Positions 1 through 64,000 of a stretch of 64,000 nt of DNA are shown piece after piece. The stretch covers positions 53,132-117,131 of the forward strand of contig CAYSKO010000003.1 of NCBI GenBank assembly GCA_964431835.1, written 5' to 3'. The translations under genes were made by a program, and so were the position numbers. Numbering within the stretch: the stretch's first letter is position 1; every line of letters begins with the position of its first letter. The notes under the pieces are model-generated. The model saw nothing but the letters and a program-made list of their open reading frames with translations. It was not told the origin of the DNA and searched no databases. The DNA comes from an uncultured Planctomycetia bacterium. GTDB lineage: Bacteria; Omnitrophota; Gorgyraeia; 2-02-FULL-51-18.

Positions 1-208
1 TCGGCCGGGGCTGGACGTAATGCACGTTGAACTTCGGCGGCGCGACGGCCTTCACCGCGACGCGGTCGCCGCCGACCTGGCGGACGATCTCGGCGAACGC
101 GGCCGTCGTGGTCACGACGCGCACCTTCGCGGACGCGTGAAGCGGGTGCGCCGCCGCGAGCCATAAGCAGGCCAGGAAAAGCACTTTCATCGCACGGATC
201 ATTCTCAT
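1..208 (-). CDS. metal ABC transporter substrate-binding protein, ZnuA/TroA family (N-terminal fragment; gene continues past window start)
   Basis: Absent from ORF track because there is no stop in the window. Minus-strand ATG at 208..206 is preceded by AGGAGA. Translation MRMIRAMKVLFLACLWLAAAHPLHASAKVRVVTTTAAFAEIVRQVGGDRVAVKAVAPPKFNVHYVQPRP is a signal peptide plus a typical TroA/ZnuA N-terminus. Confidence 0.55.
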   Translation of the reverse strand, partial: MRMIRAMKVLFLACLWLAAAHPLHASAKVRVVTTTAAFAEIVRQVGGDRVAVKAVAPPKFNVHYVQPRP

Positions 209-217
209 GGCGTTCTC

Positions 218-1486
218 CTAGACGAGCTTGTGTTTGTGTTCGCCGATGGCGAACGTGCCCTGGACGAGCACCTGGTTGTCGTCCTCGCCATCCGCGAGAT
301 CGAAGTGCGACAACTGCACGCGCCAGCGCGCGAACTCGCTTTGATGGAACGTAAGGTAGCCGGTCACGCCTTCGTCACGGCTGTCCGGGCTTCCGGGCTC
401 GAGCGCGATGAGATCAACTGCGTCCAGACGGACGCCGGTCGACCACCGCGTGTGGAAGCGCAGGTCGGCCAGCAGGTACGCGCCCCACGTGGAGCCGTCG
501 AGGTCCTCGTAGATCAGATTGCCGAATTCGTCCTCGCTCTCGTAGAACGATTCCGAGCGGTCCACCCAAAAGAGCTCGGACTGCAGCTTGAACCCGCGAT
601 CGGCGGCGAAGCGGTGCCTGAACGTGCCGTCCACGCCGATCACGTTGACCTCGAACGACGAGTCGTCATCACGTGAACCGGCCAGGTGCGACGCGCCGAG
701 TTCGATCCCGGAGACGTCGGAGAAATCCCAGTAGTTCTTGAGGTGTGAGTACACGGTCGGCTCGCGGCGGCTTTCGCCGAAGAGCGTCCCCTCTTCCCCG
801 TTGCCGCCCTCGAGAACACCGAGCGTCGCTTCGTGCGCGCCGCCGGTCGGCAGATCGAGCGGGACGGTCCAATCGGCGCCCGACTTCGAGAAGCCGTGAT
901 GGCCGAAGTAGCGGGCGACGACGAGCGGCTCGTCGACGGTGTCGAGCGTGTCGCGGTGCACGGGGATCGCCTTGCCGATCTTCGGCAGGACGCGTCCGAA
1001 TCGAGCGGTCGAGCCGAGCGGCAGGCCGAAGCGCGTGGCGTACGCCTCTTCGATCGACATCTCCTCGAAATCGGCGATGCCGAGCGTCGCGTCGAAGCGT
1101 GTCCAGGGATCGACGGCCGCCCCGAAAACGACTTCGAGCTCGCGGACGCTGATCCGGTCCGCGCCTTCCTCGTCCTCTTTCGCGCTGTCGGACGTGAAAA
1201 CGACGTCGCCGATGACGCCGATGTCGGGGTTCCAGCGTCCGGCGGACGGCGCAGGGCGGCCCGCCAAAGGACCGCTTTGCGGGCCGGGCGTCGTGAACGC
1301 CGGCGGCGTCTGGCCTTTCAGGAGTGCGATCTCGCGCTGCTGGTGTTCGACGGTCAGCGAAAGGTCCTTCACCAGACGCCCGAGCTCCTGGACCTGCGTT
1401 TCGAGCGAGGCGGCGTCGGCCGCCCGAGCGGGACCGCCCTGGAGCGCGCAGCATACGCACAAGACGAGTGCAAAAAAGAATTTCAT
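218..1486 (-). CDS. outer-membrane beta-barrel protein with N-terminal coiled coil (putative porin)
   Basis: ORF 218..1792 trimmed to the internal ATG at 1486 (MKFFFALVLCVCCALQGGPARA signal peptide, GGAGG RBS). The Arg-rich upstream extension is implausible. Coiled-coil LETQVQELGRLVKDLSLTVEHQQREIALL is followed by a beta-strand-rich C-terminus. Confidence 0.5.
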   Translation of the reverse strand: MKFFFALVLCVCCALQGGPARAADAASLETQVQELGRLVKDLSLTVEHQQREIALLKGQTPPAFTTPGPQSGPLAGRPAPSAGRWNPDIGVIGDVVFTSDSAKEDEEGADRISVRELEVVFGAAVDPWTRFDATLGIADFEEMSIEEAYATRFGLPLGSTARFGRVLPKIGKAIPVHRDTLDTVDEPLVVARYFGHHGFSKSGADWTVPLDLPTGGAHEATLGVLEGGNGEEGTLFGESRREPTVYSHLKNYWDFSDVSGIELGASHLAGSRDDDSSFEVNVIGVDGTFRHRFAADRGFKLQSELFWVDRSESFYESEDEFGNLIYEDLDGSTWGAYLLADLRFHTRWSTGVRLDAVDLIALEPGSPDSRDEGVTGYLTFHQSEFARWRVQLSHFDLADGEDDNQVLVQGTFAIGEHKHKLV

Positions 1487-1524
1487 GGGTAAACCTCCGT
1501 TGAGAGTGAAAACGAAAAACCGCC

Positions 1525-1824
1525 CTAGAAAGAAGGGGCGGCCGGAGGGGCCCGCGGGACGCGGGCCGAGAGCGGAGCTAGCGGGAGGAAGCGGACGTTC
1601 GAAGAAGCGCGAAGGAAAACGGCGGCCCCATTCTGCGGGACGGCTGGCGAAACCGAGCAGACGTCGAACGACGCGCCGTGAGTCTGAAAATGATGGAGCG
1701 CACAGCCGGTATGATCGGAGTGATCGGAATCGGCGCCGTGCACGTGCGCGACGGCCGCGAGACCGGCGGGAACGCCGGAAGCGGCCAGGCAAAAAACGAG
1801 GAGAACCGCCGCGAGTTTCTTCAT
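1525..1824 (-). CDS. small secreted His-rich putative metal-binding protein, translationally coupled to csoR
   Basis: Signal peptide MKKLAAVLLVFCLAASGVPAGLAA followed by HVHGADSDHSDHTGCALHHFQTHG. The start overlaps the csoR stop (ATGA at 1821-1824). Confidence 0.45.
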   Translation of the reverse strand: MKKLAAVLLVFCLAASGVPAGLAAVAHVHGADSDHSDHTGCALHHFQTHGASFDVCSVSPAVPQNGAAVFLRASSNVRFLPLAPLSARVPRAPPAAPSF

Positions 1825-2099
1825 GCTTTCCCCGACAGGAGAAGTTTCGAAATGAACTTGAGCTCCCTGGCGCGCGCGTCCTTGGGGCTCTTACCGCTGA
1901 GGCAGTGATCGATATGGCGTTCGTAAACCTTGAGGGAAATCTGGTTCATCGCGGATCGCACGGCCGCGAGCTGGACGAACAACGTCTCGCACGAGCGCCC
2001 TTCTTCCAGCATCGCGCGCACGGCCCGTAGATGGCCCTCGCAACGCTTGAGGCGGTCGGCGGTGGCCTTATCGTATTGGTGCTTCACAGTATCCCCCAT
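1821..2099 (-). CDS. csoR: CsoR/RcnR/FrmR-family (DUF156) metal-sensing transcriptional repressor, copper-type C-H-C fingerprint
   Basis: 92 aa. Contains LKRCEGHLRAV and YERHIDHC (Cys, then His-x3-Cys), matching the CsoR metal-ligand pattern. Typical size and alpha-helical composition. Confidence 0.8.
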   Translation of the reverse strand: MGDTVKHQYDKATADRLKRCEGHLRAVRAMLEEGRSCETLFVQLAAVRSAMNQISLKVYERHIDHCLSGKSPKDARARELKFISKLLLSGKA

Positions 2100-2109
2100 G
2101 GGGGGATAC
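2088..2109. promoter_or_regulatory. perfect 22-bp palindrome AGTATCCCCCATGGGGGATACT centred on the csoR start codon; candidate CsoR operator (autoregulation)
   Basis: Read directly from the sequence. Interrupted C5/G5 tracts flanked by AT inverted repeats match the DUF156-family type-2 operator architecture. Confidence 0.6.
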
Positions 2110-2154
2110 TAGCAGAAGCGCAAGGAACGTGTCAACCCTAACCGCGAAAAGGAC

Positions 2155-2931
2155 TTATTTCTTGAACGCCGCGGGAAGGAGCGTCGTTCGCACGCGCAGG
2201 CTGAGCGCGTCGACGGCCATAACGACCGCGAACGTGAGGACGAGCGCCGAAAGGAGGTGACGGTACTGCAACATCTGGACGTATCCGAGCATGTAATACC
2301 CGATGCCGCCCGCGCCGACGAAGCCCATGATCGACGACGCGCGGATGTTGTACTCGAACATGAAAAAGAGCTGGGAGAGCGTCGCATTCGCGGATTCGGG
2401 CAGGATCGCGAAGCGGAAAAGCTGGAGCGGATTGGCGCCGGTGGCGCGCACGGCTTCGAGGACCTCCGGATCGACCCCTTCGAACGCTTCGTAGTAGAGC
2501 TTGCCGAGATACCCCACCGTGTAGAACGCGACTCCCATCACCCCCGCCGCGGGGCCGAGCCCGAGCGCCACCACGAAGACCACGCCGAAGAGGATGGAAG
2601 GCACGGTGCGAAGGATACCCACCACTGTGCGGGCCACCGTGCTCGCGCCGGGACCGAACAGAGAGCGGCTACCGAAAAACGCGAGCGGCATCGCCAGGCA
2701 AAGCCCCACGAGCGTGCCCGCAAACGCGATCTCGACCGTCTCGAGCATCGCCCACGCGAGTGGACCGAACGCGGCGGTGTCTGGGGGGAAAAGATCGCGC
2801 GAAAAAATTCCGAGGCGCTTCACCGCCGGCCAGAAGCCGCGCACGTCGAGAAGCCCGAGGTGGCCGAGAGTTCCGAGCGCGGCCGCGAGGAGGAGGCACC
2901 AAAAAAAACGCGAGCGATTCCGGTGATTCAT
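2155..2931 (-). CDS. phnE: phosphonate-type ABC transporter permease (PhnE family)
   Basis: 258 aa polytopic membrane protein with a BPD_transp_1-like EAA region (…SIMGFVGAGGIGYYM…). Start overlaps the phnC stop (ATGA). Confidence 0.75.
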   Translation of the reverse strand: MNHRNRSRFFWCLLLAAALGTLGHLGLLDVRGFWPAVKRLGIFSRDLFPPDTAAFGPLAWAMLETVEIAFAGTLVGLCLAMPLAFFGSRSLFGPGASTVARTVVGILRTVPSILFGVVFVVALGLGPAAGVMGVAFYTVGYLGKLYYEAFEGVDPEVLEAVRATGANPLQLFRFAILPESANATLSQLFFMFEYNIRASSIMGFVGAGGIGYYMLGYVQMLQYRHLLSALVLTFAVVMAVDALSLRVRTTLLPAAFKK

Positions 2932-3674
2932 CGGAGAAGCTCCACGATTCCTTCCGCCGTGAGGGTGGAGGCTTCCGCGTCGCGCACCACGCGGCCTTCA
3001 CGCATCACGATCACGCGGTCGGCGTATTCAGCCGCGGTGTCGGCATCGTGCGTGGTCACGATGAATCCGAGACCTTGCCCCGCGAGCGCGCGGATCATTC
3101 CGAGGATCTCGTGGGACGTGACGGGATCGAGCTGGGAGACGAGTTCGTCGGCCAGGATGAGCTGGGGGCGCGCCATGAGAGCGCGCGCGATCGCCACGCG
3201 CTGGCGCTCGCCGCCGCTTAAGTTCCGCGCCGGACTCTCGGCCTTGTCGGCCAGGCCCATGCGCAGAAGGAGCCCTTTGGCCTCGTCGACTGTTTCCTTC
3301 GGGAATGCCTTAAAGAGCGATCGCCACGTGCCGGTGCGGCCGAGCGCGCCCGTAAGCACGTTGTCGAGGGCGGTCAGTCCGCGCACGAGCCCGAGAGACT
3401 GGGGGATGTAAGCGAGCGCAGGGCGGCACTGCACGCCGTTCCGGTGAGGCGAATCCGCCGAGGTGAGTTCCCCGTTCTGCGGCCGCAGAATGCCCTGCAT
3501 AATCTTGAGGAGCGTCGTTTTCCCGCAGCCGGAGCGGCCGAGAAGCATCGCCACCTCGCCGCGGCGGACGGTGGCCGAGACGCCTCGGAGGACGGGCGTG
3601 CGGTCGTCGTAGGAAAACCAGACGTCGTTCGCCGACAGTACCGGAGTCCGGCAGGCACCTTTCGAAGACTTCAT
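2928..3674 (-). CDS. phnC: phosphonate-type ABC transporter ATP-binding protein (PhnC family)
   Basis: Walker A GRSGCGKTT, ABC signature LSGGERQRVAIARAL, Walker B LILADE. Confidence 0.8.
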   Translation of the reverse strand: MKSSKGACRTPVLSANDVWFSYDDRTPVLRGVSATVRRGEVAMLLGRSGCGKTTLLKIMQGILRPQNGELTSADSPHRNGVQCRPALAYIPQSLGLVRGLTALDNVLTGALGRTGTWRSLFKAFPKETVDEAKGLLLRMGLADKAESPARNLSGGERQRVAIARALMARPQLILADELVSQLDPVTSHEILGMIRALAGQGLGFIVTTHDADTAAEYADRVIVMREGRVVRDAEASTLTAEGIVELLR

Positions 3675-4579
3675 TTCTTCTTCGATTCCTCGTACGGGAG
3701 TCGGGTTTTCGTGAGCATCTGGCGCAGGCCGTCCAGATGCTTTTCATCCGCCTCGGCGAACCGCACGAAGATGCCCGAGACGAATTTCCGCATGAGCGCT
3801 TTGCCTTCCTCGTCGTTCATGCCAAGGAGAGCACCCTTCAATTTTTCGGCAGATTCGCCCGTGAAGTCCTTCGAGAAAACAATCGCGTGCGAGGGAATCG
3901 GGCCCTGCTTCTCGACGGCCCGCGTGGAATCCATGGTCTCCCGGTACAGTTTCTCGGGAACATCGCCGGCGATGACGGTCACGTCGGCCTGCCCAGCTTT
4001 CAGGGCCTCGACCGCCTGCGCGTAGCCGCCGGAGAACGTGACACCCGCAAAAAATGCCTTCGGATCGGCGCCGCTTTCCGTCGCGGGAACGAGGCCGAGC
4101 TCGACAAGCTTCGCCAAAGGCGCGACGTAGCCGGACGTCGAAAGCGGGTTGGGAAACGCTGCGTTCTTCCCTTTCAAGTCCGACAGAGACTGCGCGGGCG
4201 AATCCTTTTTCACGATCCAGTACGAAAAATAGTAAGGCTCTTCCTTCTTTTCGCCGTCGATCAACACCTCGCGGATCTCGGCGAGAGCGACGCGCGCTTC
4301 GGCCTTTTCCACCGCGAGCGCCGCTGGCCAGGCGCCCATGAACGCCGCCTGCGCGTGCCCGAACCGCAGCGCCTCGACGACGCCGGCGTAGCTCGTCGGG
4401 AACGTGATTTCGACGTCCGCGCCCGTAGCTTTCTCGAGGCGTGCCTCGAGGTCTTTCGCGCGGTCGGTAAGCTCCGCGGGGGTCGACGTCGGCTGAACGG
4501 CGATGACGATCCTTTCTTTCGCGGAGGCCGCGGAAAGCGTCAGCAGAAAAACGGCGGCCGCGGAGAGAATTTTCTTCAT
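3671..4579 (-). CDS. phnD: PhnD/SsuA-type periplasmic substrate-binding protein
   Basis: Signal peptide MKKILSAAAVFLLTLSAASA. PhnD-like fold motifs (YVAPLAKLVELG, GGYAQAVEAL). Stop overlaps the phnC start. Start overlaps the tonB stop (ATGA 4576-4579). Confidence 0.7.
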   Translation of the reverse strand: MKKILSAAAVFLLTLSAASAKERIVIAVQPTSTPAELTDRAKDLEARLEKATGADVEITFPTSYAGVVEALRFGHAQAAFMGAWPAALAVEKAEARVALAEIREVLIDGEKKEEPYYFSYWIVKKDSPAQSLSDLKGKNAAFPNPLSTSGYVAPLAKLVELGLVPATESGADPKAFFAGVTFSGGYAQAVEALKAGQADVTVIAGDVPEKLYRETMDSTRAVEKQGPIPSHAIVFSKDFTGESAEKLKGALLGMNDEEGKALMRKFVSGIFVRFAEADEKHLDGLRQMLTKTRLPYEESKKK

Positions 4580-5268
4580 GGGGCGTTCCTTTCGTTGGAT
4601 TTCAGTTGGAATCGGACCGGGACCTCCGCCTCGGAGTCGACGGCGATGCCCCCGAGGCGTGCGGGCTGGAAACGCCAGCGGCGGACGGCTTCGATGGCCG
4701 CCCGGTCGAGCGAAGGAAAACCGGAGGTGCGGGACAGCGCCACAGAGGAGGGTCGGCCGTTCCGGTTCACCGAGACCGCAAGGAGGACGACGCCTTCCTC
4801 TCCCGCGCGACGGGAAGCTTCAGGATAGCGCGGCGGCGGATTGCGAAGGTAATCGGCGGACGCGCCGGAAACCGCGCCCGCACCGGCGCGCAGCGTGGTG
4901 GCGTCTTTGCCGGGAACGGGAGAGCTGCCGTCTCCGGAGACGACGGGTTTGGGAGCCGCCTGGGGCGGCTCGGGAAGCGAAGCGGTTTCGGCTTGCGGCG
5001 AAGGCACGGCCGGGACAGGGGGAGCGAGTGCTTCGGCGGGCGCGGCTTCGGGCGCCGGCGGCGCGGCGACGAGATCAACCTCGACGCTCGAGAGGCCAGC
5101 GGCGACGCCGTAGCGCGCCTCTTCAACGAGAAGGCGGCCGCCGCCGAACACGAGCGCGGCGTGAAGGAGAAGGGCTAGGCCCGCGGACAGCCACTTGTCC
5201 GAACGGCGGGGACTTTCGGACGGATACGCGCGCACGGCGACGGGGGGTTCTGCGAAGGCGACGTTCAT
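4576..5268 (-). CDS. tonB: energy transducer TonB
   Basis: N-terminal membrane anchor, Pro/Ala-rich spacer, and a C-terminal TonB_C domain (NPPPRYP…VVLLAVSVNRNGRPSSVALSRTSGFPSLDRAAIEAVRRWRFQPA). Confidence 0.85.
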   Translation of the reverse strand: MNVAFAEPPVAVRAYPSESPRRSDKWLSAGLALLLHAALVFGGGRLLVEEARYGVAAGLSSVEVDLVAAPPAPEAAPAEALAPPVPAVPSPQAETASLPEPPQAAPKPVVSGDGSSPVPGKDATTLRAGAGAVSGASADYLRNPPPRYPEASRRAGEEGVVLLAVSVNRNGRPSSVALSRTSGFPSLDRAAIEAVRRWRFQPARLGGIAVDSEAEVPVRFQLKSNERNAP

Positions 5269-5681
5269 GCGGCTTCCATGCCTTTCGTTTGAATGGACAC
5301 TTTTTCGATCCCGCGCTTGCGCGCTTCGTCGAGCACGCGGATGGCGGCACCGAATTTCGCGTTCTCGTCCCCGTTCACGAACACCTTCGCGTCCGGATCG
5401 GAAGCTTTGAGCGCGTCGAGCCGGGGGCCGAGCTCATCGAGAGAGAGCTTGTCTTTGTCGAAGTAGACGTCGCCCGCTTCGGTGACGGTGATAACCGCGT
5501 GCGCGTCGCGCTTCTCGGGAGCGGAGGTCGCCGCGGCCGGAAGCTTCACCGGAACGCCCTGGTTTTTCACCATCGACATCGACACCATCACGAACGTCGC
5601 CAATAAAAAGAAGACGATATCGATGAGCGGAATGATCTCGATACGCGCGCGGCGTTTAGCGGTCGGTAAAGGAATTCTCAT
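5265..5681 (-). CDS. exbD: biopolymer transport protein ExbD/TolR
   Basis: RRARIEIIPLIDIVFFLLATFVMV TM segment plus the periplasmic ExbD fold. Confidence 0.85.
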   Translation of the reverse strand: MRIPLPTAKRRARIEIIPLIDIVFFLLATFVMVSMSMVKNQGVPVKLPAAATSAPEKRDAHAVITVTEAGDVYFDKDKLSLDELGPRLDALKASDPDAKVFVNGDENAKFGAAIRVLDEARKRGIEKVSIQTKGMEAA

Positions 5682-6273
5682 GGGGCTTTAAGAGGATTTC
5701 GAGGTGATTGGACGCGTCTTCTATCTCGTGCCGCGCTTCTTCGAGGCGGGCGCTCAAATAATTGAACGGGATGAGCGCGACGATCGCGATGCCCAGGCCG
5801 AACGCGGTGGCGATGAGCGCTTCGGCGATGCCGCCCGTGATGACGGCCGGCGCTTCGAGCTCGCGGTTTCCCAGAAGACCGAACGCGCGGATCATGCCCG
5901 TCACCGTGCCGAGTAGACCCAGAAGAGGCGCGAGCGTGACGATCGTGTCCAGCACGGACAGGCCCTGGTTAAAGCGCTTCAGTTCGCGGTTGGCCGCGCG
6001 CAGGAGCGCGCCCGAAAACGACTTCGCGCGGTTCGACAAGCCGTAGGAGAGGACGCGCGCGACGAAGTCGCCGCTGTCTTGTCCCGCGCGCGCGGCGGCG
6101 TTGAAGTCGCCCCGCTCCGCCTCCGCAAGGATGCGCTCCACCGTTTCCGGGCTGCGGCGCGTACGCTCGCGCCAGATGAAGAACATGCGCTCGAGGACGA
6201 CCGACAGGGCGACGACCGACGCGGCCAGAAGCGGCCACATGATCGGTCCGCCGCGTTTAATGAGCTCGGTCAT
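5656..6273 (-). CDS. exbB: MotA/TolQ/ExbB proton channel protein
   Basis: Three TM helices. Conserved TolQ/ExbB motif LGLLGTVTGMIRAFG…GGIAEALIATAFGLGIAI. Confidence 0.85.
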   Translation of the reverse strand: MTELIKRGGPIMWPLLAASVVALSVVLERMFFIWRERTRRSPETVERILAEAERGDFNAAARAGQDSGDFVARVLSYGLSNRAKSFSGALLRAANRELKRFNQGLSVLDTIVTLAPLLGLLGTVTGMIRAFGLLGNRELEAPAVITGGIAEALIATAFGLGIAIVALIPFNYLSARLEEARHEIEDASNHLEILLKPHENSFTDR

Positions 6274-6277
6274 CGGA

Positions 6278-8386
6278 TCACCACCGGACGCGGGCGCCCG
6301 CGTAGTACGTGCGATCGAGCGCCGGCTCGATCCCGTCCGCGCGAACCCGCGAGAAGTAAGTTTCGTCCGTGACGTTGCCGATACCCGCGAGGACCGTCAC
6401 CGCGTCCTTGTACACGGGGATTTCGGCGGTGAGATCCCAGACCTCGTATGCGGGAACCGCGCTCAGACCCGTCGTCCCGGCGAGGTTGTTGTCCGCCCAG
6501 TAGTGGTCCTCGACGAACGTTCCGATCAGCGCGACCTTGCCGCGGCCTTCGAGGAAACGCCAGACGAGACCCGTCTTGAAAACGTAATTCGGAGCGTACG
6601 CAGGTTCCTTGCCCGTCAGCGGGCCGCCTTCGAATTCGGCGTTCAGGAACGAGGCGCTGCCGTACCAACTGAGCGTGCCGAGCGGATGCTCCCGGTGCTC
6701 GACGCCGCGTACGTCGGAGGCGAAGCGGCAAAGGTCGATCTCGCCGGAGAGCTCGACGCCGTCGTACTGCACGTCGCCCACGTTCGCGCGCTGCGTCAGG
6801 GCACCGACCGAAAGCGTGCCAAAAAAATTCTCGTAGTCCGTGAGGAACGCACTCGCGTCGTACGTGGCCCAGGGCGTCGCGCGGCCGCGCACGCCCGCCT
6901 CGTACGTCCATGTCTTGCCTTCTTCGAGGTCGGTCGCGGGCAGCGTGTTGTTGCCCGACGGCGCGAGATCGTCGAACGACGGCGGTTTGTAGCCCTGCGA
7001 CACATTCCCGTAAAGCTCGGCCGACCACGGCAGCGCGTATTCCAAACCGAGGCCGAAGAGCGGCACCGCGTAGGTTTCCTCGATGTTGTGGAGCGGCGAC
7101 GTTTTCCCCGTGTTGAAGTTCTCCGTCACCTCGATCTGGATCAGTTCCGCGCGGACCGCCGGGCTCACCGATAACGCCCCGAACTGGAACTTGTTCTCCG
7201 CGAATACCGAGGCCGAGAGCGTGTTGTAGTCGAAGTCGAAGATCGGAGTCCCCTGGTCGGAAGGATAACTCGTCGTGCGGTCCTGCGAGCGCGGCGCGTC
7301 GGCGCCGTAGAAGAGTACGCCGCCGGTGAATGTGTGCCGTTCGCCCCAGGCGTCCCAGTCGTGGCGCACGCGGGACTCGATCGCGGCGGAGTACACTTCA
7401 CGGCGGTCCAGGTTCGCGGCGTTCGAGACATTTGTCGTGCGACGGTGGCTGAAGCGGTCGAAATAGCTGCCGTAGACGGTCGTGGTCCAGAGAGTCGCTT
7501 CCGAAAGGTCGCGTTCGAACGAGAGGCTCATCGCGTAACGCTCGGTCTCGAGACGGTCGAACGGACGGATCGTCTGATAACGGTCGGCCTCGTACTGCGC
7601 GAGCGTGAGACGTCCCGGTTCGCCGGCGTCCTTGTCGTGCGCGTCGAAATTCAGGATCCAGCGCGTGTCGGTCGCGGCGTCCATCGTCAGCTTGAAGCTG
7701 CCGCCGTAAAGCTCGAAATCCTCGTTTTCGCTGCGCTGACCTTCACTCTGGCTGTGGTGAAAGTACCCAAGATAACCCCAGCGGCCGGAAGTGCCGGTCA
7801 CGCGATTGAAGGTGCTGTACAGGTCGTCGGAGCCGAAAACATGCTGCGTGTCCGCCGTGAACGCGCGGTCGTCGACGGGATCGTAGGTGACGTAATTCAA
7901 TGCGGGACCCGGCTGCGGTCCGTAAAGAAGCGAGCTGCCGCCGCGGATCAGCTCCACGCGCTCAACCGCTTCGAGCGGTGGTGTGTAGTACGTCGTCGAG
8001 TATCCGTAGCGTTCCATGCCGATCGGAAGACCATCCTTCAAGGTCAGCACGTCCTGGGACTCATGCGGGTCGCCAATTCCGCGGTAATTGACGTTCACGT
8101 GTCCCTGGTTGTTCTGCTCGGAAACCAGAAGCCCCGGCAGCTGCGAGAAGGCCTGACGGTAATTGTTGTTTTGAATCTGCGGCTGATTTTGGAGGAGGGC
8201 CACCGACGTTTTCTTTCCGGCGAAGATACGCGTGCCTTCGACGTCCTGCTTGAACGATTCTCCCGACTCGGCAGTGACCAACACTTCTTTCATTTTAGTT
8301 TTTGGAGCCGCTGCGTCGGCAGAAGCGGGTGCGGCATGCAGACATAGAAGGGTGAAGGCCCCCAGAAGCGCAATCCGTACGTTCAT
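6278..8386 (-). CDS. TonB-dependent outer-membrane receptor
   Basis: ORF 6278..8398. The second ATG (8386) is preferred because GGAGA lies 8 nt upstream and MNVRIALLGAFTLLCLHAAPASA is a signal peptide. TonB box/plug (VLVTAE…), a long beta-barrel, and a C-terminal aromatic residue. Confidence 0.85.
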   Translation of the reverse strand: MNVRIALLGAFTLLCLHAAPASADAAAPKTKMKEVLVTAESGESFKQDVEGTRIFAGKKTSVALLQNQPQIQNNNYRQAFSQLPGLLVSEQNNQGHVNVNYRGIGDPHESQDVLTLKDGLPIGMERYGYSTTYYTPPLEAVERVELIRGGSSLLYGPQPGPALNYVTYDPVDDRAFTADTQHVFGSDDLYSTFNRVTGTSGRWGYLGYFHHSQSEGQRSENEDFELYGGSFKLTMDAATDTRWILNFDAHDKDAGEPGRLTLAQYEADRYQTIRPFDRLETERYAMSLSFERDLSEATLWTTTVYGSYFDRFSHRRTTNVSNAANLDRREVYSAAIESRVRHDWDAWGERHTFTGGVLFYGADAPRSQDRTTSYPSDQGTPIFDFDYNTLSASVFAENKFQFGALSVSPAVRAELIQIEVTENFNTGKTSPLHNIEETYAVPLFGLGLEYALPWSAELYGNVSQGYKPPSFDDLAPSGNNTLPATDLEEGKTWTYEAGVRGRATPWATYDASAFLTDYENFFGTLSVGALTQRANVGDVQYDGVELSGEIDLCRFASDVRGVEHREHPLGTLSWYGSASFLNAEFEGGPLTGKEPAYAPNYVFKTGLVWRFLEGRGKVALIGTFVEDHYWADNNLAGTTGLSAVPAYEVWDLTAEIPVYKDAVTVLAGIGNVTDETYFSRVRADGIEPALDRTYYAGARVRW

Positions 8387-8403
8387 TGATTTCTCCATAG
8401 CTA

Positions 8404-8481
8404 TTGAGACTTGGTCTCAATATGAAGTTTAAAAAAAGAGACTCAATATGAGAATGAGTCGCATTTGAGAATATATCTCAA
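8404..8481. promoter_or_regulatory. three palindromic TGAGA/TCTCA sites in the promoter region of the TonB-dependent receptor operon
   Basis: TTGAGACTTGGTCTCAA (8404-8420), GAGACTCAATATGAGAATGAGTC (8438-8460), TTGAGAATATATCTCAA (8465-8481). An AT-rich island directly upstream of the receptor start. Candidate metalloregulator operator; no match to a classical Fur box. Confidence 0.45.
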
Positions 8482-8509
8482 TAGGCTCGCTTTGTCAACC
8501 GAAAATTCT

Positions 8510-9118
8510 CTAGCTCTGGCGCAGGAGAGTCACCCACTCCGAAAGCGTGTCGAACACACCGCGACGCATGAGCATTACGCCGATGGCGGCCAGGAGCAGG
8601 TTCGCGAGCTTGGAAAGCGTGTTGGACCCCGCCTCCCCCAGCACGCGCGAAATGAAAGGCGAGAGCTGGAGAATCACCGCGCAGAGAAGCAGGTTCGCCA
8701 CGATCGCGAAGATCGTCGGCAGAAGCCCGAACGAGCCCAGGAGAATGAGTGAGGTCGTGAGCACAGCTGGGCCGACCATGAGCGGCACGGCCAGCGGCAC
8801 CACGCCGACTTCGTTCTCGGGAAGGTCGGAACCCTTGCCGTGGGAGAGAAGCAGGTCGCGGATCGATACGATGAAAAGCACCGCACCGCCCGCCACGAGG
8901 AAATCATTGATCGTGATTCCGAGCCAGCGGAACACGAGGCGACCGACGAACACGAAGACGAGCGCCACCGCGAGCGCGACGAGGGTCGAATTCCTGACCA
9001 ATGCTTCCCGATCGGCGGGTTTCATGCGCCGCGTCAGCGACAGATACGCCGGGATCATGCCGAGCGGGTCGACCGCGACGAAGATCGGCACGAACGCCAG
9101 GAAATACATTCGAAGCAT
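8510..9118 (-). CDS. marC: MarC-family (UPF0056) integral membrane protein
   Basis: 202 aa with six TM helices and MarC family pattern (…LAVPLMVGPAVLTT…). Confidence 0.7.
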   Translation of the reverse strand: MLRMYFLAFVPIFVAVDPLGMIPAYLSLTRRMKPADREALVRNSTLVALAVALVFVFVGRLVFRWLGITINDFLVAGGAVLFIVSIRDLLLSHGKGSDLPENEVGVVPLAVPLMVGPAVLTTSLILLGSFGLLPTIFAIVANLLLCAVILQLSPFISRVLGEAGSNTLSKLANLLLAAIGVMLMRRGVFDTLSEWVTLLRQS

Positions 9119-9119
9119 G

Positions 9120-9629
9120 CTAGGCGCTCACGGCCTTCTCGACGTCGTCGAAAAGTTGCGGGGTCGCCGCGTGGTACTCGCCGAGGATCTTTCCGTCGGA
9201 CGCGACGAGGTAAGAAGTGGGAATGCCGACGACGTTGTATTTGGTCGCGACTTCCTTCTCCGAATCCAGAAGCAGTGGATAATTGAGGCCCGCTTTTTTC
9301 GCGAAGGTCTTCACGCGCTGTTCGGACTCCCCCACGTCCACGCCTAGGATAGTGAAACCGCGGCCGGAGAATTGCGATTGGAGCTTGATGAGGTCAGGGA
9401 TTTCCTCGCGGCAGGGAGGGCACCAGGTGGCCCAGAAGTTGATGAGGACCGCCTTGTGCGCGGCGAGTTCCTTTTCGAGGCTCACGCTATTGCCGTCGAC
9501 GTCCTTCAACGTGAAGAGCTTCTCGCCCTTCACCTCGTCTGCCTCGATCCGGGCCGCGGTGCCGCAGCCCATCGCGAAGAGCGCCGCCCCCAGACCCGCC
9601 ACCGTCATCGCACGTCGCACGAACGTCAT
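9120..9629 (-). CDS. TlpA/ResA-like thiol:disulfide oxidoreductase (thioredoxin fold, lipoprotein-type signal)
   Basis: ORF 9120..9794 trimmed to ATG 9629 (MTFVRRAMTVAGLGAALFAMGC). Active-site WCPPC. The Arg-rich N-terminal extension was rejected. Confidence 0.75.
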   Translation of the reverse strand: MTFVRRAMTVAGLGAALFAMGCGTAARIEADEVKGEKLFTLKDVDGNSVSLEKELAAHKAVLINFWATWCPPCREEIPDLIKLQSQFSGRGFTILGVDVGESEQRVKTFAKKAGLNYPLLLDSEKEVATKYNVVGIPTSYLVASDGKILGEYHAATPQLFDDVEKAVSA

Positions 9630-9916
9630 ATCAGTAGCCCTCCGGTTGTGATGAAAAGATACTCCGCGGCCGCGAGGGCGAGCCAGCCCAGGGCTTTCTT
9701 GATCCAAAGCGAACGTGCCCCCGCATCGTTGGCCCTCGAGCGGGCAAACGGCGAACGGAACGCGCCCAGGAGGGCGAGCCCGAAAAGCAGGCACGCGTTG
9801 GCCGCGAAGAAATAGATGAAAGCGTTCGAACTGAACGTCAGAGGAGGCAGATTCAAAAAAACGGGCCCCGGGCTCTGGCGGATCAGCCGCTCGACGCTGC
9901 CGAGAAGCGATTCCAT
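9626..9916 (-). CDS. small hypothetical membrane protein, translationally coupled to the tlpA-like gene (ATGA overlap)
   Basis: 96 aa with two or three hydrophobic helices (FIYFFAANACLLFGLALLGAF, LGWLALAAAEYLFITTGGLLI). AAAGGGGG RBS-like sequence upstream. Confidence 0.35.
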   Translation of the reverse strand: MESLLGSVERLIRQSPGPVFLNLPPLTFSSNAFIYFFAANACLLFGLALLGAFRSPFARSRANDAGARSLWIKKALGWLALAAAEYLFITTGGLLI

Positions 9917-10014
9917 GACGACCCCCTTTTAAGAGGCCATTTTACCAGAACCGGGGCTTGAACCGGGCAAAATGCGTCCCGGGCGGAAACCGCGGCCTTT
10001 TTCGGCCGCGCAGC

Positions 10015-10122
10015 TCACGTGCAGCCGCGCAGCAGGAAGAGGACCAGGAGAACGGGGATCGGAACGCCGAGCATCCAAAGAACCGCCCAGCCCACTTTAC
10101 CCGATTGATCGGTGATCTTCAT
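10015..10122 (-). CDS. unannotated small hydrophobic peptide (35 aa) MKITDQSGKVGWAVLWMLGVPIPVLLVLFLLRGCT
   Basis: Below the ORF-track size cutoff. ATG at 10122 with AGGAGA 4-5 nt upstream. Single TM helix. Lies between the YflT-like and tlpA-like genes on the same strand. Confidence 0.35.
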   Translation of the reverse strand: MKITDQSGKVGWAVLWMLGVPIPVLLVLFLLRGCT

Positions 10123-10167
10123 GACGTCTCCTTTCGTGGACAACGCCTTTCGTTTGACAGCCTTTAC

Positions 10168-10692
10168 TTACTTCGTGACGTGCACTTCTTTGGAAGTCGA
10201 GATGTCCTGCGCGCCCACTTCCTTGAAGATGTCCTTCACGCGGTCGGCTTCCTGGTTGTTCTCGGCGTGGACCGAGATGAGGAAGTTCCCCTCGCGGACG
10301 CGTCCTTCGTAACGTTTGGCTTCGTACTCGGGAATGCCCATGCCGATAAGCGCACCGGCCACTCCGCCGACCGCCGCGCCGAGCGCCGCTCCGGAGAGCG
10401 CCGCCATGATCGGGCCGGCCGCGACGAACGGGCCGATGCCCGGGATCGCGAGCGTTCCGATGCCGGCCAGCCAGCCGACGACGCCGCCCAGCACCCCGCC
10501 GGGAAGCGCGCCGCGCACCGTGCCTTCGGGCGCTTTCGTGTGTTTTTCATGAGCGAAATCCTTCGTGCCGGTCTTATCGGGAAAGAGCACGGAGATATCG
10601 TCGTTCGAGAACCCTTCGTTCTTGAGCTGGCTGACAACGTCTTCGGCTTGGATCTCGGTCGTTGCGATGCAGAATACGGCTTGTTTGGACAT
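10168..10692 (-). CDS. general stress protein: YflT-like N-terminal domain plus glycine-zipper membrane segment (DUF1269-like)
   Basis: N-terminus VFCIATTEIQAEDVVSQLKNEGFSNDDISVLF resembles the YflT/GsiB-type domain. Central GxxxG zipper GGVLGGVVGWLAGIGTLAIPGIGPFVAAGPIMAALSGAALGAAVGGVAGALIGMG. Confidence 0.5.
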   Translation of the reverse strand: MSKQAVFCIATTEIQAEDVVSQLKNEGFSNDDISVLFPDKTGTKDFAHEKHTKAPEGTVRGALPGGVLGGVVGWLAGIGTLAIPGIGPFVAAGPIMAALSGAALGAAVGGVAGALIGMGIPEYEAKRYEGRVREGNFLISVHAENNQEADRVKDIFKEVGAQDISTSKEVHVTK

Positions 10693-10707
10693 GACTTTCT
10701 CCTGTTT

Positions 10708-11112
10708 TTAAGAGCGTTCGGTTTCGAGAAGGTCTTCGACTTGGCCGGGCGCCGCCGTTTCCGCGTGCCGGACGATGGCAGATCTTTCCGATTCGTTCAC
10801 ACGGCCCCGGAGCGTGACGCGGCCTCCGGCGGTGATGACCGCGGTATTTTTGGCGCCGAAAGAGATCGAGTCGTCCGCCATCAACGCCTTCCGGATCGTC
10901 TGGGTGATTCGGATATCGTCGGCGCTCTGCGACTGATCCTCAACCGTCGGCGCGTCGGGCATGTCGCCGGCGGGCGGCGCGACCGGTGAAGGCGTCGAAG
11001 AGACGGCAGCCGTTTCCGATGGGGGAGCGAGCGCGTCTTCCGCAAAAGCGGACGAGCAAATCGAAGCGGCCCCCACGAGAAGCGCGATACCGACAATCGA
11101 ACGAATGATCAT
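10708..11112 (-). CDS. BON-domain periplasmic protein (OsmY-like)
   Basis: ORF 10708..11388 trimmed to ATG 11112 (MIIRSIVGIALLVGAASICSSAFA signal peptide, GGAGG RBS). BON motif ITQTIRKALMADDSISFGAKNTAVITAGGRVTLRGRV. Confidence 0.7.
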   Translation of the reverse strand: MIIRSIVGIALLVGAASICSSAFAEDALAPPSETAAVSSTPSPVAPPAGDMPDAPTVEDQSQSADDIRITQTIRKALMADDSISFGAKNTAVITAGGRVTLRGRVNESERSAIVRHAETAAPGQVEDLLETERS

Positions 11113-13172
11113 TCCTTCCTCCCTTCCGTTACGGACGTTTGTGTGGCGGCCAAATCTTCCAGATCTTTGAGAGCCAAGTGGGAGCGAAGCACTTCGGCCA
11201 CGCTCCACGCCTGGGCGATGCAGGCACGTGGCGAGTACGGCGCGTCGCCGTCGAAAATTTCGCTGATACTGCCGACGCCTGCTTCCTTCAAATGCCCGTG
11301 AAAACTGTCCAGCATCTGGCGCGCTTTCACCCGGTCGCGATAGACGCGCATCCAGGCGTTCAGGAACGGTCCAATGAGCCACGCCCAAACCATGCCCTGG
11401 TGATAGGCGGCGTCTCGGGACCAGCGGTCGCCTTCGTAACGCGGGTGATATTCCTTGTTGCCCGGATCCAGCGTCCGGAGACCGTAGGGCGTCAAAAGCT
11501 TCTTCGCGACCGAATCGAGAACGGGCTTCCAGTACGAACGGTCGAGAACGGAATACCGGAGCGCCATGGTGAAGATCTGGTTCGGACGAAGCGCCGGGTC
11601 GTTCCCGCGTTCCCCGTCGATGAGATCGTAGAGATGCTGGCCCGGCTCGAACCAGAAACGCGCGTTAAACGAATCGAACACCTTCTTCGCGAGAGCCGTG
11701 TATTCGTCCGGCGACTCGCCGAACTCGCGCGACCAGGTCGCCATGAGTTTAAGTGCGTTGTACCACAGGGCCTGGATCTCCACGGGTTTGCCGCGGCGCG
11801 GGGTGACGACCCATTCGTCGACTTTCGCGTCCATCCACGTGAGCGCGAGACCTTCGGCCCCACCGCGCACTAGGCCGTCCCGGGGATCGACGTAAATGCC
11901 GAAATGAGTTCCACGCTGATGGTGCTCGATAACCGTCTTCAGGACCGGATAGAGCCCCTTCACCGTCTCCTTGTCGCCCGTCACCTGGTAATAACGGTCG
12001 ATCGCGTGGAAGAACCAGAAGGTCGCATCCATCGTGTTGTAGATCCCGGTGCGCTGGCCCTCCGGGAAATGATTCGGCAAAAGCCCGTCCTTCACGTAAT
12101 GCGCGAACGTCTGAAGAATGGCCTTCGCCTCGTAGTGGCGGCCCGTGCAGAGAGTAAGGCCTTCGAGGGAGATCATCGTGTCGCGGCCCCAGTCGGTGAA
12201 CCAGTGATAGCCGGCGATCACCGTGCGCAGACGCTCCCCCGACGCCCGGTAAAGGACGTTCTCGTCCGAGCGGGTCCAGGGGAGGACCACGAACTGGTCC
12301 GCGGCGATCGTAAGACGCGCCGCGAACGCGTCGGTCGACGCCCGCGGAGAAAGGGACAGTAGTTTTTCGAGACGTTTCCTTTCGGCTTCGAGAATTTTTT
12401 CGCAGTCGCACTCGAGCGCTTCCCACGGCTCGGTGCTCGCGACGAAGGAGACGTTCTCGCTCGGTTTCAGCTCGAATTCGAAGGCGCCGGGGCTGTAGAG
12501 ATTCGTCACCGAATCGTGGCCCCGGTCTTTTTCTACGCGGTAAAGCACGCCCGAAGAAATACGTTCGTCGATAGTGAACGCGCCGTTTTTCGGCTGCAAG
12601 CGCAAGCGGAGAGTCGGCGCGCCTTCGAAGGCGTGGATCTCGTAGCGGCCGCGAGTGACGTTCATCGAGAAAGGCCACTGCGGCGCGTAACCGAGCTGGC
12701 CGTCGTGCATGCGGCACGAAAGATAGGGACGCAGACGCGTGCGGATCGTCTTTCCGGAGACGAGCCGGTAGTTCACGTAGACGGTGTTCTGCCCGTACGG
12801 CATCACGATGCGTTTCTCGATCACGCGGCCCGCGACCGAGAACGTCCAGACGGGCGTTTGCCAATCGAGACGGAATTCGCTTAAGAAACGATGAGCGTCT
12901 CCCGAAATACGTCCGTCCGCGTGCTCGGCACCGGTCAGATCGAGCCAGCTTCCGTCCGCTTCTACGGAGTCGTCTAGGCGCGGAATCATCACGGTGCGGC
13001 CGCGCGGCGCGGGCAGATTCGGAATGAAAATGCCGTGGTAACGGCGCGTGCCCACGCCCCGGAGCGAAGCTGACGCGTACCCTCCGAGGCCATTCGTCAC
13101 GAGCCACTCTTTCGTGAGGAGCTCCGCGCCGTCGTTTTCGAAAGGACCGCTGTAGACGATCGGCTCGACCAT
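11109..13172 (-). CDS. amylo-alpha-1,6-glucosidase / glycogen debranching enzyme (GDE_C family)
   Basis: GDE motif GYHWFTDWGRDTMISLEGL with six-hairpin glycosidase core. ATG at 13172 overlaps the treZ stop (ATGA). The track start at 13175 is a TTG one codon upstream. Confidence 0.8.
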   Translation of the reverse strand: MVEPIVYSGPFENDGAELLTKEWLVTNGLGGYASASLRGVGTRRYHGIFIPNLPAPRGRTVMIPRLDDSVEADGSWLDLTGAEHADGRISGDAHRFLSEFRLDWQTPVWTFSVAGRVIEKRIVMPYGQNTVYVNYRLVSGKTIRTRLRPYLSCRMHDGQLGYAPQWPFSMNVTRGRYEIHAFEGAPTLRLRLQPKNGAFTIDERISSGVLYRVEKDRGHDSVTNLYSPGAFEFELKPSENVSFVASTEPWEALECDCEKILEAERKRLEKLLSLSPRASTDAFAARLTIAADQFVVLPWTRSDENVLYRASGERLRTVIAGYHWFTDWGRDTMISLEGLTLCTGRHYEAKAILQTFAHYVKDGLLPNHFPEGQRTGIYNTMDATFWFFHAIDRYYQVTGDKETVKGLYPVLKTVIEHHQRGTHFGIYVDPRDGLVRGGAEGLALTWMDAKVDEWVVTPRRGKPVEIQALWYNALKLMATWSREFGESPDEYTALAKKVFDSFNARFWFEPGQHLYDLIDGERGNDPALRPNQIFTMALRYSVLDRSYWKPVLDSVAKKLLTPYGLRTLDPGNKEYHPRYEGDRWSRDAAYHQGMVWAWLIGPFLNAWMRVYRDRVKARQMLDSFHGHLKEAGVGSISEIFDGDAPYSPRACIAQAWSVAEVLRSHLALKDLEDLAATQTSVTEGRKE

Positions 13173-15055
13173 CAAGAATCCTCCGATTCAGAACTGAAAA
13201 AGACGGCCGATGTGGCCGAAAGCTTCCAGCCCGCCGCGCCGCAGGGATTGACACTGCCCTGCCCTCCGAAACGCACCTCGTCGCTCGAAAACTTCATGCG
13301 CCACCGCATGCCCGCCGGCGGAGCCAGGAGCGGCTCGGAAGCGGGGGTCAGGTCGAAATCCCCGCCGAGATTCACGATGAGAAGCCGGTCCCCCTTTTCC
13401 TCACCTGCCCAGCGGAGAAGGAGACTTTGAGGACCCAGCACGGCGCCGTCGATCGCCAAACGGTCCTGCGCGGCGATGACCGCATCGTCACGGCGCAAGG
13501 CGAGAAGTTCGCGCTGATAGGCGTAAAGGCCCGCGTTGGAAAGGCGTTCGGAGAAATCGAGTCGGCACTTTTCGAACGTCGCGTCGACGTCGGGCGCATC
13601 GAGCGATCCCAGCGCTTCTGCGCCTGCGCAACTGGCAAATTGTTTCAGGAAGTCGCGCCGGCCGGCGCGAACCTTCGACGCCAGTTCCGCGTTGTGATCG
13701 GCGAAGAAAACGAACGGCGCCGACGCGCCGAACTCCTGACCCATGAAAAAAAGAGGGGTCCCGGGCCCAAGCAGAACGATAGCTGCCATCGCCCGGTAGC
13801 GCGCGAAACCCGACAGCGCGTACAGCCGTTCGCCGAACAGGCTGTTGGCGATCTGGTCGTGGTTGAGAAGATACGTGACGAACGCCTCGCCCTTTGCGAA
13901 AGGGACCGACGTTCCGCGGTTTTGTTTCTGCCAGGCGTAATACTGCCCCTGATACAGGAATCCGCGTTTGACCGCGGAGATGATTTCCTGCGGGGTGCCG
14001 GTATAATCCGTGTAATACGCTTCGCGTTTGCCTGTCAGCGCGACGCGGGCCGAATGGTGGAAGTCGTCGTTCCAGACGCCGTCCAATCCGAACCCTCCGT
14101 CCTCGACAGGCAGGATGCACCGCGCGTCGTTGGGCTCGTTCTCGGCCACGATCAAGATCGTGCGGGCCGCGGCCGATTCGCGCGCGAGCCCCGCGAGCTC
14201 CACGATGACGTGAACCGGACCATCGTCGTAGATATTCTGCGTCGCGTCGAGCCGCAAGCCGTCTAAATGATACTCGGCGATCCAATAGGCGGCGTTTCGC
14301 ACGAAAAATTCGCGGACCGGTGTCGAATTCGGGCCGTCGTAATTGATCGCATCGCCCCAGTCGGTCGTGTGACGCTTCGAAAAATAATCGTCCGAATACT
14401 GTCCGAGATAATTGCCGTCGGGGCCGATGTGGTTGTAGACGACGTCGTGGATGACACCCAAGCCTTTGGCGTGCGCGGCGTCGACGAGGCGCTTCAAACC
14501 CTCCGGTCCGCCGTAGACATGTGCCGGTGCGTAGAGCCCCACTCCGTCGTATCCCCAGTTCCAGCGGCCGGGGAATTCCGTGAGCGGCATGAGCTCGATC
14601 GACGTGACGCCGAACGCCTTCAGCTCGTCGAGCTCGCCGATGACGGCATCGAACGTGCCTTCGTGCGTGAACGATCCGACATGGAGTTCGTAAAAAACCT
14701 GGCCTTTCATTCGGAGCCCGCGCCACCCGGCGTCGGTCCATCTGAAAACGTCCGGATCGACTACTGCCGAAGGACCGTGCGGGCCGTCCGGTTGCCAGCG
14801 GGAGCACGGATCGGGAAACGCGTCGCCTCCGTCCAACCGATAACGGTAGCGCGATCCGGCGCGCGCTTCGGGAACCGTTCCGGAAAAATAACCGCCGTCT
14901 TCGGGGGCGAGCGGATAGGCACGCTTCGTATCTTCGAGAACGACCTCGATGGACCGCCGCTTCGGCGCCCAGATCCTGAAAAAGACGCCGTCGGGACGCG
15001 CTTCCGCCCCGAGACCCATCTTCCAGCCCGTTCGTCCGCTGACCGCCGAAGTCAT
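13172..15055 (-). CDS. treZ: malto-oligosyltrehalose trehalohydrolase
   Basis: GH13 TreZ N-terminus VFFRIWAP…YRYRLDGGDAFPDPCSRWQPDGPHGPSAVVD. Catalytic motifs GLRLDATQNI and VAENEPND. Confidence 0.85.
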   Translation of the reverse strand: MTSAVSGRTGWKMGLGAEARPDGVFFRIWAPKRRSIEVVLEDTKRAYPLAPEDGGYFSGTVPEARAGSRYRYRLDGGDAFPDPCSRWQPDGPHGPSAVVDPDVFRWTDAGWRGLRMKGQVFYELHVGSFTHEGTFDAVIGELDELKAFGVTSIELMPLTEFPGRWNWGYDGVGLYAPAHVYGGPEGLKRLVDAAHAKGLGVIHDVVYNHIGPDGNYLGQYSDDYFSKRHTTDWGDAINYDGPNSTPVREFFVRNAAYWIAEYHLDGLRLDATQNIYDDGPVHVIVELAGLARESAAARTILIVAENEPNDARCILPVEDGGFGLDGVWNDDFHHSARVALTGKREAYYTDYTGTPQEIISAVKRGFLYQGQYYAWQKQNRGTSVPFAKGEAFVTYLLNHDQIANSLFGERLYALSGFARYRAMAAIVLLGPGTPLFFMGQEFGASAPFVFFADHNAELASKVRAGRRDFLKQFASCAGAEALGSLDAPDVDATFEKCRLDFSERLSNAGLYAYQRELLALRRDDAVIAAQDRLAIDGAVLGPQSLLLRWAGEEKGDRLLIVNLGGDFDLTPASEPLLAPPAGMRWRMKFSSDEVRFGGQGSVNPCGAAGWKLSATSAVFFSSESEDS

Positions 15056-15062
15056 GCGCTCT

Positions 15063-15218
15063 TCACCTCTCGCCTTCGGCGCTTCCGGGCGTGCGGCCGG
15101 CTTCCTCGAATCGGCCGCGGTCGGCGCCAGCTTCCTTGCCTTCGGCGCTTCCGGGCGTGCGGCCAGGCTCTTCGAATCTTTCGGTGCGTTTGGACGGCTT
15201 TTTGTTTTTCTTTTTCAT
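15063..15218 (-). CDS. small hydrophilic Lys/Glu/Gly-rich protein (51 aa) with internal peptide repeat; hydrophilin-like candidate
   Basis: Inside spurious ORF 15063..15584. ATG 15218 preceded by GAGGAG at 6-nt spacing. MKKKNKKPSKRTERFEEPGRTPGSAEGKEAGADRGRFEEAGRTPGSAEGER, encoded by a 2 x ~67-bp tandem DNA repeat. Stop lies 8 nt before the treZ start. Confidence 0.4.
   Translation of the reverse strand: MKKKNKKPSKRTERFEEPGRTPGSAEGKEAGADRGRFEEAGRTPGSAEGER
15071..15200. repeat. tandem direct repeat, 2 copies of ~67 bp; the first 27 nt (CCTTCGGCGCTTCCGGGCGTGCGGCC) are identical, the remainder diverged
   Basis: Read from the sequence at 15071-15137 and 15138-15200. Lies within the small ORF above. 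Confidence 0.7.
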
Positions 15219-15307
15219 GGGAATCTCCTCGAATTTTAAGAATATAGAAAGTAAATCAGGAAGGACACCGAGGCCACTCTGCGTGGCTCCGCTTGGGTAG
15301 AACGGAT

Positions 15308-15832
15308 TTAGTCGGGGGCGCCGTCGGTGGCGGAACCGGGGGCGCTTTCGGCCATGAGGCCGGTTTCGCGGATCGTCCGATTCTGGATTTCGAGCGTGTG
15401 CATGCGGTCGTGCGCTGCTTTGATGAACTCGTGCTGACGCTCCACGACGTCCCTCACTTCGATGGGAAGATCCCCCTTCAAAGCTTCCGCGTACGTCCTC
15501 ACTGCCGCGTCCTCGCCGCGTTCGCATTCCTCGACCACAGCTCCTTCGTCGTGTCCCTGAGCGGCGGTACGCAGCTTGAACCATCCGCGGTGGGCCGCGC
15601 CGGCGGCGGTCCCCGCTCCGCCCGTTTTGCCGCCCAGGCGTTCGATCTCGCGGTCCAGTTCGTCGGCGAATTGGGCACGCTGTTCTGCGTAAGTCGAAAA
15701 AAGCTTATGGAGCGAATCGTGTCTGCTTTTCTCGGCGGCCATGCGGTAGCCCAGCTCGCCGTCACGGCAGATGGAAAAGAGGTCTTTCAAAACGACGAGC
15801 AGATTTTTGGAATCACCGGCGGGGTCGACCAT
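15308..15832 (-). CDS. PA2169-family four-helix-bundle protein (DUF2383, ferritin-like stress protein)
   Basis: 174 aa with the characteristic pattern LKDLFSICRDGELGYRMAAEKS…AVRTYAEALKGDLP…VVERQHEFIKAAHDRM. Confidence 0.7.
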   Translation of the reverse strand: MVDPAGDSKNLLVVLKDLFSICRDGELGYRMAAEKSRHDSLHKLFSTYAEQRAQFADELDREIERLGGKTGGAGTAAGAAHRGWFKLRTAAQGHDEGAVVEECERGEDAAVRTYAEALKGDLPIEVRDVVERQHEFIKAAHDRMHTLEIQNRTIRETGLMAESAPGSATDGAPD

Positions 15833-15865
15833 GGCGCCTCCTTGGAAGTCTTGTGCGTACAGATA

Positions 15866-15921
15866 GTTATACGCCTAGAGCGATTAAAATATGGTTAAAA
15901 TGAAATTAGAACTTTTTAATC
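15866..15921 (-). promoter_or_regulatory. copy A of the 55-bp AT-rich stress element (promoter/operator candidate for the DUF2383 gene)
   Basis: TTATACGCCTAGAGCGATTAAAATATGGTTAAAATGAAATTAGAACTTTTTAATC on the plus strand. The egtD stop codon (TGA 15920-22) is embedded in the TTTTTAATC arm. On the coding strand TATAAC lies 33 nt before the ATG. Confidence 0.5.
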
Positions 15922-16894
15922 AAGCGTTCGTGAGGAAAAATAAGCCGAAATACTCGTTTTCGTCGGTCCACACTTCCTCGAGCTCAAGATCCGCGGCCAG
16001 CGCCAGACGCCGGAATCCGTCCACGTCGTATTTGTGACAGCGTTCCGTCAATATCGATTCCCCTTGTCCGAACCGGAACGTCTCCCCGTCGATCGTCGCG
16101 ATCTGCTCGCACGCACTCACCAGCCGCATCTCCACACGGCCTTCGCCCTCCGCGTAGACGGCCTCGTGCCGGAAATTATCCACGCGAATATCGCCGCCCA
16201 GCTCCCGGTTGATGCGAACGAGCAAATTCAGATTGAATGCGGACGTCAGCCCCTCTCGGTCGTCGTAAGCGCGCTCTAGAATCTCCCGCGGTTTCTTTAA
16301 GTCCACTCCGATGAGCAGGCCACCATTTGGATGGCAAAGCCTCGATATTTTCTCGAGAAGCTCGCGGGCTTGGGACGGTTCGAAGTTGCCGATCGTGGAA
16401 CCGGGGAAATAAACGATTTTGCGCGTCACGTAGCCGCCACACGGCGGTAGCGCGTAGAAATCGACAAAGTCGGCGAACACCGGGCAGACGTCGAGTCCCG
16501 GATAGGCGGTCGCAAAGCGCCGGGCCGTCTCGACCAGCGCGCCGCGGGCGATGTCGATCGGGACATAGCCGGCGGGAGACTGCATGCGGTCGAGAAGAAG
16601 CCGGGTCTTTCTCCCGGAACCGCTGCCGTATTCCACGAGCAGGCAGTCGGTCCCCATTCGCCCAACGATGTCGTCGATGTTCTCGCGCATGATCTTCGTC
16701 TCCACGCGACCGACGTAATAATCGGGGGTGTCGACGATGCGCTCGAAGAGCCACGACCCGCGTTCGTCGTAGAAATACTTGCACGGCAACTCTTTCTTCG
16801 GAAGGCGCAGACCGGCTAGAACTTCCTCCTTGAACGTCGTCTCCGGAGGAGAGAAATCGTATAACCGGGGCCCTTCGGTCTCCACGCGCATCAT
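15920..16894 (-). CDS. egtD: L-histidine N-alpha-methyltransferase (ergothioneine biosynthesis)
   Basis: YFYDERGSWLFERI, LLVEYGSGSGRKT, and the DUF2260 methyltransferase fold throughout. Confidence 0.85.
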   Translation of the reverse strand: MMRVETEGPRLYDFSPPETTFKEEVLAGLRLPKKELPCKYFYDERGSWLFERIVDTPDYYVGRVETKIMRENIDDIVGRMGTDCLLVEYGSGSGRKTRLLLDRMQSPAGYVPIDIARGALVETARRFATAYPGLDVCPVFADFVDFYALPPCGGYVTRKIVYFPGSTIGNFEPSQARELLEKISRLCHPNGGLLIGVDLKKPREILERAYDDREGLTSAFNLNLLVRINRELGGDIRVDNFRHEAVYAEGEGRVEMRLVSACEQIATIDGETFRFGQGESILTERCHKYDVDGFRRLALAADLELEEVWTDENEYFGLFFLTNA

Positions 16895-18165
16895 GAGCGG
16901 GCGTCCCGGGCGAGCCGGATGCCGGAAAACTGCCAGCGGTCCGACGGGCGGAAAAAATTACGGTACGAGACACGGATGTGGGAGCGCGGCGTCGCGCACG
17001 AGCCTCCGCGGAGAACCATGCGGTTCGACATGAATTTGCCGTTGTACTCCCCGAGCGCTCCGTCGGCTGGACGGAACCCCGGATAGGGAGCGTACGCGCT
17101 CGAGGTCCATTCCCAGACATCGCCGAAAAGCTGGGCGATCCCGCGGCCCCCGGGGGCGCGACGCGGACGGAGCCGCCCGGTTTCGAGAAAATTTCCTACG
17201 ATGCGTTCGGGACCCGCGGCGTATTCCCACTCAAATTCGGTCGGCAGGCGTGCGCCGCTCCACCGCGCGTAGGCGTCGGCTTCGTAAAAACTCACGTGGC
17301 AAACCGGCTCTTCGGGATCTACCGGACGCATCCCCTCCAAAGTGAAATGCCGCCAATCGCGCCCGTGACGCTCCCAGTACAGCGGGGCTTCCCATGTGTG
17401 GGTGCGCACTTCATCCCATCCGTCGGAAAGCCAGAGCTCCGGCCTGCGGTACCCGCCATCTTCGATGAACGCGGCGAATTCGCCGCACGTGGTCGGGCGC
17501 TCGGCCAAAAGAAATTCTTCGCAGCGGACACGGTGCCGCGGGGTCTCGTTATCGTAGGAAAAACCGCTCCCCGAGTGCCCCGCCTCCGTCTCCGCGGCGG
17601 GATACGCGCGCCAGCGCGCAGGCGTCCCGGCGGCCAGCTCCGCTTCTTCTTCGTCCGGCAAACGGTAGGCCGGCCGAAGCGGGTTCGACCCGAAGAGATG
17701 TTTCACGTCCGTCAGAAGGAGTTCCTGGTGCTGTTCCTCGTGATGGAGGCCCGTTTCGACGAGCCGTTCGAGCTCGGAGTCCGCGCCCGTGCCGATGAGC
17801 GCTTCCATTCGCGCGTCGACTGCGGCGCGGTAGCGCATCACTTCCGCGAGCGGCGGACGCGAAAGCAAACCGCGTTCTGCGCGCGGCTGACGTGGGCCGA
17901 GCGTTTCGTAGTACGAATTGAACAGATAGGCGTATTTGGGGTGGAACGGGCGGTGGCCTGAAACGAAAGGAGCGAGAACGAGAGTCTCAAAAAACCACGC
18001 CGTGTGTCCCAGATGCCATTTGACGGGACTCGCGTCGGGCATGGACTGGAGCGCGCAATCCTCGGCGCTCAGCGCCGAGGCGAGGGCCTCCGTGCGGGAG
18101 CGGACCTCCTTATAACGCGACACCAGGAGAAAATCGCAGGTGCGGGCATGCACGGTCGCGGCCAT
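16891..18165 (-). CDS. egtB: ergothioneine biosynthesis sulfoxide synthase EgtB (DinB_2 + FGE-sulfatase domains)
   Basis: DinB_2 N-domain HLGHTAWFFETLVL…HHEEQHQELLLTDV, then an FGE-type C-domain. Stop overlaps the egtD start (ATGA). Confidence 0.85.
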   Translation of the reverse strand: MAATVHARTCDFLLVSRYKEVRSRTEALASALSAEDCALQSMPDASPVKWHLGHTAWFFETLVLAPFVSGHRPFHPKYAYLFNSYYETLGPRQPRAERGLLSRPPLAEVMRYRAAVDARMEALIGTGADSELERLVETGLHHEEQHQELLLTDVKHLFGSNPLRPAYRLPDEEEAELAAGTPARWRAYPAAETEAGHSGSGFSYDNETPRHRVRCEEFLLAERPTTCGEFAAFIEDGGYRRPELWLSDGWDEVRTHTWEAPLYWERHGRDWRHFTLEGMRPVDPEEPVCHVSFYEADAYARWSGARLPTEFEWEYAAGPERIVGNFLETGRLRPRRAPGGRGIAQLFGDVWEWTSSAYAPYPGFRPADGALGEYNGKFMSNRMVLRGGSCATPRSHIRVSYRNFFRPSDRWQFSGIRLARDARS

Positions 18166-18192
18166 AGGGACCCCCAGATTGATATCCTTCTC

Positions 18193-18247
18193 TTATACGC
18201 GCCTGGCGATTAAAAGGGGGTTAGATTTGGATTAAAAGTTTTTAATC
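18193..18247 (-). promoter_or_regulatory. copy B of the 55-bp AT-rich stress element (upstream of egtB)
   Basis: TTATACGCGCCTGGCGATTAAAAGGGGGTTAGATTTGGATTAAAAGTTTTTAATC. The stop (TAA 18242-44) of the upstream 825-aa gene is embedded in the TTTTTAATC arm. TATAAG lies 26 nt before the egtB ATG on the coding strand. Confidence 0.5.
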
Positions 18248-20719
18248 GCGGGTTCTTTCGCGGGATTCTTTTTCGATCTCCCGCCGGCCGGTCTTGGGAT
18301 CCGTCCGCATCACCCACGCACGGGACGAAAGCGGAAGGCCGTCCAAGCTCGGTGCGTCCTCCTCGGGGACGTGGATGTCGACGACGAGGGGCCAGTGGTC
18401 TGACGATTGCCGGTCGAGCGAAGTCGTGGGGACGCGGATGCCGGTCACTTGGATGCGCGGGCCGACGAACACGTGGTCGATCCGCCCGAGCCCCATCCAC
18501 GTGTTCTGCGGACGGTGCGCGTTGAGATGAAGCTGCGTGTCGCGCAAAACCGAACCGATCTTGCGGTAAGCCGGAGACGTCGGCAGCGCATTAAAATCGC
18601 CGCACAGGACGACCGGCCCCGAACACGCCGAATTCGCGAGCCAGTCGGCGCCGGAGAGCGCCTCCGCCTGGAGCAAACGCTCGGCGGGCCAAATGCTCAG
18701 GTGGGAATTGATAAGCTGTAGCTTGGTGAACCCGATGTCGATCGCGACCCACATAGCCCCGCGCGGCTCGAGATCTTTGCGCAGCTGCGGAAGCGGCGCG
18801 ACTTTCACGAGGTACATCGGGAAACGCGAGAGGATCGCGTTTCCGTACTGGCCGTCCTCGATGAGGAAGGTCGGGTGGAAATGAAACGTCATGTCGAGCC
18901 GCCGGGCGATCTGTTCGACTTGGTCCACGCAGCCCGAGCGCGAGCGGCCGACGTCGAGCTCTTGTAGCGTGACGACGTCGGCGTCGTGCCGCGCGATCAC
19001 GCGCGCGATACGTTCGGGCGAGCATTTTCCGTCGAGGCCCACGCAGCCGTGCACGTTGTATGTCATGATCCGGACGGTACGGAGCGACGCAGGGCGGAAC
19101 GCGCGTTTCACGCGGCCGTCCGAGCGGCCGAGCACGCGGAGCGCGGCTTCCCGGATATGCGCGGGCCGGAGATAGGGCTTTTCGAGCGGCGGGAGTGGCG
19201 CGTCCGACGTCAAAAGCGCGAAGCCGTGCGTCTCCTGCGGTCCCGCCCCGGCGTGGCTGCCGTGTTCGAGCGGGAAACTGGACGACTGCGCTCCGTGACG
19301 CCAGCCGAGAATGATGAAGTCGCCTGCGTCGGGGTGATGAGCGAGAGCGGCGACGTCCCGCGCGGCTTCTTCGAGAAAAGGATGATCTGGTCCGAGGAGC
19401 CGCGCGGCATCGGCGGGCAAAGAAAAACGGCCGTCTTCGGTCCATACGAGCGCTTCTTCAGGCCGGCTCGGCAGCATCACCGCGGGCACGCCCAGACGAG
19501 CGGGCATCTCGGACGCGAAGCGTTCTTTGTCGCACGCGTCCATCTCGCCCGGCACGTAGACGTGCGCGATCGGACCCATCGCGGTCACGATCACGCGCGA
19601 AGGGGTCAGGCTTTCGTCGGCCGGCTCTTCCCCCGGGCGCGAGTCGAGCGCGTGCGACTCGAGAAGACCGGCCCCGGATTCCCAATGCGAAAGAGGCCCC
19701 GGATCGTCCGAATGGACGCGCTTGCCGAAAAATTCCGCGACCGCGGCCTCGAGCGAGCGACCGTTCTTCTGCGTATAGGAGTGGGCGTTTTCCTGGCCGT
19801 GATCGGAATAAACCCAAACGTCGTAATGGCGCTGCGCCGAGCGGTGGGCCGATCTCCACACGCGCCCGATCGCGTCGTCGATGCCGCGGAGCGACCAATG
19901 CGCGAACTTGGAAGTGGGCCCGCGCCGGTGCGACTGCTCGTCGTACCCGAGAAGATTCAAATGAATGACCGGCAGGCCGCGCGCGACGTCGATCGTCGCG
20001 CCTGCGATCACGAGCTCCCGCAGAAGCACGCAGACCGCCACGCGTGTCGGGACGAATTCGAGCTCCTTCCAAAAACGTTTACCCGCGAACGTTCCGCGTA
20101 CGCAGTCGATCGTGGCAAGGACGAACTCGATCACCATGAGAATCGCGGTGCGCAAGAGAATGTCGAAATAAAGCACCATCAGAATCGGAAGGACGAGCGG
20201 ATTCGGAGCGCAGAAAAGGGCCTTCCAGCCGATTTTCGCCGCGCAGAAGCGCGCGTCTTTCGCTCCCCCGGTGAACACGTTCGAATAGGAGCTGCCTTCG
20301 GCGAGGAGACCGGGAGCAACCTTCTCGAGTCGCCGTTCGACTTCGCTTGCCGACGCGGTGTCGTACATTTTGAATATGCGGCCGCTTTTTCGGTCGAGGT
20401 AGCTGAAGGCGGGCACGCAACTTTTGACGCCGTAGAAGATTTCCCCCTGGACGGAGGGCGTGTTGGAAGGCATGCCGGAATAATGGGAGTGGAGCGTGTA
20501 GTTTTCGTGATCGACGAGCCGCTTGAGGAACGGCATATCGTGCGCAGAGAGAGCGCGCGTCAGCTGCGGGCGGGAAAGACCGTCGATCTGGACCATGACG
20601 AGGCCCGGCGTCGTCGGCGAAGCGTTCGCGCGGGAAAGACCGAGAAGACGAATGGCCCACTCGCTCCGGCTGAAGACGCGACGGAACACCCGGACGACCC
20701 GGCTCAGTTTAAATACCAT
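18242..20719 (-). CDS. membrane-associated bifunctional phosphoesterase: N-terminal alkaline-phosphatase-superfamily (type I phosphodiesterase/nucleotide pyrophosphatase-like) domain, TM segments, C-terminal endonuclease/exonuclease/phosphatase (EEP) domain
   Basis: N-terminal MVQIDGLSRPQLT…HYSGMPSNTPSVQ (AP-superfamily metal site). Hydrophobic helices around residues 170-230. C-terminal EEP signature RIMTYNVHGCVGLDGK…VVTLQELD…GDFNALPTSPAY…SDHWPLVVDI. Confidence 0.6.
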   Translation of the reverse strand: MVFKLSRVVRVFRRVFSRSEWAIRLLGLSRANASPTTPGLVMVQIDGLSRPQLTRALSAHDMPFLKRLVDHENYTLHSHYSGMPSNTPSVQGEIFYGVKSCVPAFSYLDRKSGRIFKMYDTASASEVERRLEKVAPGLLAEGSSYSNVFTGGAKDARFCAAKIGWKALFCAPNPLVLPILMVLYFDILLRTAILMVIEFVLATIDCVRGTFAGKRFWKELEFVPTRVAVCVLLRELVIAGATIDVARGLPVIHLNLLGYDEQSHRRGPTSKFAHWSLRGIDDAIGRVWRSAHRSAQRHYDVWVYSDHGQENAHSYTQKNGRSLEAAVAEFFGKRVHSDDPGPLSHWESGAGLLESHALDSRPGEEPADESLTPSRVIVTAMGPIAHVYVPGEMDACDKERFASEMPARLGVPAVMLPSRPEEALVWTEDGRFSLPADAARLLGPDHPFLEEAARDVAALAHHPDAGDFIILGWRHGAQSSSFPLEHGSHAGAGPQETHGFALLTSDAPLPPLEKPYLRPAHIREAALRVLGRSDGRVKRAFRPASLRTVRIMTYNVHGCVGLDGKCSPERIARVIARHDADVVTLQELDVGRSRSGCVDQVEQIARRLDMTFHFHPTFLIEDGQYGNAILSRFPMYLVKVAPLPQLRKDLEPRGAMWVAIDIGFTKLQLINSHLSIWPAERLLQAEALSGADWLANSACSGPVVLCGDFNALPTSPAYRKIGSVLRDTQLHLNAHRPQNTWMGLGRIDHVFVGPRIQVTGIRVPTTSLDRQSSDHWPLVVDIHVPEEDAPSLDGLPLSSRAWVMRTDPKTGRREIEKESRERTRD

Positions 20720-20846
20720 CGGGACCGAACGGACCGCGGCGCCAGGACCACGCGATGGCCGCGCCGAGATAACCTATGACCGCGAACGCATACAGGCAGA
20801 GAAAAAGACTGAATACTTCTTCGGGGCGGAGCGGATAGAGGTTCAT
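20709..20846 (-). CDS. unannotated small membrane ORF (45 aa) overlapping the start of the phosphoesterase gene by 11 nt
   Basis: Minus-strand ATG at 20846, GAGGAGG 12 nt upstream. MNLYPLRPEEVFSLFLCLYAFAVIGYLGAAIAWSWRRGPFGPDGI. Below the track cutoff. Confidence 0.3.
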   Translation of the reverse strand: MNLYPLRPEEVFSLFLCLYAFAVIGYLGAAIAWSWRRGPFGPDGI

Positions 20847-20956
20847 GGGGTTGGCGGTCCTCCTCAGAACCGGTCGGGAATGACTCGGGCTTAACGTTTT
20901 TTTAAAGCGGGGCGAAACCCTCCGTAGACCCCCGGATCGATCCTGCCCAGAGAACG

Positions 20957-21010
20957 TTATAGCGCGGACGTAATTAAAGAGGCCTTAAATTAAGATTAGA
21001 AGTTTTTAAC
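20957..21010 (-). promoter_or_regulatory. copy C of the 55-bp AT-rich stress element (upstream of small ORF + phosphoesterase)
   Basis: TTATAGCGCGGACGTAATTAAAGAGGCCTTAAATTAAGATTAGAAGTTTTTAAC. TATAAC lies ~108 nt before the small-ORF ATG on the coding strand. Confidence 0.4.
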
Positions 21011-21149
21011 CCTGTCGGTGACTCCGATTGGAGCCACGAGCGAGCACTTCCACGCTCTAGGGAAATTCGCGTTCATCGCGATCTTGTTGCGGGAGTAAAG
21101 CCGCGCGTCGCGGCACTTTTGGAAAGCGAGGCGGGGGATTTGGGCGCCC

Positions 21150-22430
21150 TCAGACGACGACCGCCTCCGTGCTTTCTTTTTTTGCGAGCGATTCCTTCGT
21201 CGCCTTCCCGATGTTCTTGAAGATTTTCCATTCGGCTTTCAGGACGCGCATTGTCGTGGCCCACTTCCCGCCTGCGGCGTCGGTGCGGCGTCGGGACCGG
21301 CGCGTGAGACGCGAATACACTTCGAGCGCCTTGGCTGCGGAGCGCGGCATGGAATATTCGGCGGCGGTCTTAAGACACGCCTCCCGGAGGGCTGAGCGGG
21401 CCTCGGGCGAAAGATCCGCCGCCCATTCGAGCGCGCCCGCGAAGGTCTCTTCGTCTTCCGCCGGAAGGAGCCGGCCGCTCGTCAGGTCCACGACGATGTC
21501 ACGGACGCCGCAGGCGTCGACCGCGACGACAGGGACACCCGCCGAGAACGCTTCCGCGAGGACTAGGCCCTGCGTCTCGCTCTGCGACGCGAACGCGAAC
21601 ACGTCGATCGCGTGGTAGGCGTCGACGAGCGCCTGGTCCTTCACGATGCCGATGGCATGCACTCGGTCCGAAACCCCCGCTTCATCGAAAATCGCGTGGA
21701 CCGCGTCTTCCGAAGGCCCTTTGCCCGCCAGAAGGAAATGCGCTTCGGTGCGTTTTTTTAGGAACCGGGCGACGGCGCGCGCGGTGAACTCGAGATTTTT
21801 TTCCGGGGCGAGGCGTCCGATGTGCCCCACGACGAACGCGCCGGAGGGGATCCCCGCGCTCCGGCGGCACTCTTCGCGGTTGCCCGAAGCGAAGCGCTCG
21901 ACGTCGATCCCCGTCGGAACCACGTCGATGGGGCTTTCCACGCCGCGTTCGCGCAGCATGTGCATGACGGACGCGCTGGGCGCGATCACGTGGTCGGCGA
22001 GATTGGAATAGCCGACCGCCAGCTCCACCACGAAGCGCGTCAGACGCTCGGATTCGCCATGGGTGACGTAATGCATGTTCTGCTCGAAGAGGGTGTGGTG
22101 TGTGAAAACGAGCGGCACTTTGTGTTTATGGGCCACGCGCAGCGCGGTGGCGCCCATGAGAAAAGGGTGGTGCGAATGAACCACTTCCGGACGAAACTCT
22201 CCGAGCGCCTCGGCCAGCACGACCGGCACCGGAAATTTGAGCGAAAAGGGCGTACCGTGGACGTTCTTCATCGAAGGCACGCGGATGACTCCGCGCTCTT
22301 CGCCGTCCGTGCCCTCGAAAGCGGGCGCGACCACGACGACGTTGTGGCCGTAACGGCGGTATTCCTCGGTGAAAGCCTCGATGGATTTTTCCAAGCCGCC
22401 CACGATCGGCTTGTAGGTATTGGTCATCAT
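21150..22430 (-). CDS. GT4-family glycosyltransferase
   Basis: ORF 21150..22664 trimmed to ATG 22430 (MMTNTYKPIVGGLEKS, typical GT4 N-terminus). Catalytic C-domain E-x7-E region …SQSETQGLVLAEAFSAGVPVVA. Confidence 0.75.
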   Translation of the reverse strand: MMTNTYKPIVGGLEKSIEAFTEEYRRYGHNVVVVAPAFEGTDGEERGVIRVPSMKNVHGTPFSLKFPVPVVLAEALGEFRPEVVHSHHPFLMGATALRVAHKHKVPLVFTHHTLFEQNMHYVTHGESERLTRFVVELAVGYSNLADHVIAPSASVMHMLRERGVESPIDVVPTGIDVERFASGNREECRRSAGIPSGAFVVGHIGRLAPEKNLEFTARAVARFLKKRTEAHFLLAGKGPSEDAVHAIFDEAGVSDRVHAIGIVKDQALVDAYHAIDVFAFASQSETQGLVLAEAFSAGVPVVAVDACGVRDIVVDLTSGRLLPAEDEETFAGALEWAADLSPEARSALREACLKTAAEYSMPRSAAKALEVYSRLTRRSRRRTDAAGGKWATTMRVLKAEWKIFKNIGKATKESLAKKESTEAVVV

Positions 22431-22438
22431 GAGAATGT

Positions 22439-24718
22439 TCACCGAGCGCCTCCGAGCGGGTTGACTAATACGGAACCCGCGGACGTGCGGGCCGTCGCGG
22501 GAACGAAACCGGGCAGGCGAATCGCGATCTCCGGCCCTTCGCCACGCCACTGTCCGCTCCAAGTGACCCGCATGCCTCCGTTTTCTGGACGGAGTTCGAC
22601 CGAAACGGGGCCCCACGTGGTCGCCGTTTCTCCGAAGGACATCGGCTCGCCCGACGCGGTCCACTCCGGGGGAATCCCCGCGGCGATCACGAGCCTGTTT
22701 TCGGCCTCTTCTTCACGAACGAACATGTTACGGAGCATGAGAACCCATTCGGCTGCGGCCCAAACGTGCTGGCCATCCCCCATGCAGCCGCCTTTCGTCT
22801 GCGGGTGGACGGCCTCGGGCCACTGCCCCGTGGGCGACGCCAGGCGAGCGATGGCCTGCGTGAGATCGAAATGACGCGGGTCGCCCGCCCGCAGGAGGAT
22901 CTGCGCCACGTGGAGGGTGAGGTAGGGATTGATTCCGGAATGGCTGATCTGCTGGAAGAAGCCGCCTTCCACGAAGTAATCGCGCATGAGAAAATTCGCC
23001 GTGTCCGTCAGCCGGGGGTCGGCCGGCTTCCAAAGCTGGAGTGGGTAACCGCCCGCGATCGAACCGATCGAACCCGCGTCGAGGCGGCGGTACGGCGACG
23101 CCGGCACCGCCGCAGTGCCGGGAAAAGTCGCCGACGCGACGCTGCGGTCGACGCACGCTGAGAAATCGGCGGATTCGCGCCGGAAGACGGCCGCGTCGCC
23201 GGAGGCGCCGTACCGGTCGCAAAGCCACGCCGCCGCCTCGAGTCCCGCGATCGACCAGAAATCGTCCCAATAGTAAAAATCGTTGGGCCCCAAATGTTCC
23301 GCGCTGAATCCCGCGGGCATGAGTCCGGCGTGGCCTTTGCCGGAATCGGAGGCCAGACGTTTACGGACGATCCATTTGCCGGCTCTCAAGATCGAGTTCT
23401 TCCAAGCGGCCTTCGGGTCTTTTCCGGTCAGCTCGCACCAGCGGCGCATGGTCCAGAGCGCCTCTCCATTCGAATCCCACTCCCCTTCCTGCGAGAGGAA
23501 ATAACCGAACGGCGTTTGCCGGGAGGGAAAGCGATCGATCACCCGTTCCGCGCGGTGCGCGAGCCCCACGCAGATGAGCGCGTGGAGGATAAACGCGGCG
23601 TCCCGGAACCAGAAACGTTTGTAGGTGTAGGGACCGGGGTAAACATCGCCGGGCGAATGGAGAACGAGCGTGCGGATCGCCGCCTCGTAGAGAAAACGGA
23701 AATGCGCGTCCGGCACCACCAGCCGCGAGTGGCCCCGCAGGCTTTCCTCCCATTCCATCGGTTCGGGATCTTTCGGCGCGTGCTTGAGCGCCGACCGGAG
23801 CGCCGATTTCTTCGGGAGAGACGTGGAGGCGACGATCGTCCGCCGCTTGCCCGGTTCCAGACGGTAGAGCGCCGCGGCCGTCGCCATGCCGACGTCGCAT
23901 TTGACTTCACCCTCGCTTGCGGTGTCGTCCAGGCGCCGGGAGACGTCGCCGCGTTCGTAGCGCGAGAAGCGCAACCGTTCGGGCGCCTCGCTGAGCCGCA
24001 CGTAATTCTTCCCGTTCACCTTCCAGCCCGGCTGGTCTTCGGTCGAGGCGATGTGATGGATGAAGCTCACTCCTTCGGGGTTGTAGGGCCGAAGCGAAAC
24101 CACGAGCCACGCGGGCACGTCGGAAAGCGCTTCGTAACGCATGCGGCACACGGTCTCCCCGGCGGCGTGACCGACTTCCGCGCGGGCGAAAAGCTCGCGG
24201 CCGGCGGAGGCTGAACGCGTCTCCACGGAAAGCCCGTCTCCCATCGAAAGTTTTTGCTCGGCGTCGCGGACGCGCGCGGGAACCAGCGGAGCAGCTCCGT
24301 CCGGGAAAATCCACGCGTCCACCGACCAGCCGTCGAAAAGGGGCGTCACGAGACCCCGGGGATCGACGATCGGCATTTCGTCGCTGTCCGGAACGCCGAC
24401 GGCGGTCCAATTCCGGTGCGTGAGATTGATGTGGGTGACGTTGAAAGCGCGCGGCACGAAAGCCACGTCGTACGGGTCGAACTGGCGCTCGACCCAAAAC
24501 GGCCAGATCCAGTCCAGATTATGCTGAATCGCCTGGCTGTTCATGAGACCCCGGGCCTGGAGGACGGCGCCGGCGCGCAAAAGCTCGGTCGGGGCCATCA
24601 CTTCGCTGGGCTGGGAAAAACGCTGAAGGCTCGAAAGAAGCGAGATCGGGTCGAGGAAGCCCTGTGCGCGCGCCACGCGGCGCACGACAAACCTCCACGG
24701 AATCCATTTCATCCACAT
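22439..24718 (-). CDS. (alpha/alpha)6-barrel glycoside hydrolase, GH63/GH15-like (possible compatible-solute glycoside hydrolase)
   Basis: 759 aa. Motifs FWFRDAAFILHAL and GYFLSQEGEWDSNGEALWT are typical of six-hairpin glycosidases. The exact family is not resolvable by eye. Confidence 0.5.
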   Translation of the reverse strand: MWMKWIPWRFVVRRVARAQGFLDPISLLSSLQRFSQPSEVMAPTELLRAGAVLQARGLMNSQAIQHNLDWIWPFWVERQFDPYDVAFVPRAFNVTHINLTHRNWTAVGVPDSDEMPIVDPRGLVTPLFDGWSVDAWIFPDGAAPLVPARVRDAEQKLSMGDGLSVETRSASAGRELFARAEVGHAAGETVCRMRYEALSDVPAWLVVSLRPYNPEGVSFIHHIASTEDQPGWKVNGKNYVRLSEAPERLRFSRYERGDVSRRLDDTASEGEVKCDVGMATAAALYRLEPGKRRTIVASTSLPKKSALRSALKHAPKDPEPMEWEESLRGHSRLVVPDAHFRFLYEAAIRTLVLHSPGDVYPGPYTYKRFWFRDAAFILHALICVGLAHRAERVIDRFPSRQTPFGYFLSQEGEWDSNGEALWTMRRWCELTGKDPKAAWKNSILRAGKWIVRKRLASDSGKGHAGLMPAGFSAEHLGPNDFYYWDDFWSIAGLEAAAWLCDRYGASGDAAVFRRESADFSACVDRSVASATFPGTAAVPASPYRRLDAGSIGSIAGGYPLQLWKPADPRLTDTANFLMRDYFVEGGFFQQISHSGINPYLTLHVAQILLRAGDPRHFDLTQAIARLASPTGQWPEAVHPQTKGGCMGDGQHVWAAAEWVLMLRNMFVREEEAENRLVIAAGIPPEWTASGEPMSFGETATTWGPVSVELRPENGGMRVTWSGQWRGEGPEIAIRLPGFVPATARTSAGSVLVNPLGGAR

Positions 24719-24780
24719 ACGTTTGGCGGCGTCCCTTCGGTCGGAGAGAGCTCTATTTTACCACGAAAGACGCGCGGAGG

Positions 24781-26310
24781 CTATTGCGGCGCGGGGACGT
24801 CTAGGGGCTTCAGATTCCGCGTCGCTGGGCCGGTAAGGACCGAGCCGTCGCACCCGAACCGCGACCCGTGGCACGGGCAGTCGAAGCTTTTCTCCGCGCC
24901 GTTCCACTGGACGACGCATCCCAGATGCGTGCACGTGGCGGAGAACACGCTCAGTTCGCCCGTTTCGTCCCGGAAAGCCGCGGCTTTGCCCGGTCCGCGG
25001 CGGAAAATGCCGCCTTCGCCGGGAGCGAGGTCTTCGGGGGAGTCCAGATCCTCCTTTTTCACGCGGTCGGCGGCGAATTGGGTGACGACGTTGAGGTTTT
25101 CCTCGAGGAAGGTCATCGCCGAGCGGACGTTCTTGCGCGTCGGCTCGTAGATATCCGCCCACGCGTTCTTCTTTCCGGCGATCAGGTCCGCCAAAAGCAC
25201 CGCGGCGAGCGTGCCGTACGTCATTCCGTTTCCCGAATAGCCCGTGGCGATGTAGATGCTGTCGTGATAGGGACTGCGGCCGATGAAAGCCAACGAATCG
25301 ACGGGCTCGATCACCTGACCCGACCATCGGTACTCCGCTTCCCCGGCCATCGGGTAACGGGCGCGCGTCCATTCGTCCAATTCGAGGAACGGGCGCTCGT
25401 AATCGTCGTTCTGCCCCGTCTTGTGATCGCGGCCGCCGACGATCAGGTAATCGGAGGTGGGTTCCCGGTGCACGCGCACGTAGTTGTACGGGTCGTCCGT
25501 GTCCCACGCCAGCACATCCGGGACCGAGTCCTTCGGAACGCGGTACGCGGTGGCGTACGTGCGGTACGCGGATTCCTTCAGGAAGAAAAGGACGTTTTTG
25601 ATCGGTGAATGCGTTGCGACGACGACCCTGTTGGCCGTGATCTTGAATCCGCCACGCGTCTGCACGCCGTCCGGCTCGACCCGCTCGACGAACGTGTCGG
25701 TGAAGATCGTCCCCTTTTGCCGGACGATCGCCTTCACGAGACCTTCGAGATAGCGCATCGGATGGAACGCCGCCTGGCGCGGAACGCGCAGCGTCGGACC
25801 CGTTTCGAAGAAAGGGTAAGGCCCGCTCGGGAGAAGCTCCGCCTCGAAACCTGCAGACCGTGCGCCGACCAGCTCTTTCTCGAGAATCTTCGAACCGTCT
25901 TCCGGATGCAGGAAAAGGTAGCCGTCGACCCGGCGAAAATCGCAGTCGATTTTTTCCTCGGCAACGATGGATTCGATCCGGTCGATCGCCTCGCACTGGC
26001 TCGCGGCCACCGCGCGCGCCGTCTCGGCGCCGTGCATCTTTTGGATCTCCGCGTAGCCGAAATCCAGAAACGCCGAAATATGCGCCGTCGTGCGGCCTGT
26101 CTCGCCGGAGCCCACCGCGCCGGAGTCCACCAAGGCCACGCGGTACCCTTCCTTCGAGAGAAGGTACGCGAGCGTCGTTCCGGTGATGCCGGCCCCGACG
26201 ACCACCACGTCGACGTCGATGTCGCGGTCGAGCGTTTCGAATCGAAGCGAAGGCGCGGTGGCGGTCCAAAGCGGTTCGAGATTCCCCGGCGTGCGGTTGG
26301 AGCGGATCAT
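24781..26310 (-). CDS. FAD-dependent oxidoreductase (DAO family) fused to a C-terminal Rieske [2Fe-2S] domain
   Basis: ORF 24781..27102 trimmed to ATG 26310 (MIRSNRTPG…); the upstream part is Arg-rich and overlaps the real Gfo gene. Dinucleotide fold VVVVGAGITGTTLAYLL. Rieske motifs CTHLGC…CPCHGSRF at the C-terminus. Confidence 0.75.
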   Translation of the reverse strand: MIRSNRTPGNLEPLWTATAPSLRFETLDRDIDVDVVVVGAGITGTTLAYLLSKEGYRVALVDSGAVGSGETGRTTAHISAFLDFGYAEIQKMHGAETARAVAASQCEAIDRIESIVAEEKIDCDFRRVDGYLFLHPEDGSKILEKELVGARSAGFEAELLPSGPYPFFETGPTLRVPRQAAFHPMRYLEGLVKAIVRQKGTIFTDTFVERVEPDGVQTRGGFKITANRVVVATHSPIKNVLFFLKESAYRTYATAYRVPKDSVPDVLAWDTDDPYNYVRVHREPTSDYLIVGGRDHKTGQNDDYERPFLELDEWTRARYPMAGEAEYRWSGQVIEPVDSLAFIGRSPYHDSIYIATGYSGNGMTYGTLAAVLLADLIAGKKNAWADIYEPTRKNVRSAMTFLEENLNVVTQFAADRVKKEDLDSPEDLAPGEGGIFRRGPGKAAAFRDETGELSVFSATCTHLGCVVQWNGAEKSFDCPCHGSRFGCDGSVLTGPATRNLKPLDVPAPQ

Positions 26311-26321
26311 GGGACGGCCTC

Positions 26322-27467
26322 TTAAGTGACCGAAGGCGACTGCGCGTGCACGAGCGGCGGTTCGCGCTTCACCGGCGGACGGTCGATTTCCTGCGAAAGG
26401 TTCGGACGCTTGGCCCGGCTGAATTCCTCGAGCCGGACCGTCCGGCCGGTTTCCGCCGAGCGGTAGATCGCGCGGATAATGCGAACGTCGGCGAGGCCTT
26501 CGGCGCCCGAGGGTTCCGGATATTCCCCTTTTCGGATGCAATTCGAAAAATAGAGAAGCTCCGAAGCGAACTGGTCGTGCCGCTTGAACGTTTTTTTCAC
26601 GGTTTTTCCGCCGACGGTGAGCACGTGTCCCAGCTCCAGATCGTAACTGTACGCAGGTTCGACGCGCAACTTGCCCTTCGTACCGCAGATATCGTACGTC
26701 GAGAAGCCGGCGGCGCTGAAGCTGCACGTGAACGTCGCGATGCGGTCGCCGGGAAAGCGCAGGACCACGCCCGCCATCTCGTCGACCTCCCGGAAACGGG
26801 GATCGCCGGACGATTCGGTGAGCGCGGTCACCTCTAAAGGCTCCGCGCGGAAGACGTAACGCGCCGCGTTGATGCAGTAGACGCCGATGTCGTAGACGGT
26901 TCCGCCGCCGAGCGCCGCCTGCAGGCGGATGTCGCCCGGCTTCACGTTCATGGAGAACGCCGAATGGAAGAACCGGACCTCGCCGAGCCGGCCCGACCGG
27001 GCGATCTCGACGGCCTTCAGGTTCGCCTCCTCGAAATGGAGCCGATAGGCAACCATGAGGAAGACGCCGCTTTCGTCCGCGGCCTCGATCATGCTCCTGC
27101 ATTCCTCCTCGGTAACCGCCATCGGCTTCTCGCAGAGGACGTGAACGCCGGCACGCGCGGCACGCACTGCGTAATCGCAGTGCAGATTGTTCGGGAGCGC
27201 GATGTAGACCGCGTCGATCTTTCCGCTCCGCATCGCCTCGTCATACTCGTCGTACGAGTACGTCCGCACGCCGTAGCGGCGGCCGACCTTCTGGTTTTTG
27301 ACCGGATCGTCGGAGATAAGCGCGACGAGCTCCGAATTCTTGGAAGCGTGCTCGAACGCCGGAAGGACCGCCGCTTGGGCAATGTGGCCGATCCCCACCA
27401 CGGCGTAGCGGACGCGCCCGCTTCCTGCCTTGGCGCGGACTTTCGATTTGCGGGCGACGTCGATCAT
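26322..27467 (-). CDS. Gfo/Idh/MocA-family NAD(P)-dependent sugar oxidoreductase
   Basis: Rossmann N-domain VRYAVVGIGHIAQAAVLPAF…, EKP motif, and the Gfo/Idh/MocA C-domain. Confidence 0.8.
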   Translation of the reverse strand: MIDVARKSKVRAKAGSGRVRYAVVGIGHIAQAAVLPAFEHASKNSELVALISDDPVKNQKVGRRYGVRTYSYDEYDEAMRSGKIDAVYIALPNNLHCDYAVRAARAGVHVLCEKPMAVTEEECRSMIEAADESGVFLMVAYRLHFEEANLKAVEIARSGRLGEVRFFHSAFSMNVKPGDIRLQAALGGGTVYDIGVYCINAARYVFRAEPLEVTALTESSGDPRFREVDEMAGVVLRFPGDRIATFTCSFSAAGFSTYDICGTKGKLRVEPAYSYDLELGHVLTVGGKTVKKTFKRHDQFASELLYFSNCIRKGEYPEPSGAEGLADVRIIRAIYRSAETGRTVRLEEFSRAKRPNLSQEIDRPPVKREPPLVHAQSPSVT

Positions 27468-27910
27468 AACGGCCTCCGGACGCCTTTGGGGCGCGCGGGA
27501 CGAGAAACGTCCTCAAGAGTGGCGCCGGCCATGTCCGTGTCGCCGGTGTCCACCGCGAGATCGCCAAGCGAGACGATTCCAACGAGCCGCTGCTCTTTAT
27601 TCAAAACCACGAGGCGTCGGATCTGCTTCTCGCCCATCAGTTTTGCGGCCTCTTGCACGTCCTGGTCCTCGAATCCGTAAACGACGTCCGGGGTCACGAT
27701 CTCCCGTACCTTGGCGACATTGGGGTCCAGGCCTTCGGCGACGGCACGGATCGCGATGTCACGGTCCGTGATCATCCCGATGAGGCGGTGCCCCTCCAGG
27801 ACGGGCAACGGCCCCACGTCGAGCCGCTTCATTTTCTCGGCCGCTTCCTTGATCGTGGCGTCGGATTCGATCACTTCGACCTGTTTGGTCATCACGTCTT
27901 TAAGCAACAT
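27464..27910 (-). CDS. CBS-domain pair protein
   Basis: ORF 27464..27970 trimmed to ATG 27910 (MLLKDVMTKQVEV). Two CBS motifs. Stop overlaps the Gfo start (ATGA). Confidence 0.7.
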   Translation of the reverse strand: MLLKDVMTKQVEVIESDATIKEAAEKMKRLDVGPLPVLEGHRLIGMITDRDIAIRAVAEGLDPNVAKVREIVTPDVVYGFEDQDVQEAAKLMGEKQIRRLVVLNKEQRLVGIVSLGDLAVDTGDTDMAGATLEDVSRPARPKGVRRPL

Positions 27911-27974
27911 GGTTACCGGCCTTTCGTGGGGAGCGGTGCTTTGAGAGGCGGACGGAGTCCGTCCCTTCACTTGG

Positions 27975-28030
27975 TTATAGACCCCAAGTGATTAAAGACC
28001 GATTAAATTCCGATTAAAAAATTTTAATCC
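27975..28030 (-). promoter_or_regulatory. copy D of the 55-bp AT-rich stress element (upstream of the CBS-Gfo-FAD/Rieske-GH-GT4 operon)
   Basis: TTATAGACCCCAAGTGATTAAAGACCGATTAAATTCCGATTAAAAAATTTTAATC, with three GATTAAA direct repeats at ~13-bp spacing. The rlmN stop (TAA 28024-26) is embedded in the TTTTAATC arm. TATAAC lies 63 nt before the CBS ATG. Confidence 0.5.
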
Positions 28031-29085
28031 TTGGCGGGCGAGGAGAGGCGGGCGGATCGCAGCTGGCCGCAAGCAGCTTGAATGTCGCGACCCTTCGAGA
28101 AACGGACGGTGGTGCGGACGCCGGCTTCCTGGAGAATCTGCTGGAAACGCACGACCTCCGCGTAATTCGGCGCGTCGTGCGGAAATTCCTCGATCGCGTT
28201 GTACGGGATGAGGTTGACCTTGCAAAGCATCCCGCGGAGCAGGTTCCCGAGTTCTCTCGCTTCTTTCTCCGACGCGTTGATTCCCTTGATCAGAATGTAC
28301 TCGAACGTGATCGCGCGTTTGGTGACCTTCGCATACTGCTTGCAGGCTTCGATCAAAGGCTTCACCGGATACGCGCGGTTCACGGGCATGATGGCGCCGC
28401 GCACCGCGTCGTTCGGGCCGTGAAGGGACACCGAAAGCTCCACCTGCAGACCCTCCTGCGTGAGCTGCTGAATCTTCGGCACGATGCCGCAGGTCGAGAT
28501 CGTGATCTTGCGCGCGCCCAAGCCCAGGCCCGCCGGCGAATTCAAGACGCGGATAGCCTTCATTAGCTCGTCGTAATTGTCGAACGGCTCGCCGATCCCC
28601 ATGAAGACGATGTTCGTGAGTTTCTTGTCCGGCGAAGTGTCGCGCGCGGCGAGCACCTGCAGGAGGATCTCCGACATCTTGAGGTTCCTGAAGAATCCCG
28701 CCTGCCCGCTCGCGCAGAACGCGCAGTGGAACTTACAGCCGACCTGCGACGAAACGCAGACCGTGCGGCGGTCGTCGAGCGGCATGTACACGGCCTCGAC
28801 GTAATCATTCTCGCCTATTTTAAGAAGAAGTTTCGTGCTGGCGTCGCCTTCGGAAAGCTGGCGCTCGACGACCGGCGGGATCGCCAGTTCGAACGTCTCG
28901 GAAAGGCGCTTGCGGAGATCGACCGAAAGATCGGTCATCTTGTCGAATTCGTACACGCCTTTCTCGAAGACCCATTTCAGAACCTGCTCGGCGCGGTACG
29001 GCTCGACGCTCATCTCCTCGAATTTCTTGCGGAGCGCTTCGGGGGTGTGGTCGAGGAGGTTGGGTTTCGGTCTAGCCACGGACAA
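28024..29085 (-). CDS. rlmN: 23S rRNA (adenine2503-C2)-methyltransferase, radical SAM
   Basis: CKFHCAFCASG radical-SAM cluster motif and an RlmN-specific N-terminus. TTG start at 29085. Confidence 0.85.
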   Translation of the reverse strand: MSVARPKPNLLDHTPEALRKKFEEMSVEPYRAEQVLKWVFEKGVYEFDKMTDLSVDLRKRLSETFELAIPPVVERQLSEGDASTKLLLKIGENDYVEAVYMPLDDRRTVCVSSQVGCKFHCAFCASGQAGFFRNLKMSEILLQVLAARDTSPDKKLTNIVFMGIGEPFDNYDELMKAIRVLNSPAGLGLGARKITISTCGIVPKIQQLTQEGLQVELSVSLHGPNDAVRGAIMPVNRAYPVKPLIEACKQYAKVTKRAITFEYILIKGINASEKEARELGNLLRGMLCKVNLIPYNAIEEFPHDAPNYAEVVRFQQILQEAGVRTTVRFSKGRDIQAACGQLRSARLSSPAKD

Positions 29086-29704
29086 GCCTCTTTCTTTCGT
29101 TGAGATGCGCGGTGTCGTTGATGGAAAGCAGTTTCACGCGCGCGTCGGTCTCGTTGGCGAGCGTGACGCTCGTGTTGTCGATTTGGACGTTGAAAAGGAC
29201 CGCGTCGAAATCGGCCTCGAGCCATTCGGCGATGAGCGCGGTGATCGCGCCACCGTGGGTGACGACGAGCACCGTTTCTCCGCGGTGCCGCCGCGCGATG
29301 CCTCTAACGCATTTCACGATGCGTTTCCGGAACGCCGAAACGCGCTCCGCGCGCGGGATCACACAGGCCGAGGGCTTCCGGAGCCAGCGCTGGTAGCCTT
29401 TCGCGTAGAGGAGGTCCACCTCCTCGGGTGTCATTCCTTCCCACGCACCCAAATTGATCTCGCGCAGGAGCGGCTCGCGTGCGATCCTGAGGTCGAGCCG
29501 GCGGGCCACCTCGAGCGAAGTCGAATACGCGCGGCCCAAATCGCTCGAATAAATCCTGTCGATCTTGATCTTTCCGAGTCGCTGCGCGAGCCGCTTAGCC
29601 TGACGCAGCCCCCGCGCGGTGAGGCGCGAGTCGTAATGGCCCTGGATCCGGTTTTGGAGATTGAACTCCGATTCCGCGTGGCGGACGATGACCAAGTGCG
29701 TCAT
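29072..29704 (-). CDS. histidine phosphatase family protein (phosphoglycerate mutase-like)
   Basis: RHAESEFN catalytic motif and VVTHGG. Overlaps the rlmN start by 14 nt. Confidence 0.8.
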   Translation of the reverse strand: MTHLVIVRHAESEFNLQNRIQGHYDSRLTARGLRQAKRLAQRLGKIKIDRIYSSDLGRAYSTSLEVARRLDLRIAREPLLREINLGAWEGMTPEEVDLLYAKGYQRWLRKPSACVIPRAERVSAFRKRIVKCVRGIARRHRGETVLVVTHGGAITALIAEWLEADFDAVLFNVQIDNTSVTLANETDARVKLLSINDTAHLNERKRLVRG

Positions 29705-29716
29705 GACGAGAGAGCT

Positions 29717-30229
29717 TTAACCGAGCGCTTTCTTGTACTGCGCCGCGTATTCCTTGTAACGCCGTGCCTGGTCTTTATGAAAGGAAGCTTCCTTTTTGGT
29801 GAGGGTCCGGACCACCTTCCCCGGCACACCCACGACGAGGGAGCGCTCCGGAATCCGCGCGTTCTCGCGCACGAGCGCTCCGGCCGCGATGAGACTGTAC
29901 GCGCCGACGCGGGCGCCCGTCAGCACGCGTGAGCCGATCCCGAGGAGTACGTAGTCTTCGACGTCGCACGCGTGCGCCACCGCCTGGTGCCCCATGATCA
30001 CGCCGCGTCCCAGGACCGCGCCTTTGCCGTGATCGCCGTGCAGGACGCAGCCGTCCTGGACGTTCGAATCCGGGCCGACGCGGATCGGGCCCATGTCGCC
30101 GCGAAGGACCGCGCCGAACCACGCGCTCGAGCCCGCTTCCAGGCGCACGTCGCCGATCACGTGCGCTCCCGGAGCGACGAACGCGGTCTTGTGGATCACG
30201 GGCTTTTTGTTCTTGAAAGGAAAGATCAT
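29717..30229 (-). CDS. gamma-class carbonic anhydrase family protein (left-handed beta-helix, YrdA/PaaY-like)
   Basis: Hexapeptide repeats and the His ligand pattern (…VLHGDHG…). Confidence 0.8.
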   Translation of the reverse strand: MIFPFKNKKPVIHKTAFVAPGAHVIGDVRLEAGSSAWFGAVLRGDMGPIRVGPDSNVQDGCVLHGDHGKGAVLGRGVIMGHQAVAHACDVEDYVLLGIGSRVLTGARVGAYSLIAAGALVRENARIPERSLVVGVPGKVVRTLTKKEASFHKDQARRYKEYAAQYKKALG

Positions 30230-30250
30230 GGACTCATTCTACCAGAAAGG

Positions 30251-31267
30251 TCAGTCGAGAAGCGTCGTGTCGATCTCCTCGATCTCGCCGACGATCTCCT
30301 CGAGAAGATCTTCGAGCGTGACGAGACCGACGGTCTTCTGCGTCTTCGGATCGCGGACGATCGCGATTTGGATCTTTCGCGTCTGGAACTCACGGAGGAG
30401 CTCGGCCACGCGCTTGGAAGGTGCGACGTAGAAGGGCGTCGAGAGAAGGTCCTCCGCGCGGATCAGCGAGCTGTTCTTAAAGAGATAAAGGAGATCGCGA
30501 ACGTAAAGGATCCCGATCACATTGTCGCGCGTGTCGCGGTAAACGGGGATGCGGTTGTGCCCTTCTTCGAGAAGCACCCGCTCGAGCTCTTCTTCGTCTA
30601 TCGTCACGGGAACGGAGATCATCTTCTCGAGCGCGGTCATGACGTCGCGGACTTCGATCTCGTCGAAACGGAAGATCCGCTCCAGCATCTTTCGCTCGTT
30701 CTCGCCGTAGAAACCCTCCTCCTTGCCGATCGTGATCATCATCTTCATTTCTTCCTCGGTGATGATCGGCGAACGGTGGTGCGGATTTCCGCCCAAGAGG
30801 CGGATCACGGCGTTCGAGATCACCGTCAGGATGCGCGTGAGGGGGCTGAAGAGCGCGATAAAGAATTCGATCACATAGCGGAAGAGAAACGCCGTGCCTT
30901 CCGGGTGGTTCGTGGCCATCACTTTCGGAGTAAGGTCGCAAAAAATGACGATCACGATGGTCGTCAGGACGGTGACGAAGAAAAGATCGATCCCCTCGCC
31001 GCCGAAATAGTGCGTGAAGATGACGGTCGAGATCGCGGCGATGGCCGTGTTGACGAGATTGTTGCCTACGAGGATCGTCGCGATGACCTTGTCGAGCCGC
31101 GAGACCATGCGGTAAATGCGGGTGGCGCCTTTACGGCGCCCTTCCATCATGTGGCGCAGGCGCACCTTGTTGATAGAAATGAGCGCCGATTCCGAGGCCG
31201 AAAAGAACGCCGAAAAAAAGAACAGCACACCCAGCGTGATGGCGAGAGCGGAAATGGATGGAGTCAT
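30251..31267 (-). CDS. CNNM/CorC-family membrane protein (DUF21 + CBS pair); putative Mg2+/Co2+ efflux or hemolysin-like protein
   Basis: DUF21 TM domain followed by two CBS domains. No CorC_HlyC C-domain seen. Confidence 0.75.
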   Translation of the reverse strand: MTPSISALAITLGVLFFFSAFFSASESALISINKVRLRHMMEGRRKGATRIYRMVSRLDKVIATILVGNNLVNTAIAAISTVIFTHYFGGEGIDLFFVTVLTTIVIVIFCDLTPKVMATNHPEGTAFLFRYVIEFFIALFSPLTRILTVISNAVIRLLGGNPHHRSPIITEEEMKMMITIGKEEGFYGENERKMLERIFRFDEIEVRDVMTALEKMISVPVTIDEEELERVLLEEGHNRIPVYRDTRDNVIGILYVRDLLYLFKNSSLIRAEDLLSTPFYVAPSKRVAELLREFQTRKIQIAIVRDPKTQKTVGLVTLEDLLEEIVGEIEEIDTTLLD

Positions 31268-31295
31268 GAGTCTTTATTCGCGTTGTCCATGAGCG

Positions 31296-31330
31296 CGAAA
31301 TTATAGCACGGAGGTCGGGATTAATCGAGT
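31296..31330 (-). promoter_or_regulatory. corC operon promoter: extended -10 TGCTATAAT with a partial copy of the stress-element left half (TTATAGC…GGGATTAATCG)
   Basis: Minus-strand reading CTCGATTAATCCCGACCTCCGTGCTATAATTTCGCG… with TATAAT 32 nt before the ATG at 31267. This is the same -10-to-start geometry as element copies A, B and E. Confidence 0.45.
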
Positions 31331-31378
31331 CTCGCGGGGATTCGTACTCGGAGTGACTTCGAACGGCGTTTCCTTTTA

Positions 31379-31408
31379 TTGACAAGGCCGTAAGCCCGCC
31401 TCTACAAT
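31379..31408 (+). promoter_or_regulatory. sigma70-type promoter of nuoJKLMN: TTGACA-N18-TACAAT
   Basis: Perfect -35 TTGACA at 31379-84 and TACAAT at 31403-08. Only 12 nt separate it from the nuoJ ATG, with no SD, so the message is near-leaderless. Confidence 0.55.
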
Positions 31409-31420
31409 AGTCCCTTCTCT

Positions 31421-31912
31421 ATGCTTGAGACGGGACTCTTTTACCTCATTTCATTCGGAATTCTGTTATCCGCGATCGGCGTCATCACGTCTCGCTCGGC
31501 CGTTCACAGCGTTCTGTGCCTGGTCGCGGCGATGGGGCTGATGGCCGGCCTGTTCGTGCTCCTGAAGGCCTTCCTCTTGGCGACGGTGCTCATCCTCGTT
31601 TACGCGGGCGCCATCCTCGTCCTTTTCCTCTTCGTGGTCATGCTGATCGACTTCCGCACCGTTTCGATGGACTGGAAGGGCTTCGGGGCCGCCCCCGCCT
31701 TCGCGATCGCCGGTGCGGCGCTTCTTTTCTTCCAGACGTTCCGCGTCATCCGCACGATCCGCCTGGAACCCGCCCCGTCCGTGCACGGCACGACGGCCGC
31801 GATTGGCGAGACCCTCTTCCGCCAGTACGTACTCCCCTTCGAATTGACGGCTTTCCTGCTCCTGGCGGCGGTCGTGAGCGTCGTGGTCCTGGCTAAAAAG
31901 GGCCTCAAATGA
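31421..31912 (+). CDS. nuoJ: NADH-quinone oxidoreductase subunit J
   Basis: 163 aa with five TM helices and the NuoJ pattern. Confidence 0.8.
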   Translation: MLETGLFYLISFGILLSAIGVITSRSAVHSVLCLVAAMGLMAGLFVLLKAFLLATVLILVYAGAILVLFLFVVMLIDFRTVSMDWKGFGAAPAFAIAGAALLFFQTFRVIRTIRLEPAPSVHGTTAAIGETLFRQYVLPFELTAFLLLAAVVSVVVLAKKGLK

Positions 31913-32211
31913 TCGGTCTTCACCATTATCTCGCGGTTTCGGCGCTCGTGTTCGCGATCGGCCTCGTCGGCCTTCTGACGCGCCGGAACATCCTCATGAT
32001 TCTCCTTTCGATCGAGCTGATCCTCAACTCCGCCAATCTTTCGTTCGTCGCTTTCTCCTCATACCGGGGCGATCTCTCCGGCCAAGTCGTCGTTTTTTTC
32101 GCGATGATCGTGGCGGCCGCCGAAGTGACCGTCGGCCTCGCGGTGGTGGTGCTCCTATATAGGAAGAAGGGCTCGATCAACGCCGACGACGCCGCGGAGT
32201 TGAAATGGTAG
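31909..32211 (+). CDS. nuoK: NADH-quinone oxidoreductase subunit K
   Basis: 100 aa, three TM helices, conserved Glu residues (…ELILNSANL…AAAEVTVGLA…). Start overlaps the nuoJ stop. Confidence 0.85.
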   Translation: MIGLHHYLAVSALVFAIGLVGLLTRRNILMILLSIELILNSANLSFVAFSSYRGDLSGQVVVFFAMIVAAAEVTVGLAVVVLLYRKKGSINADDAAELKW

Positions 32212-34157
32212 AAAACCTGCCCCCGCTGCCCTGGGTGATCCTCTTCGCGCCGCTTGTGGCGTGTGTCCTGATCGTTCTTTTCGCGCTGAAGCGTCCCGGG
32301 GCGGCCGCGGGAATCGCGCTGGCGGGCATCGTGATTCCCTTCATCGCGAGCGCCGCGCTCTGCTGGTTCAACACGGTCGAGATGCACTCGGCGGTGGCCA
32401 CGATCTCGTACGACTGGGTCAAGATTCCCGGTTTCAAGATCGGTTTCGGCTACCTGATCGATCAAATGACTCTCGTCATGCTCCTCGTCGTGACCGGGGT
32501 GGGAAGTTGCGTCTTCCTCTATTCGTCCTCCTACATGAAGGGCGACACGAGCTATCCCCGCTTTTTTGCCTCTCTTTCCCTCTTCGCTTTTTCCATGCTC
32601 GGGATCGTGCTCGCGGACAACTTCCTCATGCTCTTCATCTTCTGGGAGCTCGTGGCCGTCAGCTCGTATCTTCTCATCGGCTTCTGGTTCGAGAAGCCCT
32701 CGGCGGCCGACGCGGGCAACAAGGCGTTCATCGTCAATCGCGTCGCCGACTTCGGGATGGTTCTGGGTATCTTCATGGTTTGGATGCTCTCGGGGATGGG
32801 CGGCGCCGAGCGCACGTTCCAGTTCCAGGAGCTCGCGCACCGCATCCCCGCACTTCTCCACGCGGGCACGATCCCGCAGAGTCTCTTCGTGATCGCGGGG
32901 CTCCTCGTTTTCTGCGGTGTGGTCGGTAAGTCCGCGCAGTTCCCGCTCTACATCTGGCTTCCGGACGCGATGGAAGGCCCGACGCCGGTCTCCGCGCTCA
33001 TCCACGCGGCCACGATGGTCGCGGCGGGCGTTTACATGCTGGCGCGCGTTTTCTTCCTCGTCTCCGGCGTCGAAGCCGCGATGACGGCGATCGCGGTGAT
33101 CGGCGCGATCACCCTCGTCCTCGCCGCCGGCCTCGCACTCGTCCAGAACGACATCAAAAAGATCCTCGCCTACTCGACCGTGAGCCAGCTCGGCTACATG
33201 GTGCTCGCGCTCGGCCTGGGCGGTCGCACGGAAGCGATGTTCCACTTAACGACCCACGCCTTCTTCAAGGCGCTTCTCTTCCTCGGCGCGGGCTCGATGA
33301 TCCACGCGCTTCACACGCAGGATATCTGGGAGATGGGCGGGCTTCGGAAAGAGATGCCTATCACCTCCTGGACGTTCATCATTGGCACGCTCGCACTCTG
33401 CGGCATCGCGCCTCTTTCGGGCTTCTGGTCGAAGGACGAAATCCTTGTCCTGGCCAAGCGCGAAAATTGGGTCCTTTTCACGGTCGCCACCCTCGGCGCC
33501 GGGCTCACCGCCTTCTACATGACCCGCGCGGTCTGGGTCGCGGTGCTCGGCGAGCGAAAGAAGAAGGCGAAATCCCACGGCAAGAAAGCGCATGCCCACG
33601 ACGCGCACGACGCCGGGCACGACGGCCACGCGCACGAGTCGCCGCTTCCAATGACGCTTCCGCTCATTTTCCTCGCGGTCCTTTCCGTCACGGCCGGCTT
33701 TTTTGGCCTGCCGGCTTTCCTGAATTCCGCCGCGGAGCACGGCGCCCCCCACGGCGAAGCCGTGCATCACGGCATCGACTGGTTCGTCGCGGGTCTCTCG
33801 ACCGCGGTGGCCCTGGGCGGCATCGCACTCGGCACTTTGCTCTACAAAAACGCCAAACCCGGCCATGACCCGGTCGTGAAGGGTCTCGGCGGTCTCTATC
33901 ACCTCATCGTGAAAAAGTATTATTTGGACGACTTCTTTTCCGCGCTGGCCGGATTCGTCCAGAACGCGGTCGCGGGCGTTCTTTACCGCTTCGACGTGAA
34001 GGTCGTCATCGAACGCGGGGTAAACGGCACGGCCGCGCTCACCCGCTCGGCCGCCGACCGCGTGCGCCGTGCGCAAACCGGACGCGTCCGCACGTACGCC
34101 ACGGCGTTCGCGTTCGGGATCGTCGCGGCTGTCTATTTCATCCTGCTGAAAGGCTAG
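32205..34157 (+). CDS. nuoL: NADH-quinone oxidoreductase subunit L
   Basis: 650 aa antiporter-like subunit with a long C-terminal extension (horizontal helix region). Confidence 0.85.
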   Translation: MVENLPPLPWVILFAPLVACVLIVLFALKRPGAAAGIALAGIVIPFIASAALCWFNTVEMHSAVATISYDWVKIPGFKIGFGYLIDQMTLVMLLVVTGVGSCVFLYSSSYMKGDTSYPRFFASLSLFAFSMLGIVLADNFLMLFIFWELVAVSSYLLIGFWFEKPSAADAGNKAFIVNRVADFGMVLGIFMVWMLSGMGGAERTFQFQELAHRIPALLHAGTIPQSLFVIAGLLVFCGVVGKSAQFPLYIWLPDAMEGPTPVSALIHAATMVAAGVYMLARVFFLVSGVEAAMTAIAVIGAITLVLAAGLALVQNDIKKILAYSTVSQLGYMVLALGLGGRTEAMFHLTTHAFFKALLFLGAGSMIHALHTQDIWEMGGLRKEMPITSWTFIIGTLALCGIAPLSGFWSKDEILVLAKRENWVLFTVATLGAGLTAFYMTRAVWVAVLGERKKKAKSHGKKAHAHDAHDAGHDGHAHESPLPMTLPLIFLAVLSVTAGFFGLPAFLNSAAEHGAPHGEAVHHGIDWFVAGLSTAVALGGIALGTLLYKNAKPGHDPVVKGLGGLYHLIVKKYYLDDFFSALAGFVQNAVAGVLYRFDVKVVIERGVNGTAALTRSAADRVRRAQTGRVRTYATAFAFGIVAAVYFILLKG

Positions 34158-34161
34158 CCGA

Positions 34162-35679
34162 ATGCTCTCCCTCGGACCGATTTCCTGGATTCTCCTGTCG
34201 CCGGCCCTCGGCGGTCTGCTCGTTCTTTTGGTTCCTCAGAACCGCCCCGAGTGGATCAAACGGATTGGCGTGGCGGCGGTGTCCGTGTCACTCGCGGTGG
34301 CGCTTGCGACGTTCCTGCGCTACGACATCACGGCGGGCGGCTACCAGTTCGTCGACAAATTCGAATGGATCCCGAAACTCGGCATCTCCTACCACGTGGG
34401 CGCCGACGGCATCAACCTCACGCTACTTCTCATGACCGCCATCGTCTCGTTCGCCGGCATGCTCGTTACCTGCTCGGTCACCGAGCGCGTGAAGGAATAC
34501 GTGACGTTCTACCTCTTCCTCATCGCAGGCTGCTTCGGCGTGCTTTCCGCGCTCGACGTCTTCTTCATGTATTTCTTCTACGAGTGCGCGGTCGTTCCGG
34601 TGTTCCCGCTGATCGGCGTGTGGGGCTCAGGCAACAAGGAATACGCGACGATGAAGCTCACGCTCTACCTCACGCTCGGAGCGGTGCTCGCGCTTCTGGC
34701 CATCCTCGCGCTCTATTTTGCGACAGGGCTCAACACGTTCGACTTCCCCGCGATCGAGAGCGCGCTTCGGGCGAACCCGCTTCCGCTGGCGTTCCAGCGC
34801 TGGGCGTTCCCCTGTATCATGGTCGGCTTCGGCGTGATCCTCACGCTCTGGCCCTTCCACACGTGGTCTCCGATGGGTTACGCGGCGGCTCCCACGTCGG
34901 TCTCGATGCTGCACGCGGGCGTCTTGAAGAAACTCGGTGCGTATCTCATCATCCGCCTCGGAATCTCGCTCATGCCCGACGGCGCCGCACAGTGGATGCC
35001 CTACGTCGCGTGGCTCGCCGTCATGAACATCGTCTACTGCGGCCTCGTCGCCTTCACCCAGCGCGATCTGAAATACATCCTGGGCTATTCCAGCTGCAGT
35101 CACATGGGCTATATCCTTCTCGGCCTCGCGTGCCTCACGCCGGTTGCGCTGAACGGCACGGTCTTCTTCATGTTCGCGCACGGCATCATGGCCTCCCTTT
35201 CGTTCGCGCTCGTGGGCTGGATCTACGCACAGACGCACACGCGCATGCTCGACGAATGGGGCGGCCTCGGCAAGAAAATGCCGTTCATCTCCGTTCTCTT
35301 CGCGATGGCAGCGATGGCGTCGGCCGGTCTTCCCGGCTTCGCGAATTTCGTCGGTGAAATGACGATCCTGGCCGGCGCGTGGGACAAATACCGCTGGCCT
35401 GCGGTCTTCGCGGTGGCGGGCCTCGTGATCACGGCCGGCTACATGCTGCGGACGGTCCGCGGGGCGATCCAGGGGCCCCTTCCGGCCCGCTGGAACGCGC
35501 TCGAAGACGCGCGCACCCTGCGCGAGCGGGCTCCCTATCTTCTTCTGGCCGGCGTTCTTTTGGCCGTCGGCATGTTCCCGGCGCTCATCATGCCGGTCGT
35601 CGAGTCGGGCACGCGCCCGGTGCTCGACCGCACGATCCAAAGCGTGGAAGTCGTGGAAGGAAACGTGGCCCATGTTTAA
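34162..35679 (+). CDS. nuoM: NADH-quinone oxidoreductase subunit M
   Basis: 505 aa Mrp-antiporter-like subunit. Confidence 0.85.
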   Translation: MLSLGPISWILLSPALGGLLVLLVPQNRPEWIKRIGVAAVSVSLAVALATFLRYDITAGGYQFVDKFEWIPKLGISYHVGADGINLTLLLMTAIVSFAGMLVTCSVTERVKEYVTFYLFLIAGCFGVLSALDVFFMYFFYECAVVPVFPLIGVWGSGNKEYATMKLTLYLTLGAVLALLAILALYFATGLNTFDFPAIESALRANPLPLAFQRWAFPCIMVGFGVILTLWPFHTWSPMGYAAAPTSVSMLHAGVLKKLGAYLIIRLGISLMPDGAAQWMPYVAWLAVMNIVYCGLVAFTQRDLKYILGYSSCSHMGYILLGLACLTPVALNGTVFFMFAHGIMASLSFALVGWIYAQTHTRMLDEWGGLGKKMPFISVLFAMAAMASAGLPGFANFVGEMTILAGAWDKYRWPAVFAVAGLVITAGYMLRTVRGAIQGPLPARWNALEDARTLRERAPYLLLAGVLLAVGMFPALIMPVVESGTRPVLDRTIQSVEVVEGNVAHV

Positions 35680-37114
35680 CGCCTTCTCGGCCGTCTGCCA
35701 GGTTTTCCGCACTGAGATCGGCGTCGTGGTCCTGGCGCTCGGCTGCCTTATTTTCGACATCCTCCTTCCCGACACCGAAAAGCGCGCGAAGACCCTGGCC
35801 TCGATCGCGATGATCGGCGTGGCGCTTCTTTTCGGGCAGCTCTGCTTCCAATGGGGAAATTTCGGCGCCGCGTTCGGAGGCTCGCTCGTCCAGGACGGCA
35901 TCTCCTTCTACTTCAAGCTGATCTTCCTCCTAGCCGCGTTCTTCACACTCTTCATGGCGCGCGAGTACCAGTCGAAGCTCAAGCGCGGGCGCGAGGAATT
36001 CGTCCTCCTCATCCTTTTCGCGCTGGTCGGCACGATCTTTCTCGCCTCGGCGAACGATTTCCTTCTCTTTTTCATCGCACTCGAGACGCTGACGGTGTCT
36101 CTCTACGTGATGACGGCCTATCTGCGCGACCGCGAGTCGTCGATCGAGGCGGGCGTGAAATACATCGTCCTGGGCGCTCTCTCGACGGCCGTCTTCCTTT
36201 ACGGCCTGAGCTTCCTCTACGGCGCCTCGGGTACCACGTCCTTTACCGAAATGGGCGTTCGCATCGCGGCGATGCCCTCGGTGCCCGTTTCGTTCCTCTT
36301 CGGCATGGTGCTCGTCGTTTCTTCGCTCGGATTCAAGATCGCCGCGGTGCCGTTCCACCTTTGGGCGCCGGACGTGTACCAGGGCGCGCCGACGCCGGTC
36401 ACGGCTTATCTCGCGATCGGCTCCAAAGCCGCGGGTTTCGCGGGCCTCGTTCGCCTCTCCATGACGGCATTCGCGCCCGCGCAGGAATCGCTTTCCGCTC
36501 TCTTCGCGGTCCTCGCCGCCCTCACGATCCTCTACGGCAACCTCGGTGCGATCCCCCAGACCAACGTGAAGCGCCTCATGGGTTATTCGAGTATCGGCCA
36601 CGCGGGCTATCTCCTCATCGGCCTCGCGGCCTTCTCCGCGGGCGGCGGAGAATCGCTCCTTTATTACCTCATGGCGTATCTCTTCAGCACCGGCGGCGTC
36701 TTCTTGGCGATCGTTGCGCTTTCCCAGACCGCCAAAGCCGACGAGGTGGCCGATTTCGCGGGCCTTTCGCGCCGTTCGCCGCTCCTGGCCGCGGGGATCA
36801 TGCTCGGCCTCCTGTCGCTGGCCGGCGTGCCACCGTTCGCGGGTTTCTTCGCAAAGTTCTATCTGCTTTGGACCGGCGTGAAAGCAGGCCTCCTCTGGCT
36901 CGTCGCGATCGGCGTCTTGAACGTCGTGACGTCGCTTTTCTACTACTTGAAGATCGTAAAAGCCATGTACGTCGACGCACCGGCGGACACGAACCCCATC
37001 CGCCTTTCGCCCGACCAAAAGATCATCCAATATCTCTGCATCGCGGGCATTGTGGTCCTGGGTATTTGGCAGGGCCCGCTGGTCCGGCTCGTCGAAGCCG
37101 CTTTCGGCCGCTAA
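35672..37114 (+). CDS. nuoN: NADH-quinone oxidoreductase subunit N
   Basis: 480 aa Mrp-antiporter-like subunit. Start overlaps the nuoM stop. Confidence 0.85.
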   Translation: MFNAFSAVCQVFRTEIGVVVLALGCLIFDILLPDTEKRAKTLASIAMIGVALLFGQLCFQWGNFGAAFGGSLVQDGISFYFKLIFLLAAFFTLFMAREYQSKLKRGREEFVLLILFALVGTIFLASANDFLLFFIALETLTVSLYVMTAYLRDRESSIEAGVKYIVLGALSTAVFLYGLSFLYGASGTTSFTEMGVRIAAMPSVPVSFLFGMVLVVSSLGFKIAAVPFHLWAPDVYQGAPTPVTAYLAIGSKAAGFAGLVRLSMTAFAPAQESLSALFAVLAALTILYGNLGAIPQTNVKRLMGYSSIGHAGYLLIGLAAFSAGGGESLLYYLMAYLFSTGGVFLAIVALSQTAKADEVADFAGLSRRSPLLAAGIMLGLLSLAGVPPFAGFFAKFYLLWTGVKAGLLWLVAIGVLNVVTSLFYYLKIVKAMYVDAPADTNPIRLSPDQKIIQYLCIAGIVVLGIWQGPLVRLVEAAFGR

Positions 37115-37130
37115 AAGCCCTCTAAACACG

Positions 37131-37176
37131 AAAAAACCGCCCGCACCGGGGTTCCCGGTGCGGGCGGCTCTTTTTT
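37131..37176. terminator. bidirectional Rho-independent terminator (nuoN plus-strand / treT operon minus-strand)
   Basis: AAAAAACCGCCCGCACCGGGGTTCCCGGTGCGGGCGGCTCTTTTTT: a 13-bp GC stem flanked by an A-run and a T-run. Confidence 0.8.
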
Positions 37177-37186
37177 CGGAAAGACT

Positions 37187-38422
37187 TTAAGAGAGGCTGA
37201 CGCGGTCTCCTTCGTGGAAGAGCGAGAGGAAAAGCAGCATGTAATCGCGCAGGTGCCTCGTGAGGAGGAAGTTCTGCCGCACGTGCTCGCGGCCGTTCTC
37301 CCCCAGCTTTTGGGCGAAGGCGGGTTCCTGAAGGAGCTGTTTCAGCCAGTAAGCGGTTCCCTCGATCGAATGCGTGAGAATCCCCGAGTGCTTGTGCGTG
37401 ATCTGGAGCGGAATGCCTCCGACCGCGCTCGCGATGACCGGCTTTCCCTTCCACAAGGCCTCGGTGATCGTAAGCCCGAAACCCTCCTTCAGCGATTTTT
37501 GGAGGATCACCGTCGACACCCGCTGGATCGCGTTAATTTCGAGATGGCTCGTCTGCGGCAAAAGCATGATGAGGATGTCGGGATTGTTCCCGACCTCATT
37601 CTTCACCTCGGCCAGCACCTCGGCGCCTTCGGGATCGTCGGCCGCCGTGCCCCCCACGAGGAGGAGACGCGCGTCGACGTAATCCTGAACCTGCTTGAAC
37701 GCGCGCACCACGCCCACGGGATCCTTCAGCCGGTCGAAACGCGAAACCTGCGTCACGAGCGGCTTGTCGAGGGGGATGCCGAGGCGACTGATGATCGCGT
37801 CGATCTCCTCCTGCGGCAAATCGCGGTTCTTCTCCGCGAGCGGGTCGATGGACGGCGAGATGAGGGCCTGCGGAATCGAGAGGCTTTGCGCGAAGATCGG
37901 GGCCGAGAAAACCGAGCTGTCGTAGGACTCGATGAACTGCTTTAAGAACGACCAGAGCCCGGGATCGGGGTTCGAGACGTCCACATGGCAGCGCCAGACC
38001 CATTTGTTACCCATTTTCTTTTTCCTCTGGACAAGCCCCGCGGGCTGGAGATCGTGCACGAAGATGATGTCTTCGTCGAGCGGCATGGCGGCGAGATTTT
38101 CCTCCTGCACCGCCATGAACGTGTCGTAATCGCGTAGCTCGAAGTGCTGGGGCGTTCCGTGAAGCGCGTTGTGCATTTTTTTCGTGACGGCGTAGAAGGC
38201 CTCCCCGCCCTTGATTACGTCCCACTTGGCGTCGACGCCGAGTTCCTGAAAGAGCGGAATCATGCGGTTCAGGATCTCCGCCACGCCGCCGCCGACGGCG
38301 GTCGAATTGATATTGAGTATCCGTTTCCCCTGGAGCTGCCGCGCGAGAAGCCGGATCTCGTCCATCACCTGCTTGCCTACGATCGGCTCGTAATCGCTTA
38401 AGGTCGGTTTAAGCCGTGACAT
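37187..38422 (-). CDS. treT: trehalose synthase, glycosyl-transferring (TreT, GT4)
   Basis: Strong resemblance to archaeal/bacterial TreT: DYEPIVGKQ…INSTAVGGGVAEIL, WRCHVDVS, SPSIDPLAEKN, VTQVSRFD, DDPEG, KEGFGLTITEALWKGKPVI. Confidence 0.8.
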   Translation of the reverse strand: MSRLKPTLSDYEPIVGKQVMDEIRLLARQLQGKRILNINSTAVGGGVAEILNRMIPLFQELGVDAKWDVIKGGEAFYAVTKKMHNALHGTPQHFELRDYDTFMAVQEENLAAMPLDEDIIFVHDLQPAGLVQRKKKMGNKWVWRCHVDVSNPDPGLWSFLKQFIESYDSSVFSAPIFAQSLSIPQALISPSIDPLAEKNRDLPQEEIDAIISRLGIPLDKPLVTQVSRFDRLKDPVGVVRAFKQVQDYVDARLLLVGGTAADDPEGAEVLAEVKNEVGNNPDILIMLLPQTSHLEINAIQRVSTVILQKSLKEGFGLTITEALWKGKPVIASAVGGIPLQITHKHSGILTHSIEGTAYWLKQLLQEPAFAQKLGENGREHVRQNFLLTRHLRDYMLLFLSLFHEGDRVSLS

Positions 38423-39083
38423 GGGTGGCCTCCTCCTTGAGACGCTTCTCGACGAGGAGGAGGATACGCTGGCGCAGGCCCTCCATCGTCTGGGTATAGG
38501 GGTCGAGCTTGTCGATCTGTCGGGCGAGTTCGTGCTCGCCGTTGTGGTTCAGCCAGTCCGAGAAATCGTTCACGCCGAGGGGTTGGCGCAGGCGCCCAGT
38601 GAAGATGTGGTAATAGAGCGAGCTGATCGTCACCTTCCGCAGGCAGTCCCGGAATTCTGCGAGGTTGCGCGCCACGAGCTCCGTCGGCAGGTCGAAGAGG
38701 ATCGATTTCATGAAATGAAACTCTTCTCCGGGCGGGCACTCGCGCACGGTAGGATTCTCGTGCAGGAACCGGTCGATGGCGCCCGCGATCGCGGTCCGCA
38801 GGTCTTCGAGCGAATCGAAGCGCACGGTGTCGATCGCGGCCAAGCGCTCGCCCATCCTGTCTTCCTGAAGAACGTTCGTCGTCCAGAATGCAAAATCGTT
38901 CGGCGGCTCCGGGGTCAGGAACTGGTGCTGCTGCAGGAAATGGTGCGTGTGGTAGTACACCGACGATTCGGGCACCACCGAGAGATGGTCCCGCAGCTCC
39001 CGCAGGTTCTTCGCCTTGAGCCCCGTCAGCATGACGAGACTGAGCTGGGTCTTGAAATAGAAGGGTTTTTCCGCCTTTAACAT
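38409..39083 (-). CDS. hypothetical protein co-transcribed between otsB and treT
   Basis: ORF 38409..39515 trimmed to ATG 39083 (MLKAEKPFYFKTQLSLVMLTGLKAKNLRELRDHLSV…); the upstream part is Arg-rich and overlaps otsB. 224 aa, no recognised motif. Overlaps the treT start by 14 nt. Confidence 0.5.
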   Translation of the reverse strand: MLKAEKPFYFKTQLSLVMLTGLKAKNLRELRDHLSVVPESSVYYHTHHFLQQHQFLTPEPPNDFAFWTTNVLQEDRMGERLAAIDTVRFDSLEDLRTAIAGAIDRFLHENPTVRECPPGEEFHFMKSILFDLPTELVARNLAEFRDCLRKVTISSLYYHIFTGRLRQPLGVNDFSDWLNHNGEHELARQIDKLDPYTQTMEGLRQRILLLVEKRLKEEATHVTA

Positions 39084-39847
39084 TGGCTGAGTTCCTCCAA
39101 AAATTTGTCGACCTCTTTTTGGGAATCGAGGTAATACTGTGCGTGCGATTTCCGCGAGCGGCCGACGCGGATCGTGAGTCCGAAGCGTCCCATAGCCTTG
39201 AACATGTCCTCGTCCGTGCGGTCGTCGCCGATGACGATCGGCAGCGAGCCGGGATACTTCTTCAAAAGATGCACCGCGGCGAATCCCTTGTGCCAGCGGA
39301 TCTTCGGAAACACTTCCCAGACCTTCTTGCCTTTGCGCCACGCAAGCGGATGCTTGGCGTAATGTTTTTTGAAGAACTCCACCATCTGCCCGAACGCGGG
39401 TGTGTGCTCCTTGGGTAGATTCCGGAAGTGGAGGCTGATCGTGAGTCCCTTGTCCTCGATCAGGATGCCCGGGAGGTAATAGAAATCGGCGTTCAGCTTC
39501 TCGACCAGGAGCCACATCGTGAACCTGAGGCGACGCGCCTTCTTCGCTTCCAATGGAAGGGCGAGCCCTTCCATTTCGAGCCCGTGGTTCCCGACGTAGA
39601 CGACATTCTTCAGGTCAAAATACGTCCGCAGGTTCTTCAAGCTCCGGCCGCTGATGATCGACACACGAAAACCAGGTTTTTTCACGAGCTGACGGAGAAG
39701 CCGCTTCGTGCTGTCGCAGAAACTCACTTCGTCGGGCGTGGGGGCGATCGAAACGAGCGTCCCGTCGAAATCCAACATCAAGAGCTTCTTCTTGTTTGAA
39801 AGAAGCCTCTTTTTGATCGCCGGCCAGTCCCGCCAAAGTAAACGCAT
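39077..39847 (-). CDS. otsB: trehalose-6-phosphate phosphatase (HAD-IIB)
   Basis: HAD motif I LLMLDFDGTL and motif IV GDDRTDEDMF. OtsB-like length. Confidence 0.8.
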   Translation of the reverse strand: MRLLWRDWPAIKKRLLSNKKKLLMLDFDGTLVSIAPTPDEVSFCDSTKRLLRQLVKKPGFRVSIISGRSLKNLRTYFDLKNVVYVGNHGLEMEGLALPLEAKKARRLRFTMWLLVEKLNADFYYLPGILIEDKGLTISLHFRNLPKEHTPAFGQMVEFFKKHYAKHPLAWRKGKKVWEVFPKIRWHKGFAAVHLLKKYPGSLPIVIGDDRTDEDMFKAMGRFGLTIRVGRSRKSHAQYYLDSQKEVDKFLEELSQC

Positions 39848-39849
39848 GG

Positions 39850-42120
39850 CTAAAGGATGCGGACGTTGACCGCTTGCGTAGGGTGAAGATCGAGGCGCAC
39901 GCCCGCCAGCTCGTGGATGAGGTCGGCTGCCCAGCGGTACACGTTACGGTCCTTGAGAAGCGCGCGCATGCGGCGCATCCGCTCTTCCTGCTCGTGGGGC
40001 CGCATGAGAAGCGCGGTGCGGATCGCCTCGGCCGTCTGCGCCGTGTCGTAAGGATTCACGATCACGGCGTCGCTCAGCTCCCGGGCCGCCCCAGTGAACT
40101 GGCTCAAGATGAGGACGCCCCGCTCGTCCTGCCGTGCCATCACGAATTCCTTGGCCACGAGATTCATGCCGTCGTGGAGCGACGTCACCATGCAGACGTC
40201 GGCTCCGGCATAGAACGGGGCGATGTCTTTCTGGCTGTGATGTTTCTTGAGAAGCAGGATCGCCTTCCAATTCTTCGCCTTGAAGCGGGCGTTGATGCGT
40301 TCAGCCTCCCGCTCGACCTCGTACACGAATTCCTGGTACTTCTGAATGAGCGACCGGCTCGGCGCCCCGAGCTCGACGAACGTGAAGCGGCCCTGGTATT
40401 CGGGGTTCTTTTCGAGGAAGTGTTCCACCGCACGGAAGCGCTCAAGGATGCCCTTTGTGTAATCAAGCCGGTCGACGCCGACTCCGACGAAGTCCGCCGT
40501 GATTCCGTAGGGCTTAAGGAGCTCCGTTTTCGAGACCGGCGCCGTCGCCGGGCTTTCGCCGCCGGAAAACGCGATGCTAATCGGGAACGGCTTGATCCAG
40601 GTCGTGTGTCCTTCCCGGTTGACGTTGAAATGCTCGTAATCGATGCGGCACTCGAGGATCCGGTCCACCGTTTGCACGAAGTTGTTGCAGTGGTACTGCG
40701 TGTGGAAGCCGATGAGGTCGGCGCCGAGCATGCCGTCCAAGACTTCCTGCTGCCACGGGCAAATGCTGAACGATTCCGGGTTCGGCCAAGGGATATGCCA
40801 GAAAATGGCCACGCGCGCGTCGGGGCGCTCGGCTTTGATGAGCCGCGGCAGAAGCGCGAAGTGGTAGTCCTGGATGAGCACGCAGGGCTCGGACGTGCCC
40901 TCGAGCTCCTGGAGAAGCGCCTTTGCGAATTTCTTGTTCACCGCTTCGTACGCCTGCCAGTCCGTTTCGCGGAACGTGGGACGCGTGTGGGCGACGTGGC
41001 AAAGAGGCCAGAGCCCCTCGTTCGAAAATCCGTAATAGTAGCCGGCCTCTTCTTCTTTGGTGAGCCAGACGCGGCGGAGGGTGTACTGCGGCTCCTCGGG
41101 CGGCACGCGCAAGCGGTCCGACTCGTCTACGGTCTCGCGGTCGGCGTCGCCGTTGCCCTCGGCGATCCAGGTACCGCCGCACGCCTTGAGAACGGGCTCG
41201 AGCGCGGTCACGAGTCCGCTCGCGGGGACGACGCACTCGATTTCCTTGCCCTTCTTCACGTGCTGGTAGGGCTCGCGGTTCGAGACAACGAAGAGCGGGC
41301 GGCCCTGGAGCTTCAAGCGGACGAATTCCTTTAAACGTTCCGGCGTCCAGAGTGACTCCGACGACTGGCGCAGACGCGCTTCTTCCTCAGCCGCCTCGCG
41401 GGCTTGGACGAGACTGATGGCGAGCTTCGAGATTTCCTTGGCGATTGGACCCAAGAGGCGCTCTTCGGCCGGCGAAAGCTGGTCTGGCTTCGCCTCGCCC
41501 ATGCGGACTTTCTTGATCCAGTCGGCGGTCTTGCGTATCGGACGCATCACGTTGAGATAAAAAACGCCGAGAGTCGTCGCGGAGACGAGCACCCAGATAA
41601 CCGCGATGCGGAGCAGGTTCATGAGCCAGATGCGGCGCAGGCGCTCGTGGATGAAGCCCGCTTTGTGAAAGACGGTGACGGCGTATTCGCCGGCGCCGGT
41701 TAGGACCGGCGTGGAGTAGGCGTGGATATCCCGCTCGCCGAGACGCATGAAATCGCCGGCCGGACGCCCCTGGCGGACGGCGGTCTGAACGACGTCCCGC
41801 ACCGCTTTGGGCGATTCGGCCGCGCCGAACACGCCCGAGGACCCGGCCACGAGGCGACCGTCCTTGTCGTGCACGCAGAGCCCGAGAAGATCCTCGCGGT
41901 TCGAAAATTCGTCGGCGATGGGCGCCAGTTTCTCGAGGTGCCCTTCGGCGAGCGCCGGACGGACGGCTTCACGGAAGCTGTCGGCCAAAAGCCCGGCGTT
42001 TCGTTCGAGCTCCGACTTGAGCCGCGCTTTTTCGGTCCGGACCTGCCAGAGCGAAGAAACGATGAAGAGCGCAGCGAGAACCAGGAGCAAAGTTACGATA
42101 AGTTTTAAAGTAGCCCGCAC
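39850..42120 (-). CDS. otsA: trehalose-6-phosphate synthase (GT20 OtsA) fused to an N-terminal ~270-aa two-TM periplasmic sensor module with a HAMP-like linker
   Basis: TM1 [21 protein letters not shown], a ~150-aa extracytoplasmic segment, TM2 [28 protein letters not shown], and a linker. The GT20 core starts near [31 protein letters not shown], with GFFLHIPFP-equivalent FWHIPWP and the C-terminal catalytic region. Confidence 0.75.
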
Positions 42121-42152
42121 GGCACTCCCGGGGAAGGAAAAATCGGGTTTGT

Positions 42153-43256
42153 TTAACGCGCGTTACGAGGTTCGGTCAGCGCGTCGTGAATCTGTACGGT
42201 CGTTTCCTTGGAGATCGAGAACGTCCGCGTCGGGTAAGGGATCGTAATCCCCTCTTTGCGGAAGCGTTCGTGAACGGCCTTGATGAACTCGTGTTTGATG
42301 AGGTATTGGTCGGTGAATTCTTTGCCCTGCATGATCACGCTAAAGCCGATTCCCGAGTCGCAAAACGAGTGGAAGCGGATGAACGGCTCGAAATCGGCCA
42401 CCCCTCCCGGCGTCGCCTTCATGATCTCCCGGGCCACGGCGGTGACGACCCGCTCGACTTTCGGCAGATCGCTTTCGTAGTGCACGGACACCTCAACGAG
42501 CACCGCGATCAGCTTCGTGGGGGCGTAATAGTTCGTGATCACGCTCGAGACGAGCTTCGCGTTCGGGATCACGATCATGTTGTTCGAAGGCTCGCGGATG
42601 CGGGTGCTGCGCCATCCAACGTCGGTGACGTACCCTTGCTGCCCGGCTTCCAGCTTCACGAAGTCGCCGATCGCGACCGGCTTGTCGATCGTGACGTAAA
42701 TGCCCGCGAAAAAATTAGAAAGAGTGTCTTGGAGCGCGAGTGCCACCGCCAGCGAACCGATACCCAGCGAGGCGAGGATCGGCGTGATCGATATCCCCAT
42801 GAGGTCGAGGAAAATCAGCGCGCCGAGGCCAATGATGAACCCGCGGACAAGGCCCTTCGCGACCCCCTGAGAGACGCTTCCGAACACGGGGGTCGAATGC
42901 CGAGTCATGTACCCGCGCACGAGCCGATCGAGGAAGAGGACGACCGCCAAAACCACGGCTCCCTGAAGCGCGATCCGCGCGAGCTGGCTCGCCTTTTCCG
43001 GAAGCGGCAGGAGCTCCATGAGGAGGGCCATGCCCGACGCGAGAATGATGAGGTTGAGCGGAAACGACAGGGCGTCGATCAGGATGTCGTCCCAGACCGC
43101 CGTGGTGCGCGAGGCCCAAACTTTGAACCGCCGGAACAGGATCTTCTTGAAAAGCCATAGTATCAGGAGCCAAGCGACGACGACGGCAGGCGCGAAAAGA
43201 TAAGCGGGCAGAACCTGATTCAGGGAATAAAACCAGCTGGAGGGCTGGGACGGCAT
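42153..43256 (-). CDS. mechanosensitive ion channel protein, MscS family
   Basis: TM helices followed by the MscS beta-domain pattern (…GDFVKLEAGQQGYVTDVGWRSTRIREPSNNMIVIPNAKL…). Confidence 0.8.
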   Translation of the reverse strand: MPSQPSSWFYSLNQVLPAYLFAPAVVVAWLLILWLFKKILFRRFKVWASRTTAVWDDILIDALSFPLNLIILASGMALLMELLPLPEKASQLARIALQGAVVLAVVLFLDRLVRGYMTRHSTPVFGSVSQGVAKGLVRGFIIGLGALIFLDLMGISITPILASLGIGSLAVALALQDTLSNFFAGIYVTIDKPVAIGDFVKLEAGQQGYVTDVGWRSTRIREPSNNMIVIPNAKLVSSVITNYYAPTKLIAVLVEVSVHYESDLPKVERVVTAVAREIMKATPGGVADFEPFIRFHSFCDSGIGFSVIMQGKEFTDQYLIKHEFIKAVHERFRKEGITIPYPTRTFSISKETTVQIHDALTEPRNAR

Positions 43257-43340
43257 CGGCTACCTTTCGGGATGACTTAAGTAGCCCTATTATATCAATT
43301 TCCGACTGTCTTTTCCCTATAAAAGGGGCCAGGTAGGATA

Positions 43341-43376
43341 AAAAGGCGGGGAGGGGTCTCCCCCTCCCCGCCAGAC
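43341..43376 (-). terminator. Rho-independent terminator after glnK
   Basis: GGCGGGAGGGGG-tct-CCCCCTCCCCGCC, a 12-13-bp G/C stem. A T-run follows on the minus strand (A-run 43341-45 on the plus strand). Confidence 0.75.
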
Positions 43377-43388
43377 TTCTTTTCTCGC

Positions 43389-43730
43389 TTAACCGATGGC
43401 GACGTTTTGCGTCTCGCCGGTCCGGATACGCACGCACTGGGCCAGGTCGACGACGAAGATCTTGCCGTCGCCGATGTTGCCGGTGCGGGCGCCCGCGGTG
43501 ATCGCCTCGACGGCGTGCTTCACGAACTCCTCGTTGACCGCCACTTCGATCTTCACCTTCCGGAGCAGGCTCCCCGCTTCCTTGTGACTGCGGTAAACCT
43601 CCGAGATGCCCTTCTGGCGGCCGCGTCCCATGACTTCGGTCACGGTGACGAGGTGGATCTGCTTTTCTTCCAGCCGGTCGAGCGTCTCGTCGAGCCGGTC
43701 GGGCTGGATGATCGCGATGATATATTTCAT
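43389..43730 (-). CDS. glnK: nitrogen regulatory protein P-II
   Basis: 112-aa PII fold with the T-loop RGRQKG…Y region. Directly downstream of amtB. Confidence 0.85.
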   Translation of the reverse strand: MKYIIAIIQPDRLDETLDRLEEKQIHLVTVTEVMGRGRQKGISEVYRSHKEAGSLLRKVKIEVAVNEEFVKHAVEAITAGARTGNIGDGKIFVVDLAQCVRIRTGETQNVAIG

Positions 43731-43741
43731 TATTTTTCTCC

Positions 43742-45082
43742 TTAGTCCAGGGTCGTGTAAGCGGCTTCGCGGTGCTGCGTCAAATCGAGGCCGATCCGCT
43801 CTTCCTGCTCGGTGACGCGCAGGCCGCAGATCAAGTCCACGACCTTAAGCAGGATGAACGTGACGACCGCCGAATAGACGACCGTAATGAGGACCGCCTT
43901 GAGCTGGATAAACAAAAGGCCCGGGTTGCCGTAAAACAGCCCGTCCGCGCCGGCGGAATTGACCGTCTTGTTCGCCCAGAGACCGGTTGCGATGGCTCCC
44001 CAGATGCCGCCGACGCCGTGCACGCCGAACACGTCGAGCGAATCGTCGTAGCCCATCTTCACCTTCACAACCGCGACGAAGAAGTAGCAGATCAGCGACA
44101 CGCCGATGCCGATCCAGATCGCGTCGATCGGGGTGACAAAACCGGCCGCGGGAGTGATCGCGACGAGGCCCGCGACGACGCCCGTGATCATGCCGAGCAT
44201 CGTGGGGTGCGCGTTGATCTTCCAGTCGAGGAGCGCCCACGTGAGGCCCGCCGCGGCGGCCGCGACGTGCGTGACGAGGAACGCGTTGACGGCCAGGCCG
44301 TTGGCTCCGAGCGCGGAACCGCCGTTGAACCCGATCCAGCCGAACCAGAGAAGACCCGCTCCGAGGACGGCGTAAGGAAGGTTGTGCGGGGGCGACATCT
44401 TCTTCGGGAAACCGGTGCGCTTGCCGAGAACCAGCGAGCAAACGAGCGCCGCGATGCCGGCGTTGATGTGGACGACCGTTCCGCCCGCGAAGTCGAGAGC
44501 GCCCATGGTGCGGATGAAACCGCCGACGGCCCAGACCCAGTGGCAGATCGGGTCATAAACGAGCGTCGCCCAGAGGACGATGAACACGCAGTAAGCGGCG
44601 AATTTCATTCGCTCGGCGAACGCGCCCAGGATCAGGGCGGGCGTGATGACCGCGAACATGCACTGGAACAGCATGAAGAGCGTGTGGGGGATGGTCGCAG
44701 CGTAGTCCGCGTTCGGCTCGGCACCCACGCCGGCCAGAGCGAGGAAGTTCAGACCGCCGATCAGGCCTTTCACGTCGGTTCCGAACGAGAGTGTGTAACC
44801 GATGAGGATCCACTGGATGGTGATGATGCACGCGGCCATGAAGCACTGCATGAGCACCGATAGGAAGTTCTTCTTGCGGACCAGACCACCGTAGAAGAAC
44901 GCCAGCGCGGGCGTCATGAGGAGAACTAGGGCGGAGCTGACGATGATCCAGGCGGTGTCGCCGGTATCGATCGTGGGCGCTGCCGCTTCTTCCGCAAACG
45001 CGATGGCCGGCACAAGCGCCGTTCCGGCCAGGACGAACAGGGCCGTGAACAGCCCTTTAAACCCTCTCCATGCGTCTTTCAT
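43742..45082 (-). CDS. amtB: ammonium transporter
   Basis: Signal peptide plus 11 TM helices. Amt signature DFAGGTVVHINAG. Confidence 0.85.
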   Translation of the reverse strand: MKDAWRGFKGLFTALFVLAGTALVPAIAFAEEAAAPTIDTGDTAWIIVSSALVLLMTPALAFFYGGLVRKKNFLSVLMQCFMAACIITIQWILIGYTLSFGTDVKGLIGGLNFLALAGVGAEPNADYAATIPHTLFMLFQCMFAVITPALILGAFAERMKFAAYCVFIVLWATLVYDPICHWVWAVGGFIRTMGALDFAGGTVVHINAGIAALVCSLVLGKRTGFPKKMSPPHNLPYAVLGAGLLWFGWIGFNGGSALGANGLAVNAFLVTHVAAAAAGLTWALLDWKINAHPTMLGMITGVVAGLVAITPAAGFVTPIDAIWIGIGVSLICYFFVAVVKVKMGYDDSLDVFGVHGVGGIWGAIATGLWANKTVNSAGADGLFYGNPGLLFIQLKAVLITVVYSAVVTFILLKVVDLICGLRVTEQEERIGLDLTQHREAAYTTLD

Positions 45083-45192
45083 TCATTCCTCCTTTGGCGA
45101 ATCATACGTCGTTCAATCCGACGTTATTCTGCCCGGGGAATGTTTCGGTGATGTTACGGAGGAGTAAAGTCTCGGGGACGGCCGTTTAACGG

Positions 45193-45759
45193 TCAGCGCC
45201 GCTTGGAGGAGCGCTTCTTCTGGTTCCGGTGCCGCAGCTCGGCCTCTTCGATGATGCGCAGAGCGGTCTTCCGGTCGTGCCAGCCCTCGACGCCGGTCTT
45301 TTTCTTCTCGAGGTCCTTGTACACCGTGAAGAAATGTTCCACTTCCTTCAAAAGATGCGGCGGAACGTCCGAGAGCTGCTGGATGTGGTTCCAGAACGGG
45401 TCGTTTAGCGGAACGCAGAGGACTTTTTCATCCGGACCTTTCTCGTCCCACATCTTGAATAAACCGACGGGCTTCGCCTCGATGATGCAGCCCGGGAACG
45501 TAGGTTCCCAAACGAGCACGAGTGCGTCCAGCGCGTCGCCGTCAAGCGCGAGCGTTCCGGGAATAAAGCCGTAATCGCTCGGATAATGGACCGACGAGAA
45601 GAGCATGCGGTCGAACTTGAGCGCCTTGCGCTCCTTGTCGTACTCGTATTTGTTGCGGCTTCCTTTCGGAATCTCGATGACGACCGTGAGGCTCTGGATA
45701 TCGCGGGGTTCCTTCTGGACTTTCACGCTCCTGGCCTTTCCCTTACGCTTTCCCGGCAT
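45193..45759 (-). CDS. ppa: inorganic pyrophosphatase (family I) with basic N- and C-terminal extensions
   Basis: ORF 45193..46308 trimmed to ATG 45759. Core …VVIEIPKGSRNKYEYDKE…DGDALDALVL… matches the PPase signature. The true start could be a little further downstream. Confidence 0.7.
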   Translation of the reverse strand: MPGKRKGKARSVKVQKEPRDIQSLTVVIEIPKGSRNKYEYDKERKALKFDRMLFSSVHYPSDYGFIPGTLALDGDALDALVLVWEPTFPGCIIEAKPVGLFKMWDEKGPDEKVLCVPLNDPFWNHIQQLSDVPPHLLKEVEHFFTVYKDLEKKKTGVEGWHDRKTALRIIEEAELRHRNQKKRSSKRR

Positions 45760-45776
45760 TCTTCTTTTTCCTTTCT

Positions 45777-46298
45777 TCACGCTTTTTTCCTCGCGGCGAG
45801 GCCGCAGGCTTTCGTGTTGAGGTGCTGCACGAGCGCGGTCGCCAGCATGGCGAGGAGAACCGACGCGCCGAAATAATAAACCCCTGGGAGCGGTTTCGCT
45901 TCGGCGAGCGCGCCGAGTTTGACGGCCACGATCAGGACGGCCACGATGAAGACGTCGAGCATCGACCACTTGCCCAGCAAAGATAGCCCGTTGATCACCC
46001 GGCTGCGCAGCGTCTCCCCGAGCGGCACGAACCACGCGCACGTGAGCATCGCGAGTTTCGCGATCGGAAAGATCACGGAAAAAAAGAAGACAAGCACCGC
46101 AAGGGAGAGGTGGCCGTCGTCGCGAAGCGCTTGGATGCCTTCCAGGATGGAGAAAGTATTCTGCTTCCAAAGCTTCCTGACCGTGAGGATCGGCATGTTG
46201 AGGCCGCGGTACAGAAGCCAAGCCGAAGCTGCGAGAATCAGCGGCACGTCGGGGCGAAGCGGAAAAAAACCGCAAAGCGGGCGCTTTGCGGTTTTCAT
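45777..46298 (-). CDS. PqiA-family (paraquat-inducible protein A-like) integral membrane protein
   Basis: 173 aa with four TM helices and the PqiA pattern …ILTV…LW…FSILEGIQAL…GHLSLAVLVFFFSVIFPIAKL…. Start overlaps the GIY-YIG stop (ATGA). Confidence 0.55.
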   Translation of the reverse strand: MKTAKRPLCGFFPLRPDVPLILAASAWLLYRGLNMPILTVRKLWKQNTFSILEGIQALRDDGHLSLAVLVFFFSVIFPIAKLAMLTCAWFVPLGETLRSRVINGLSLLGKWSMLDVFIVAVLIVAVKLGALAEAKPLPGVYYFGASVLLAMLATALVQHLNTKACGLAARKKA

Positions 46299-46558
46299 CG
46301 GATCGCACCGGCCGAAGCGGCCAGGCGAAGCTTTCCCGTACGGTCGAGACGGCGTATCTGCGCTTCGCGTTTCAAGGCCGCGGAACGGTCGGGGACGTCT
46401 TCGCGGTAAACCACGCGTAGAGGGCGGTTATATGCGGTGTAGCGCGCGCCCCCTTTGGAGTGCTCTGCGAAACGCCGGTCGACGTCGGTGGTTACGCCCG
46501 TGTACAGCGCGCGGTTGGCGCATTCGATCATGTACACGTACCACGGGCCGCCCGGCAC
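46295..46558 (-). CDS. GIY-YIG nuclease-family protein (UPF0213/YhbQ-like)
   Basis: WYVYMIECANRALYTGVTTDVDRRFAEHSKG. The in-frame GTG at 46558 gives an ~88-aa protein of typical size; the long track ORF 46295..47032 is Arg-rich upstream. Confidence 0.6.
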   Translation of the reverse strand: MPGGPWYVYMIECANRALYTGVTTDVDRRFAEHSKGGARYTAYNRPLRVVYREDVPDRSAALKREAQIRRLDRTGKLRLAASAGAIR

Positions 46559-46566
46559 CCGGCGGC

Positions 46567-46989
46567 CTACTCGACTCCGTCCGCCGGAACGCTGGTGGCG
46601 CCACTCATCGCCTTTGCCACGAATTCGTCCGCTTTCGTGACGGCCATCCAGCGCCGTTCCGAGAACAGCTGGAGGACGATCACCAGCGGAATCACCGCGC
46701 AGACGATACCGAAACCCAATGCCGCCGCCACACGCGCCGGAATGCTCCACGGCGCGTAAAGCAAAATGGCGAACTGGATCACGCCGAGCATGTTCGCGAA
46801 AATGATCACACCGAGGATGACGAGCGTCGAGATCATACATTCCTTGCGGATGATCTTGATGGCCCGCACGTAATAGCTGGCGAGTTCGATCTTCGCGAGG
46901 TCGACGGTGGTGCGCTTGTATTGTTTCAGAAGCCCGACGGAAACATCGTAAAGGACGTCGCCGAAGCGCCGGATAAAGCCTTGAATCAT
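46567..46989 (-). CDS. YqjE-like inner-membrane protein (phage-holin-3_6 superfamily)
   Basis: ORF trimmed to ATG 46989 (MIQGFIRRFGDVLYDVSVGLLKQYKRTTVDLAKIELASYY…), overlapping the elaB-like stop (ATGA). Two TM helices. Confidence 0.55.
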   Translation of the reverse strand: MIQGFIRRFGDVLYDVSVGLLKQYKRTTVDLAKIELASYYVRAIKIIRKECMISTLVILGVIIFANMLGVIQFAILLYAPWSIPARVAAALGFGIVCAVIPLVIVLQLFSERRWMAVTKADEFVAKAMSGATSVPADGVE

Positions 46990-47324
46990 CGCCGGCTGCT
47001 CGTGCCGAGAATGAAACCGAGCAGGACCGCACCGGCCGCGACGCCGCCGATATACGGCCACGGATTGCGGTGCACTTCGCGGTCCAAGTCCTCGGCCGCC
47101 TGTTGGATTTTTTCCTGGCCCTCTTCGAGACGTTCGGCCGCGACGCGGCGCACCTGGTTCATCACGTCCTTATTGTTGACCGCGACTTCGGTCAGCGTCT
47201 CGCGGATCGTGGAGTATTTTTCGCCCAGAAGCCGGCGGAGCTCGTCTTTTTTGTCTTTGGCGGCTTCGTTGAGGAGCTGGAGGGCTTCGTCGATCTTGCG
47301 GTTCGAATTTAGAGTTTCAGACAT
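46986..47324 (-). CDS. DUF883 family stress protein (ElaB/YqjD/YgaM-like, ribosome-associated membrane anchor)
   Basis: 112 aa. C-terminal NPWPYIGGVAAGAVLLGFILGTSSRR is the DUF883 hallmark. Confidence 0.75.
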   Translation of the reverse strand: MSETLNSNRKIDEALQLLNEAAKDKKDELRRLLGEKYSTIRETLTEVAVNNKDVMNQVRRVAAERLEEGQEKIQQAAEDLDREVHRNPWPYIGGVAAGAVLLGFILGTSSRR

Positions 47325-47386
47325 GGCTTTCTCCTTAGCGTGTTTGAGAATGGATCCTGTCCTGACTTTCCTTGGTGCAGACCCCT

Positions 47387-47415
47387 ATTTTACACCCCGA
47401 GGAGGGTTTACTCAA
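47387..47415 (-). promoter_or_regulatory. sigma70-like promoter TTGAGT-N17-TAAAAT upstream of the elaB-like operon
   Basis: Minus-strand reading …TTGAGTAAACCCTCCTCGGGGTGTAAAATAGGGG… lies 62 nt upstream of the ATG at 47324. Confidence 0.4.
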
Positions 47416-47451
47416 TCGAAAAGGAGGCGGAAAACCCTGAATTTGCTGCTC

Positions 47452-48330
47452 TTACGAAACCACGACCCGTAAGGGCTTGCCGGTAGCGGCAATTTCGAGT
47501 TCGGAGCCGTACGGAAAGGCGTGGCGCCGGTGAGCGCCGTCCGGAAAGATCGCGCCTTCACGCATGAGCGACCTAAGAAGTATCCTTCGGTCGGCCCCCA
47601 GAACGCCGCCACGCAGGCGGTAACCGTAACGATTCGCGTAATAAAGCTCTCGGGGAACGTATTGGAAGTAGCTCGAAGCGACTGCAAGGGCTCGGCCGCC
47701 GGCCGAAAACGCGGCTCCCGTGGACCCAGCTGCGGTGGCGACCCATACCCCGGAGCTGCGATGCTGTTCGCGGCGCTTCCCTACGGCGATCACGTAATGG
47801 CTCATCGCGGCCGGATTCGAATGCGCTACGAGAACGTCGTTCAGGACCGGCTCCTTCAGCGGACGCCCGTCGAGGCGAAGCGAGAGGCGCGCGGCCTCGA
47901 CCACTTTCGCCTTCCCGTCCAGAAGCCGGTCTAGGATGCGCGCGAACGAACGGCGGTCGGCACGGCATAGTTTGCCGACGCTGTGATTGGGGTCCGAATT
48001 CACGCCCAGAACAGGCTGTCGGTCCACGGAACGCGCCGCCTCGAGGAGCGTGCCGTCGCCTCCGACCGTCACGATGAAACCGTACCGCTCGACGCCGTGA
48101 AGCTCCCCGCGCGTTTTGGCTTCGACCGAGAGTCCGCGCTCCTGAAGAGCCGAAAGCACTTCGCGGACGGTCCCGTAGTGCTCGGCGTGCGAACGCTTAA
48201 GATGGGCGAGGTTCACGTCCCCCGCCTCGAAGGCGCGTTTCAGCCCCGAGGGCTTGTACTCGTCGAAATAGGCTTCGTAAGCGCTCTTCTTGTAAGCAAC
48301 GAGCACGCGGCCGGGACGGAATTTGGGCAT
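47452..48330 (-). CDS. nadK: NAD(+) kinase
   Basis: GGDGTLL and NxGxLGF-type motifs. 292 aa. Confidence 0.85.
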   Translation of the reverse strand: MPKFRPGRVLVAYKKSAYEAYFDEYKPSGLKRAFEAGDVNLAHLKRSHAEHYGTVREVLSALQERGLSVEAKTRGELHGVERYGFIVTVGGDGTLLEAARSVDRQPVLGVNSDPNHSVGKLCRADRRSFARILDRLLDGKAKVVEAARLSLRLDGRPLKEPVLNDVLVAHSNPAAMSHYVIAVGKRREQHRSSGVWVATAAGSTGAAFSAGGRALAVASSYFQYVPRELYYANRYGYRLRGGVLGADRRILLRSLMREGAIFPDGAHRRHAFPYGSELEIAATGKPLRVVVS

Positions 48331-48367
48331 ACATCAGTATCACAAAGGAGGGGTTGCGAAGTCAAAC

Positions 48368-48452
48368 GGGAGCGAGGCGTAAGCTCTCGCCGTCTACGGA
48401 ACTCCGAATACGTCGTTCCTTGTACGACGGCGAGAGCTTACGCCTCGCTCCC
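48368..48452. repeat. long hairpin 1: 27-bp perfect stem GGGAGCGAGGCGTAAGCTCTCGCCGTC / GACGGCGAGAGCTTACGCCTCGCTCCC with a 31-nt, itself near-palindromic, apical segment
   Basis: Read from the sequence. Lies in the 273-bp non-coding leader between DUF488 and nadK. Confidence 0.8.
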
Positions 48453-48481
48453 TTCCGCAAAGGGATTCGACATGGGCAGAA

Positions 48482-48562
48482 GGAACGGGTGGGGTGTTTC
48501 GGCTTCGTACGAGGAACGACGTATTCGGAGTTCCGTAGAAGCCGAAACTCCCCACCCGTTCC
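48482..48562. repeat. long hairpin 2: 25-bp stem (one mismatch) GGAACGGGTGGGGTGTTTCGGCTTC / GAAGCCGAAACTCCCCACCCGTTCC whose 31-nt apical segment is the reverse complement of the hairpin-1 apex
   Basis: Read from the sequence. Apex 48507-48537 (GTACGAGGAACGACGTATTCGGAGTTCCGTA) versus 48395-48425 (TACGGAACTCCGAATACGTCGTTCCTTGTAC). Confidence 0.8.
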
Positions 48563-48566
48563 GGAA

Positions 48567-48615
48567 CCTATTTTCTATGCGACTTTATATTTTTGAATTT
48601 CGATTAGAATTTGAA
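48567..48615 (-). promoter_or_regulatory. degenerate copy of the AT-rich stress element at the DUF488 stop / nadK leader
   Basis: CTATGCGACTTTATATTTTTGAATTTCGATTAGAATTTGAATTC. The DUF488 stop (TAA 48604-06) is embedded in GATTAGAA, as in the other copies. Confidence 0.3.
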
Positions 48616-49137
48616 TTCGGCCTGCTCAGGCGGGTAGAGAACGCGTTCGCGGTCGAGTTTCGCGAAAGGGGTGAGCTTGTGTTTCTGTGCGGTTTTTCCG
48701 GAGATGACGTGGAACACTTCGACGCCGCGCGCCGTCAGCGCGTCGGACAAGAGTGAACGGTGGCAGCGCCACGGCACGGACTCGGCGCACAGGACGGCGG
48801 CCGGACCTTTATCGGCGTTGAAGGAAAGGAGCGCGTCGAGAGCGCGGCGGAACTGCGGGGTTTCCATGTGATCGGCGTAGCCGCGGAAGGAATCGCTCTT
48901 CCATCCCCCGTTGGGCGAATCGGGCCGGGGACGGCGACGGCCGCCGAGATCGGGGAAATGTAGATAGGCGATGCCAGAGGGAGCGAGCTCTTCCGGAAGG
49001 GTGCGGATGTCGTACTGCGGGTGGCGCTTCGAGCGGGGAATCAGACGAACATCGGCCAGCGCCTTCACGCCGCTCGCTTCGAGGAGCCCGACGAGCTCTC
49101 CGAGCGGGCGCGTGGAATGGCCGACCGTGTAGATCAA
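48604..49137 (-). CDS. DUF488 family protein
   Basis: A probable TTG start at 49137 overlaps the response-regulator stop (TTGA). N-terminus (M)IYTVGHSTRPLGELVGLLEASGVKALADVRLIPRSKRHPQYD matches DUF488. The longer track ORF would overlap the RR gene by 64 nt. Confidence 0.6.
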   Translation of the reverse strand: MIYTVGHSTRPLGELVGLLEASGVKALADVRLIPRSKRHPQYDIRTLPEELAPSGIAYLHFPDLGGRRRPRPDSPNGGWKSDSFRGYADHMETPQFRRALDALLSFNADKGPAAVLCAESVPWRCHRSLLSDALTARGVEVFHVISGKTAQKHKLTPFAKLDRERVLYPPEQAEFKF

Positions 49138-49523
49138 GCCGCGACGGCGGCGGTGATCTTCGAGAGTTCCGACATTTCGATCGGCTTCGAAAGGCATGCG
49201 GTGGGGCGGATATTGAAGCGCTGGAGGAACATTTCGTTCGCAGTCGACGCCGTGAGAACGACCACGGGGACGTTGCGGAGCGCGGGATTGGCCTGGATCT
49301 CGACGATGATCTCGAAGCCGGTGCGCTTCGGGAGATACAGGTCGAGAAGGATGAGGTCGGGACGGTTGTCTTCGGTGAGTCCCTGCACGAGCTCGAACGC
49401 CAATTCGCCGTCCTGGATGACGTCCAGACGGTTGACCATGTCGCTCTCGCTCAGCGTTTCGCGGGTCATTCGCACGTCTTCGTTGTTGTCCTCGATCAGC
49501 AGGATGTTCATTTTACGGGCCAT
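49134..49523 (-). CDS. single-domain response regulator (CheY-like receiver)
   Basis: ORF trimmed to ATG 49523 (MARKMNILLIEDNNEDV). D…DLILLDLYLP phospho-acceptor motif, T and K residues present. No output domain. Confidence 0.75.
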   Translation of the reverse strand: MARKMNILLIEDNNEDVRMTRETLSESDMVNRLDVIQDGELAFELVQGLTEDNRPDLILLDLYLPKRTGFEIIVEIQANPALRNVPVVVLTASTANEMFLQRFNIRPTACLSKPIEMSELSKITAAVAA

Positions 49524-49726
49524 GGCGTGGGACCTTTCTTTGCGGGTTGACCTTGAAAGGACGGATCGTCTGATCGTTAGCAAAAGGCTTTAAGAAGGAG
49601 GAAAACTGCGATTTTCAGATTCGGTACCGGATCGAGCAAAAAAGACGGGAGTCGTGCGGCGGATCGACTTACGGACGATATTATATCATCCGCGGGTCGA
49701 AAAAGAAACCGGATTCTAGGGGGTTT

Positions 49727-51163
49727 TTAGGCGTTTTGCGGAGCCGGAGCGGGCGCTTTGCGCGAATAGACGTGGGTCGCATGGCCATAGAAGGCCTCGG
49801 CGCATTCCATCAGCGTCTCGCCGTACGTCGGATGCGGGTGCACGGTGTTCGCGAGGTCGAATGCTGTCGCGCCCATCTCGATCGCGAGCGCCCCTTCACC
49901 GATCATCTCTCCCGCGCCGGCACCGACGATGCCCACGCCCAGGATACGCTCGGATTCGGCGTCCACGACGAGCTTGGTGAGACCTTCTTTGTCGGTGGCG
50001 AGCGCGCGCCCCGAGGCGCCCCACGGGAACTTCGCGACCTTGACGGCGAGGCCCTTGTCGCGCGCCTCGTTCTCGGTCACGCCGCACCAGGCGATCTCGG
50101 GTTCGGTGAAGACAACCGCCGGAACGATCACGTCCTTAAATTGGTTCTCTCCGCCGAGGATCACGTCGACGGCGACGCGCGCCTCGCGCGCGGCCTTGTG
50201 CGCGAGCATGAGCCCGCCGACCACGTCGCCGATGGCGAAGATATTCGGGTCCGAAGTGCGCTGCTGCGCGTCCACCTTGATGAAGCCCTTCTCGTCGCGC
50301 TGCACCTTCGTGTGCTGGAGGCCGATATCGGAGCAGTTGGGGGTGCGGCCGACGGAAACAAGCACGCGGTCGTAGAGTTCGTCGACCGATTTGCCGCCGA
50401 AATCCATGTGCACCTTGATCTGCTTGCCGCTCGTGGACATCTTGGAAACTTTCGCGCCGAGGCGCACTTCTTTGAAATTCTTTTCCGCGTATTTCACCAC
50501 CGGACGGGCCAGATCGGCGTCGGCGCCGGCGAGAATCGAACCCATCGCCTCGACGAGCGTGATCTTGGAGCCGAGCGATGCGTACACGGTGCCGAGCTCC
50601 ATGCCGATGTAGCCGCCGCCGACGACGAGGAGCTCCTGGGGCACTTCTTCGAGCTCGAGCGCCTCGGTAGAGGTCATGATGCGCTTGTTGCCGAGGTCGA
50701 ACGCCTTGGGAAGCGCGGGCTTCGAGCCCGTCGCCACGATCGCCTTGTCGAACTGGAGGAACTTCTGTCCGTCCGGAGTTTCGACGCGCAGAATCTTAGA
50801 ATCTTCGAACACGCCACGCCCGATCACGACTTCGACGCCACGGGCCTTGGCCAATTGCTGGATGCCGCCGCCCAGTTTCTCGAGAATGGATTCCTTCCAA
50901 GCGCGGAGCTTGTCGATCTTGAGGACGGGCTTGGCGAATTCGATGCCGCGCGCCGAAGAGAGCTCGGCCTCGTGGATCATTTTGGTGGCGTGGAGATACG
51001 CCTTCGAAGGGATGCAGCCGCGGTTTAAACACACGCCGCCGAGACGTTTTTCCTGCTCGATCAGAACGACCTTTCGGCCCTTGTCGGCCGCGTAGAACGC
51101 CGCCGCGTAGCCGCCGGGGCCGGCGCCGATGACGACGACGTCGACCTTCTGGGAGCCCTTCAT
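49727..51163 (-). CDS. lpdA: dihydrolipoyl dehydrogenase (E3)
   Basis: GAGPGGY FAD fold, redox-active disulfide GGVCLNRGCIPSK, and the C-terminal interface domain. Confidence 0.9.
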   Translation of the reverse strand: MKGSQKVDVVVIGAGPGGYAAAFYAADKGRKVVLIEQEKRLGGVCLNRGCIPSKAYLHATKMIHEAELSSARGIEFAKPVLKIDKLRAWKESILEKLGGGIQQLAKARGVEVVIGRGVFEDSKILRVETPDGQKFLQFDKAIVATGSKPALPKAFDLGNKRIMTSTEALELEEVPQELLVVGGGYIGMELGTVYASLGSKITLVEAMGSILAGADADLARPVVKYAEKNFKEVRLGAKVSKMSTSGKQIKVHMDFGGKSVDELYDRVLVSVGRTPNCSDIGLQHTKVQRDEKGFIKVDAQQRTSDPNIFAIGDVVGGLMLAHKAAREARVAVDVILGGENQFKDVIVPAVVFTEPEIAWCGVTENEARDKGLAVKVAKFPWGASGRALATDKEGLTKLVVDAESERILGVGIVGAGAGEMIGEGALAIEMGATAFDLANTVHPHPTYGETLMECAEAFYGHATHVYSRKAPAPAPQNA

Positions 51164-52449
51164 ATCTTCACGTCCCCTTCTTTAAATTCTTCGAGGAAAC
51201 GCACGATCTCCTGCAGGAAACGCGCGCCGTCCGCGCCGTCGACCGCGCGGTGGTCGTAAGAAAGGCCAAGAGGCAGGAGAAGCTTGGGTTCGAAAACGGT
51301 CTTGTCCCCTTCCTTCACGGCGACGGGCTTGATCGACCCTTTGCCGACTCCGAGAATCGCGAGCTCGGGAACGTTCACGATCGGCGTGAAGAACGTGCCA
51401 CCGATGCCGCCCAAGTTCGAGATCGTGAACGAGCCGCCCTTCAGCTGGTCGACCGAAACCTTGCGCTGGCGCGTCTTCTCCGCGAGATCGCCCAGTTCCT
51501 TGGCGATTTCGAAAAGGCTCTTCTTGTCCGCGTCGCGGAGGACGGGAACGATGAGGCCGGTCTCGGTGTCGACGGCCACGCCCAGGTGCACGTAGTCCTT
51601 GAGGACCAGCGTTTCGCCGTCGGCGTCGAGCGACGCGTTGACCTGTGGATACTTTTTAAGAGCGGAAACGGCGGCCTTCATGATGAACGGCGTCACGGTG
51701 AGTGCGGCACCCTTCTTCTCGTAGGCGGCTGCGTACTTCTTTCGGAACGCCATGAGCTGGGTAATGTCGGCCTCGTCGAACTGGGTGACGTGCGGGACGG
51801 TGGTCCACGATTCCGTCATTTTCTCCGCGATCTTCTTTCGGAGCGACGAGAGCGGCTTCTTGGTGACCGGACCCCACTTCGAGAAATCGATCGATTCGCG
51901 CTTCGGAGCGGCCGGAGCCGAAGGAGCGGCCGGCTGGCCACCGCCCGAGAAAGCCATCTGCTGGAGGTTCAGGACGTAATCGCGGAGATCGCCGACCGTA
52001 ATGCGGCCGCCGGGTTCGGAGCCACGCACGCGCGAGAGGTCGATGCCGAGGTCTTGCGCAAGCTTGCGGACAGTCGGAGAAGCGGCCGGCGGAATGCCGG
52101 CAGGAGACTGGAACGAATACTGTGCCGGAGCGGACTGAGCGGGAGCCGGCGCGGGGCGTGCGGACTGCTCGGCGCTGCGCGCGTTCGGAGCCGCGGGAGC
52201 CGGCGCGGAAGACTCCCCGGCGCCGTCGAGCTGAACGATGACCTGGCCGACCGAAACCTTGTCGCCGACCTTGACGAGAATTTTCTTCACGACGCCGGCA
52301 TGCGTGGAAGGGATCGGAGCGACGGCCTTCTCGTTTTCGAGCTCGAGGATCGTCTGGTCCTTGGCGACGGTGTCGCCTTCTTTGACGAAAATGTTCACGA
52401 CCGACCCGGTGTCGGCCCCTTCCCCGAGGTGGGGAATGCGGATGTCCAT
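51160..52449 (-). CDS. aceF: dihydrolipoamide acetyltransferase (E2 of the pyruvate dehydrogenase complex)
   Basis: Lipoyl domain (…ELENEKAV…), Ala/Pro linker, E3-binding domain, and catalytic domain with a DHR-type motif (SYDHRAVDGA). Confidence 0.85.
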   Translation of the reverse strand: MDIRIPHLGEGADTGSVVNIFVKEGDTVAKDQTILELENEKAVAPIPSTHAGVVKKILVKVGDKVSVGQVIVQLDGAGESSAPAPAAPNARSAEQSARPAPAPAQSAPAQYSFQSPAGIPPAASPTVRKLAQDLGIDLSRVRGSEPGGRITVGDLRDYVLNLQQMAFSGGGQPAAPSAPAAPKRESIDFSKWGPVTKKPLSSLRKKIAEKMTESWTTVPHVTQFDEADITQLMAFRKKYAAAYEKKGAALTVTPFIMKAAVSALKKYPQVNASLDADGETLVLKDYVHLGVAVDTETGLIVPVLRDADKKSLFEIAKELGDLAEKTRQRKVSVDQLKGGSFTISNLGGIGGTFFTPIVNVPELAILGVGKGSIKPVAVKEGDKTVFEPKLLLPLGLSYDHRAVDGADGARFLQEIVRFLEEFKEGDVKI

Positions 52450-52476
52450 TCCAAATCTCCTAAATAAAAAAAGCCC

Positions 52477-55158
52477 TTACGGGCATATGGGGTAAATCTT
52501 CTCAGGATCGACGCCGAGGTCGCGTACGGCCTGGGCGACGACGGACGCGTCAATCTTGCCCTTTTTATGGAGGGCGAAAAGCGTGGCGATCACGGTGCAT
52601 TCGGCGTCCACTTCGAAGAAGCGGCGCAGGTGCTCGCGCGTATCGCTGCGCCCAAAGCCGTCGGTGCCGAGCGTCATGAGGCCACCGGGGACCCAGGGCG
52701 CGATCTGATCGGGCACGATGCGCATGTTGTCGGAGACGGCCACGAAAACGCCTTGCTCCTTTTCGAGCACCGTCTCGACGTACGATTTCTTCGGCTTCTC
52801 GGTCGGGTGCAGCATGTTCCAGCGCTGGGCGTTCGTCGCGTCCACGCGCAGCTGCTTGTAATTGGTGGCGCTCCAGACGTCGGCCGAGACGTCGTACTTC
52901 TCGGCGAGGATCTCCTGGGCGCGCAGCGCCTCGCGGAGGATCGAGCCGGAGCCGAGGATCTGGGCCTTGTGCTTTTTGCCGGCCGCGCCGGGGCGGAATT
53001 TGTAGAGGCCCTTCAGAATCCCCTCTTCAACGCCTTCGGGCATCGCGGGCTGATGGTAGTTCTCGTTATGGACCGTGACGTAGTAATAAATGTCTTCGTT
53101 GTTCACGTACATGCGGCGCATGCCGTCGCGGATGATCACCGCGATCTCGTAAGAGTAAGCGGGATCGTAGGCGATGACCGTGGGGATCGTGCTCGCCATG
53201 ATGTGGCTGTGTCCGTCCTGATGCTGGAGGCCTTCGCCGTTCAGCGTCGTCCGGCCGGCGGTCGCGCCGATCAGGAAACCGCGTGCCTTGATGTCGCCCG
53301 CGAGCCACATCATGTCGCCGACGCGCTGGAAGCCGAACATCGAATAATAGATAAAGAACGGGATCGTCGGCGCGCTCAAATTCGCGTACGACGTGGCCGC
53401 GGCGATCCAAGACGCCATCGACCCGGCTTCGGTGATGCCTTCCTCGAGAATTTGGCCGTCTTTGGCTTCCTGGTAATAAAGGAGGGATTCGCGGTCGACC
53501 GGCTCGTAGAGCTGGCCCTTCGGGGAGTAGATGCCGATCTGGCGGAAAAGCGCGTCCATGCCGAACGTGCGCGCCTCGTCCGGGATGATCGGAACGACGC
53601 GACGGCCGCTCTCGGGATGGCGTAGGAGCTTCGTCAGGATACGGACGAACGCCATCGTCGTCGAAGCCTCCGTCTCGCCGAAGCCCTTCAGGAACTCGGA
53701 ATAATAATCGGATTCGGGAATCCGAACGGGCTCGTGCTTCACGACGCGCTTCGGGAGGAAGCCGCCGAGCGCTTTGCGCCGGTCGAGGAGATACTTCATC
53801 TCGACCGAATCCTGCGCGGGTCGGTAGAACGGCGTGTCGACGATTTCTTCGTCCGAGATCGGGACGTTGAAGCGCGCCCGGAATTCGCGCAGTTCTTTTT
53901 CGTTCAGCTTTTTCTGCTGGTGCGTGATGTTGCGGCCTTCGCCGGCTTCGCCGAGGCCGTAGCCCTTGACCGTCTTCGCGAGAATCACGGTCGGGCGGCC
54001 CTTCGTCTCGACGGCCGCCTTGTACGCCGCGTAAACCTTCTTCGGATCGTGGCCGCCGCGGAGCATCTTCTGGATCTGCTCGTCGGAAAGGTGGTTCACC
54101 ATCTCGAGGAGCTCGGGGTGCTTGCCGAAGAAATGCTTGCGGGTGTAGCTGCCCGGCTCGACTGAATATTTTTGGTAGTCGCCATCGACCGCCTCTTCCA
54201 TGCGCTTCATGAGGAGGCCTTTATGGTCCTTCTTGAGGAGCTCGTCCCAATCGGAGCCCCAGATGACCTTGATGACGTTCCATCCGGCGCCGCGGAAAAG
54301 ACCTTCCAGCTCCTGGATGATCTTGCCGTTGCCGCGCACGGGGCCGTCCAGGCGCTGGAGATTGCAGTTCACGACCCAGATGAGATTGTCCAAGTGTTCG
54401 CGGCCGGCGACGGTGAGCGCGCCGAGCGACTCCGGTTCGTCCGATTCGCCGTCTCCGACGTAGCACCAAACCTTCGGTTCACGGCCTTTCAGGAAGCCGC
54501 GCGCGGACATGTAGCGAAGGAAGCGCGCCTGGTAGATCGACATGATCGGCGCCAGGCCCATCGAGACCGACGGGAACTGCCAGAAATCGGGCATCAAGTA
54601 AGGGTGCGGATAAGAGGAAAGACCGCCGCCCTCGGCGAGCTCCTGCCTGAAATTATGGAGGTGTTTGGCCGTGAGACGGCCTTCGAGATAGGCGCGCGCG
54701 TAATTGCCGGGAGACGCGTGGCCCTGGAAATAAACGAGATCGCCCGGACCGTCGCCGTTTTCCCCGCCGCGGAAGAAGTGATTGAACGCGACCTCGTAGA
54801 GCGTGCAAAGCGAGGCGTACGTCGAGATGTGTCCGCCCAGGCCGCTGTTGATGCGGTTGGCCTTCACGACCATGGCCATCGCGTTCCAGCGGACGTAGCT
54901 TCGCAGGCGCTTCTCGATCGCCATGTCGCCGGGATAAGGCGGCTCTTGTTCGACCGGGATCGAATTCACGTACGGCGTGTTCACCGATCGCGGGATCTGA
55001 ACGCCCGAATCCGAGAGCCGGCCGATCAGCTTATCGAGAAAATAGGGGTTGGTCTGGGACGCGTACTCGAGCATGTGCTCGAGCGAGTCCAGCCATTCTT
55101 GCGTGTCGTTGCCGTTGGCCTTCGAGAGGTCCACGGCCTTCAATTCTTTAGGATCCAT
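52477..55158 (-). CDS. aceE: pyruvate dehydrogenase E1 component, homodimeric type
   Basis: 893 aa, characteristic length and motifs of AceE-type E1 (ThDP-binding GDG…N). Confidence 0.85.
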   Translation of the reverse strand: MDPKELKAVDLSKANGNDTQEWLDSLEHMLEYASQTNPYFLDKLIGRLSDSGVQIPRSVNTPYVNSIPVEQEPPYPGDMAIEKRLRSYVRWNAMAMVVKANRINSGLGGHISTYASLCTLYEVAFNHFFRGGENGDGPGDLVYFQGHASPGNYARAYLEGRLTAKHLHNFRQELAEGGGLSSYPHPYLMPDFWQFPSVSMGLAPIMSIYQARFLRYMSARGFLKGREPKVWCYVGDGESDEPESLGALTVAGREHLDNLIWVVNCNLQRLDGPVRGNGKIIQELEGLFRGAGWNVIKVIWGSDWDELLKKDHKGLLMKRMEEAVDGDYQKYSVEPGSYTRKHFFGKHPELLEMVNHLSDEQIQKMLRGGHDPKKVYAAYKAAVETKGRPTVILAKTVKGYGLGEAGEGRNITHQQKKLNEKELREFRARFNVPISDEEIVDTPFYRPAQDSVEMKYLLDRRKALGGFLPKRVVKHEPVRIPESDYYSEFLKGFGETEASTTMAFVRILTKLLRHPESGRRVVPIIPDEARTFGMDALFRQIGIYSPKGQLYEPVDRESLLYYQEAKDGQILEEGITEAGSMASWIAAATSYANLSAPTIPFFIYYSMFGFQRVGDMMWLAGDIKARGFLIGATAGRTTLNGEGLQHQDGHSHIMASTIPTVIAYDPAYSYEIAVIIRDGMRRMYVNNEDIYYYVTVHNENYHQPAMPEGVEEGILKGLYKFRPGAAGKKHKAQILGSGSILREALRAQEILAEKYDVSADVWSATNYKQLRVDATNAQRWNMLHPTEKPKKSYVETVLEKEQGVFVAVSDNMRIVPDQIAPWVPGGLMTLGTDGFGRSDTREHLRRFFEVDAECTVIATLFALHKKGKIDASVVAQAVRDLGVDPEKIYPICP

Positions 55159-55241
55159 TTGGGATGTCCGTCCGCCTGTTTTCCGCTATATTATACTCAA
55201 GCGGACGCTCATTTTACTACACGGGGAGCCTGTTGCAACAG

Positions 55242-55943
55242 ATGAAATTTATAGACCACACGTTCGGAAACCCGGCGGAGGACCTCGCCTGCGACGAGGC
55301 GCTGCTCGACGCGTGCGAAACCGACGGCGGGGAAGCCCTGCGGTTTTGGGAACCGCACGACGCGTTCGTGGTCCTCGGCTACTCGAATCGCCTCCAAACC
55401 GAGACGCGCGTCGAGGCTTGCCGGGGCCTCGACATCCCGGTCTTCCGCCGCGCCTCGGGCGGCGGCACCGTGCTTCAAGCCCCTGGCTGCCTGAATTACG
55501 CGGTGATCTTGAAAAACGAGCGAGCCCCTTCCGTACGCGCGGCCAACGGCTACGTGATGGAACGCCACCGCGCGGCCCTAGAATCTCTTCTGGGTGAAAC
55601 GGTCGCGGTGCGCGGTCACACGGACCTATGTCTCGGGGAGCTCAAATTTTCCGGCAATTCCCAGCGCCGGAAACGCTCACACTTCCTCTTCCACGGCACG
55701 CTCCTGCTTTCGATGGACCTCTCGCTCGTGGCGCAGGCGCTCGCCGCCCCCTCGGTTGCTCCCGAGTACCGTCGCGGGCGCGGGCACGAAGCCTTCCTGC
55801 TCAACTTGGGAATTCCTCCCGCTCGCGTGAAGGCCGCCCTCGCTGCCGTCTGGAAAGCTTCTCGCTCCGAAGAGCCCCCGCACGCGCTGACCCGTGAGCT
55901 CTCCGCCCGGTACGCCGACCCCGCCTGGACCCAGCGTCTCTAA
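55242..55943 (+). CDS. lipoate-protein ligase / octanoyltransferase family protein (BPL_LplA_LipB catalytic domain only)
   Basis: ORF trimmed to ATG 55242 (MKFIDHTFGNPAEDLACDEALLD…). RRASGGGTVLQ and a K-containing motif (LKFSGNSQRR). Divergent from the PDH operon. Confidence 0.7.
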   Translation: MKFIDHTFGNPAEDLACDEALLDACETDGGEALRFWEPHDAFVVLGYSNRLQTETRVEACRGLDIPVFRRASGGGTVLQAPGCLNYAVILKNERAPSVRAANGYVMERHRAALESLLGETVAVRGHTDLCLGELKFSGNSQRRKRSHFLFHGTLLLSMDLSLVAQALAAPSVAPEYRRGRGHEAFLLNLGIPPARVKAALAAVWKASRSEEPPHALTRELSARYADPAWTQRL

Positions 55944-55948
55944 AAAAA

Positions 55949-55976
55949 TCGGGGACCGCCCGAAGGCGATCCCCGA
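55949..55976 (-). terminator. Rho-independent terminator between convergent genes
   Basis: TCGGGGACCGCCCGAAGGCGATCCCCGA, a nested stem preceded by A7 on the plus strand (T7 after the hairpin on the minus strand). Confidence 0.75.
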
Positions 55977-56001
55977 AGAATAGCGCGTTGTGGTGCTTGT
56001 C

Positions 56002-56508
56002 TTACATCGAGCTGCCGGTAGAACCGGAAGCCGAGGTCGAACCCGTTCCCGCGGAACCGGTCGCCGAAGCGTCGCCCGACGTGGAAGCGCCCATCGAACC
56101 CGCATCCGCCGAACCCGTCGCGCTCATCCCGGAGTCCGCCGAAGCGGTGGTGCCGGAGATGGCCGAGGCGTCGACCGAGGTCGCGTCCGAGGACGTGGCC
56201 GTCGTCGAAGCGTCGGAAGCGTCCGCCGCCGCGCTCAGCTCGACGGAGCTGGCCGTGAAGGCGCCGTTGTCTTCGTTCGCGTCGAGCATAACCATCGAGC
56301 CGGACTGAACGTCCGCCGCCGAAGTGCCCGTGCCCGAATACTTCGCGTCCTGGTTCATCTTAACCTGGACTTCCTGGCCGTCATCCTTGCGAACCGTCAT
56401 CATCCCCGTCGAAGAATCGAAGTTCGAAACGGTGCCCCTGATTTCGTCGGCGGACGCGGTTCCCGCGACGAGCAAAAGCCCGACCATCATAAAAGCGTAG
56501 TTCTTCAT
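56002..56508 (-). CDS. secreted protein with Ser/Thr/Ala/Gly-rich low-complexity C-terminal half
   Basis: Signal peptide MKNYAFMMVGLLLVAGTASA and AAAGGAGA RBS. The plus-strand mirror ORF 55988..56308 was rejected. Confidence 0.6.
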   Translation of the reverse strand: MKNYAFMMVGLLLVAGTASADEIRGTVSNFDSSTGMMTVRKDDGQEVQVKMNQDAKYSGTGTSAADVQSGSMVMLDANEDNGAFTASSVELSAAADASDASTTATSSDATSVDASAISGTTASADSGMSATGSADAGSMGASTSGDASATGSAGTGSTSASGSTGSSM

Positions 56509-56577
56509 TTTAAATCTCCTTTGTCTCTCGTATTCTCTAAAAAACGCCGTGGTCCACCTCGGACAACGGCGACCTTC

Positions 56578-57057
56578 TTAATAACGGGCTTCTACGCCCG
56601 TTTCCATGAGTTCCTTGAAACGGTCAAGGTCATGGTCGATCTGCTGGGACGGTTCGTCGCCGAATAGCCGCGCGAACGCGACTCCGACGGCGCCTGCCGG
56701 AGGATTATAGGCGAGCTCCACCTTTACATCCGTGCCGCCGTCCGGGGACTTGTCGAAGCGCACCGAACCGGTGTGCTCGATTTGCGAGCCCTCGATCGAC
56801 TTCCAGCTGATCACTTCGTTCACGCGGTCGGTCACGATCTCGGCGTCCCACTCCACCTTCACACCGAGCGGCGCTTTCGCCACCCAATGCGACCGGGTCT
56901 CGTCGATCATCTCGACGACTTCCAGATGCTCCATGAACCTCGGAAGATTCTCGAAGTCGTGCCAGAAGGCATAAAGCTCTTCGCGCGATTTATTGATCCG
57001 TACAGTCTTTTGAAATTTCATGTCGTACGATTCGATATCGCTCGGTTTTCTCGACAT
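56578..57057 (-). CDS. SRPBCC-family (polyketide cyclase/dehydrase-like) protein
   Basis: 159 aa with the typical helix-grip fold pattern. Confidence 0.65.
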   Translation of the reverse strand: MSRKPSDIESYDMKFQKTVRINKSREELYAFWHDFENLPRFMEHLEVVEMIDETRSHWVAKAPLGVKVEWDAEIVTDRVNEVISWKSIEGSQIEHTGSVRFDKSPDGGTDVKVELAYNPPAGAVGVAFARLFGDEPSQQIDHDLDRFKELMETGVEARY

Positions 57058-57069
57058 TTTCGATCCTCC

Positions 57070-57462
57070 TTACGTGCGCTGCCGCGGGTCCGCGAAAGAG
57101 CGCCGTCCCCGGACAGGTTCGTCGTGCGTCGAACAATCGGTGGCGAGCTTCACGAGAAGAAGCGCGCTGCCGGCCACCGTGAAAAAAAACGAAGTGGGGC
57201 GGTGGTTGAAGTCCGCGAGCCACGGAAGGAGCATGGATGCGACCGCGGCCGCGGATTCCATCGCTCCGTGGACCCCACAAGAAATCCATTTCACGAGGCC
57301 GAAGGAATAGGCGGTAAGAAGCGAAAGCGCCGCGTGAGCGAACGCGATCGAGTACGCGATACGGGCCGCGTCGCCTGGAAAATCGAATATCGTTGGTGCG
57401 GCGGTGAAAGCGAGAACCAGCGTGAAATCGACCACCGCGTGAGATACCGAATTAAGCTTCAA
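57070..57462 (-). CDS. small integral membrane protein (possible SPW-repeat family)
   Basis: TTG start at 57462 with GGAG 6 nt upstream. Four TM helices. LLPWL in the second half. Confidence 0.5.
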   Translation of the reverse strand: MKLNSVSHAVVDFTLVLAFTAAPTIFDFPGDAARIAYSIAFAHAALSLLTAYSFGLVKWISCGVHGAMESAAAVASMLLPWLADFNHRPTSFFFTVAGSALLLVKLATDCSTHDEPVRGRRSFADPRQRT

Positions 57463-57499
57463 AATGATCTCCGTAAAAGAACGGTCTTTGTGAATACAG

Positions 57500-57610
57500 G
57501 ATAGCGCTGGAGGAATTAGAGAACGGTTAGATTGGGATTAAAAGTTTCTAAGCTCTTAAGGGGCTATCGAGAAAACGGATTAGAGCGGGATTAGATTATT
57601 TTAAGGATTT
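57500..57610 (-). promoter_or_regulatory. copy E of the AT-rich stress element plus three extra GGATTAGA(T) direct repeats
   Basis: GATAGCGCTGGAGGAATTAGAGAACGGTTAGATTGGGATTAAAAGTTTCTAAG…ACGGATTAGAGCGGGATTAGATTATTTTAAGGATTTT. The histidine-kinase stop (TAA 57601-03) lies inside the element. TATCCT-like -10 sits 34 nt before the TTG start at 57462. Confidence 0.45.
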
Positions 57611-60600
57611 TCGGGAGGTTTGACGGGAAAGCGGACCGTGAAAACGGAGCCCTCACCCGGGCGGCTGCGCGCGACGAGCGAGCCGCCCTGACGCTGGATT
57701 ATTTTCTGGCAGATCGCCAAGCCGATTCCGGTGCCGGGGTACTCTTCCCTTCCGTGCAGCCTCTGGAAAGGTTTGAAAATGCGGTCGAGGTATTTTTCGT
57801 CGAAGCCGATGCCGTTGTCGGTGACCGTGATCTCGTGGAAATCGCCGTCGGCGCGGCCTTCGACGCGGATGAGCGGCGTCACGTCCTTTTTCGAAAACTT
57901 AAGTGAGTTCCCGACGAGATTTTGGAAGAGCTGTTTCATGTAGAGCGGGTTCGCCAAAACGACGGGAAGGGCGTGGGTTTCGATGATCGCGCCGGTCTGC
58001 GTGATGCGCGCTTCGAGGTCCTGTATCGTCTCGCGGAGGGTTTGCTCGAGGTCCACCTCGCTCACCAGCGCCTCTTTCGAAGTGACGCGTGAGAAATTGA
58101 GGAGGTCCTCGATCAGCGTCTTCATACGGAGCGCGGCTCCCTGCATGCGGTCGAAGTAATCTTTTTCCGTCGCGCCCATTCCCGGGATCTCGCGGGCCTT
58201 GAGCCGGTCCGAGAACGCGATGATCTTACGGAGCGGTTCCTGCAGGTCGTGCGAGGCGACGTAGGCGAACTGTTCGAGTTCCTTGTTCGATTCGACGAGC
58301 TGCAGCGTCTTCTCTCTAAGGCTCTCCTCCGCCAGCTTCTGGCCGTGGATCTCCGTGCACGTCCCGAACCATTTGACGACGCACCCGTGTTCGTCTTGCT
58401 GCGAAAATCCCCGGCCCAGATGCCACCGGTAGGTCCCATCCGAGCGGCGGAGGCGGTATTCGACGTCGTACGCCCCTTCACCGTGGACGGCGGCGAGCCA
58501 GGATTGGATCGTTTTCGCCTTGTCGTCCGGGTGCAGGACGACGAGCCAACCTTGGCCCAGGGAGGCGTCCGGGGAAAGCCCGGTGTACTCGTACCACCGG
58601 GCATTGAAGTAGTCGACGTTGCCGTCGGGCCGTGTGGTCCAGACGATCTGAGGGATCGCTTCGGAGAGCGTCCGAAGCGATCCTTCGTTCTCGCGGGACA
58701 CCTCATAGAGGCGCGCGTTGTCGAGCGCGAGAGCCGTGCGGCGCGCAATCTCGCGCGCCACGGAAAGGTCGGTCGCGTCGTAGCGGCGGCCGGATTCAGA
58801 CGTGACGAACGTGATCGCGCCGTACGCGCGGTCCCGCGCAACGAGCGGCACCGTCATACCGGAAACGAGCCCGAGCGATTTGAGCACGGAAAGATGGTGC
58901 GCATCCTTCGCGACTGCCTCCAGAAATTCGCTTTGTATTTCCTGAATGAATTCGGCCTGACCCGTGCGGATGACGTGGCCGGCGCCGTGCGGATCGCCGG
59001 GCGACGGCGGATAACGCCGCACGAGGTCCCGGGCGATCTCCACTTTCGCGGAATCGCCGTGCGCGATCACAGCGTGTTCGATCGACCCATCCTCCTTCGT
59101 GAGATAGACCGCGCACCAGTCCGCGAAGTGAGGCACGATGACCCGCGTCAGATGACCCGCCATCTTCTGCGCGTTGAGCGTCCGCGAAAGGATCTCGTTG
59201 GCCTCCGCGAGAAGACGGAGATTCTCCTCTTCCCTCTTTCGCGCCGTGATGTCGATGACCGAACCGATCATCCCGGCGAATTCGCCGTCGCGGAAGCGCG
59301 GCTCGCCGTGCGCGAGTACCCAGCGGTACTGCCCGTCGTAGCGCCGCAAGCGGTATTCGTAGCGGAATTTACCGCGCTCCCTGATGGCCGCACCGTAAAC
59401 CGAGACGAGCAATTCAGCGTCGTCGGAATGGACGAATTGAAGCCACCCTTCACCGGCGTTTTTTTCAAGCGACGCGCCGGTGAAATTAAGCCAAGGTTTG
59501 TTGAAGTAGTCCCGGCGGCCGTCGGCCCGCGAAGTCCAGATCATCACCGGTGCCGAATCGGCCATTGTTCGGAAGCGCTCTTCGCTCTCGGCGATTGCGA
59601 TCTCCGCGAGCCTTTTCTCGGTCACGTCGCGCGTGAAGCAGCGCGTGTGGACGAACTTGCCGTCCTCCCAATAGACGTCCGAAGAAATCAGTACGTGGCG
59701 GATCGAACCATCCCTGCACTTGAGACGCGCTTCGCGGCTGTGGAGCTTCTCGCCGCTGGTGAGCCGCTTCAGGATGTCCTCGATCACGTCGGAATCGGCG
59801 TGGAACTCGGCGATGTGCCGGCCGACGTATTCGTGGGGCTCGTAACCGAGCATCTCGAGCTCGGTGCGGTTGGCGCGTAGAATCGTCCCGTCCGGGCCGA
59901 CCCAGTGCAGGCCGACGGTGGCATTTTCGAAGAAATCGTTCAGCGCGCGGTAGGCCTGTTCGAGCTCGGCGGTGCGCTCCCGGACGTGGCTTTCGAGCTC
60001 GCGGTTCGAGGCCTCTAGCGCGTCCTCGATGCGTTTGCGCTCGGTCATGTCGCGCAGGATCATGGCGAAGCCCAAGAGTTTCTTGTCGGCGGCGCGCAGG
60101 ACGGTGAGGGTGGCGTGGGTCCAGAAGCGGCTGCCGTCCTTGCGGAGCCGCCAGCCTTCTTCGCAGTACACGCCCTTACGCACGGCGACCCGGAGCCCCT
60201 CTTCGGTTCTCCCCTTGTCTTCGGGCAAGTAGAACACCGAGAAATGACGGCCGATGATCTCTTCGGGCGCGTATCCCTTGAGACGCTCGGCACCGGCATT
60301 CCAGGTGGCCACGTTGCCGTCGGGATCGAGCAGGAAAATCGCGTAGTCTTGCACGGTTTCGACGAGTAGCCGGAAACGCTCCTCGCTCTGGCGGAGTGCC
60401 TCTTCGGATTGCCTTTTTTCCGTGATGTCTTGGCCGGTACCGATGAGGCGGCAGACCTTGCCCCCCGTGTCTTTCACAACGCGGCCGCGCGCTTCGAGGA
60501 TTCGGAACGTGCCGTCGGGCCGCAGGATGCGGTGCTCGAGCTGAAACGGCTTGCCGTCTTTGACCGCCTGTTGGACGCGCTCCCGCACGGCGGAGGCGTC

Positions 60601-61140
60601 GTCGGCCGGCAGACGCTCGAGAAAAGAATCGAACGTGAGCGGCCGGTCACCGGGCTTCAGTCCGTAAATGCGGTAAAGCTCGGCCGACCAAGCGACCTTG
60701 CTGGTTTTCACGTCCCAGCTCCAGCTTCCGACCCGGGCGACCGACTGGGCTTCGTCGAGTGCGTTGCGGGATTCGGCCAGTTGCTCGAAGCTCGATTTCA
60801 ATTCCGCATTGCGCGCGCTAAGCTCCTTATTGGCAGACTTGAGCTCCTGGTTCACGGGGTCGCGTAAGAAGCTCGTGACGCGAATCAGGAGATCCTGATA
60901 GAGCTCCTGGGCTTCCGCGGGATTCTTTTTGAGGTAGTCGAGGTACCGCTCGAACTTTTTGATCTTGCGGAGCGACATGCGCCGCTGGATGCGGCGCTGG
61001 ATCGTGGGAGACTTGTACAGGCGGAAATCGACCCCGCTCGTCGTGTGGAGAAGGGTGAGAATCCCCTCCACCCCCTCTTTGGCGGGCAACTTCTTAATGA
61101 CTCTGCCATTTTTAAGCGAACTGCGGCGCCGGGCTTTCAT
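57601..61140 (-). CDS. multi-sensor histidine kinase: CheR_N-like domain, coiled coil, ~5 PAS/PAC domains, GAF, HisKA, HATPase_c
   Basis: 1179 aa. N-terminal all-alpha CheR_N pattern (…LYKSPTIQRRIQRRMSLRKI…LLIRVTSFLRDP). H-box FAYVASHDLQEPLRKI. ATPase motifs DNGIGF…GTGIGLAICQKII. No receiver domain. Confidence 0.85.
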   Translation of the reverse strand: MKARRRSSLKNGRVIKKLPAKEGVEGILTLLHTTSGVDFRLYKSPTIQRRIQRRMSLRKIKKFERYLDYLKKNPAEAQELYQDLLIRVTSFLRDPVNQELKSANKELSARNAELKSSFEQLAESRNALDEAQSVARVGSWSWDVKTSKVAWSAELYRIYGLKPGDRPLTFDSFLERLPADDASAVRERVQQAVKDGKPFQLEHRILRPDGTFRILEARGRVVKDTGGKVCRLIGTGQDITEKRQSEEALRQSEERFRLLVETVQDYAIFLLDPDGNVATWNAGAERLKGYAPEEIIGRHFSVFYLPEDKGRTEEGLRVAVRKGVYCEEGWRLRKDGSRFWTHATLTVLRAADKKLLGFAMILRDMTERKRIEDALEASNRELESHVRERTAELEQAYRALNDFFENATVGLHWVGPDGTILRANRTELEMLGYEPHEYVGRHIAEFHADSDVIEDILKRLTSGEKLHSREARLKCRDGSIRHVLISSDVYWEDGKFVHTRCFTRDVTEKRLAEIAIAESEERFRTMADSAPVMIWTSRADGRRDYFNKPWLNFTGASLEKNAGEGWLQFVHSDDAELLVSVYGAAIRERGKFRYEYRLRRYDGQYRWVLAHGEPRFRDGEFAGMIGSVIDITARKREEENLRLLAEANEILSRTLNAQKMAGHLTRVIVPHFADWCAVYLTKEDGSIEHAVIAHGDSAKVEIARDLVRRYPPSPGDPHGAGHVIRTGQAEFIQEIQSEFLEAVAKDAHHLSVLKSLGLVSGMTVPLVARDRAYGAITFVTSESGRRYDATDLSVAREIARRTALALDNARLYEVSRENEGSLRTLSEAIPQIVWTTRPDGNVDYFNARWYEYTGLSPDASLGQGWLVVLHPDDKAKTIQSWLAAVHGEGAYDVEYRLRRSDGTYRWHLGRGFSQQDEHGCVVKWFGTCTEIHGQKLAEESLREKTLQLVESNKELEQFAYVASHDLQEPLRKIIAFSDRLKAREIPGMGATEKDYFDRMQGAALRMKTLIEDLLNFSRVTSKEALVSEVDLEQTLRETIQDLEARITQTGAIIETHALPVVLANPLYMKQLFQNLVGNSLKFSKKDVTPLIRVEGRADGDFHEITVTDNGIGFDEKYLDRIFKPFQRLHGREEYPGTGIGLAICQKIIQRQGGSLVARSRPGEGSVFTVRFPVKPPENP

Positions 61141-61200
61141 GTGGAATCCCCAGGGTTAGAAGGAAAGATTTTAGCGCTTTTTCGGACGGATGGAAAGGCC

Positions 61201-61785
61201 TTAAACGAGGTCGAAGATCAGAATTTCGGAGGGTTCCAGAGCCTCGAGAAGGAAACTTGTCTCTTCGCTGACGGCCGCGCCGTCGCCTGCCGAGAGGAAG
61301 GTCTTTTCCAAGCGGACCGCCCCCTCCTCCCCGCCCCGCGATGCGACTCTGCAGAGCCGGTTCCGGCGTTTTTCGGCCGCGAAGTTTTTTTGCTCGTAAC
61401 CGGGGGAGAGCCCCGGGCGCTCGGGAAGGATCCATATCTGGAGGAGGTGCACAGGCTCCGACGACGACGCGTTGAACTCGCTGTGCGTCACACCCGTGCC
61501 CGCCGACATTCGCTGGACGTCGCCGGGACGGATCACAGAGCCGTTTCCCATGCTGTCCTTGTGCTCCAGCGCCCCGGAAAGGACCACCGTGACGATCTCC
61601 ATATCACGGTGGGCGTGTGTGCCGAATCCTTTTCCGGGCTGAACGACGTCCTCGTTGATCACGCGCAGGGACCGGAAGCCCATGGAGGCCGGGTCGAAAT
61701 ACTCGGCGAAGGAGAAGGTGTGACGCGTATCGAGCCAGCCGTGGTTAAAGTGGCCCCTTTCGTCGGAGTGCCGAAGACGAATCAT
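61201..61785 (-). CDS. pirin-family cupin protein
   Basis: HxH…E…H metal site ([19 protein letters not shown]). 194 aa short pirin. Confidence 0.75.
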
Positions 61786-61862
61786 GGTTCTACCATACCA
61801 CGCAGACGAACTTCATTAGAAGTTCTTAAGAAAAACGGCTGAATAAGCCGCCCCGGAAAGGA

Positions 61863-63986
61863 TTAGGCGGACGAAGCGACCGCGCGGAAAGCCACGTAGG
61901 CCCGGTAAAGCTCTTGAGAGAGCGTCTGGAGGGCGCGGACGATGAGGCCCTTGTCCTCGTACGCCTGAGCCGTCGTGCCGGGCGCAACTTTCTGGAGGAA
62001 CTGGATTTCGTTCGCGCTGACGCGGGAGGCTTTGGTGAGGCTCTTGACCATCTGCTGAAGAATTTCGTCCTCCGCGTCCGTTACCGCGGCGGCGATGGCG
62101 GCGCGGATGTACTGTTCGTGCGGCATCACGTTGAAGTTCTGCGCGTCGGCGACGCCTTGTTGGACAGGCAGGTAACCCGCACCGAGCTCCGCGGCGCGGT
62201 CGATGATCCCCTGATTCCGCACGCCCGAGAAGAATCGCTTCGCTCCCCGCTCGATCTCGGCGCTGAGCGCGTCGGACTGCATCCCTTCGAAGTTCTCGAG
62301 GCGTTTGCCGTCCTTGTCCGCGAACTCGATAAGGACGTTGAGCTTGGACGAAGCGTCTTTGAACTCTTGCTTGAGTAGTTGGACGACGCGAGAAATCTCC
62401 CTCGGATCCTGGCTTTCGACTCCGAGCGTGTAAATGACGGTCTTCGACTCGTTGAGCCGGGAGACAAGCCTCCGGAGTTGTCCTTTTGACGTCCGGTCGC
62501 CGGCAGCTGCTTCATCCAGAGCCATGCGCACGATCGGGTCGGCGGTTTCGGTGCCGGCGGGCGCCGGAGCCGCTTGGCGAAGAGCCGCGGCGCCGAGGGT
62601 GACGGCGGCAGTTTCGGCGCTAGCTCCGGTCGGGTCGTTCAAATCGACGCGATAGCCGGCACGCTGCTTGACGAACTCGGCTCCCGTGAAGCCTGTTGAG
62701 ACGGTGATGGGTAGAACGCCGCGCCCGAGAACGCTTGAGGCGTCCTGAGCGGCGATCGAAGAGAAAAGCGCTTGGTCGGCGGCGTTCGTTTGGACGGTAA
62801 AGTTCTGCGGCAAACGTCCGGAGACGCCGTAAAACGCCTGGAAACTGTCCGCACGAGCCCCCGACCCGACGGCACCGGCCTCGGCGTCGATCCTCGAGAA
62901 CAGAAGGTCCTGTTGCCGGGCGATCTCGCTGAGCGCCTCGGCTTCCGTCGCCAAACGAGCCCCCTGCATCGACGCGAGCTTCGCCTGAGCGGCCTCGATC
63001 TGAGAGCGGCGCTCTTGAGTGTCGGGGCCTTCGGCCAGAGCTTTCTTTTCTTTCTCGAATTCGCCGGAGGCGGCCTTCAGGGCGGCGACGGCAAGCGCGC
63101 GGGAGTCGGGGGCGAAGACGCTCGTGTAATACTTTTGGGCCACGCGCTGGGATTCGTTGGCCGGAGCGAGCGTCGGAAGAAGCGTCGCCGCCGCGTCCAC
63201 GTCGGTCAAGGCTCCGAGCCGGGCGAGGCCTTGGGCGCCGTTCTTTGCGTATTCGTAGAGGAGTTGTCCCAGATTGGCGACGAGAATGTTCTTCACGTGA
63301 TTCTTCGAGGCGTCGAGAAGGCCCGCGCGGATGGTTTCGCGGAGCGCTTGGACGGTCGCGAAGTTGGGGTCGATGACCCGCGTCTCTTGGTAGATGCCGT
63401 CGATGATCACGAAGTCGGCGGCGGCGTCGGCGACGTGGCCCGAGAAGCCCTGCGTACGTAAAGTCTCAAGGAACGCGACGGCGCTGGCCTGGGTGCGCTG
63501 AGTGGTCTCGATGAAGGAGACGACCTCGGCGTTGGGGACGCCGGGCTGGAGGCGCGTCTTGTCTTCCAGCATCGAGCGGACGTTGTCGAATCCGAAGTAC
63601 TTGGCGGTATTGACGCCGGCGTCGGCTTCCTTGATGAGGCCCGCGGCGTTGCGGCTGTAGATTTCAGAGACAACGAGAGCGGAGAAGTCGGTGATGTTGG
63701 AGGTGATGACCTTGGCGCGTTTCAGCCACTCGCCGTTGCCCGGCACGATGCGGTCGAAGCCGTAGGCGAGCGCGGAGGCCTGGACGATCGTATCCACACC
63801 CTCTCCCCTTACGCCGAGGAGCTCGGCGGCCCTCAAGGCGAGCGCGCGGCGAAGGTCATCGGCGGAGGTCGGGGTCGAAGTCGACTGGTCGATGAGAAGG
63901 ATGGGGTCCAAGCCCTTGGCCGTGATCTCGGCGGCCGCGCCCTGGAAGAGCGGCGAGGGAATGTTTTTCAAGACGATGTTCTTCAC
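61863..63986 (-). CDS. large Ala-rich hypothetical protein (possibly N-terminally truncated by the window edge)
   Basis: 707 aa with no recognisable motif. GTG start at 63986. The reading frame stays open to position 64000, so the true start may lie outside the window. Confidence 0.4.
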   Translation of the reverse strand: MKNIVLKNIPSPLFQGAAAEITAKGLDPILLIDQSTSTPTSADDLRRALALRAAELLGVRGEGVDTIVQASALAYGFDRIVPGNGEWLKRAKVITSNITDFSALVVSEIYSRNAAGLIKEADAGVNTAKYFGFDNVRSMLEDKTRLQPGVPNAEVVSFIETTQRTQASAVAFLETLRTQGFSGHVADAAADFVIIDGIYQETRVIDPNFATVQALRETIRAGLLDASKNHVKNILVANLGQLLYEYAKNGAQGLARLGALTDVDAAATLLPTLAPANESQRVAQKYYTSVFAPDSRALAVAALKAASGEFEKEKKALAEGPDTQERRSQIEAAQAKLASMQGARLATEAEALSEIARQQDLLFSRIDAEAGAVGSGARADSFQAFYGVSGRLPQNFTVQTNAADQALFSSIAAQDASSVLGRGVLPITVSTGFTGAEFVKQRAGYRVDLNDPTGASAETAAVTLGAAALRQAAPAPAGTETADPIVRMALDEAAAGDRTSKGQLRRLVSRLNESKTVIYTLGVESQDPREISRVVQLLKQEFKDASSKLNVLIEFADKDGKRLENFEGMQSDALSAEIERGAKRFFSGVRNQGIIDRAAELGAGYLPVQQGVADAQNFNVMPHEQYIRAAIAAAVTDAEDEILQQMVKSLTKASRVSANEIQFLQKVAPGTTAQAYEDKGLIVRALQTLSQELYRAYVAFRAVASSA

Positions 63987-64000
63987 GAAGTCGATCGGGA

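What the first reader, a model, noticed from the sequence alone, without database searches (positions are those of the whole stretch)
8399..8509. Triple TGAGA/TCTCA palindrome cluster in front of the TonB-dependent receptor-ExbBD-TonB-PhnDCE operon
Two 17-bp palindromes TTGAGA-N5-TCTCAA (8404-8420 and 8465-8481) flank an everted copy (ACTCA-ATA-TGAGA, 8441-8453). They lie in a very AT-rich island directly upstream of the receptor start (8386). This is the expected position for a metal-responsive repressor operator, but the sequence does not match Fur, Zur, PerR or DtxR consensus boxes, so this may be a lineage-specific metalloregulator site.
Basis: seen in the sequence. Interest (0 to 1): 0.5.

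Follow-up and report, generated by a model that had tools for sequence, protein, structure and literature searches.

The report
Fur boxes before an iron-uptake operon
The palindromes are real and are very probably three binding sites for the iron-sensing repressor Fur, laid over the promoter and leader of an iron-uptake operon, which is an ordinary kind of switch seen here in a little-studied bacterial lineage.

Summary
TTGAGA-N5-TCTCAA occurs exactly twice in 64 kb, at 8404-8420 and 8465-8481, where none is expected by chance. A third, one-mismatch copy (TGAGAATGAGTCGCA, 8449-8463) accounts for the "everted" element.

On the minus strand a near-consensus sigma-70 promoter (TTGACA-17-TATATT) precedes the receptor gene. 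The distal box covers its -10 hexamer, the middle box covers the likely start site, and the proximal box lies just before the ribosome-binding site.

The motif is not a new operator. It has the 7-1-7/9-1-9 layout of Fur boxes. A matrix built from published, gel-shift-validated Caulobacter Fur sites ranks these three positions as the top three of the window.

The same box lies upstream of homologous receptor operons across Planctomycetota, Verrucomicrobiota and Omnitrophota genomes. It usually sits in the promoter of an operon that itself encodes a Fur-family protein.

In 120 metagenome contigs carrying the exact box, the adjacent ORFs are enriched for Fur (17 of 139), FeoA/FeoB, FTR1 and PhnD-like binding proteins. 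A control set from the same contigs shows none of these among its 25 commonest families.

Verdict: a Fur operator cluster, that is, a new member of a known kind. No Fur gene lies in the window and binding is untested. Interest is low.

The parts
8463..8483 (.). Distal Fur-type box, ATTTGAGAATATATCTCAATA (15-bp core 8466-8480). It covers the -10 hexamer.
   Evidence: Exact TTGAGA-N5-TCTCAA. It scores 26.1 bits with a matrix built only from other loci and 22.5 bits with the Caulobacter Fur matrix, the top hit of the window. The box is conserved in L205.
8446..8466 (.). Middle, imperfect Fur-type box, ATATGAGAATGAGTCGCATTT (core 8449-8463, one mismatch). It covers the inferred transcription start.
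   Evidence: One search gives the one-mismatch match. It scores 21.9 bits and 20.8 bits with the Caulobacter matrix, third in the window. The equivalent box in L205 is TTGCAACCAATTCTCATTG.
8402..8422 (.). Proximal Fur-type box, TATTGAGACTTGGTCTCAATA (core 8405-8419), in the leader 5 nt upstream of the ribosome-binding site.
   Evidence: It has perfect 9+9 arms. It scores 29.2 bits and 21.6 bits with the Caulobacter matrix, and it is conserved in L205.
8493..8498 (-). -35 hexamer TTGACA of the receptor-operon promoter.
   Evidence: The promoter scan gives 11 of 12 matches with a 17-nt spacer, against 0.1 expected in shuffles. The same TTGACA-then-box layout is seen in L007-L013, L021, L205, L207, L209 and L213.
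8470..8475 (-). -10 hexamer TATATT. It forms the centre of the distal box.
8431..8460 (-). Leader hairpin (arms 8455-8460 GACTCA and 8440-8445 TGAGTC) followed by UCUUUUUUU. It looks like a weak terminator or attenuator, and its role is unexplained.
   Evidence: It folds at -7.4 kcal/mol with z = -4.1. L205 keeps a hairpin plus T-run at the same place with a different stem sequence. The terminator scan does not call it, because the stem and loop fall outside its rules.
8392..8396 (-). Ribosome-binding site GGAGA, 5 nt before the ATG at 8386.
   Evidence: Read from the sequence. The gene call starting at 8386 is shared by metagenome annotations.
6278..8386 (-). TonB-dependent receptor, the first gene of the regulated operon.
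   Evidence: It has the Plug domain. Its best NCBIfam match is the siderophore-receptor subfamily, below the curated cutoff. There are 1086 homologues at E<=1e-30.
2155..6273 (-). The rest of the operon: ExbB 5656-6273, ExbD 5265-5681, TonB 4576-5268, PhnD-like binding protein 3671-4579, ABC ATPase 2928-3674 and permease 2155-2931.
   Evidence: Pfam hits. The genes overlap or abut on one strand. The same linkage is seen in L006, L013, L018, L020, L022 and L042.

Best explanation
The three palindromes are operator sites (Fur boxes) for a Fur-family, most probably iron-sensing, repressor that is encoded elsewhere in this genome.

When iron is sufficient, metal-loaded Fur dimers would bind the distal box, which overlies the -10 hexamer, and the adjacent middle box, which overlies the transcription start. 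That would block RNA polymerase. The proximal box in the leader would add cooperative binding or act as a roadblock. When iron is scarce, Fur would leave the DNA and the operon would be transcribed: receptor, ExbB, ExbD, TonB and the PhnD-like ABC transporter.

Shown here:
- the sites and the promoter overlap;
- the match to a validated Fur-box model;
- conservation of the box upstream of homologous operons;
- linkage of the box to Fur genes and iron-uptake genes.

Inferred: that Fur binds these sites, that iron is the signal, and that the sign of regulation is repression.
For: - **Statistics.** There are two exact 17-mers where none is expected. All three one-mismatch cores in 64 kb fall within 76 bp.
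- **Layout.** TGAGAAT-A-TATCTCA and TGAGACT-T-GGTCTCA follow the 7-1-7 Fur arrangement (read from the sequence).
- **Independent published model.** A matrix built from 24 Caulobacter crescentus Fur sites listed in PMC2724300 (11 regions validated by gel shift, two by footprinting) ranks 8464, 8403 and 8447 as the top three positions of the window. They score 22.5, 21.6 and 20.8 bits, against a best of 19.9 in 30 random windows.
- **Promoter overlap.** The promoter TTGACA-17-TATATT matches 11 of 12 consensus positions, and its -10 lies inside the distal box. The same -35-then-box layout recurs in at least 10 related loci.
- **Conservation in homologous loci.** Exact TGAGA-N5-TCTCA occurs 26 times in 1.13 Mb (the TBDR-homologue loci, four duplicate copies L001-L004, and the window), where about one is expected. 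Of these, 25 lie upstream of the receptor operon; 10 of the 26 are the window's own two boxes and their copies in L001-L004. A matrix built from the window's three boxes alone hits 37 of 75 loci within 1 kb upstream of the receptor, a density 26 times that elsewhere.
- **A Fur gene in the same operon.** In L007-L011, L013, L017, L021, L207, L209 and L213 the box lies in the promoter of a PF01475 Fur-family gene that heads the receptor operon. In L030 the strong box follows the Fur gene and precedes hemP-FTR1-receptor. In L204 the Fur gene ends the boxed operon.
- **Closest solved relatives.** The nearest solved structures to these Fur-family proteins are iron Fur proteins (C. jejuni Fur, 8e-33). 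PerR scores 1e-18 and Zur 3e-17.
- **Regulon content.** Of the ORFs next to exact ATTGAGAC-N3-GTCTCAAT sites in 120 metagenome contigs, 17 of 139 are FUR. There are also 7 FeoA, 6 PhnD-like, 5 FeoB, 4 ApbE, 3 FTR1, 3 FbpA-type binding proteins and 1 ChaN. In 139 control ORFs from the same contigs, none of FUR, FeoA or PhnD-like is among the 25 commonest families.
- **Centre of the motif.** The central triplet of those metagenome sites is TCA or TGA in 58 of 125 cases, which gives a 9-1-9 palindrome.
Against: - No Fur-family gene is detectable in the 64-kb window (tblastn), so the cognate regulator of this genome has not been seen.
- No binding or expression data exist for this lineage. The only verrucomicrobial report found (Akkermansia, PMC12552655) is an in-silico motif guess.
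- Agreement with the E. coli Fur consensus is modest, at 9-10 of 14 core positions.
- ZnuA and ABC-3 genes sit next to some boxes or Fur genes, so a Mn- or Zn-sensing paralogue is not strictly excluded.
- The palindromes would also fold as RNA hairpins in the leader.
Confidence: 0.85

Rival explanations
1. The boxes are bound by a Fur-family paralogue that senses another signal (Zur for zinc, Mur for manganese, PerR for peroxide, or Irr for haem) and not iron.
For: Fur-family boxes of different paralogues share the 7-1-7 layout (established knowledge from B. subtilis Fur, PerR and Zur). The NCBIfam scores of the linked regulators fall below every equivalog cutoff. ZnuA (2 of 139) and an ABC-3 permease occur next to some boxes. 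A ZIP transporter ends the operon in L209 and L210.
Against: The regulators score best against Fur models and solved Fur structures. The boxed genes are mainly FeoAB, FTR1/EfeU, HemP, FbpA-type binding proteins and siderophore-type receptors. Homologous receptor genes in Gammaproteobacteria carry canonical-looking TGATAAT Fur boxes at the same place (L054 and L064). No catalase or peroxidase genes were seen next to boxes.
Confidence: 0.08
2. The palindromes act as RNA structures in the 5' leader, as an attenuator, a ribosome-binding-site sequestering hairpin or a riboswitch-like element, and not as protein-binding DNA.
For: The 87-nt leader folds at -20 kcal/mol with z = -2.9, and the proximal hairpin pairs with part of the ribosome-binding site region. 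The middle hairpin is followed by a U-run. It is retained in L205 with a different stem sequence.
Against: The distal box overlies the -10 hexamer and so lies mostly upstream of the transcript. Across loci the arms keep their sequence (TGAGA/TCTCA) while the spacer varies. That is the pattern of a protein-recognised site and not of covarying base pairs. There is no Rfam match at E<=1. The box occurs in both orientations and at various distances from genes, including directly after the -35. Only the short GACTCA/TGAGTC hairpin shows compensatory change, and only between two sequences.
Confidence: 0.04
3. The site belongs to another regulator family, for example the CsoR/RcnR-type repressor encoded at the end of the gene cluster, or a Crp/Fnr-type or unknown lineage-specific factor.
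For: A CsoR/RcnR-family gene (PF02583) lies at 1821-2099, directly downstream of the permease. There is no Fur gene in the window.
Against: The CsoR-like gene has its own textbook operator, AGTATCCCCCCATGGGGGATACT (2088-2110), and its own promoter. No homologue of it is found in any of the related loci that carry the box. Fur-family genes are linked to the box in at least 12 receptor loci and in 17 of 139 metagenome flanks. Crp and Fnr sites have 6-bp and 4-bp spacers and not 5 bp (established knowledge).
Confidence: 0.03

Closest known systems
Fur-alpha box of Caulobacter crescentus and other Alphaproteobacteria (19-bp 9-1-9 palindrome; da Silva Neto et al. 2009, PMC2724300)
   Same: The arms are the same: listed sites include ATTGAGAACCATTCTCAAA and TTTGAGAATGGTTCTCAAT, i.e. 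TTGAGA-N5-TCTCAA. The length and symmetry match, the sites lie over promoters of TonB-dependent receptor and feoAB genes, and Fur acts there as an iron-dependent repressor. A matrix from those sites picks the window's three boxes as its top three hits.
   Different: In the Planctomycetota/Verrucomicrobiota/Omnitrophota loci the inner positions prefer GAC-T-N-A-GTC, whereas Caulobacter prefers GAAC/GTTC and often TGCGA. The host lineage is different, and nothing has been tested experimentally here.
Classical Fur box of E. coli and B. subtilis (GATAATGATAATCATTATC; 7-1-7 core TGATAAT-N-ATTATCA)
   Same: It shares the 15-bp 7-1-7 inverted repeat, the occurrence of several adjacent or overlapping boxes, the overlap with the -10 and the transcription start, and a position in front of iron-uptake operons, often with fur autoregulation.
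   Different: The half-site is TGAGA(A/C)T and not TGATAAT, and only 9-10 of 14 core positions match.
PerR and Zur boxes (B. subtilis TTATAAT-N-ATTATAA and TCGTAAT-N-ATTACGA)
   Same: They share the 7-1-7 layout and are bound by proteins of the same family.
   Different: Positions 2-4 of the half-site differ. The associated genes here are for iron uptake and not for peroxide defence or zinc uptake.

Membership tests
Fur box (operator of a Fur-family repressor) | A 15-19 bp inverted repeat with a single central base (7-1-7 / 9-1-9) | tested here: met
   The cores are TGAGACT-T-GGTCTCA, TGAGAAT-A-TATCTCA and TGAGAAT-G-AGTCGCA. The metagenome sites show the 9-1-9 form ATTGAGACT-N-AGTCTCAAT.
Fur box (operator of a Fur-family repressor) | Sequence match to an experimentally validated Fur-site model | tested here: met
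   With the Caulobacter Fur matrix (sites from PMC2724300) the three boxes score 22.5, 21.6 and 20.8 bits and are the top three of the window. The random maximum is 19.9. Against the E. coli 7-1-7 consensus only 9-10 of 14 positions match.
Fur box (operator of a Fur-family repressor) | Overlap with core promoter elements of the regulated gene | tested here: met
   The -10 TATATT (8470-8475) lies inside the distal box. The layout is repeated in related loci. The promoter is predicted and has not been mapped.
Fur box (operator of a Fur-family repressor) | Recurrence in front of iron-acquisition genes (a regulon) | tested here: met
   Homologous receptor operons carry it, with 37 of 75 loci hit and a 26-fold density. 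The metagenome flanks are enriched for FeoAB, FTR1, FbpA-type and PhnD-like binding proteins and FUR itself, against a control set. The source genome beyond the 64 kb could not be scanned.
Fur box (operator of a Fur-family repressor) | A cognate Fur-family protein encoded by the same genome | tested here: inconclusive
   None was found in the window. One is present inside the boxed operon in at least 12 related loci. The rest of the source genome was not available.
Fur box (operator of a Fur-family repressor) | Metal-dependent binding by Fur and iron-responsive transcription | not testable with these tools
   This needs a gel shift or footprint and expression data.
CsoR/RcnR-type operator | A G/C tract flanked by AT-rich inverted arms (for example TACT-G6-N-AGTA or ATACCC...GGGTAT) | tested here: not met
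   The 8402-8483 boxes have no G/C tract. A site of this type is present elsewhere, at 2088-2110, in front of the CsoR-like gene itself.
Known cis-regulatory RNA (Rfam family) | A match to a curated covariance model | tested here: not met
   There is no match at E<=1 in 8250-8650 on either strand.

The most novel reading that the evidence does not exclude
Two less ordinary readings remain open.

(a) The operon under these Fur boxes couples a TonB-dependent receptor to a PhnD-family (phosphonate/phosphite-type) ABC transporter. PhnD-like binding proteins also recur directly behind such boxes in unrelated metagenome contigs. This branch of the PhnD family may therefore import iron or an iron chelate and not a phosphorus compound.

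(b) The short hairpin and U-run between boxes 2 and 3 is kept with compensatory changes in the nearest relative. It may be a promoter-proximal attenuator or insulator that works together with Fur.
Probability: 0.3. Interest if true: 0.45.

Novelty: new member of a known kind. Interest (0 to 1): 0.17.

Why it matters
The result gives a usable Fur-box model, wATTGAGACT-N-AGTCTCAATw, for Planctomycetota, Verrucomicrobiota and Omnitrophota genomes, where I found no experimentally tested iron regulon. It also marks this receptor/ExbBD/TonB/PhnD-like ABC operon as iron-regulated. That helps annotation and the choice of iron-responsive promoters. It does not change what is known about Fur regulation.

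Tried and rejected
- **Fur gene in the window.** tblastn with four Fur proteins found none.
- **Source contig beyond the window.** The exact-protein look-up returned only short identical metagenome contigs, L001-L004, and the cluster look-up gave no names. A genome-wide regulon scan of the source organism was therefore impossible.
- **Wrong spacer.** My first cross-locus scan used N7 where the spacer is N5 and found nothing relevant. It was corrected.
- **Rfam.** The search of the leader found nothing.
- **Terminator scan.** It does not call the hairpin and T-run.
- **More relatives for the hairpin.** Look-ups of further close receptor homologues (P0004, P0009, P0011-P0014) gave operons with a different layout or too little upstream DNA. 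The hairpin comparison therefore rests on two sequences only.
- **CsoR-like repressor as the binder.** Rejected, because it has its own canonical operator and is absent from the other boxed loci.
- **Literature.** I found no paper describing a Fur box in Verrucomicrobia or Planctomycetes beyond an in-silico guess for Akkermansia, and none linking PhnD-like transporters to Fur.

Full report
**1. Observation**

The stated sequences are present at the stated coordinates.
- TTGAGACTTGGTCTCAA lies at 8404-8420.
- TTGAGAATATATCTCAA lies at 8465-8481.
- ACTCAATATGAGA lies at 8441-8453.

The two exact TTGAGA-N5-TCTCAA 17-mers are the only ones in the window, and none appeared in 100 dinucleotide-preserving shuffles. 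The proximal palindrome is longer than reported: TATTGAGAC-N3-GTCTCAATA, with perfect 9+9 arms.

Allowing one mismatch in the 15-bp core TGAGA-N5-TCTCA gives exactly three matches in 64 kb, all between 8405 and 8480. The third is TGAGAATGAGTCGCA at 8449-8463. The "everted" element is therefore better read in two parts. Its TGAGA half begins a third, imperfect box. Its ACTCA half belongs to a short hairpin arm.

The region is an AT-rich island, at 35-41% GC against a window mean of 62%.

**2. Surroundings**

All relevant genes are on the minus strand.
- A MarC-family membrane protein gene lies at 8510-9118.
- A 123-nt intergenic region follows.
- The TonB-dependent receptor gene is 6278-8386, with its ATG at 8386 preceded by GGAGA.
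- ExbB, ExbD, TonB, a PhnD-family binding protein, an ABC ATPase and a permease follow.

The promoter scan finds one sigma-70-type promoter on the minus strand. Its -35 is TTGACA (8498-8493), the spacer is 17 nt, and its -10 is TATATT (8475-8470). It matches 11 of 12 consensus positions, against 0.1 sites expected in shuffles.

The -10 hexamer is the centre of the distal palindrome. The middle box covers the likely transcription start, near 8463 (inferred). The proximal box sits about +42 to +62, immediately before the ribosome-binding site. No Rfam family matches the region.

**3. What the motif is**

Read as TGAGAAT-A-TATCTCA and TGAGACT-T-GGTCTCA, the sites have the 7-1-7 layout of Fur-family operators. 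They differ from the classical half-site TGATAAT at positions 4 and 6.

A literature search for the half-site led to the Caulobacter crescentus Fur study (PMC2724300). Its table of Fur sites includes ATTGAGAACCATTCTCAAA and TTTGAGAATGGTTCTCAAT, which are TTGAGA-N5-TCTCAA. The authors describe a 19-bp 9-1-9 palindrome equal to the "Fur-alpha box". Eleven regions were confirmed by gel shift and two by footprinting.

I built a matrix from 24 of the listed Caulobacter sites and scanned the whole window. Positions 8464, 8403 and 8447 are the three best positions of the 64 kb, at 22.5, 21.6 and 20.8 bits. These scores lie within the range of the training sites. The best score in 30 random windows of the same first-order composition was 19.9.

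**4. Related loci**

The receptor has 1086 homologues at E<=1e-30. The closest come from MAGs labelled Planctomycetia, Omnitrophota and Verrucomicrobiota.

Exact TGAGA-N5-TCTCA occurs 26 times in 1.13 Mb of sequence, where about one is expected. That sequence comprises 79 genome loci carrying a homologue, four duplicate copies of the window locus (L001-L004), and the window itself. Of the 26 occurrences, 25 lie upstream of the receptor operon, and 10 are the window's own two boxes and their duplicate copies.

A matrix built from those other loci alone hits the window only at 8402, 8446 and 8463, with 29.2, 21.9 and 26.1 bits. The next-best position scores 12.0. Conversely, a matrix built from the window's three boxes alone hits 37 of 75 loci within 1 kb upstream of the receptor. 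The hit density there is 26 times that elsewhere.

In loci where the box lies 0.6-0.8 kb upstream of the receptor, the intervening gene is a Fur-family gene. This holds for L007-L011, L013, L017 and L021 (PF01475 at E 1e-28 to 1e-32).

Closer relatives retrieved by exact-protein look-up show these layouts.
- L204: hemP-ExbB-ExbD-TonB-receptor-FTR1-Fur
- L207: Fur-hemP-ExbB-ExbD-TonB-receptor-FTR1
- L209 and L213: Fur-DUF2292-receptor-ExbBD-TonB

Each has the box immediately after or over a TTGACA-type promoter. In L030 the strong box lies between the Fur gene and hemP-unknown-FTR1-receptor.

The Fur-family proteins score best against iron-Fur models. Their closest solved structures are iron Fur proteins: C. 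jejuni Fur at 8e-33, Magnetospirillum Fur at 1e-22, PerR at 1e-18 and Zur/FurB at 3e-17.

Homologous receptor genes in Gammaproteobacteria carry canonical-looking boxes at the same place. Examples are AAATGATAATAATTCGCATTA in L054 and TAATGATAATGCTTCTCATTA in L064.

**5. Regulon test**

The free central triplet is TCA or TGA in 58 of 125 sites. Chance matches would not show that bias. It defines the 9-1-9 palindrome ATTGAGACT-N-AGTCTCAAT.

I took the ORFs that start within 200 nt on either side of the site (139 ORFs) and scanned them against Pfam.

| Pfam family or gene | ORFs next to a box (of 139) |
|---|---|
| FUR | 17 |
| FeoA | 7 |
| PhnD-family binding protein | 6 |
| FeoB | 5 |
| ApbE | 4 |
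| FTR1 | 3 |
| FbpA-type binding protein | 3 |
| ZnuA | 2 |
| ChaN | 1 |

A control set of 139 ORFs was picked by the same rule at positions at least 1.5 kb from any site in the same contigs. No family in it has more than 3 members. FUR, FeoA and PhnD-like are not among its 25 commonest families. The motif therefore marks an autoregulated iron-uptake regulon.

**6. Mechanism**

The best-supported reading is classical Fur repression. Holo-Fur dimers would occupy the distal and middle boxes over the -10 and the start site and exclude RNA polymerase. The proximal box would add cooperativity or a roadblock. Iron limitation would release Fur and turn on the operon.

The sites, the promoter overlap, the conservation and the genetic linkage are shown. 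Binding, the identity of the metal and the sign of regulation are inferred from what is established for Fur (for example PMC2724300).

**7. Rivals**

- **Another Fur-family paralogue (Zur, Mur, PerR or Irr).** This cannot be excluded by sequence. It is disfavoured by the profile and structure matches and by the gene content of the regulon.
- **RNA structure.** The leader folds at z = -2.9. However, the distal box lies over the promoter, and the arms are conserved in sequence and do not covary.
- **Another regulator family.** The CsoR/RcnR-type repressor encoded at 1821-2099 has its own canonical operator, AGTATCCCCCCATGGGGGATACT (2088-2110), and its own promoter. It has no homologue in the other boxed loci.

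**8. Residual oddity**

Between the middle and proximal boxes lies a hairpin, GACUCA-N9-UGAGUC, followed by UCUUUUUUU (minus strand, 8460-8431). It folds at -7.4 kcal/mol with z = -4.1.

The nearest relative with a comparable leader is L205, whose receptor is 72% identical. It keeps the -35, all three boxes and the T-run. It also has a hairpin at the same place with a different stem, CAACCAAU/AUUGGUUG (-9.6 kcal/mol, z = -4.1).

This looks like a weak terminator or attenuator. It might insulate the operon from read-through out of the upstream co-directional gene. Two sequences are not enough to decide, and further look-ups did not supply more.

**9. Novelty and verdict**

This is a real, conserved cis-regulatory element of a well-known kind. 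The lineage variant of the consensus (GAC-T-N-A-GTC inner positions) and its use across Planctomycetota, Verrucomicrobiota and Omnitrophota appear not to have been described. I found only an in-silico motif guess for Akkermansia (PMC12552655).

It is a new member of a known kind, and interest is low. The more interesting by-product is that a PhnD-family ABC transporter is a recurrent member of this iron regulon.

Noticed in passing
window 2088-2135 (minus strand) and genes 218-2099: A CsoR/RcnR-family metal-sensing repressor gene (1821-2099, PF02583) has a perfect C/G-tract palindrome, AGTATCCCCCCATGGGGGATACT (2110-2088), overlapping its start codon. It lies just after a sigma-70-like promoter (TTGACA 2135-2130, TAGTAT 2111-2106). 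Downstream are a His-rich secreted 99-aa ORF (1525-1824) and a signal-peptide protein with no Pfam match (within 218-1792). This looks like a separate, self-regulated metal (Cu or Ni?) module next to the Fur operon.
   Followed up: partly
window 2155-4579; loci L006, L013, L018, L020, L022, L042, L208; metagenome loci L095, L142, L151, L152, L171, L203: A PhnD-family (phosphonate/phosphite-type) binding protein with its ABC partners is repeatedly linked to this receptor family. It is also the first ORF behind exact Fur-type boxes in six unrelated metagenome contigs. The closest solved structures (PtxB, HtxB, PhnD, AioX, ArrX) match only at E about 1e-12. The substrate may be iron-related and not a phosphorus compound.
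   Followed up: partly
window 8431-8460 (minus strand); L205 1769-1797: A short hairpin and U-run in the leader, between Fur boxes 2 and 3, is kept in the nearest relative with a different stem sequence. It may be an attenuator, or a terminator for read-through from the upstream gene.
   Followed up: partly
L010 617-653, L011 7422-7442, L213 about 1728-1748; L046-L055 (Opitutaceae); L054, L058, L064: The box changes by lineage at the same promoter position. It is TGAAAC-N3-GTTTCA in some Omnitrophota-type loci and AGCGACTAAGTCTCATTA in Opitutaceae. In gammaproteobacterial homologues it is TGATAAT- or TGCGAT-type. This is a ready-made series for studying how Fur specificity drifts.
   Followed up: no
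L209, L210, L212, L213: A 61-69 aa DUF2292 protein is encoded between the Fur gene and the receptor in several relatives. Others have HemP (about 52-70 aa) in the same operon. The role of these small proteins in the Fur operons is unknown.
   Followed up: no
window 15920-18165 (minus strand): There is an adjacent pair of a histidine-specific methyltransferase (PF10017) and a DinB_2 + FGE-sulfatase protein. This is the domain pattern of the ergothioneine genes egtD and egtB.
   Followed up: no

What the first reader, a model, noticed from the sequence alone, without database searches (positions are those of the whole stretch)
11109..15218. Three independent trehalose biosynthesis routes plus osmoprotection genes concentrated in one window
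The TreY/TreZ route is represented by treZ (13172-15055), immediately followed by a GDE-family debranching enzyme (11109-13172); treY is not seen here. The OtsA-OtsB pathway (39077-42120) and the TreT glycosyl-transferring synthase (37187-38422) are both present too. These sit alongside MscS, BON/OsmY-like, YflT-like, ElaB/YqjD-YqjE, PA2169-family, CBS and ergothioneine genes. That is a striking density of desiccation and osmotic-stress functions, and several carry the shared AT-rich upstream element.
Basis: established knowledge. Interest (0 to 1): 0.5.

Follow-up and report, generated by a model that had tools for sequence, protein, structure and literature searches.

The report
Two trehalose operons in stress island
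The trehalose and stress genes are real, but they form two conserved operons rather than three independent pathways; one operon encodes a trehalose-phosphate synthase fused to a membrane sensor, and the other sits behind a repeated promoter element shared with four other stress units.

Summary
"Three independent routes" does not hold.

OtsA, OtsB and TreT lie in one terminator-bounded operon: mscS-otsA-otsB-orfY(DUF5752)-treT, 37187-43256, minus strand. DUF5752 is followed directly by treT in 78 of 80 metagenome loci, usually with otsB and otsA upstream. DUF5752 matches the solved OrfY protein of Thermoproteus tenax.

This OtsA has a 272-residue N-terminal module: TM, Cache/PDC sensor, TM, HAMP-like helices. 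Its fold matches the input module of the kinase WalK. The long form recurs in more than 100 homologues. I found no description of it in the papers I could search.

treZ has no treY within 64 kb, so that route is incomplete here. treZ is coupled to a GH133 debranching enzyme, as in 55 of 75 informative GTDB loci. Both lie in a likely stress operon: PA2169-sORF-treZ-GDE-BON-YflT.

The AT-rich element is real. It has five copies, none in shuffles or in 2.1 Mb of other loci. It consists of TTTAATC heptads phased at 11 bp, ending 10 bp before a TATAAC box. It precedes the treZ unit, egtBD, a CBS unit and two others, but not the otsA-treT operon.

The gene families are known. The fusion, the cassette and the element are new variants.

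The parts
43345..43372 (-). Strong intrinsic terminator (12-bp GC stem plus T run) that ends the upstream glnB-amt unit. The mscS operon therefore starts afresh. A TGATATAAT extended -10 motif lies about 40 nt before the mscS ATG.
42153..43256 (-). MscS-family mechanosensitive channel, first gene of the trehalose operon
   Evidence: Pfam MS_channel_1st/2nd/3rd. 61% identical to the syntenic gene in Eisenbacteria MAG locus L083.
39850..42120 (-). Long-form OtsA (756 aa). Residues 1-272 form the TM1 - Cache/PDC - TM2 - HAMP-like input module; residues 277-739 form the GT20 trehalose-6-phosphate synthase domain.
   Evidence: PF00982, E 4e-117. More than 100 homologues align at 95-100% coverage, nearly all at 97-99%. 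AF2 models.
41305..42120 (-). The part of otsA that encodes the N-terminal sensor module (aa 1-272)
   Evidence: A profile of this region hits the WalK extracellular domain 5is1 at E 2.4e-4. Foldseek top hit is the full-length WalK model 9a5d (E 1.4e-10, 268 columns), followed by WalK, KinD, Tlp3, DcuS, CitA and DctB sensor domains. 191 representative clusters match at E<=1e-30, and 39 of the 49 hits of at least 300 aa run on into GT20.
39077..39847 (-). OtsB trehalose-6-phosphate phosphatase. Its start overlaps the otsA stop.
   Evidence: PF02358; TIGR00685 at 131 bits against a cutoff of 68
38409..39083 (-). OrfY/DUF5752 protein (224 aa). It overlaps the otsB stop and the treT start.
   Evidence: PF19027, E 7e-68. 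A family profile hits PDB 4cso 'ORFY PROTEIN, TRANSCRIPTION FACTOR' at E 2.3e-30 over the full length. It is followed by treT in 78 of 80 metagenome loci.
37187..38422 (-). TreT-family trehalose synthase (GT4), last gene of the operon
   Evidence: PF21269 plus PF00534. PDB 6zj4 at E 8e-120 and 2x6q at E 3e-96.
37137..37167 (.). Bidirectional intrinsic terminator (14-bp stem, T runs on both strands) between treT and nuoN
15861..15922 (-). AT-rich promoter/operator element, copy 1: GATTAAAAA-GT-TCTAATT-N4-TTTAACC-N4-TTTAATC-N10-TATAAC
15308..15832 (-). PA2169-family four-helix-bundle protein (DUF2383), first gene after element copy 1
   Evidence: TIGR02284 at 115 bits against a cutoff of 45
15063..15218 (-). 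Small ORF of 51 aa, highly charged, with the internal repeat RFEE[PA]GRTPGSAEG. It is called as a gene on two independent contigs.
13172..15055 (-). TreZ, malto-oligosyltrehalose trehalohydrolase (GH13 with CBM48)
11109..13175 (-). GH133 archaeal-type glycogen debranching enzyme (amylo-alpha-1,6-glucosidase domain)
   Evidence: It lies directly downstream of treZ in 55 of 75 GTDB loci that have room for it.
10708..11112 (-). Secreted BON-domain protein (134 aa). Its ATG overlaps the GDE stop.
10168..10692 (-). YflT/DUF1269-like general-stress protein
18187..18248 (-). AT-rich element, copy 2, upstream of egtB-egtD
15920..18165 (-). egtB (16891-18165) and egtD (15920-16894), ergothioneine synthesis
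   Evidence: TIGR03440 at 575 bits against a cutoff of 360; TIGR03438 at 362 bits against a cutoff of 291
20951..21012 (-). AT-rich element, copy 3, upstream of a 45-aa ORF and the 825-aa phosphodiesterase/EEP protein (18242-20719)
27969..28030 (-). AT-rich element, copy 4 (three perfect TTTAATC heptads). It lies upstream of CBS (27464-27970), GFO/IDH/MocA oxidoreductase (26322-27467), DAO+Rieske oxidoreductase (24781-26307), a 759-aa unknown protein (22439-24718) and a GT4 (21150-22430).
57493..57554 (-). AT-rich element, copy 5 (box is TATCCT). It lies upstream of an SPW-repeat membrane protein (57070-57462), an SRPBCC protein (56578-57057) and a 168-aa secreted protein (56002-56508).
46567..47324 (-). 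ElaB/YqjD-like tail-anchored protein (46986-47324) and YqjE-like membrane protein (46567-47061). HMM support is weak and neither carries the AT-rich element.

Best explanation
The window comes from an uncultivated bacterium whose closest available relative is a Candidatus Eisenbacteria MAG. It carries two trehalose modules under different control.

Module A (37187-43256, minus strand) is one operon bounded by terminators: mscS-otsA-otsB-orfY-treT.
- OtsA and OtsB make trehalose from NDP-glucose and glucose-6-phosphate.
- TreT, of the OrfY-linked Thermoproteus type, makes trehalose from NDP-glucose and free glucose.
- MscS releases solutes on osmotic downshift.
- OtsA is built like a sensor kinase whose kinase core has been replaced by the GT20 catalytic domain (TM1, extracytoplasmic Cache/PDC domain, TM2, HAMP-like helices, conserved linker helix). 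I infer that trehalose-6-phosphate synthesis is switched after translation by a membrane or periplasmic cue, and that the operon itself is read from an ordinary extended -10 promoter.

Module B (about 10015-15922, minus strand) is a stress operon: PA2169, a 51-aa ORF, treZ, GH133 debranching enzyme, BON, YflT.
- The GH133 enzyme would trim glycogen branches, and TreZ would release trehalose from maltooligosyltrehalose.
- That requires a TreY encoded elsewhere in the genome.

Module B and four other units (egtBD, EEP phosphodiesterase, CBS-oxidoreductases-759aa-GT4, SPW-SRPBCC) share a promoter. It has three TyTAAyC heptads at 11-bp spacing and an upstream inverted copy, and the last heptad ends 10 bp before a TATAAC -10 box. 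This is the geometry of promoters that depend on OmpR/PhoB-type response regulators, so I infer a dedicated stress regulon driven by such a regulator.

Shown: gene identities, gene order, conservation of the pairs and the cassette, the sensor fold, and the non-random presence of the element. Inferred: co-transcription, the regulatory logic, the direction of TreT, and the existence of TreY.
For: Operon A:
- Start and stop codons overlap or lie within 33 bp of each other.
- Strong terminators flank the operon at 43345-43372 and 37137-37167.
- The Eisenbacteria MAG locus L083 is syntenic: PDH E1-E2-E3 ... MscS-OtsA-OtsB-DUF5752.
- DUF5752 is followed by TreT in 78 of 80 metagenome loci. OtsB lies directly upstream in 48 of the 58 loci that have room.
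- DUF5752 equals OrfY, PDB 4cso.
- TreT scores 403 bits against Thermoproteus uzoniensis TreT and 326 bits against Pyrococcus TreT.
- Precedent: the T. tenax msc-gt-tpsp operon, together with the unidirectional TreT of the same organism (PMC3634074).

Sensor module:
- Homologues align over nearly the full length, at 95-100% coverage.
- AF2 gives pLDDT 84 for the module, with a helix - five-strand alpha/beta domain - long helices topology.
- Sequence profile and Foldseek matches go to WalK and other Cache/PDC sensors.
- The module is tied to GT20 in the representative library.

Operon B:
- GDE overlaps the treZ stop, and the BON ATG overlaps the GDE stop.
- No terminator-like site lies in the gaps between PA2169 and YflT.
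- treZ-GDE adjacency occurs in 55 of 75 loci across many phyla. Three loci have treZ-GDE together with treY nearby.

Element:
- Five copies, all on the gene strand. The -10-like box lies about 20 to 110 nt upstream of the first start codon, except at the CBS unit, where the first possible start lies only 4 nt downstream and the true start is probably later.
- None in shuffles and none in 2.1 Mb of other loci.
Against: - No transcript data exist, so both operons are inferred from spacing and terminators.
- An 89-nt gap between PA2169 and the small ORF could hold an internal promoter.
- Pfam HAMP does not hit the OtsA linker at E<0.05. The N-terminal module could be only a membrane anchor.
- 12 of 29 complete cassette OtsAs are short forms that lack the module, so it is dispensable for the cassette.
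- OtsA scores below the NCBIfam OtsA equivalog cutoff: 426 bits against 565.
- TreY was not found and the rest of the genome could not be searched.
- No DNA-binding response regulator was identified in the window.
- The element is absent from the closest relative's loci, so its regulon cannot be cross-checked.
- The unidirectionality of OrfY-linked TreT rests on my recollection of Kouril et al. 2008, which could not be read here.
Confidence: 0.6

Rival explanations
1. One reading: three independent trehalose synthesis routes (TreY/TreZ, OtsA/OtsB, TreT) that give redundancy and are co-induced with other osmoprotection genes through the shared AT-rich element.
For: All three enzyme families are present and well supported. 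Several trehalose pathways in one genome are common (own knowledge). The element does precede the unit that contains treZ.
Against: OtsAB and TreT share one operon and one conserved cassette. That operon lacks the element. treY is missing from the window.
Confidence: 0.15
2. The treZ-GDE pair is a glycogen or maltodextrin degradation module that works without TreY. The TreZ-like GH13 enzyme acts as a glucan hydrolase, or as a transferase paired with the GH133 glucosidase as in eukaryote-style indirect debranching. On this reading it is not a trehalose route.
For: The pair is conserved in 55 of 75 loci. treY lies within 9-10 kb in only 5 of 45 fully flanked loci. GH133 is the glucosidase half of eukaryotic debranching enzyme. 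A GH133 mutant of Sulfolobus accumulates glycogen (PMC11046441).
Against: TreZ exceeds the curated TreZ equivalog cutoff. It matches two characterised TreZ structures at E about 1e-120 with the catalytic motifs intact. TreZ proteins from loci with an adjacent treY are as similar to it (about 51-54% identity) as those from loci without one. Loci L051, L064 and L070 combine treZ-GDE with treY.
Confidence: 0.2
3. TreT in the cassette runs in reverse. After stress it converts trehalose plus NDP back to NDP-glucose and glucose, so the operon couples synthesis (OtsAB) with recycling (TreT) and emergency release (MscS).
For: TreT enzymes of Thermococcus and Pyrococcus are reversible (own knowledge). 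Some long-form otsA-otsB operons carry a GH15 trehalase in the position that orfY-treT occupies here, which suggests a degradative slot.
Against: The protein is closer to the Thermoproteus type. It has the OrfY partner that marks the unidirectional cluster (Kouril 2008 from memory; PMC3634074 calls the T. tenax TreT pathway unidirectional).
Confidence: 0.2
4. The AT-rich element is a dispersed repeat (a REP- or MITE-like sequence or a recombination site) with no role in transcription.
For: It is lineage-specific, with no copy in 2.1 Mb of other loci. No regulator was identified.
Against: All five copies are intergenic and on the same strand as the downstream gene, and each ends in a -10-like hexamer at a fixed distance of 10 bp. 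At four of the five copies the next start codon lies about 20-110 nt downstream; the CBS copy is the exception. The copies share only the phased heptads and not their flanks. No terminal inverted repeats or target duplications were seen.
Confidence: 0.07

Closest known systems
Thermoproteus tenax trehalose systems: the msc-gt-tpsp operon (Zaparty et al. 2013, PMC3634074) and the orfY-treT cluster (Kouril et al. 2008; OrfY structure PDB 4cso)
   Same: A mechanosensitive channel gene is co-transcribed with trehalose-6-phosphate synthase and phosphatase functions and a GT4 glycosyltransferase. An OrfY/DUF5752 gene lies directly upstream of TreT. Both the OtsAB-type and the TreT-type routes occur in one organism.
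   Different: Here the two archaeal clusters are merged into a single bacterial operon. TPS and TPP are separate genes, not a fused TPSP. The GT4 is TreT itself, not the PimA-like activator GT. OtsA also carries a transmembrane sensor module that the archaeal enzyme lacks.
Transmembrane sensor histidine kinases of the WalK/DcuS/CitA type (TM - Cache/PDC - TM - HAMP input module)
   Same: The topology and predicted fold of OtsA residues 1-272 match. Foldseek aligns 268 columns to full-length WalK and also matches Cache/PDC sensor domains.
   Different: The output is a GT20 glycosyltransferase, not a DHp/CA kinase core. Sequence identity to WalK is only 13-16%. Pfam HAMP is not detected.
Canonical bacterial glgX(treX)-treY-treZ operon (Mycobacterium, Corynebacterium, Bradyrhizobium, Sulfolobus)
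   Same: A TreZ orthologue is coupled to a glycogen debranching function.
   Different: The debranching partner is a GH133 (GDE_N/GDE_C) enzyme, not GH13 GlgX/TreX. treY is not adjacent. The pair is embedded among general-stress genes (PA2169, BON, YflT).
PhoB/OmpR/ArcA-type response-regulator operators (7-bp direct repeats with 11-bp phasing; the pho box lies 10 bp upstream of the -10 hexamer)
   Same: Three tandem heptads with 11-bp periodicity. The last heptad lies 10 bp from a -10-like box, and there is no recognisable -35 hexamer.
   Different: The heptad sequence (TTTAATC) matches none of the known boxes I am aware of. An additional inverted copy lies upstream. The regulator is unknown, and the comparison is from memory, not a tested match.

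Membership tests
TreZ (malto-oligosyltrehalose trehalohydrolase, GH13, TIGR02402) | Score above the curated equivalog cutoff | tested here: met
   610 bits against a cutoff of 538.8
TreZ (malto-oligosyltrehalose trehalohydrolase, GH13, TIGR02402) | GH13 catalytic Asp/Glu/Asp motifs and similarity to characterised TreZ | tested here: met
   RLDA, AENE and NHD align with S. solfataricus TreZ 1eh9 (E 3e-123) and D. radiodurans 2bhu (E 9e-120)
TreY/TreZ pathway | A TreY (maltooligosyltrehalose synthase) gene in the same genome | tested here: not met
   tblastn with a TreY sequence finds no hit in the 64-kb window. The rest of the genome could not be searched.
TreT (trehalose glycosyltransferring synthase, GT4) | TreT-specific N-terminal domain plus GT1/GT4 C-terminal domain, and full-length similarity to solved TreT | tested here: met
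   PF21269 at E 5e-52 and PF00534. 6zj4 at E 8e-120 and 2x6q at E 3e-96 over residues 5-401.
TreT (trehalose glycosyltransferring synthase, GT4) | NCBIfam equivalog NF041139 (Thermococcales TreT) cutoff | tested here: not met
   349 bits against a cutoff of 775. That model is order-specific, so this excludes only the Thermococcales subfamily.
Unidirectional TreT / OrfY cluster (Kouril 2008) | An orfY homologue immediately upstream of treT | tested here: met
   DUF5752 at 38409-39083 overlaps the treT start. The family profile hits OrfY 4cso at E 2.3e-30. The pair is conserved in 78 of 80 loci.
Unidirectional TreT / OrfY cluster (Kouril 2008) | The enzyme forms trehalose but does not cleave it | not testable with these tools
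   Needs an enzyme assay
OtsA (trehalose-6-phosphate synthase, GT20) | GT20 domain with the catalytic DGMNLVAKE motif, and an adjacent OtsB | tested here: met
   PF00982 at E 4e-117. The motif is invariant in alignment A2. OtsB TIGR00685 is above its cutoff and the gene is overlapping.
OtsA (trehalose-6-phosphate synthase, GT20) | NCBIfam equivalog TIGR02400 cutoff | tested here: not met
   425.7 bits against a cutoff of 564.85. Substrate specificity within GT20 is therefore inferred from context.
GH133 / archaeal-type glycogen debranching enzyme | GDE_N plus GDE_C domains, and the TIGR01561 cutoff | tested here: met
   PF12439 at E 8e-59, PF06202 at E 1e-131, and TIGR01561 at 408 bits against 364. 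The C-terminal domain matches the glucosidase domain of eukaryotic GDE.
Cache/PDC extracytoplasmic sensor plus HAMP input module | Two TM helices flanking an alpha/beta PDC fold | tested here: met
   AF2 model with pLDDT 84. Foldseek matches WalK, KinD, Tlp3, DcuS, CitA and DctB. The profile hits the WalK extracellular domain at E 2.4e-4.
Cache/PDC extracytoplasmic sensor plus HAMP input module | Recognisable HAMP domain by sequence | tested here: not met
   No Pfam HAMP hit at E<0.05. There are only two predicted helices with a P...G...E pattern, and the region aligns with WalK through its HAMP.
T. tenax-type trehalose synthase complex operon (msc-gt-tpsp) | MscS gene co-oriented and contiguous with the TPS/TPP genes and a GT4 | tested here: met
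   mscS-otsA-otsB-orfY-treT, with gaps of 33 bp or less
T. tenax-type trehalose synthase complex operon (msc-gt-tpsp) | Fused TPSP protein activated by the GT | tested here: not met
   OtsA and OtsB are separate ORFs. Activation by the GT cannot be tested here.
OmpR/PhoB-type response-regulator-dependent promoter | Tandem direct repeats with 11-bp periodicity that replace the -35 region, about 10 bp from the -10 hexamer | tested here: met
   Alignment of the five copies
OmpR/PhoB-type response-regulator-dependent promoter | A cognate winged-helix regulator that binds the repeats | not testable with these tools
   The window holds only a stand-alone receiver (49134-49583) and a PAS/GAF histidine kinase (57601-61140)

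The most novel reading that the evidence does not exclude
The long-form OtsA is a true transmembrane receptor-enzyme. An extracytoplasmic Cache domain and a HAMP-like transducer directly gate trehalose-6-phosphate synthase activity, making a one-protein osmotic or envelope-stress sensor and effector. OrfY/DUF5752 is the adaptor that physically couples this enzyme, OtsB and TreT into a membrane-associated trehalose synthase complex next to the MscS release valve. Separately, the TTTAATC-heptad promoter would define a previously unknown general-stress regulon in this lineage, the closest available relative of which is a Candidatus Eisenbacteria MAG.
Probability: 0.3. Interest if true: 0.7.

Novelty: new variant of a known kind. 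Interest (0 to 1): 0.45.

Why it matters
How bacteria decide within seconds to make a compatible solute is mostly explained by transcription and by ionic activation of soluble enzymes. A widespread trehalose-6-phosphate synthase wired to a kinase-type membrane sensor would be a direct, testable route from an envelope signal to solute synthesis. At least 191 clusters at 50% identity carry the module.

The conserved otsA-otsB-orfY-treT(-mscS) cassette gives OrfY/DUF5752 a concrete functional context. OrfY has a solved structure but no known function. The cassette also suggests that the OtsAB and TreT routes work together rather than redundantly.

The recurrent treZ-GH133 pair suggests that many bacteria use a eukaryote/archaeon-type debranching enzyme, instead of GlgX, to feed glycogen into trehalose.

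The five-copy heptad promoter offers a handle on stress regulation in a phylum with no cultured model.

None of this overturns current knowledge. As originally stated, the finding (many trehalose and stress genes close together) is ordinary.

Tried and rejected
- Rfam gathering-threshold scan of the whole window gave no RNA family, so no riboswitch or sRNA explains the intergenic elements.
- The sigma-70 consensus scan found no canonical promoter in 9800-22600 and only one non-significant hit in 36900-45400.
- I searched 2.1 Mb of fetched loci for the heptad element, including the closest relative's contigs. None was found, so the regulon could not be extended by comparison.
- An exact-sequence look-up of OtsA found no recorded contig. 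The taxonomic placement therefore rests on 70% identity and synteny with one Eisenbacteria MAG.
- Literature searches for DUF5752, OrfY with T. tenax, GH133 with trehalohydrolase, and membrane or HAMP forms of trehalose-6-phosphate synthase found nothing on the cassette, the treZ-GH133 pair or the sensor fusion. Kouril 2008 is not held.
- The AFDB Foldseek library was unavailable.
- The 759-aa protein gave no Pfam, NCBIfam or PDB match.
- I considered an ECF-sigma promoter for the element and rejected it. The 10-bp gap between the last heptad and the TATAAC box is too short for a -35/-10 pair.
- My first GC3-based gene call missed or mis-stranded several genes: the GT4, DUF5752, BON, DAO/Rieske, pyrophosphatase, receiver, TonB and MarC genes. 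These were corrected.

Full report
OBSERVATION

The window is about 62% GC. I called genes by ORF length and GC3 and corrected the calls with gene predictions on identical public contigs and further ORF sweeps.

- TreZ, 13172-15055 (minus strand): passes the curated TreZ equivalog model, 610 bits against a cutoff of 539. It matches the solved TreZ enzymes of Sulfolobus and Deinococcus at E about 1e-120, with the three GH13 catalytic motifs aligned.
- GDE, 11109-13175: overlaps the treZ stop by 4 nt. It has GDE_N and GDE_C domains, passes TIGR01561, and matches the glucosidase (GH133) domain of eukaryotic debranching enzymes.
- OtsA (39850-42120), OtsB (39077-39847), TreT (37187-38422) and MscS (42153-43256): confirmed.
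- Also confirmed: PA2169, EgtB/EgtD, a CBS pair, a CNNM-CBS protein, a YflT-like protein and a BON protein at 10708-11112.
- The ElaB-like and YqjE-like calls have only weak HMM support.

tblastn with a TreY and a GlgX taken from related loci finds neither in the window.

SOURCE

Identical proteins occur on Logan, JGI and NCBI metagenome contigs, the longest 148,875 bp, without an organism name.

The nearest named relative is a Candidatus Eisenbacteria MAG (GCA_035496715.1). Its OtsA is 70% identical. Its contig is syntenic with the window from the pyruvate dehydrogenase genes through MscS-OtsA-OtsB-DUF5752. The best GTDB TreZ is only 61% identical.

MODULE A: ONE OPERON, NOT TWO ROUTES

On the minus strand the genes run mscS, otsA, otsB, a 224-aa ORF, then treT. 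The gaps are 33 bp or less, or the genes overlap.

A 12-bp GC hairpin with a T run separates the operon from the upstream glnB-amt genes. A 14-bp bidirectional terminator follows treT. A TGATATAAT extended -10 motif lies about 40 nt before mscS.

The 224-aa ORF is DUF5752 (E 7e-68).
- In a metagenome scan with a DUF5752 alignment, 78 of 80 loci have treT immediately downstream. The other two are cut by contig ends.
- otsB lies directly upstream in 48 of the 58 loci that have room, with otsA before it.
- An MscS gene is nearby in about a dozen loci.
- An Elusimicrobiota genome has DUF5752-treT beside treZ-treY-glgX.

A profile of the family matches PDB 4cso, "OrfY protein, transcription factor", over its full length at E 2.3e-30. 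From memory, OrfY is the ORF upstream of the unidirectional TreT of Thermoproteus tenax (Kouril et al. 2008). I could not read that paper here. Zaparty et al. cite it and call the T. tenax TreT pathway unidirectional.

The window's TreT scores higher against Thermoproteus uzoniensis TreT (403 bits) than against the reversible Pyrococcus enzyme (326 bits).

T. tenax also offers the closest precedent for the channel. Its msc-gt-tpsp operon encodes a GT4 that activates the fused synthase/phosphatase by forming a complex with it. In the window the two archaeal clusters appear merged into one bacterial operon.

THE SENSOR-FUSED OtsA

The GT20 domain starts only at residue 277 of 756. The extension is not a start-codon artefact. 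The 120 best homologues, from Eisenbacteria, Omnitrophota, Kiritimatiellia and Nitrospirota MAGs, are mostly 740-780 aa long and nearly all align over 97-99% of the query.

The sequence shows two hydrophobic helices, near residues 5-25 and 163-190, followed by a P...G...E helix-connector-helix and an invariant EEEARLR...WTPERLKEF linker.

AlphaFold2 on the N-terminal 272 residues gives pLDDT 84. The topology is a long helix, a five-strand alpha/beta domain, and then long helices.

A sequence profile of the module hits the WalK extracellular domain at E 2.4e-4, as well as a GGDEF/EAL sensor and KinD. Foldseek's best match is a full-length WalK model at E 1.4e-10 over 268 columns. WalK, KinD, Tlp3, DcuS, CitA and DctB sensor domains follow.

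Pfam does not call HAMP, so I describe the linker as HAMP-like.

Against 1.84 billion representative proteins, the module profile finds 191 clusters at E<=1e-30 and 844 at E<=1e-10. Of the 49 listed hits of at least 300 aa, 39 continue into GT20. The remaining ten show no GT20 match; all are under about 355 aa, so they probably end too close to the junction for one to be detected.

Within the DUF5752 cassette, 16 of 29 complete OtsA genes are long and 12 are short.

I found no paper that describes this architecture.

The inference, unproven, is that the module gates synthase activity in response to a membrane or periplasmic cue.

MODULE B: treZ IN A STRESS OPERON

Downstream of the first AT-rich element lie these genes, in order:
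- PA2169.
- A 51-aa charged ORF with an internal repeat.
- treZ.
- GDE.
- A secreted BON protein, whose ATG overlaps the GDE stop.
- A YflT-like protein.
- A 35-aa membrane peptide.

No terminator-like site lies in the intergenic gaps.

Among 80 GTDB loci that encode the closest TreZ relatives, 55 of the 75 with room have a GH133 gene immediately downstream. They span Myxococcota, Acidobacteriota, Verrucomicrobiota, Chlamydiota, Planctomycetota, Gemmatimonadota, Geomonas and Methylophilus.

treY is present in only 6 of the 80 loci, and in 5 of the 45 with at least 9 kb on both sides. glgX is present in 9. Three loci combine treZ-GDE with a nearby treY.

I read this as GH133 taking the debranching role that GlgX/TreX plays in the classical operon (pathway described in PMC11046441), with treY elsewhere in the genome. 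A TreY-independent glycogen-degrading role cannot be excluded, because whole genomes could not be searched.

THE AT-RICH ELEMENT

The five copies lie at 15861-15922, 18187-18248, 20951-21012, 27969-28030 and 57493-57554, all on the minus strand. They share the pattern [GATTAAAA]-N3-TyTAATC-N4-TyTAAyC-N4-TTTAATy-N10-TATAAC.

Thirty Markov shuffles of the window gave no triple-heptad match. 164 other loci, 2.1 Mb in all, gave none.

Each copy is intergenic and co-oriented with the next gene. At four copies the -10-like box lies about 20-110 nt before the start codon. At the CBS copy the first possible start lies only 4 nt after the box, so the true start is probably further downstream.

The units served are:
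- PA2169-...-treZ-GDE-BON-YflT.
- egtB-egtD.
- A 45-aa ORF plus an 825-aa phosphodiesterase/EEP protein.
- CBS, GFO oxidoreductase, DAO/Rieske oxidoreductase, a 759-aa unknown protein and a GT4.
- An SPW membrane protein, an SRPBCC protein and a 168-aa secreted protein.

Four of the five units are consecutive on the minus strand across roughly 10.0-28.0 kb, so this stretch is a co-regulated island.

The 11-bp phasing, the lack of a -35 hexamer and the 10-bp distance to the -10 box resemble pho-box and ArcA-type operators. That comparison is from memory. I therefore favour a winged-helix response regulator as the regulator, but none was identified.

The otsA-treT operon and the ElaB-like genes do not carry the element.

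VERDICT

The enzymes are members of known families, and several trehalose pathways in one genome are well known. Three things are new in degree:
1. OtsAB and TreT are tied together by OrfY in a widely conserved cassette, here with MscS.
2. A large subfamily of OtsA carries a kinase-type transmembrane sensor module.
3. treZ is habitually paired with a GH133 debranching enzyme, and here sits behind a lineage-specific heptad-repeat stress promoter.

I rate this as a new variant of known kinds, of moderate interest.

Noticed in passing
window 22439-24718 (-) and 21150-22430 (-): A 759-aa protein has no Pfam, NCBIfam or PDB match. It nevertheless has more than 4600 homologues at 54-66% identity and near-full coverage in Omnitrophica, Methylobacter, other Gamma- and Deltaproteobacteria MAGs, and some are fused to a GtrA domain. 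It is followed after 8 bp by a GT4 glycosyltransferase. Both lie in the CBS-led unit behind AT-rich element copy 4. This may be another glycoside or solute pathway.
   Followed up: partly
window 15063-15218 (-): A 51-aa, highly charged ORF lies between PA2169 and treZ. It has the internal repeat RFEE[PA]GRTPGSAEG and is called as a gene on two independent contigs. It has no family match and may be a hydrophilin-like stress peptide.
   Followed up: partly
window 8399-8546: The AT-rich intergenic region between the TonB-dependent receptor (6278-8398, -) and the divergent region holds two palindromes of the form TTGAGA-N6-TCTCAA: ATTGAGATATATTCTCAAAT and ATTGAGACCAAGTCTCAATA. They look like an operator for a metal or other repressor and are unrelated to the heptad element.
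   Followed up: no
window 57570-57600 and 48590-48615: Partial copies of the heptad element occur here. Two CTAATCC repeats lie right at the stop of the PAS/GAF histidine kinase gene, just upstream of full copy 5. One TCTAATC lies after the DUF488 gene and upstream of the NAD-kinase-like gene.
   Followed up: partly
L032, L044, L053, L055, L059, L069, L077 (Chthoniobacterales/Verrucomicrobia loci), about 500 bp after GDE: In these genomes treZ-GDE is followed directly by an MscS-like channel gene and preceded by a PHP-domain/GT4 fusion protein. This is a second, independent association of a trehalose module with a mechanosensitive channel.
   Followed up: partly
L084/L085 (Omnitrophota) 8001-12911; L086 (Eisenbacteria MAG): Long-form otsA-otsB is followed in Omnitrophota by a GH15 trehalase (TREH_N plus Glyco_hydro_15) in place of orfY-treT. 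The Eisenbacteria MAG has a second long-form otsA-otsB paralogue without orfY-treT.
   Followed up: no
alignment A1 of DUF5752 (window 38409-39083): DUF5752/OrfY looks like an internal duplication of a unit of about 90 aa (S-x-YYH ... NDF[AS]xW ... LGExxLA ... D). The first half has an invariant His-rich motif, HTHHFLQQHQ...EPPNDFAYW. The PDB title calls the protein a transcription factor, but its fixed position between otsB and treT suggests a partner of the enzymes.
   Followed up: partly
window 49134-49583 (-) and 57601-61140 (-): A stand-alone receiver protein lies next to the PDH genes, and the same arrangement occurs in the Eisenbacteria MAG. The window also has a 1179-aa CheR_N-PASx5-GAF-HisKA-HATPase kinase. 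No DNA-binding regulator lies in the window that could be assigned to the heptad element.
   Followed up: no
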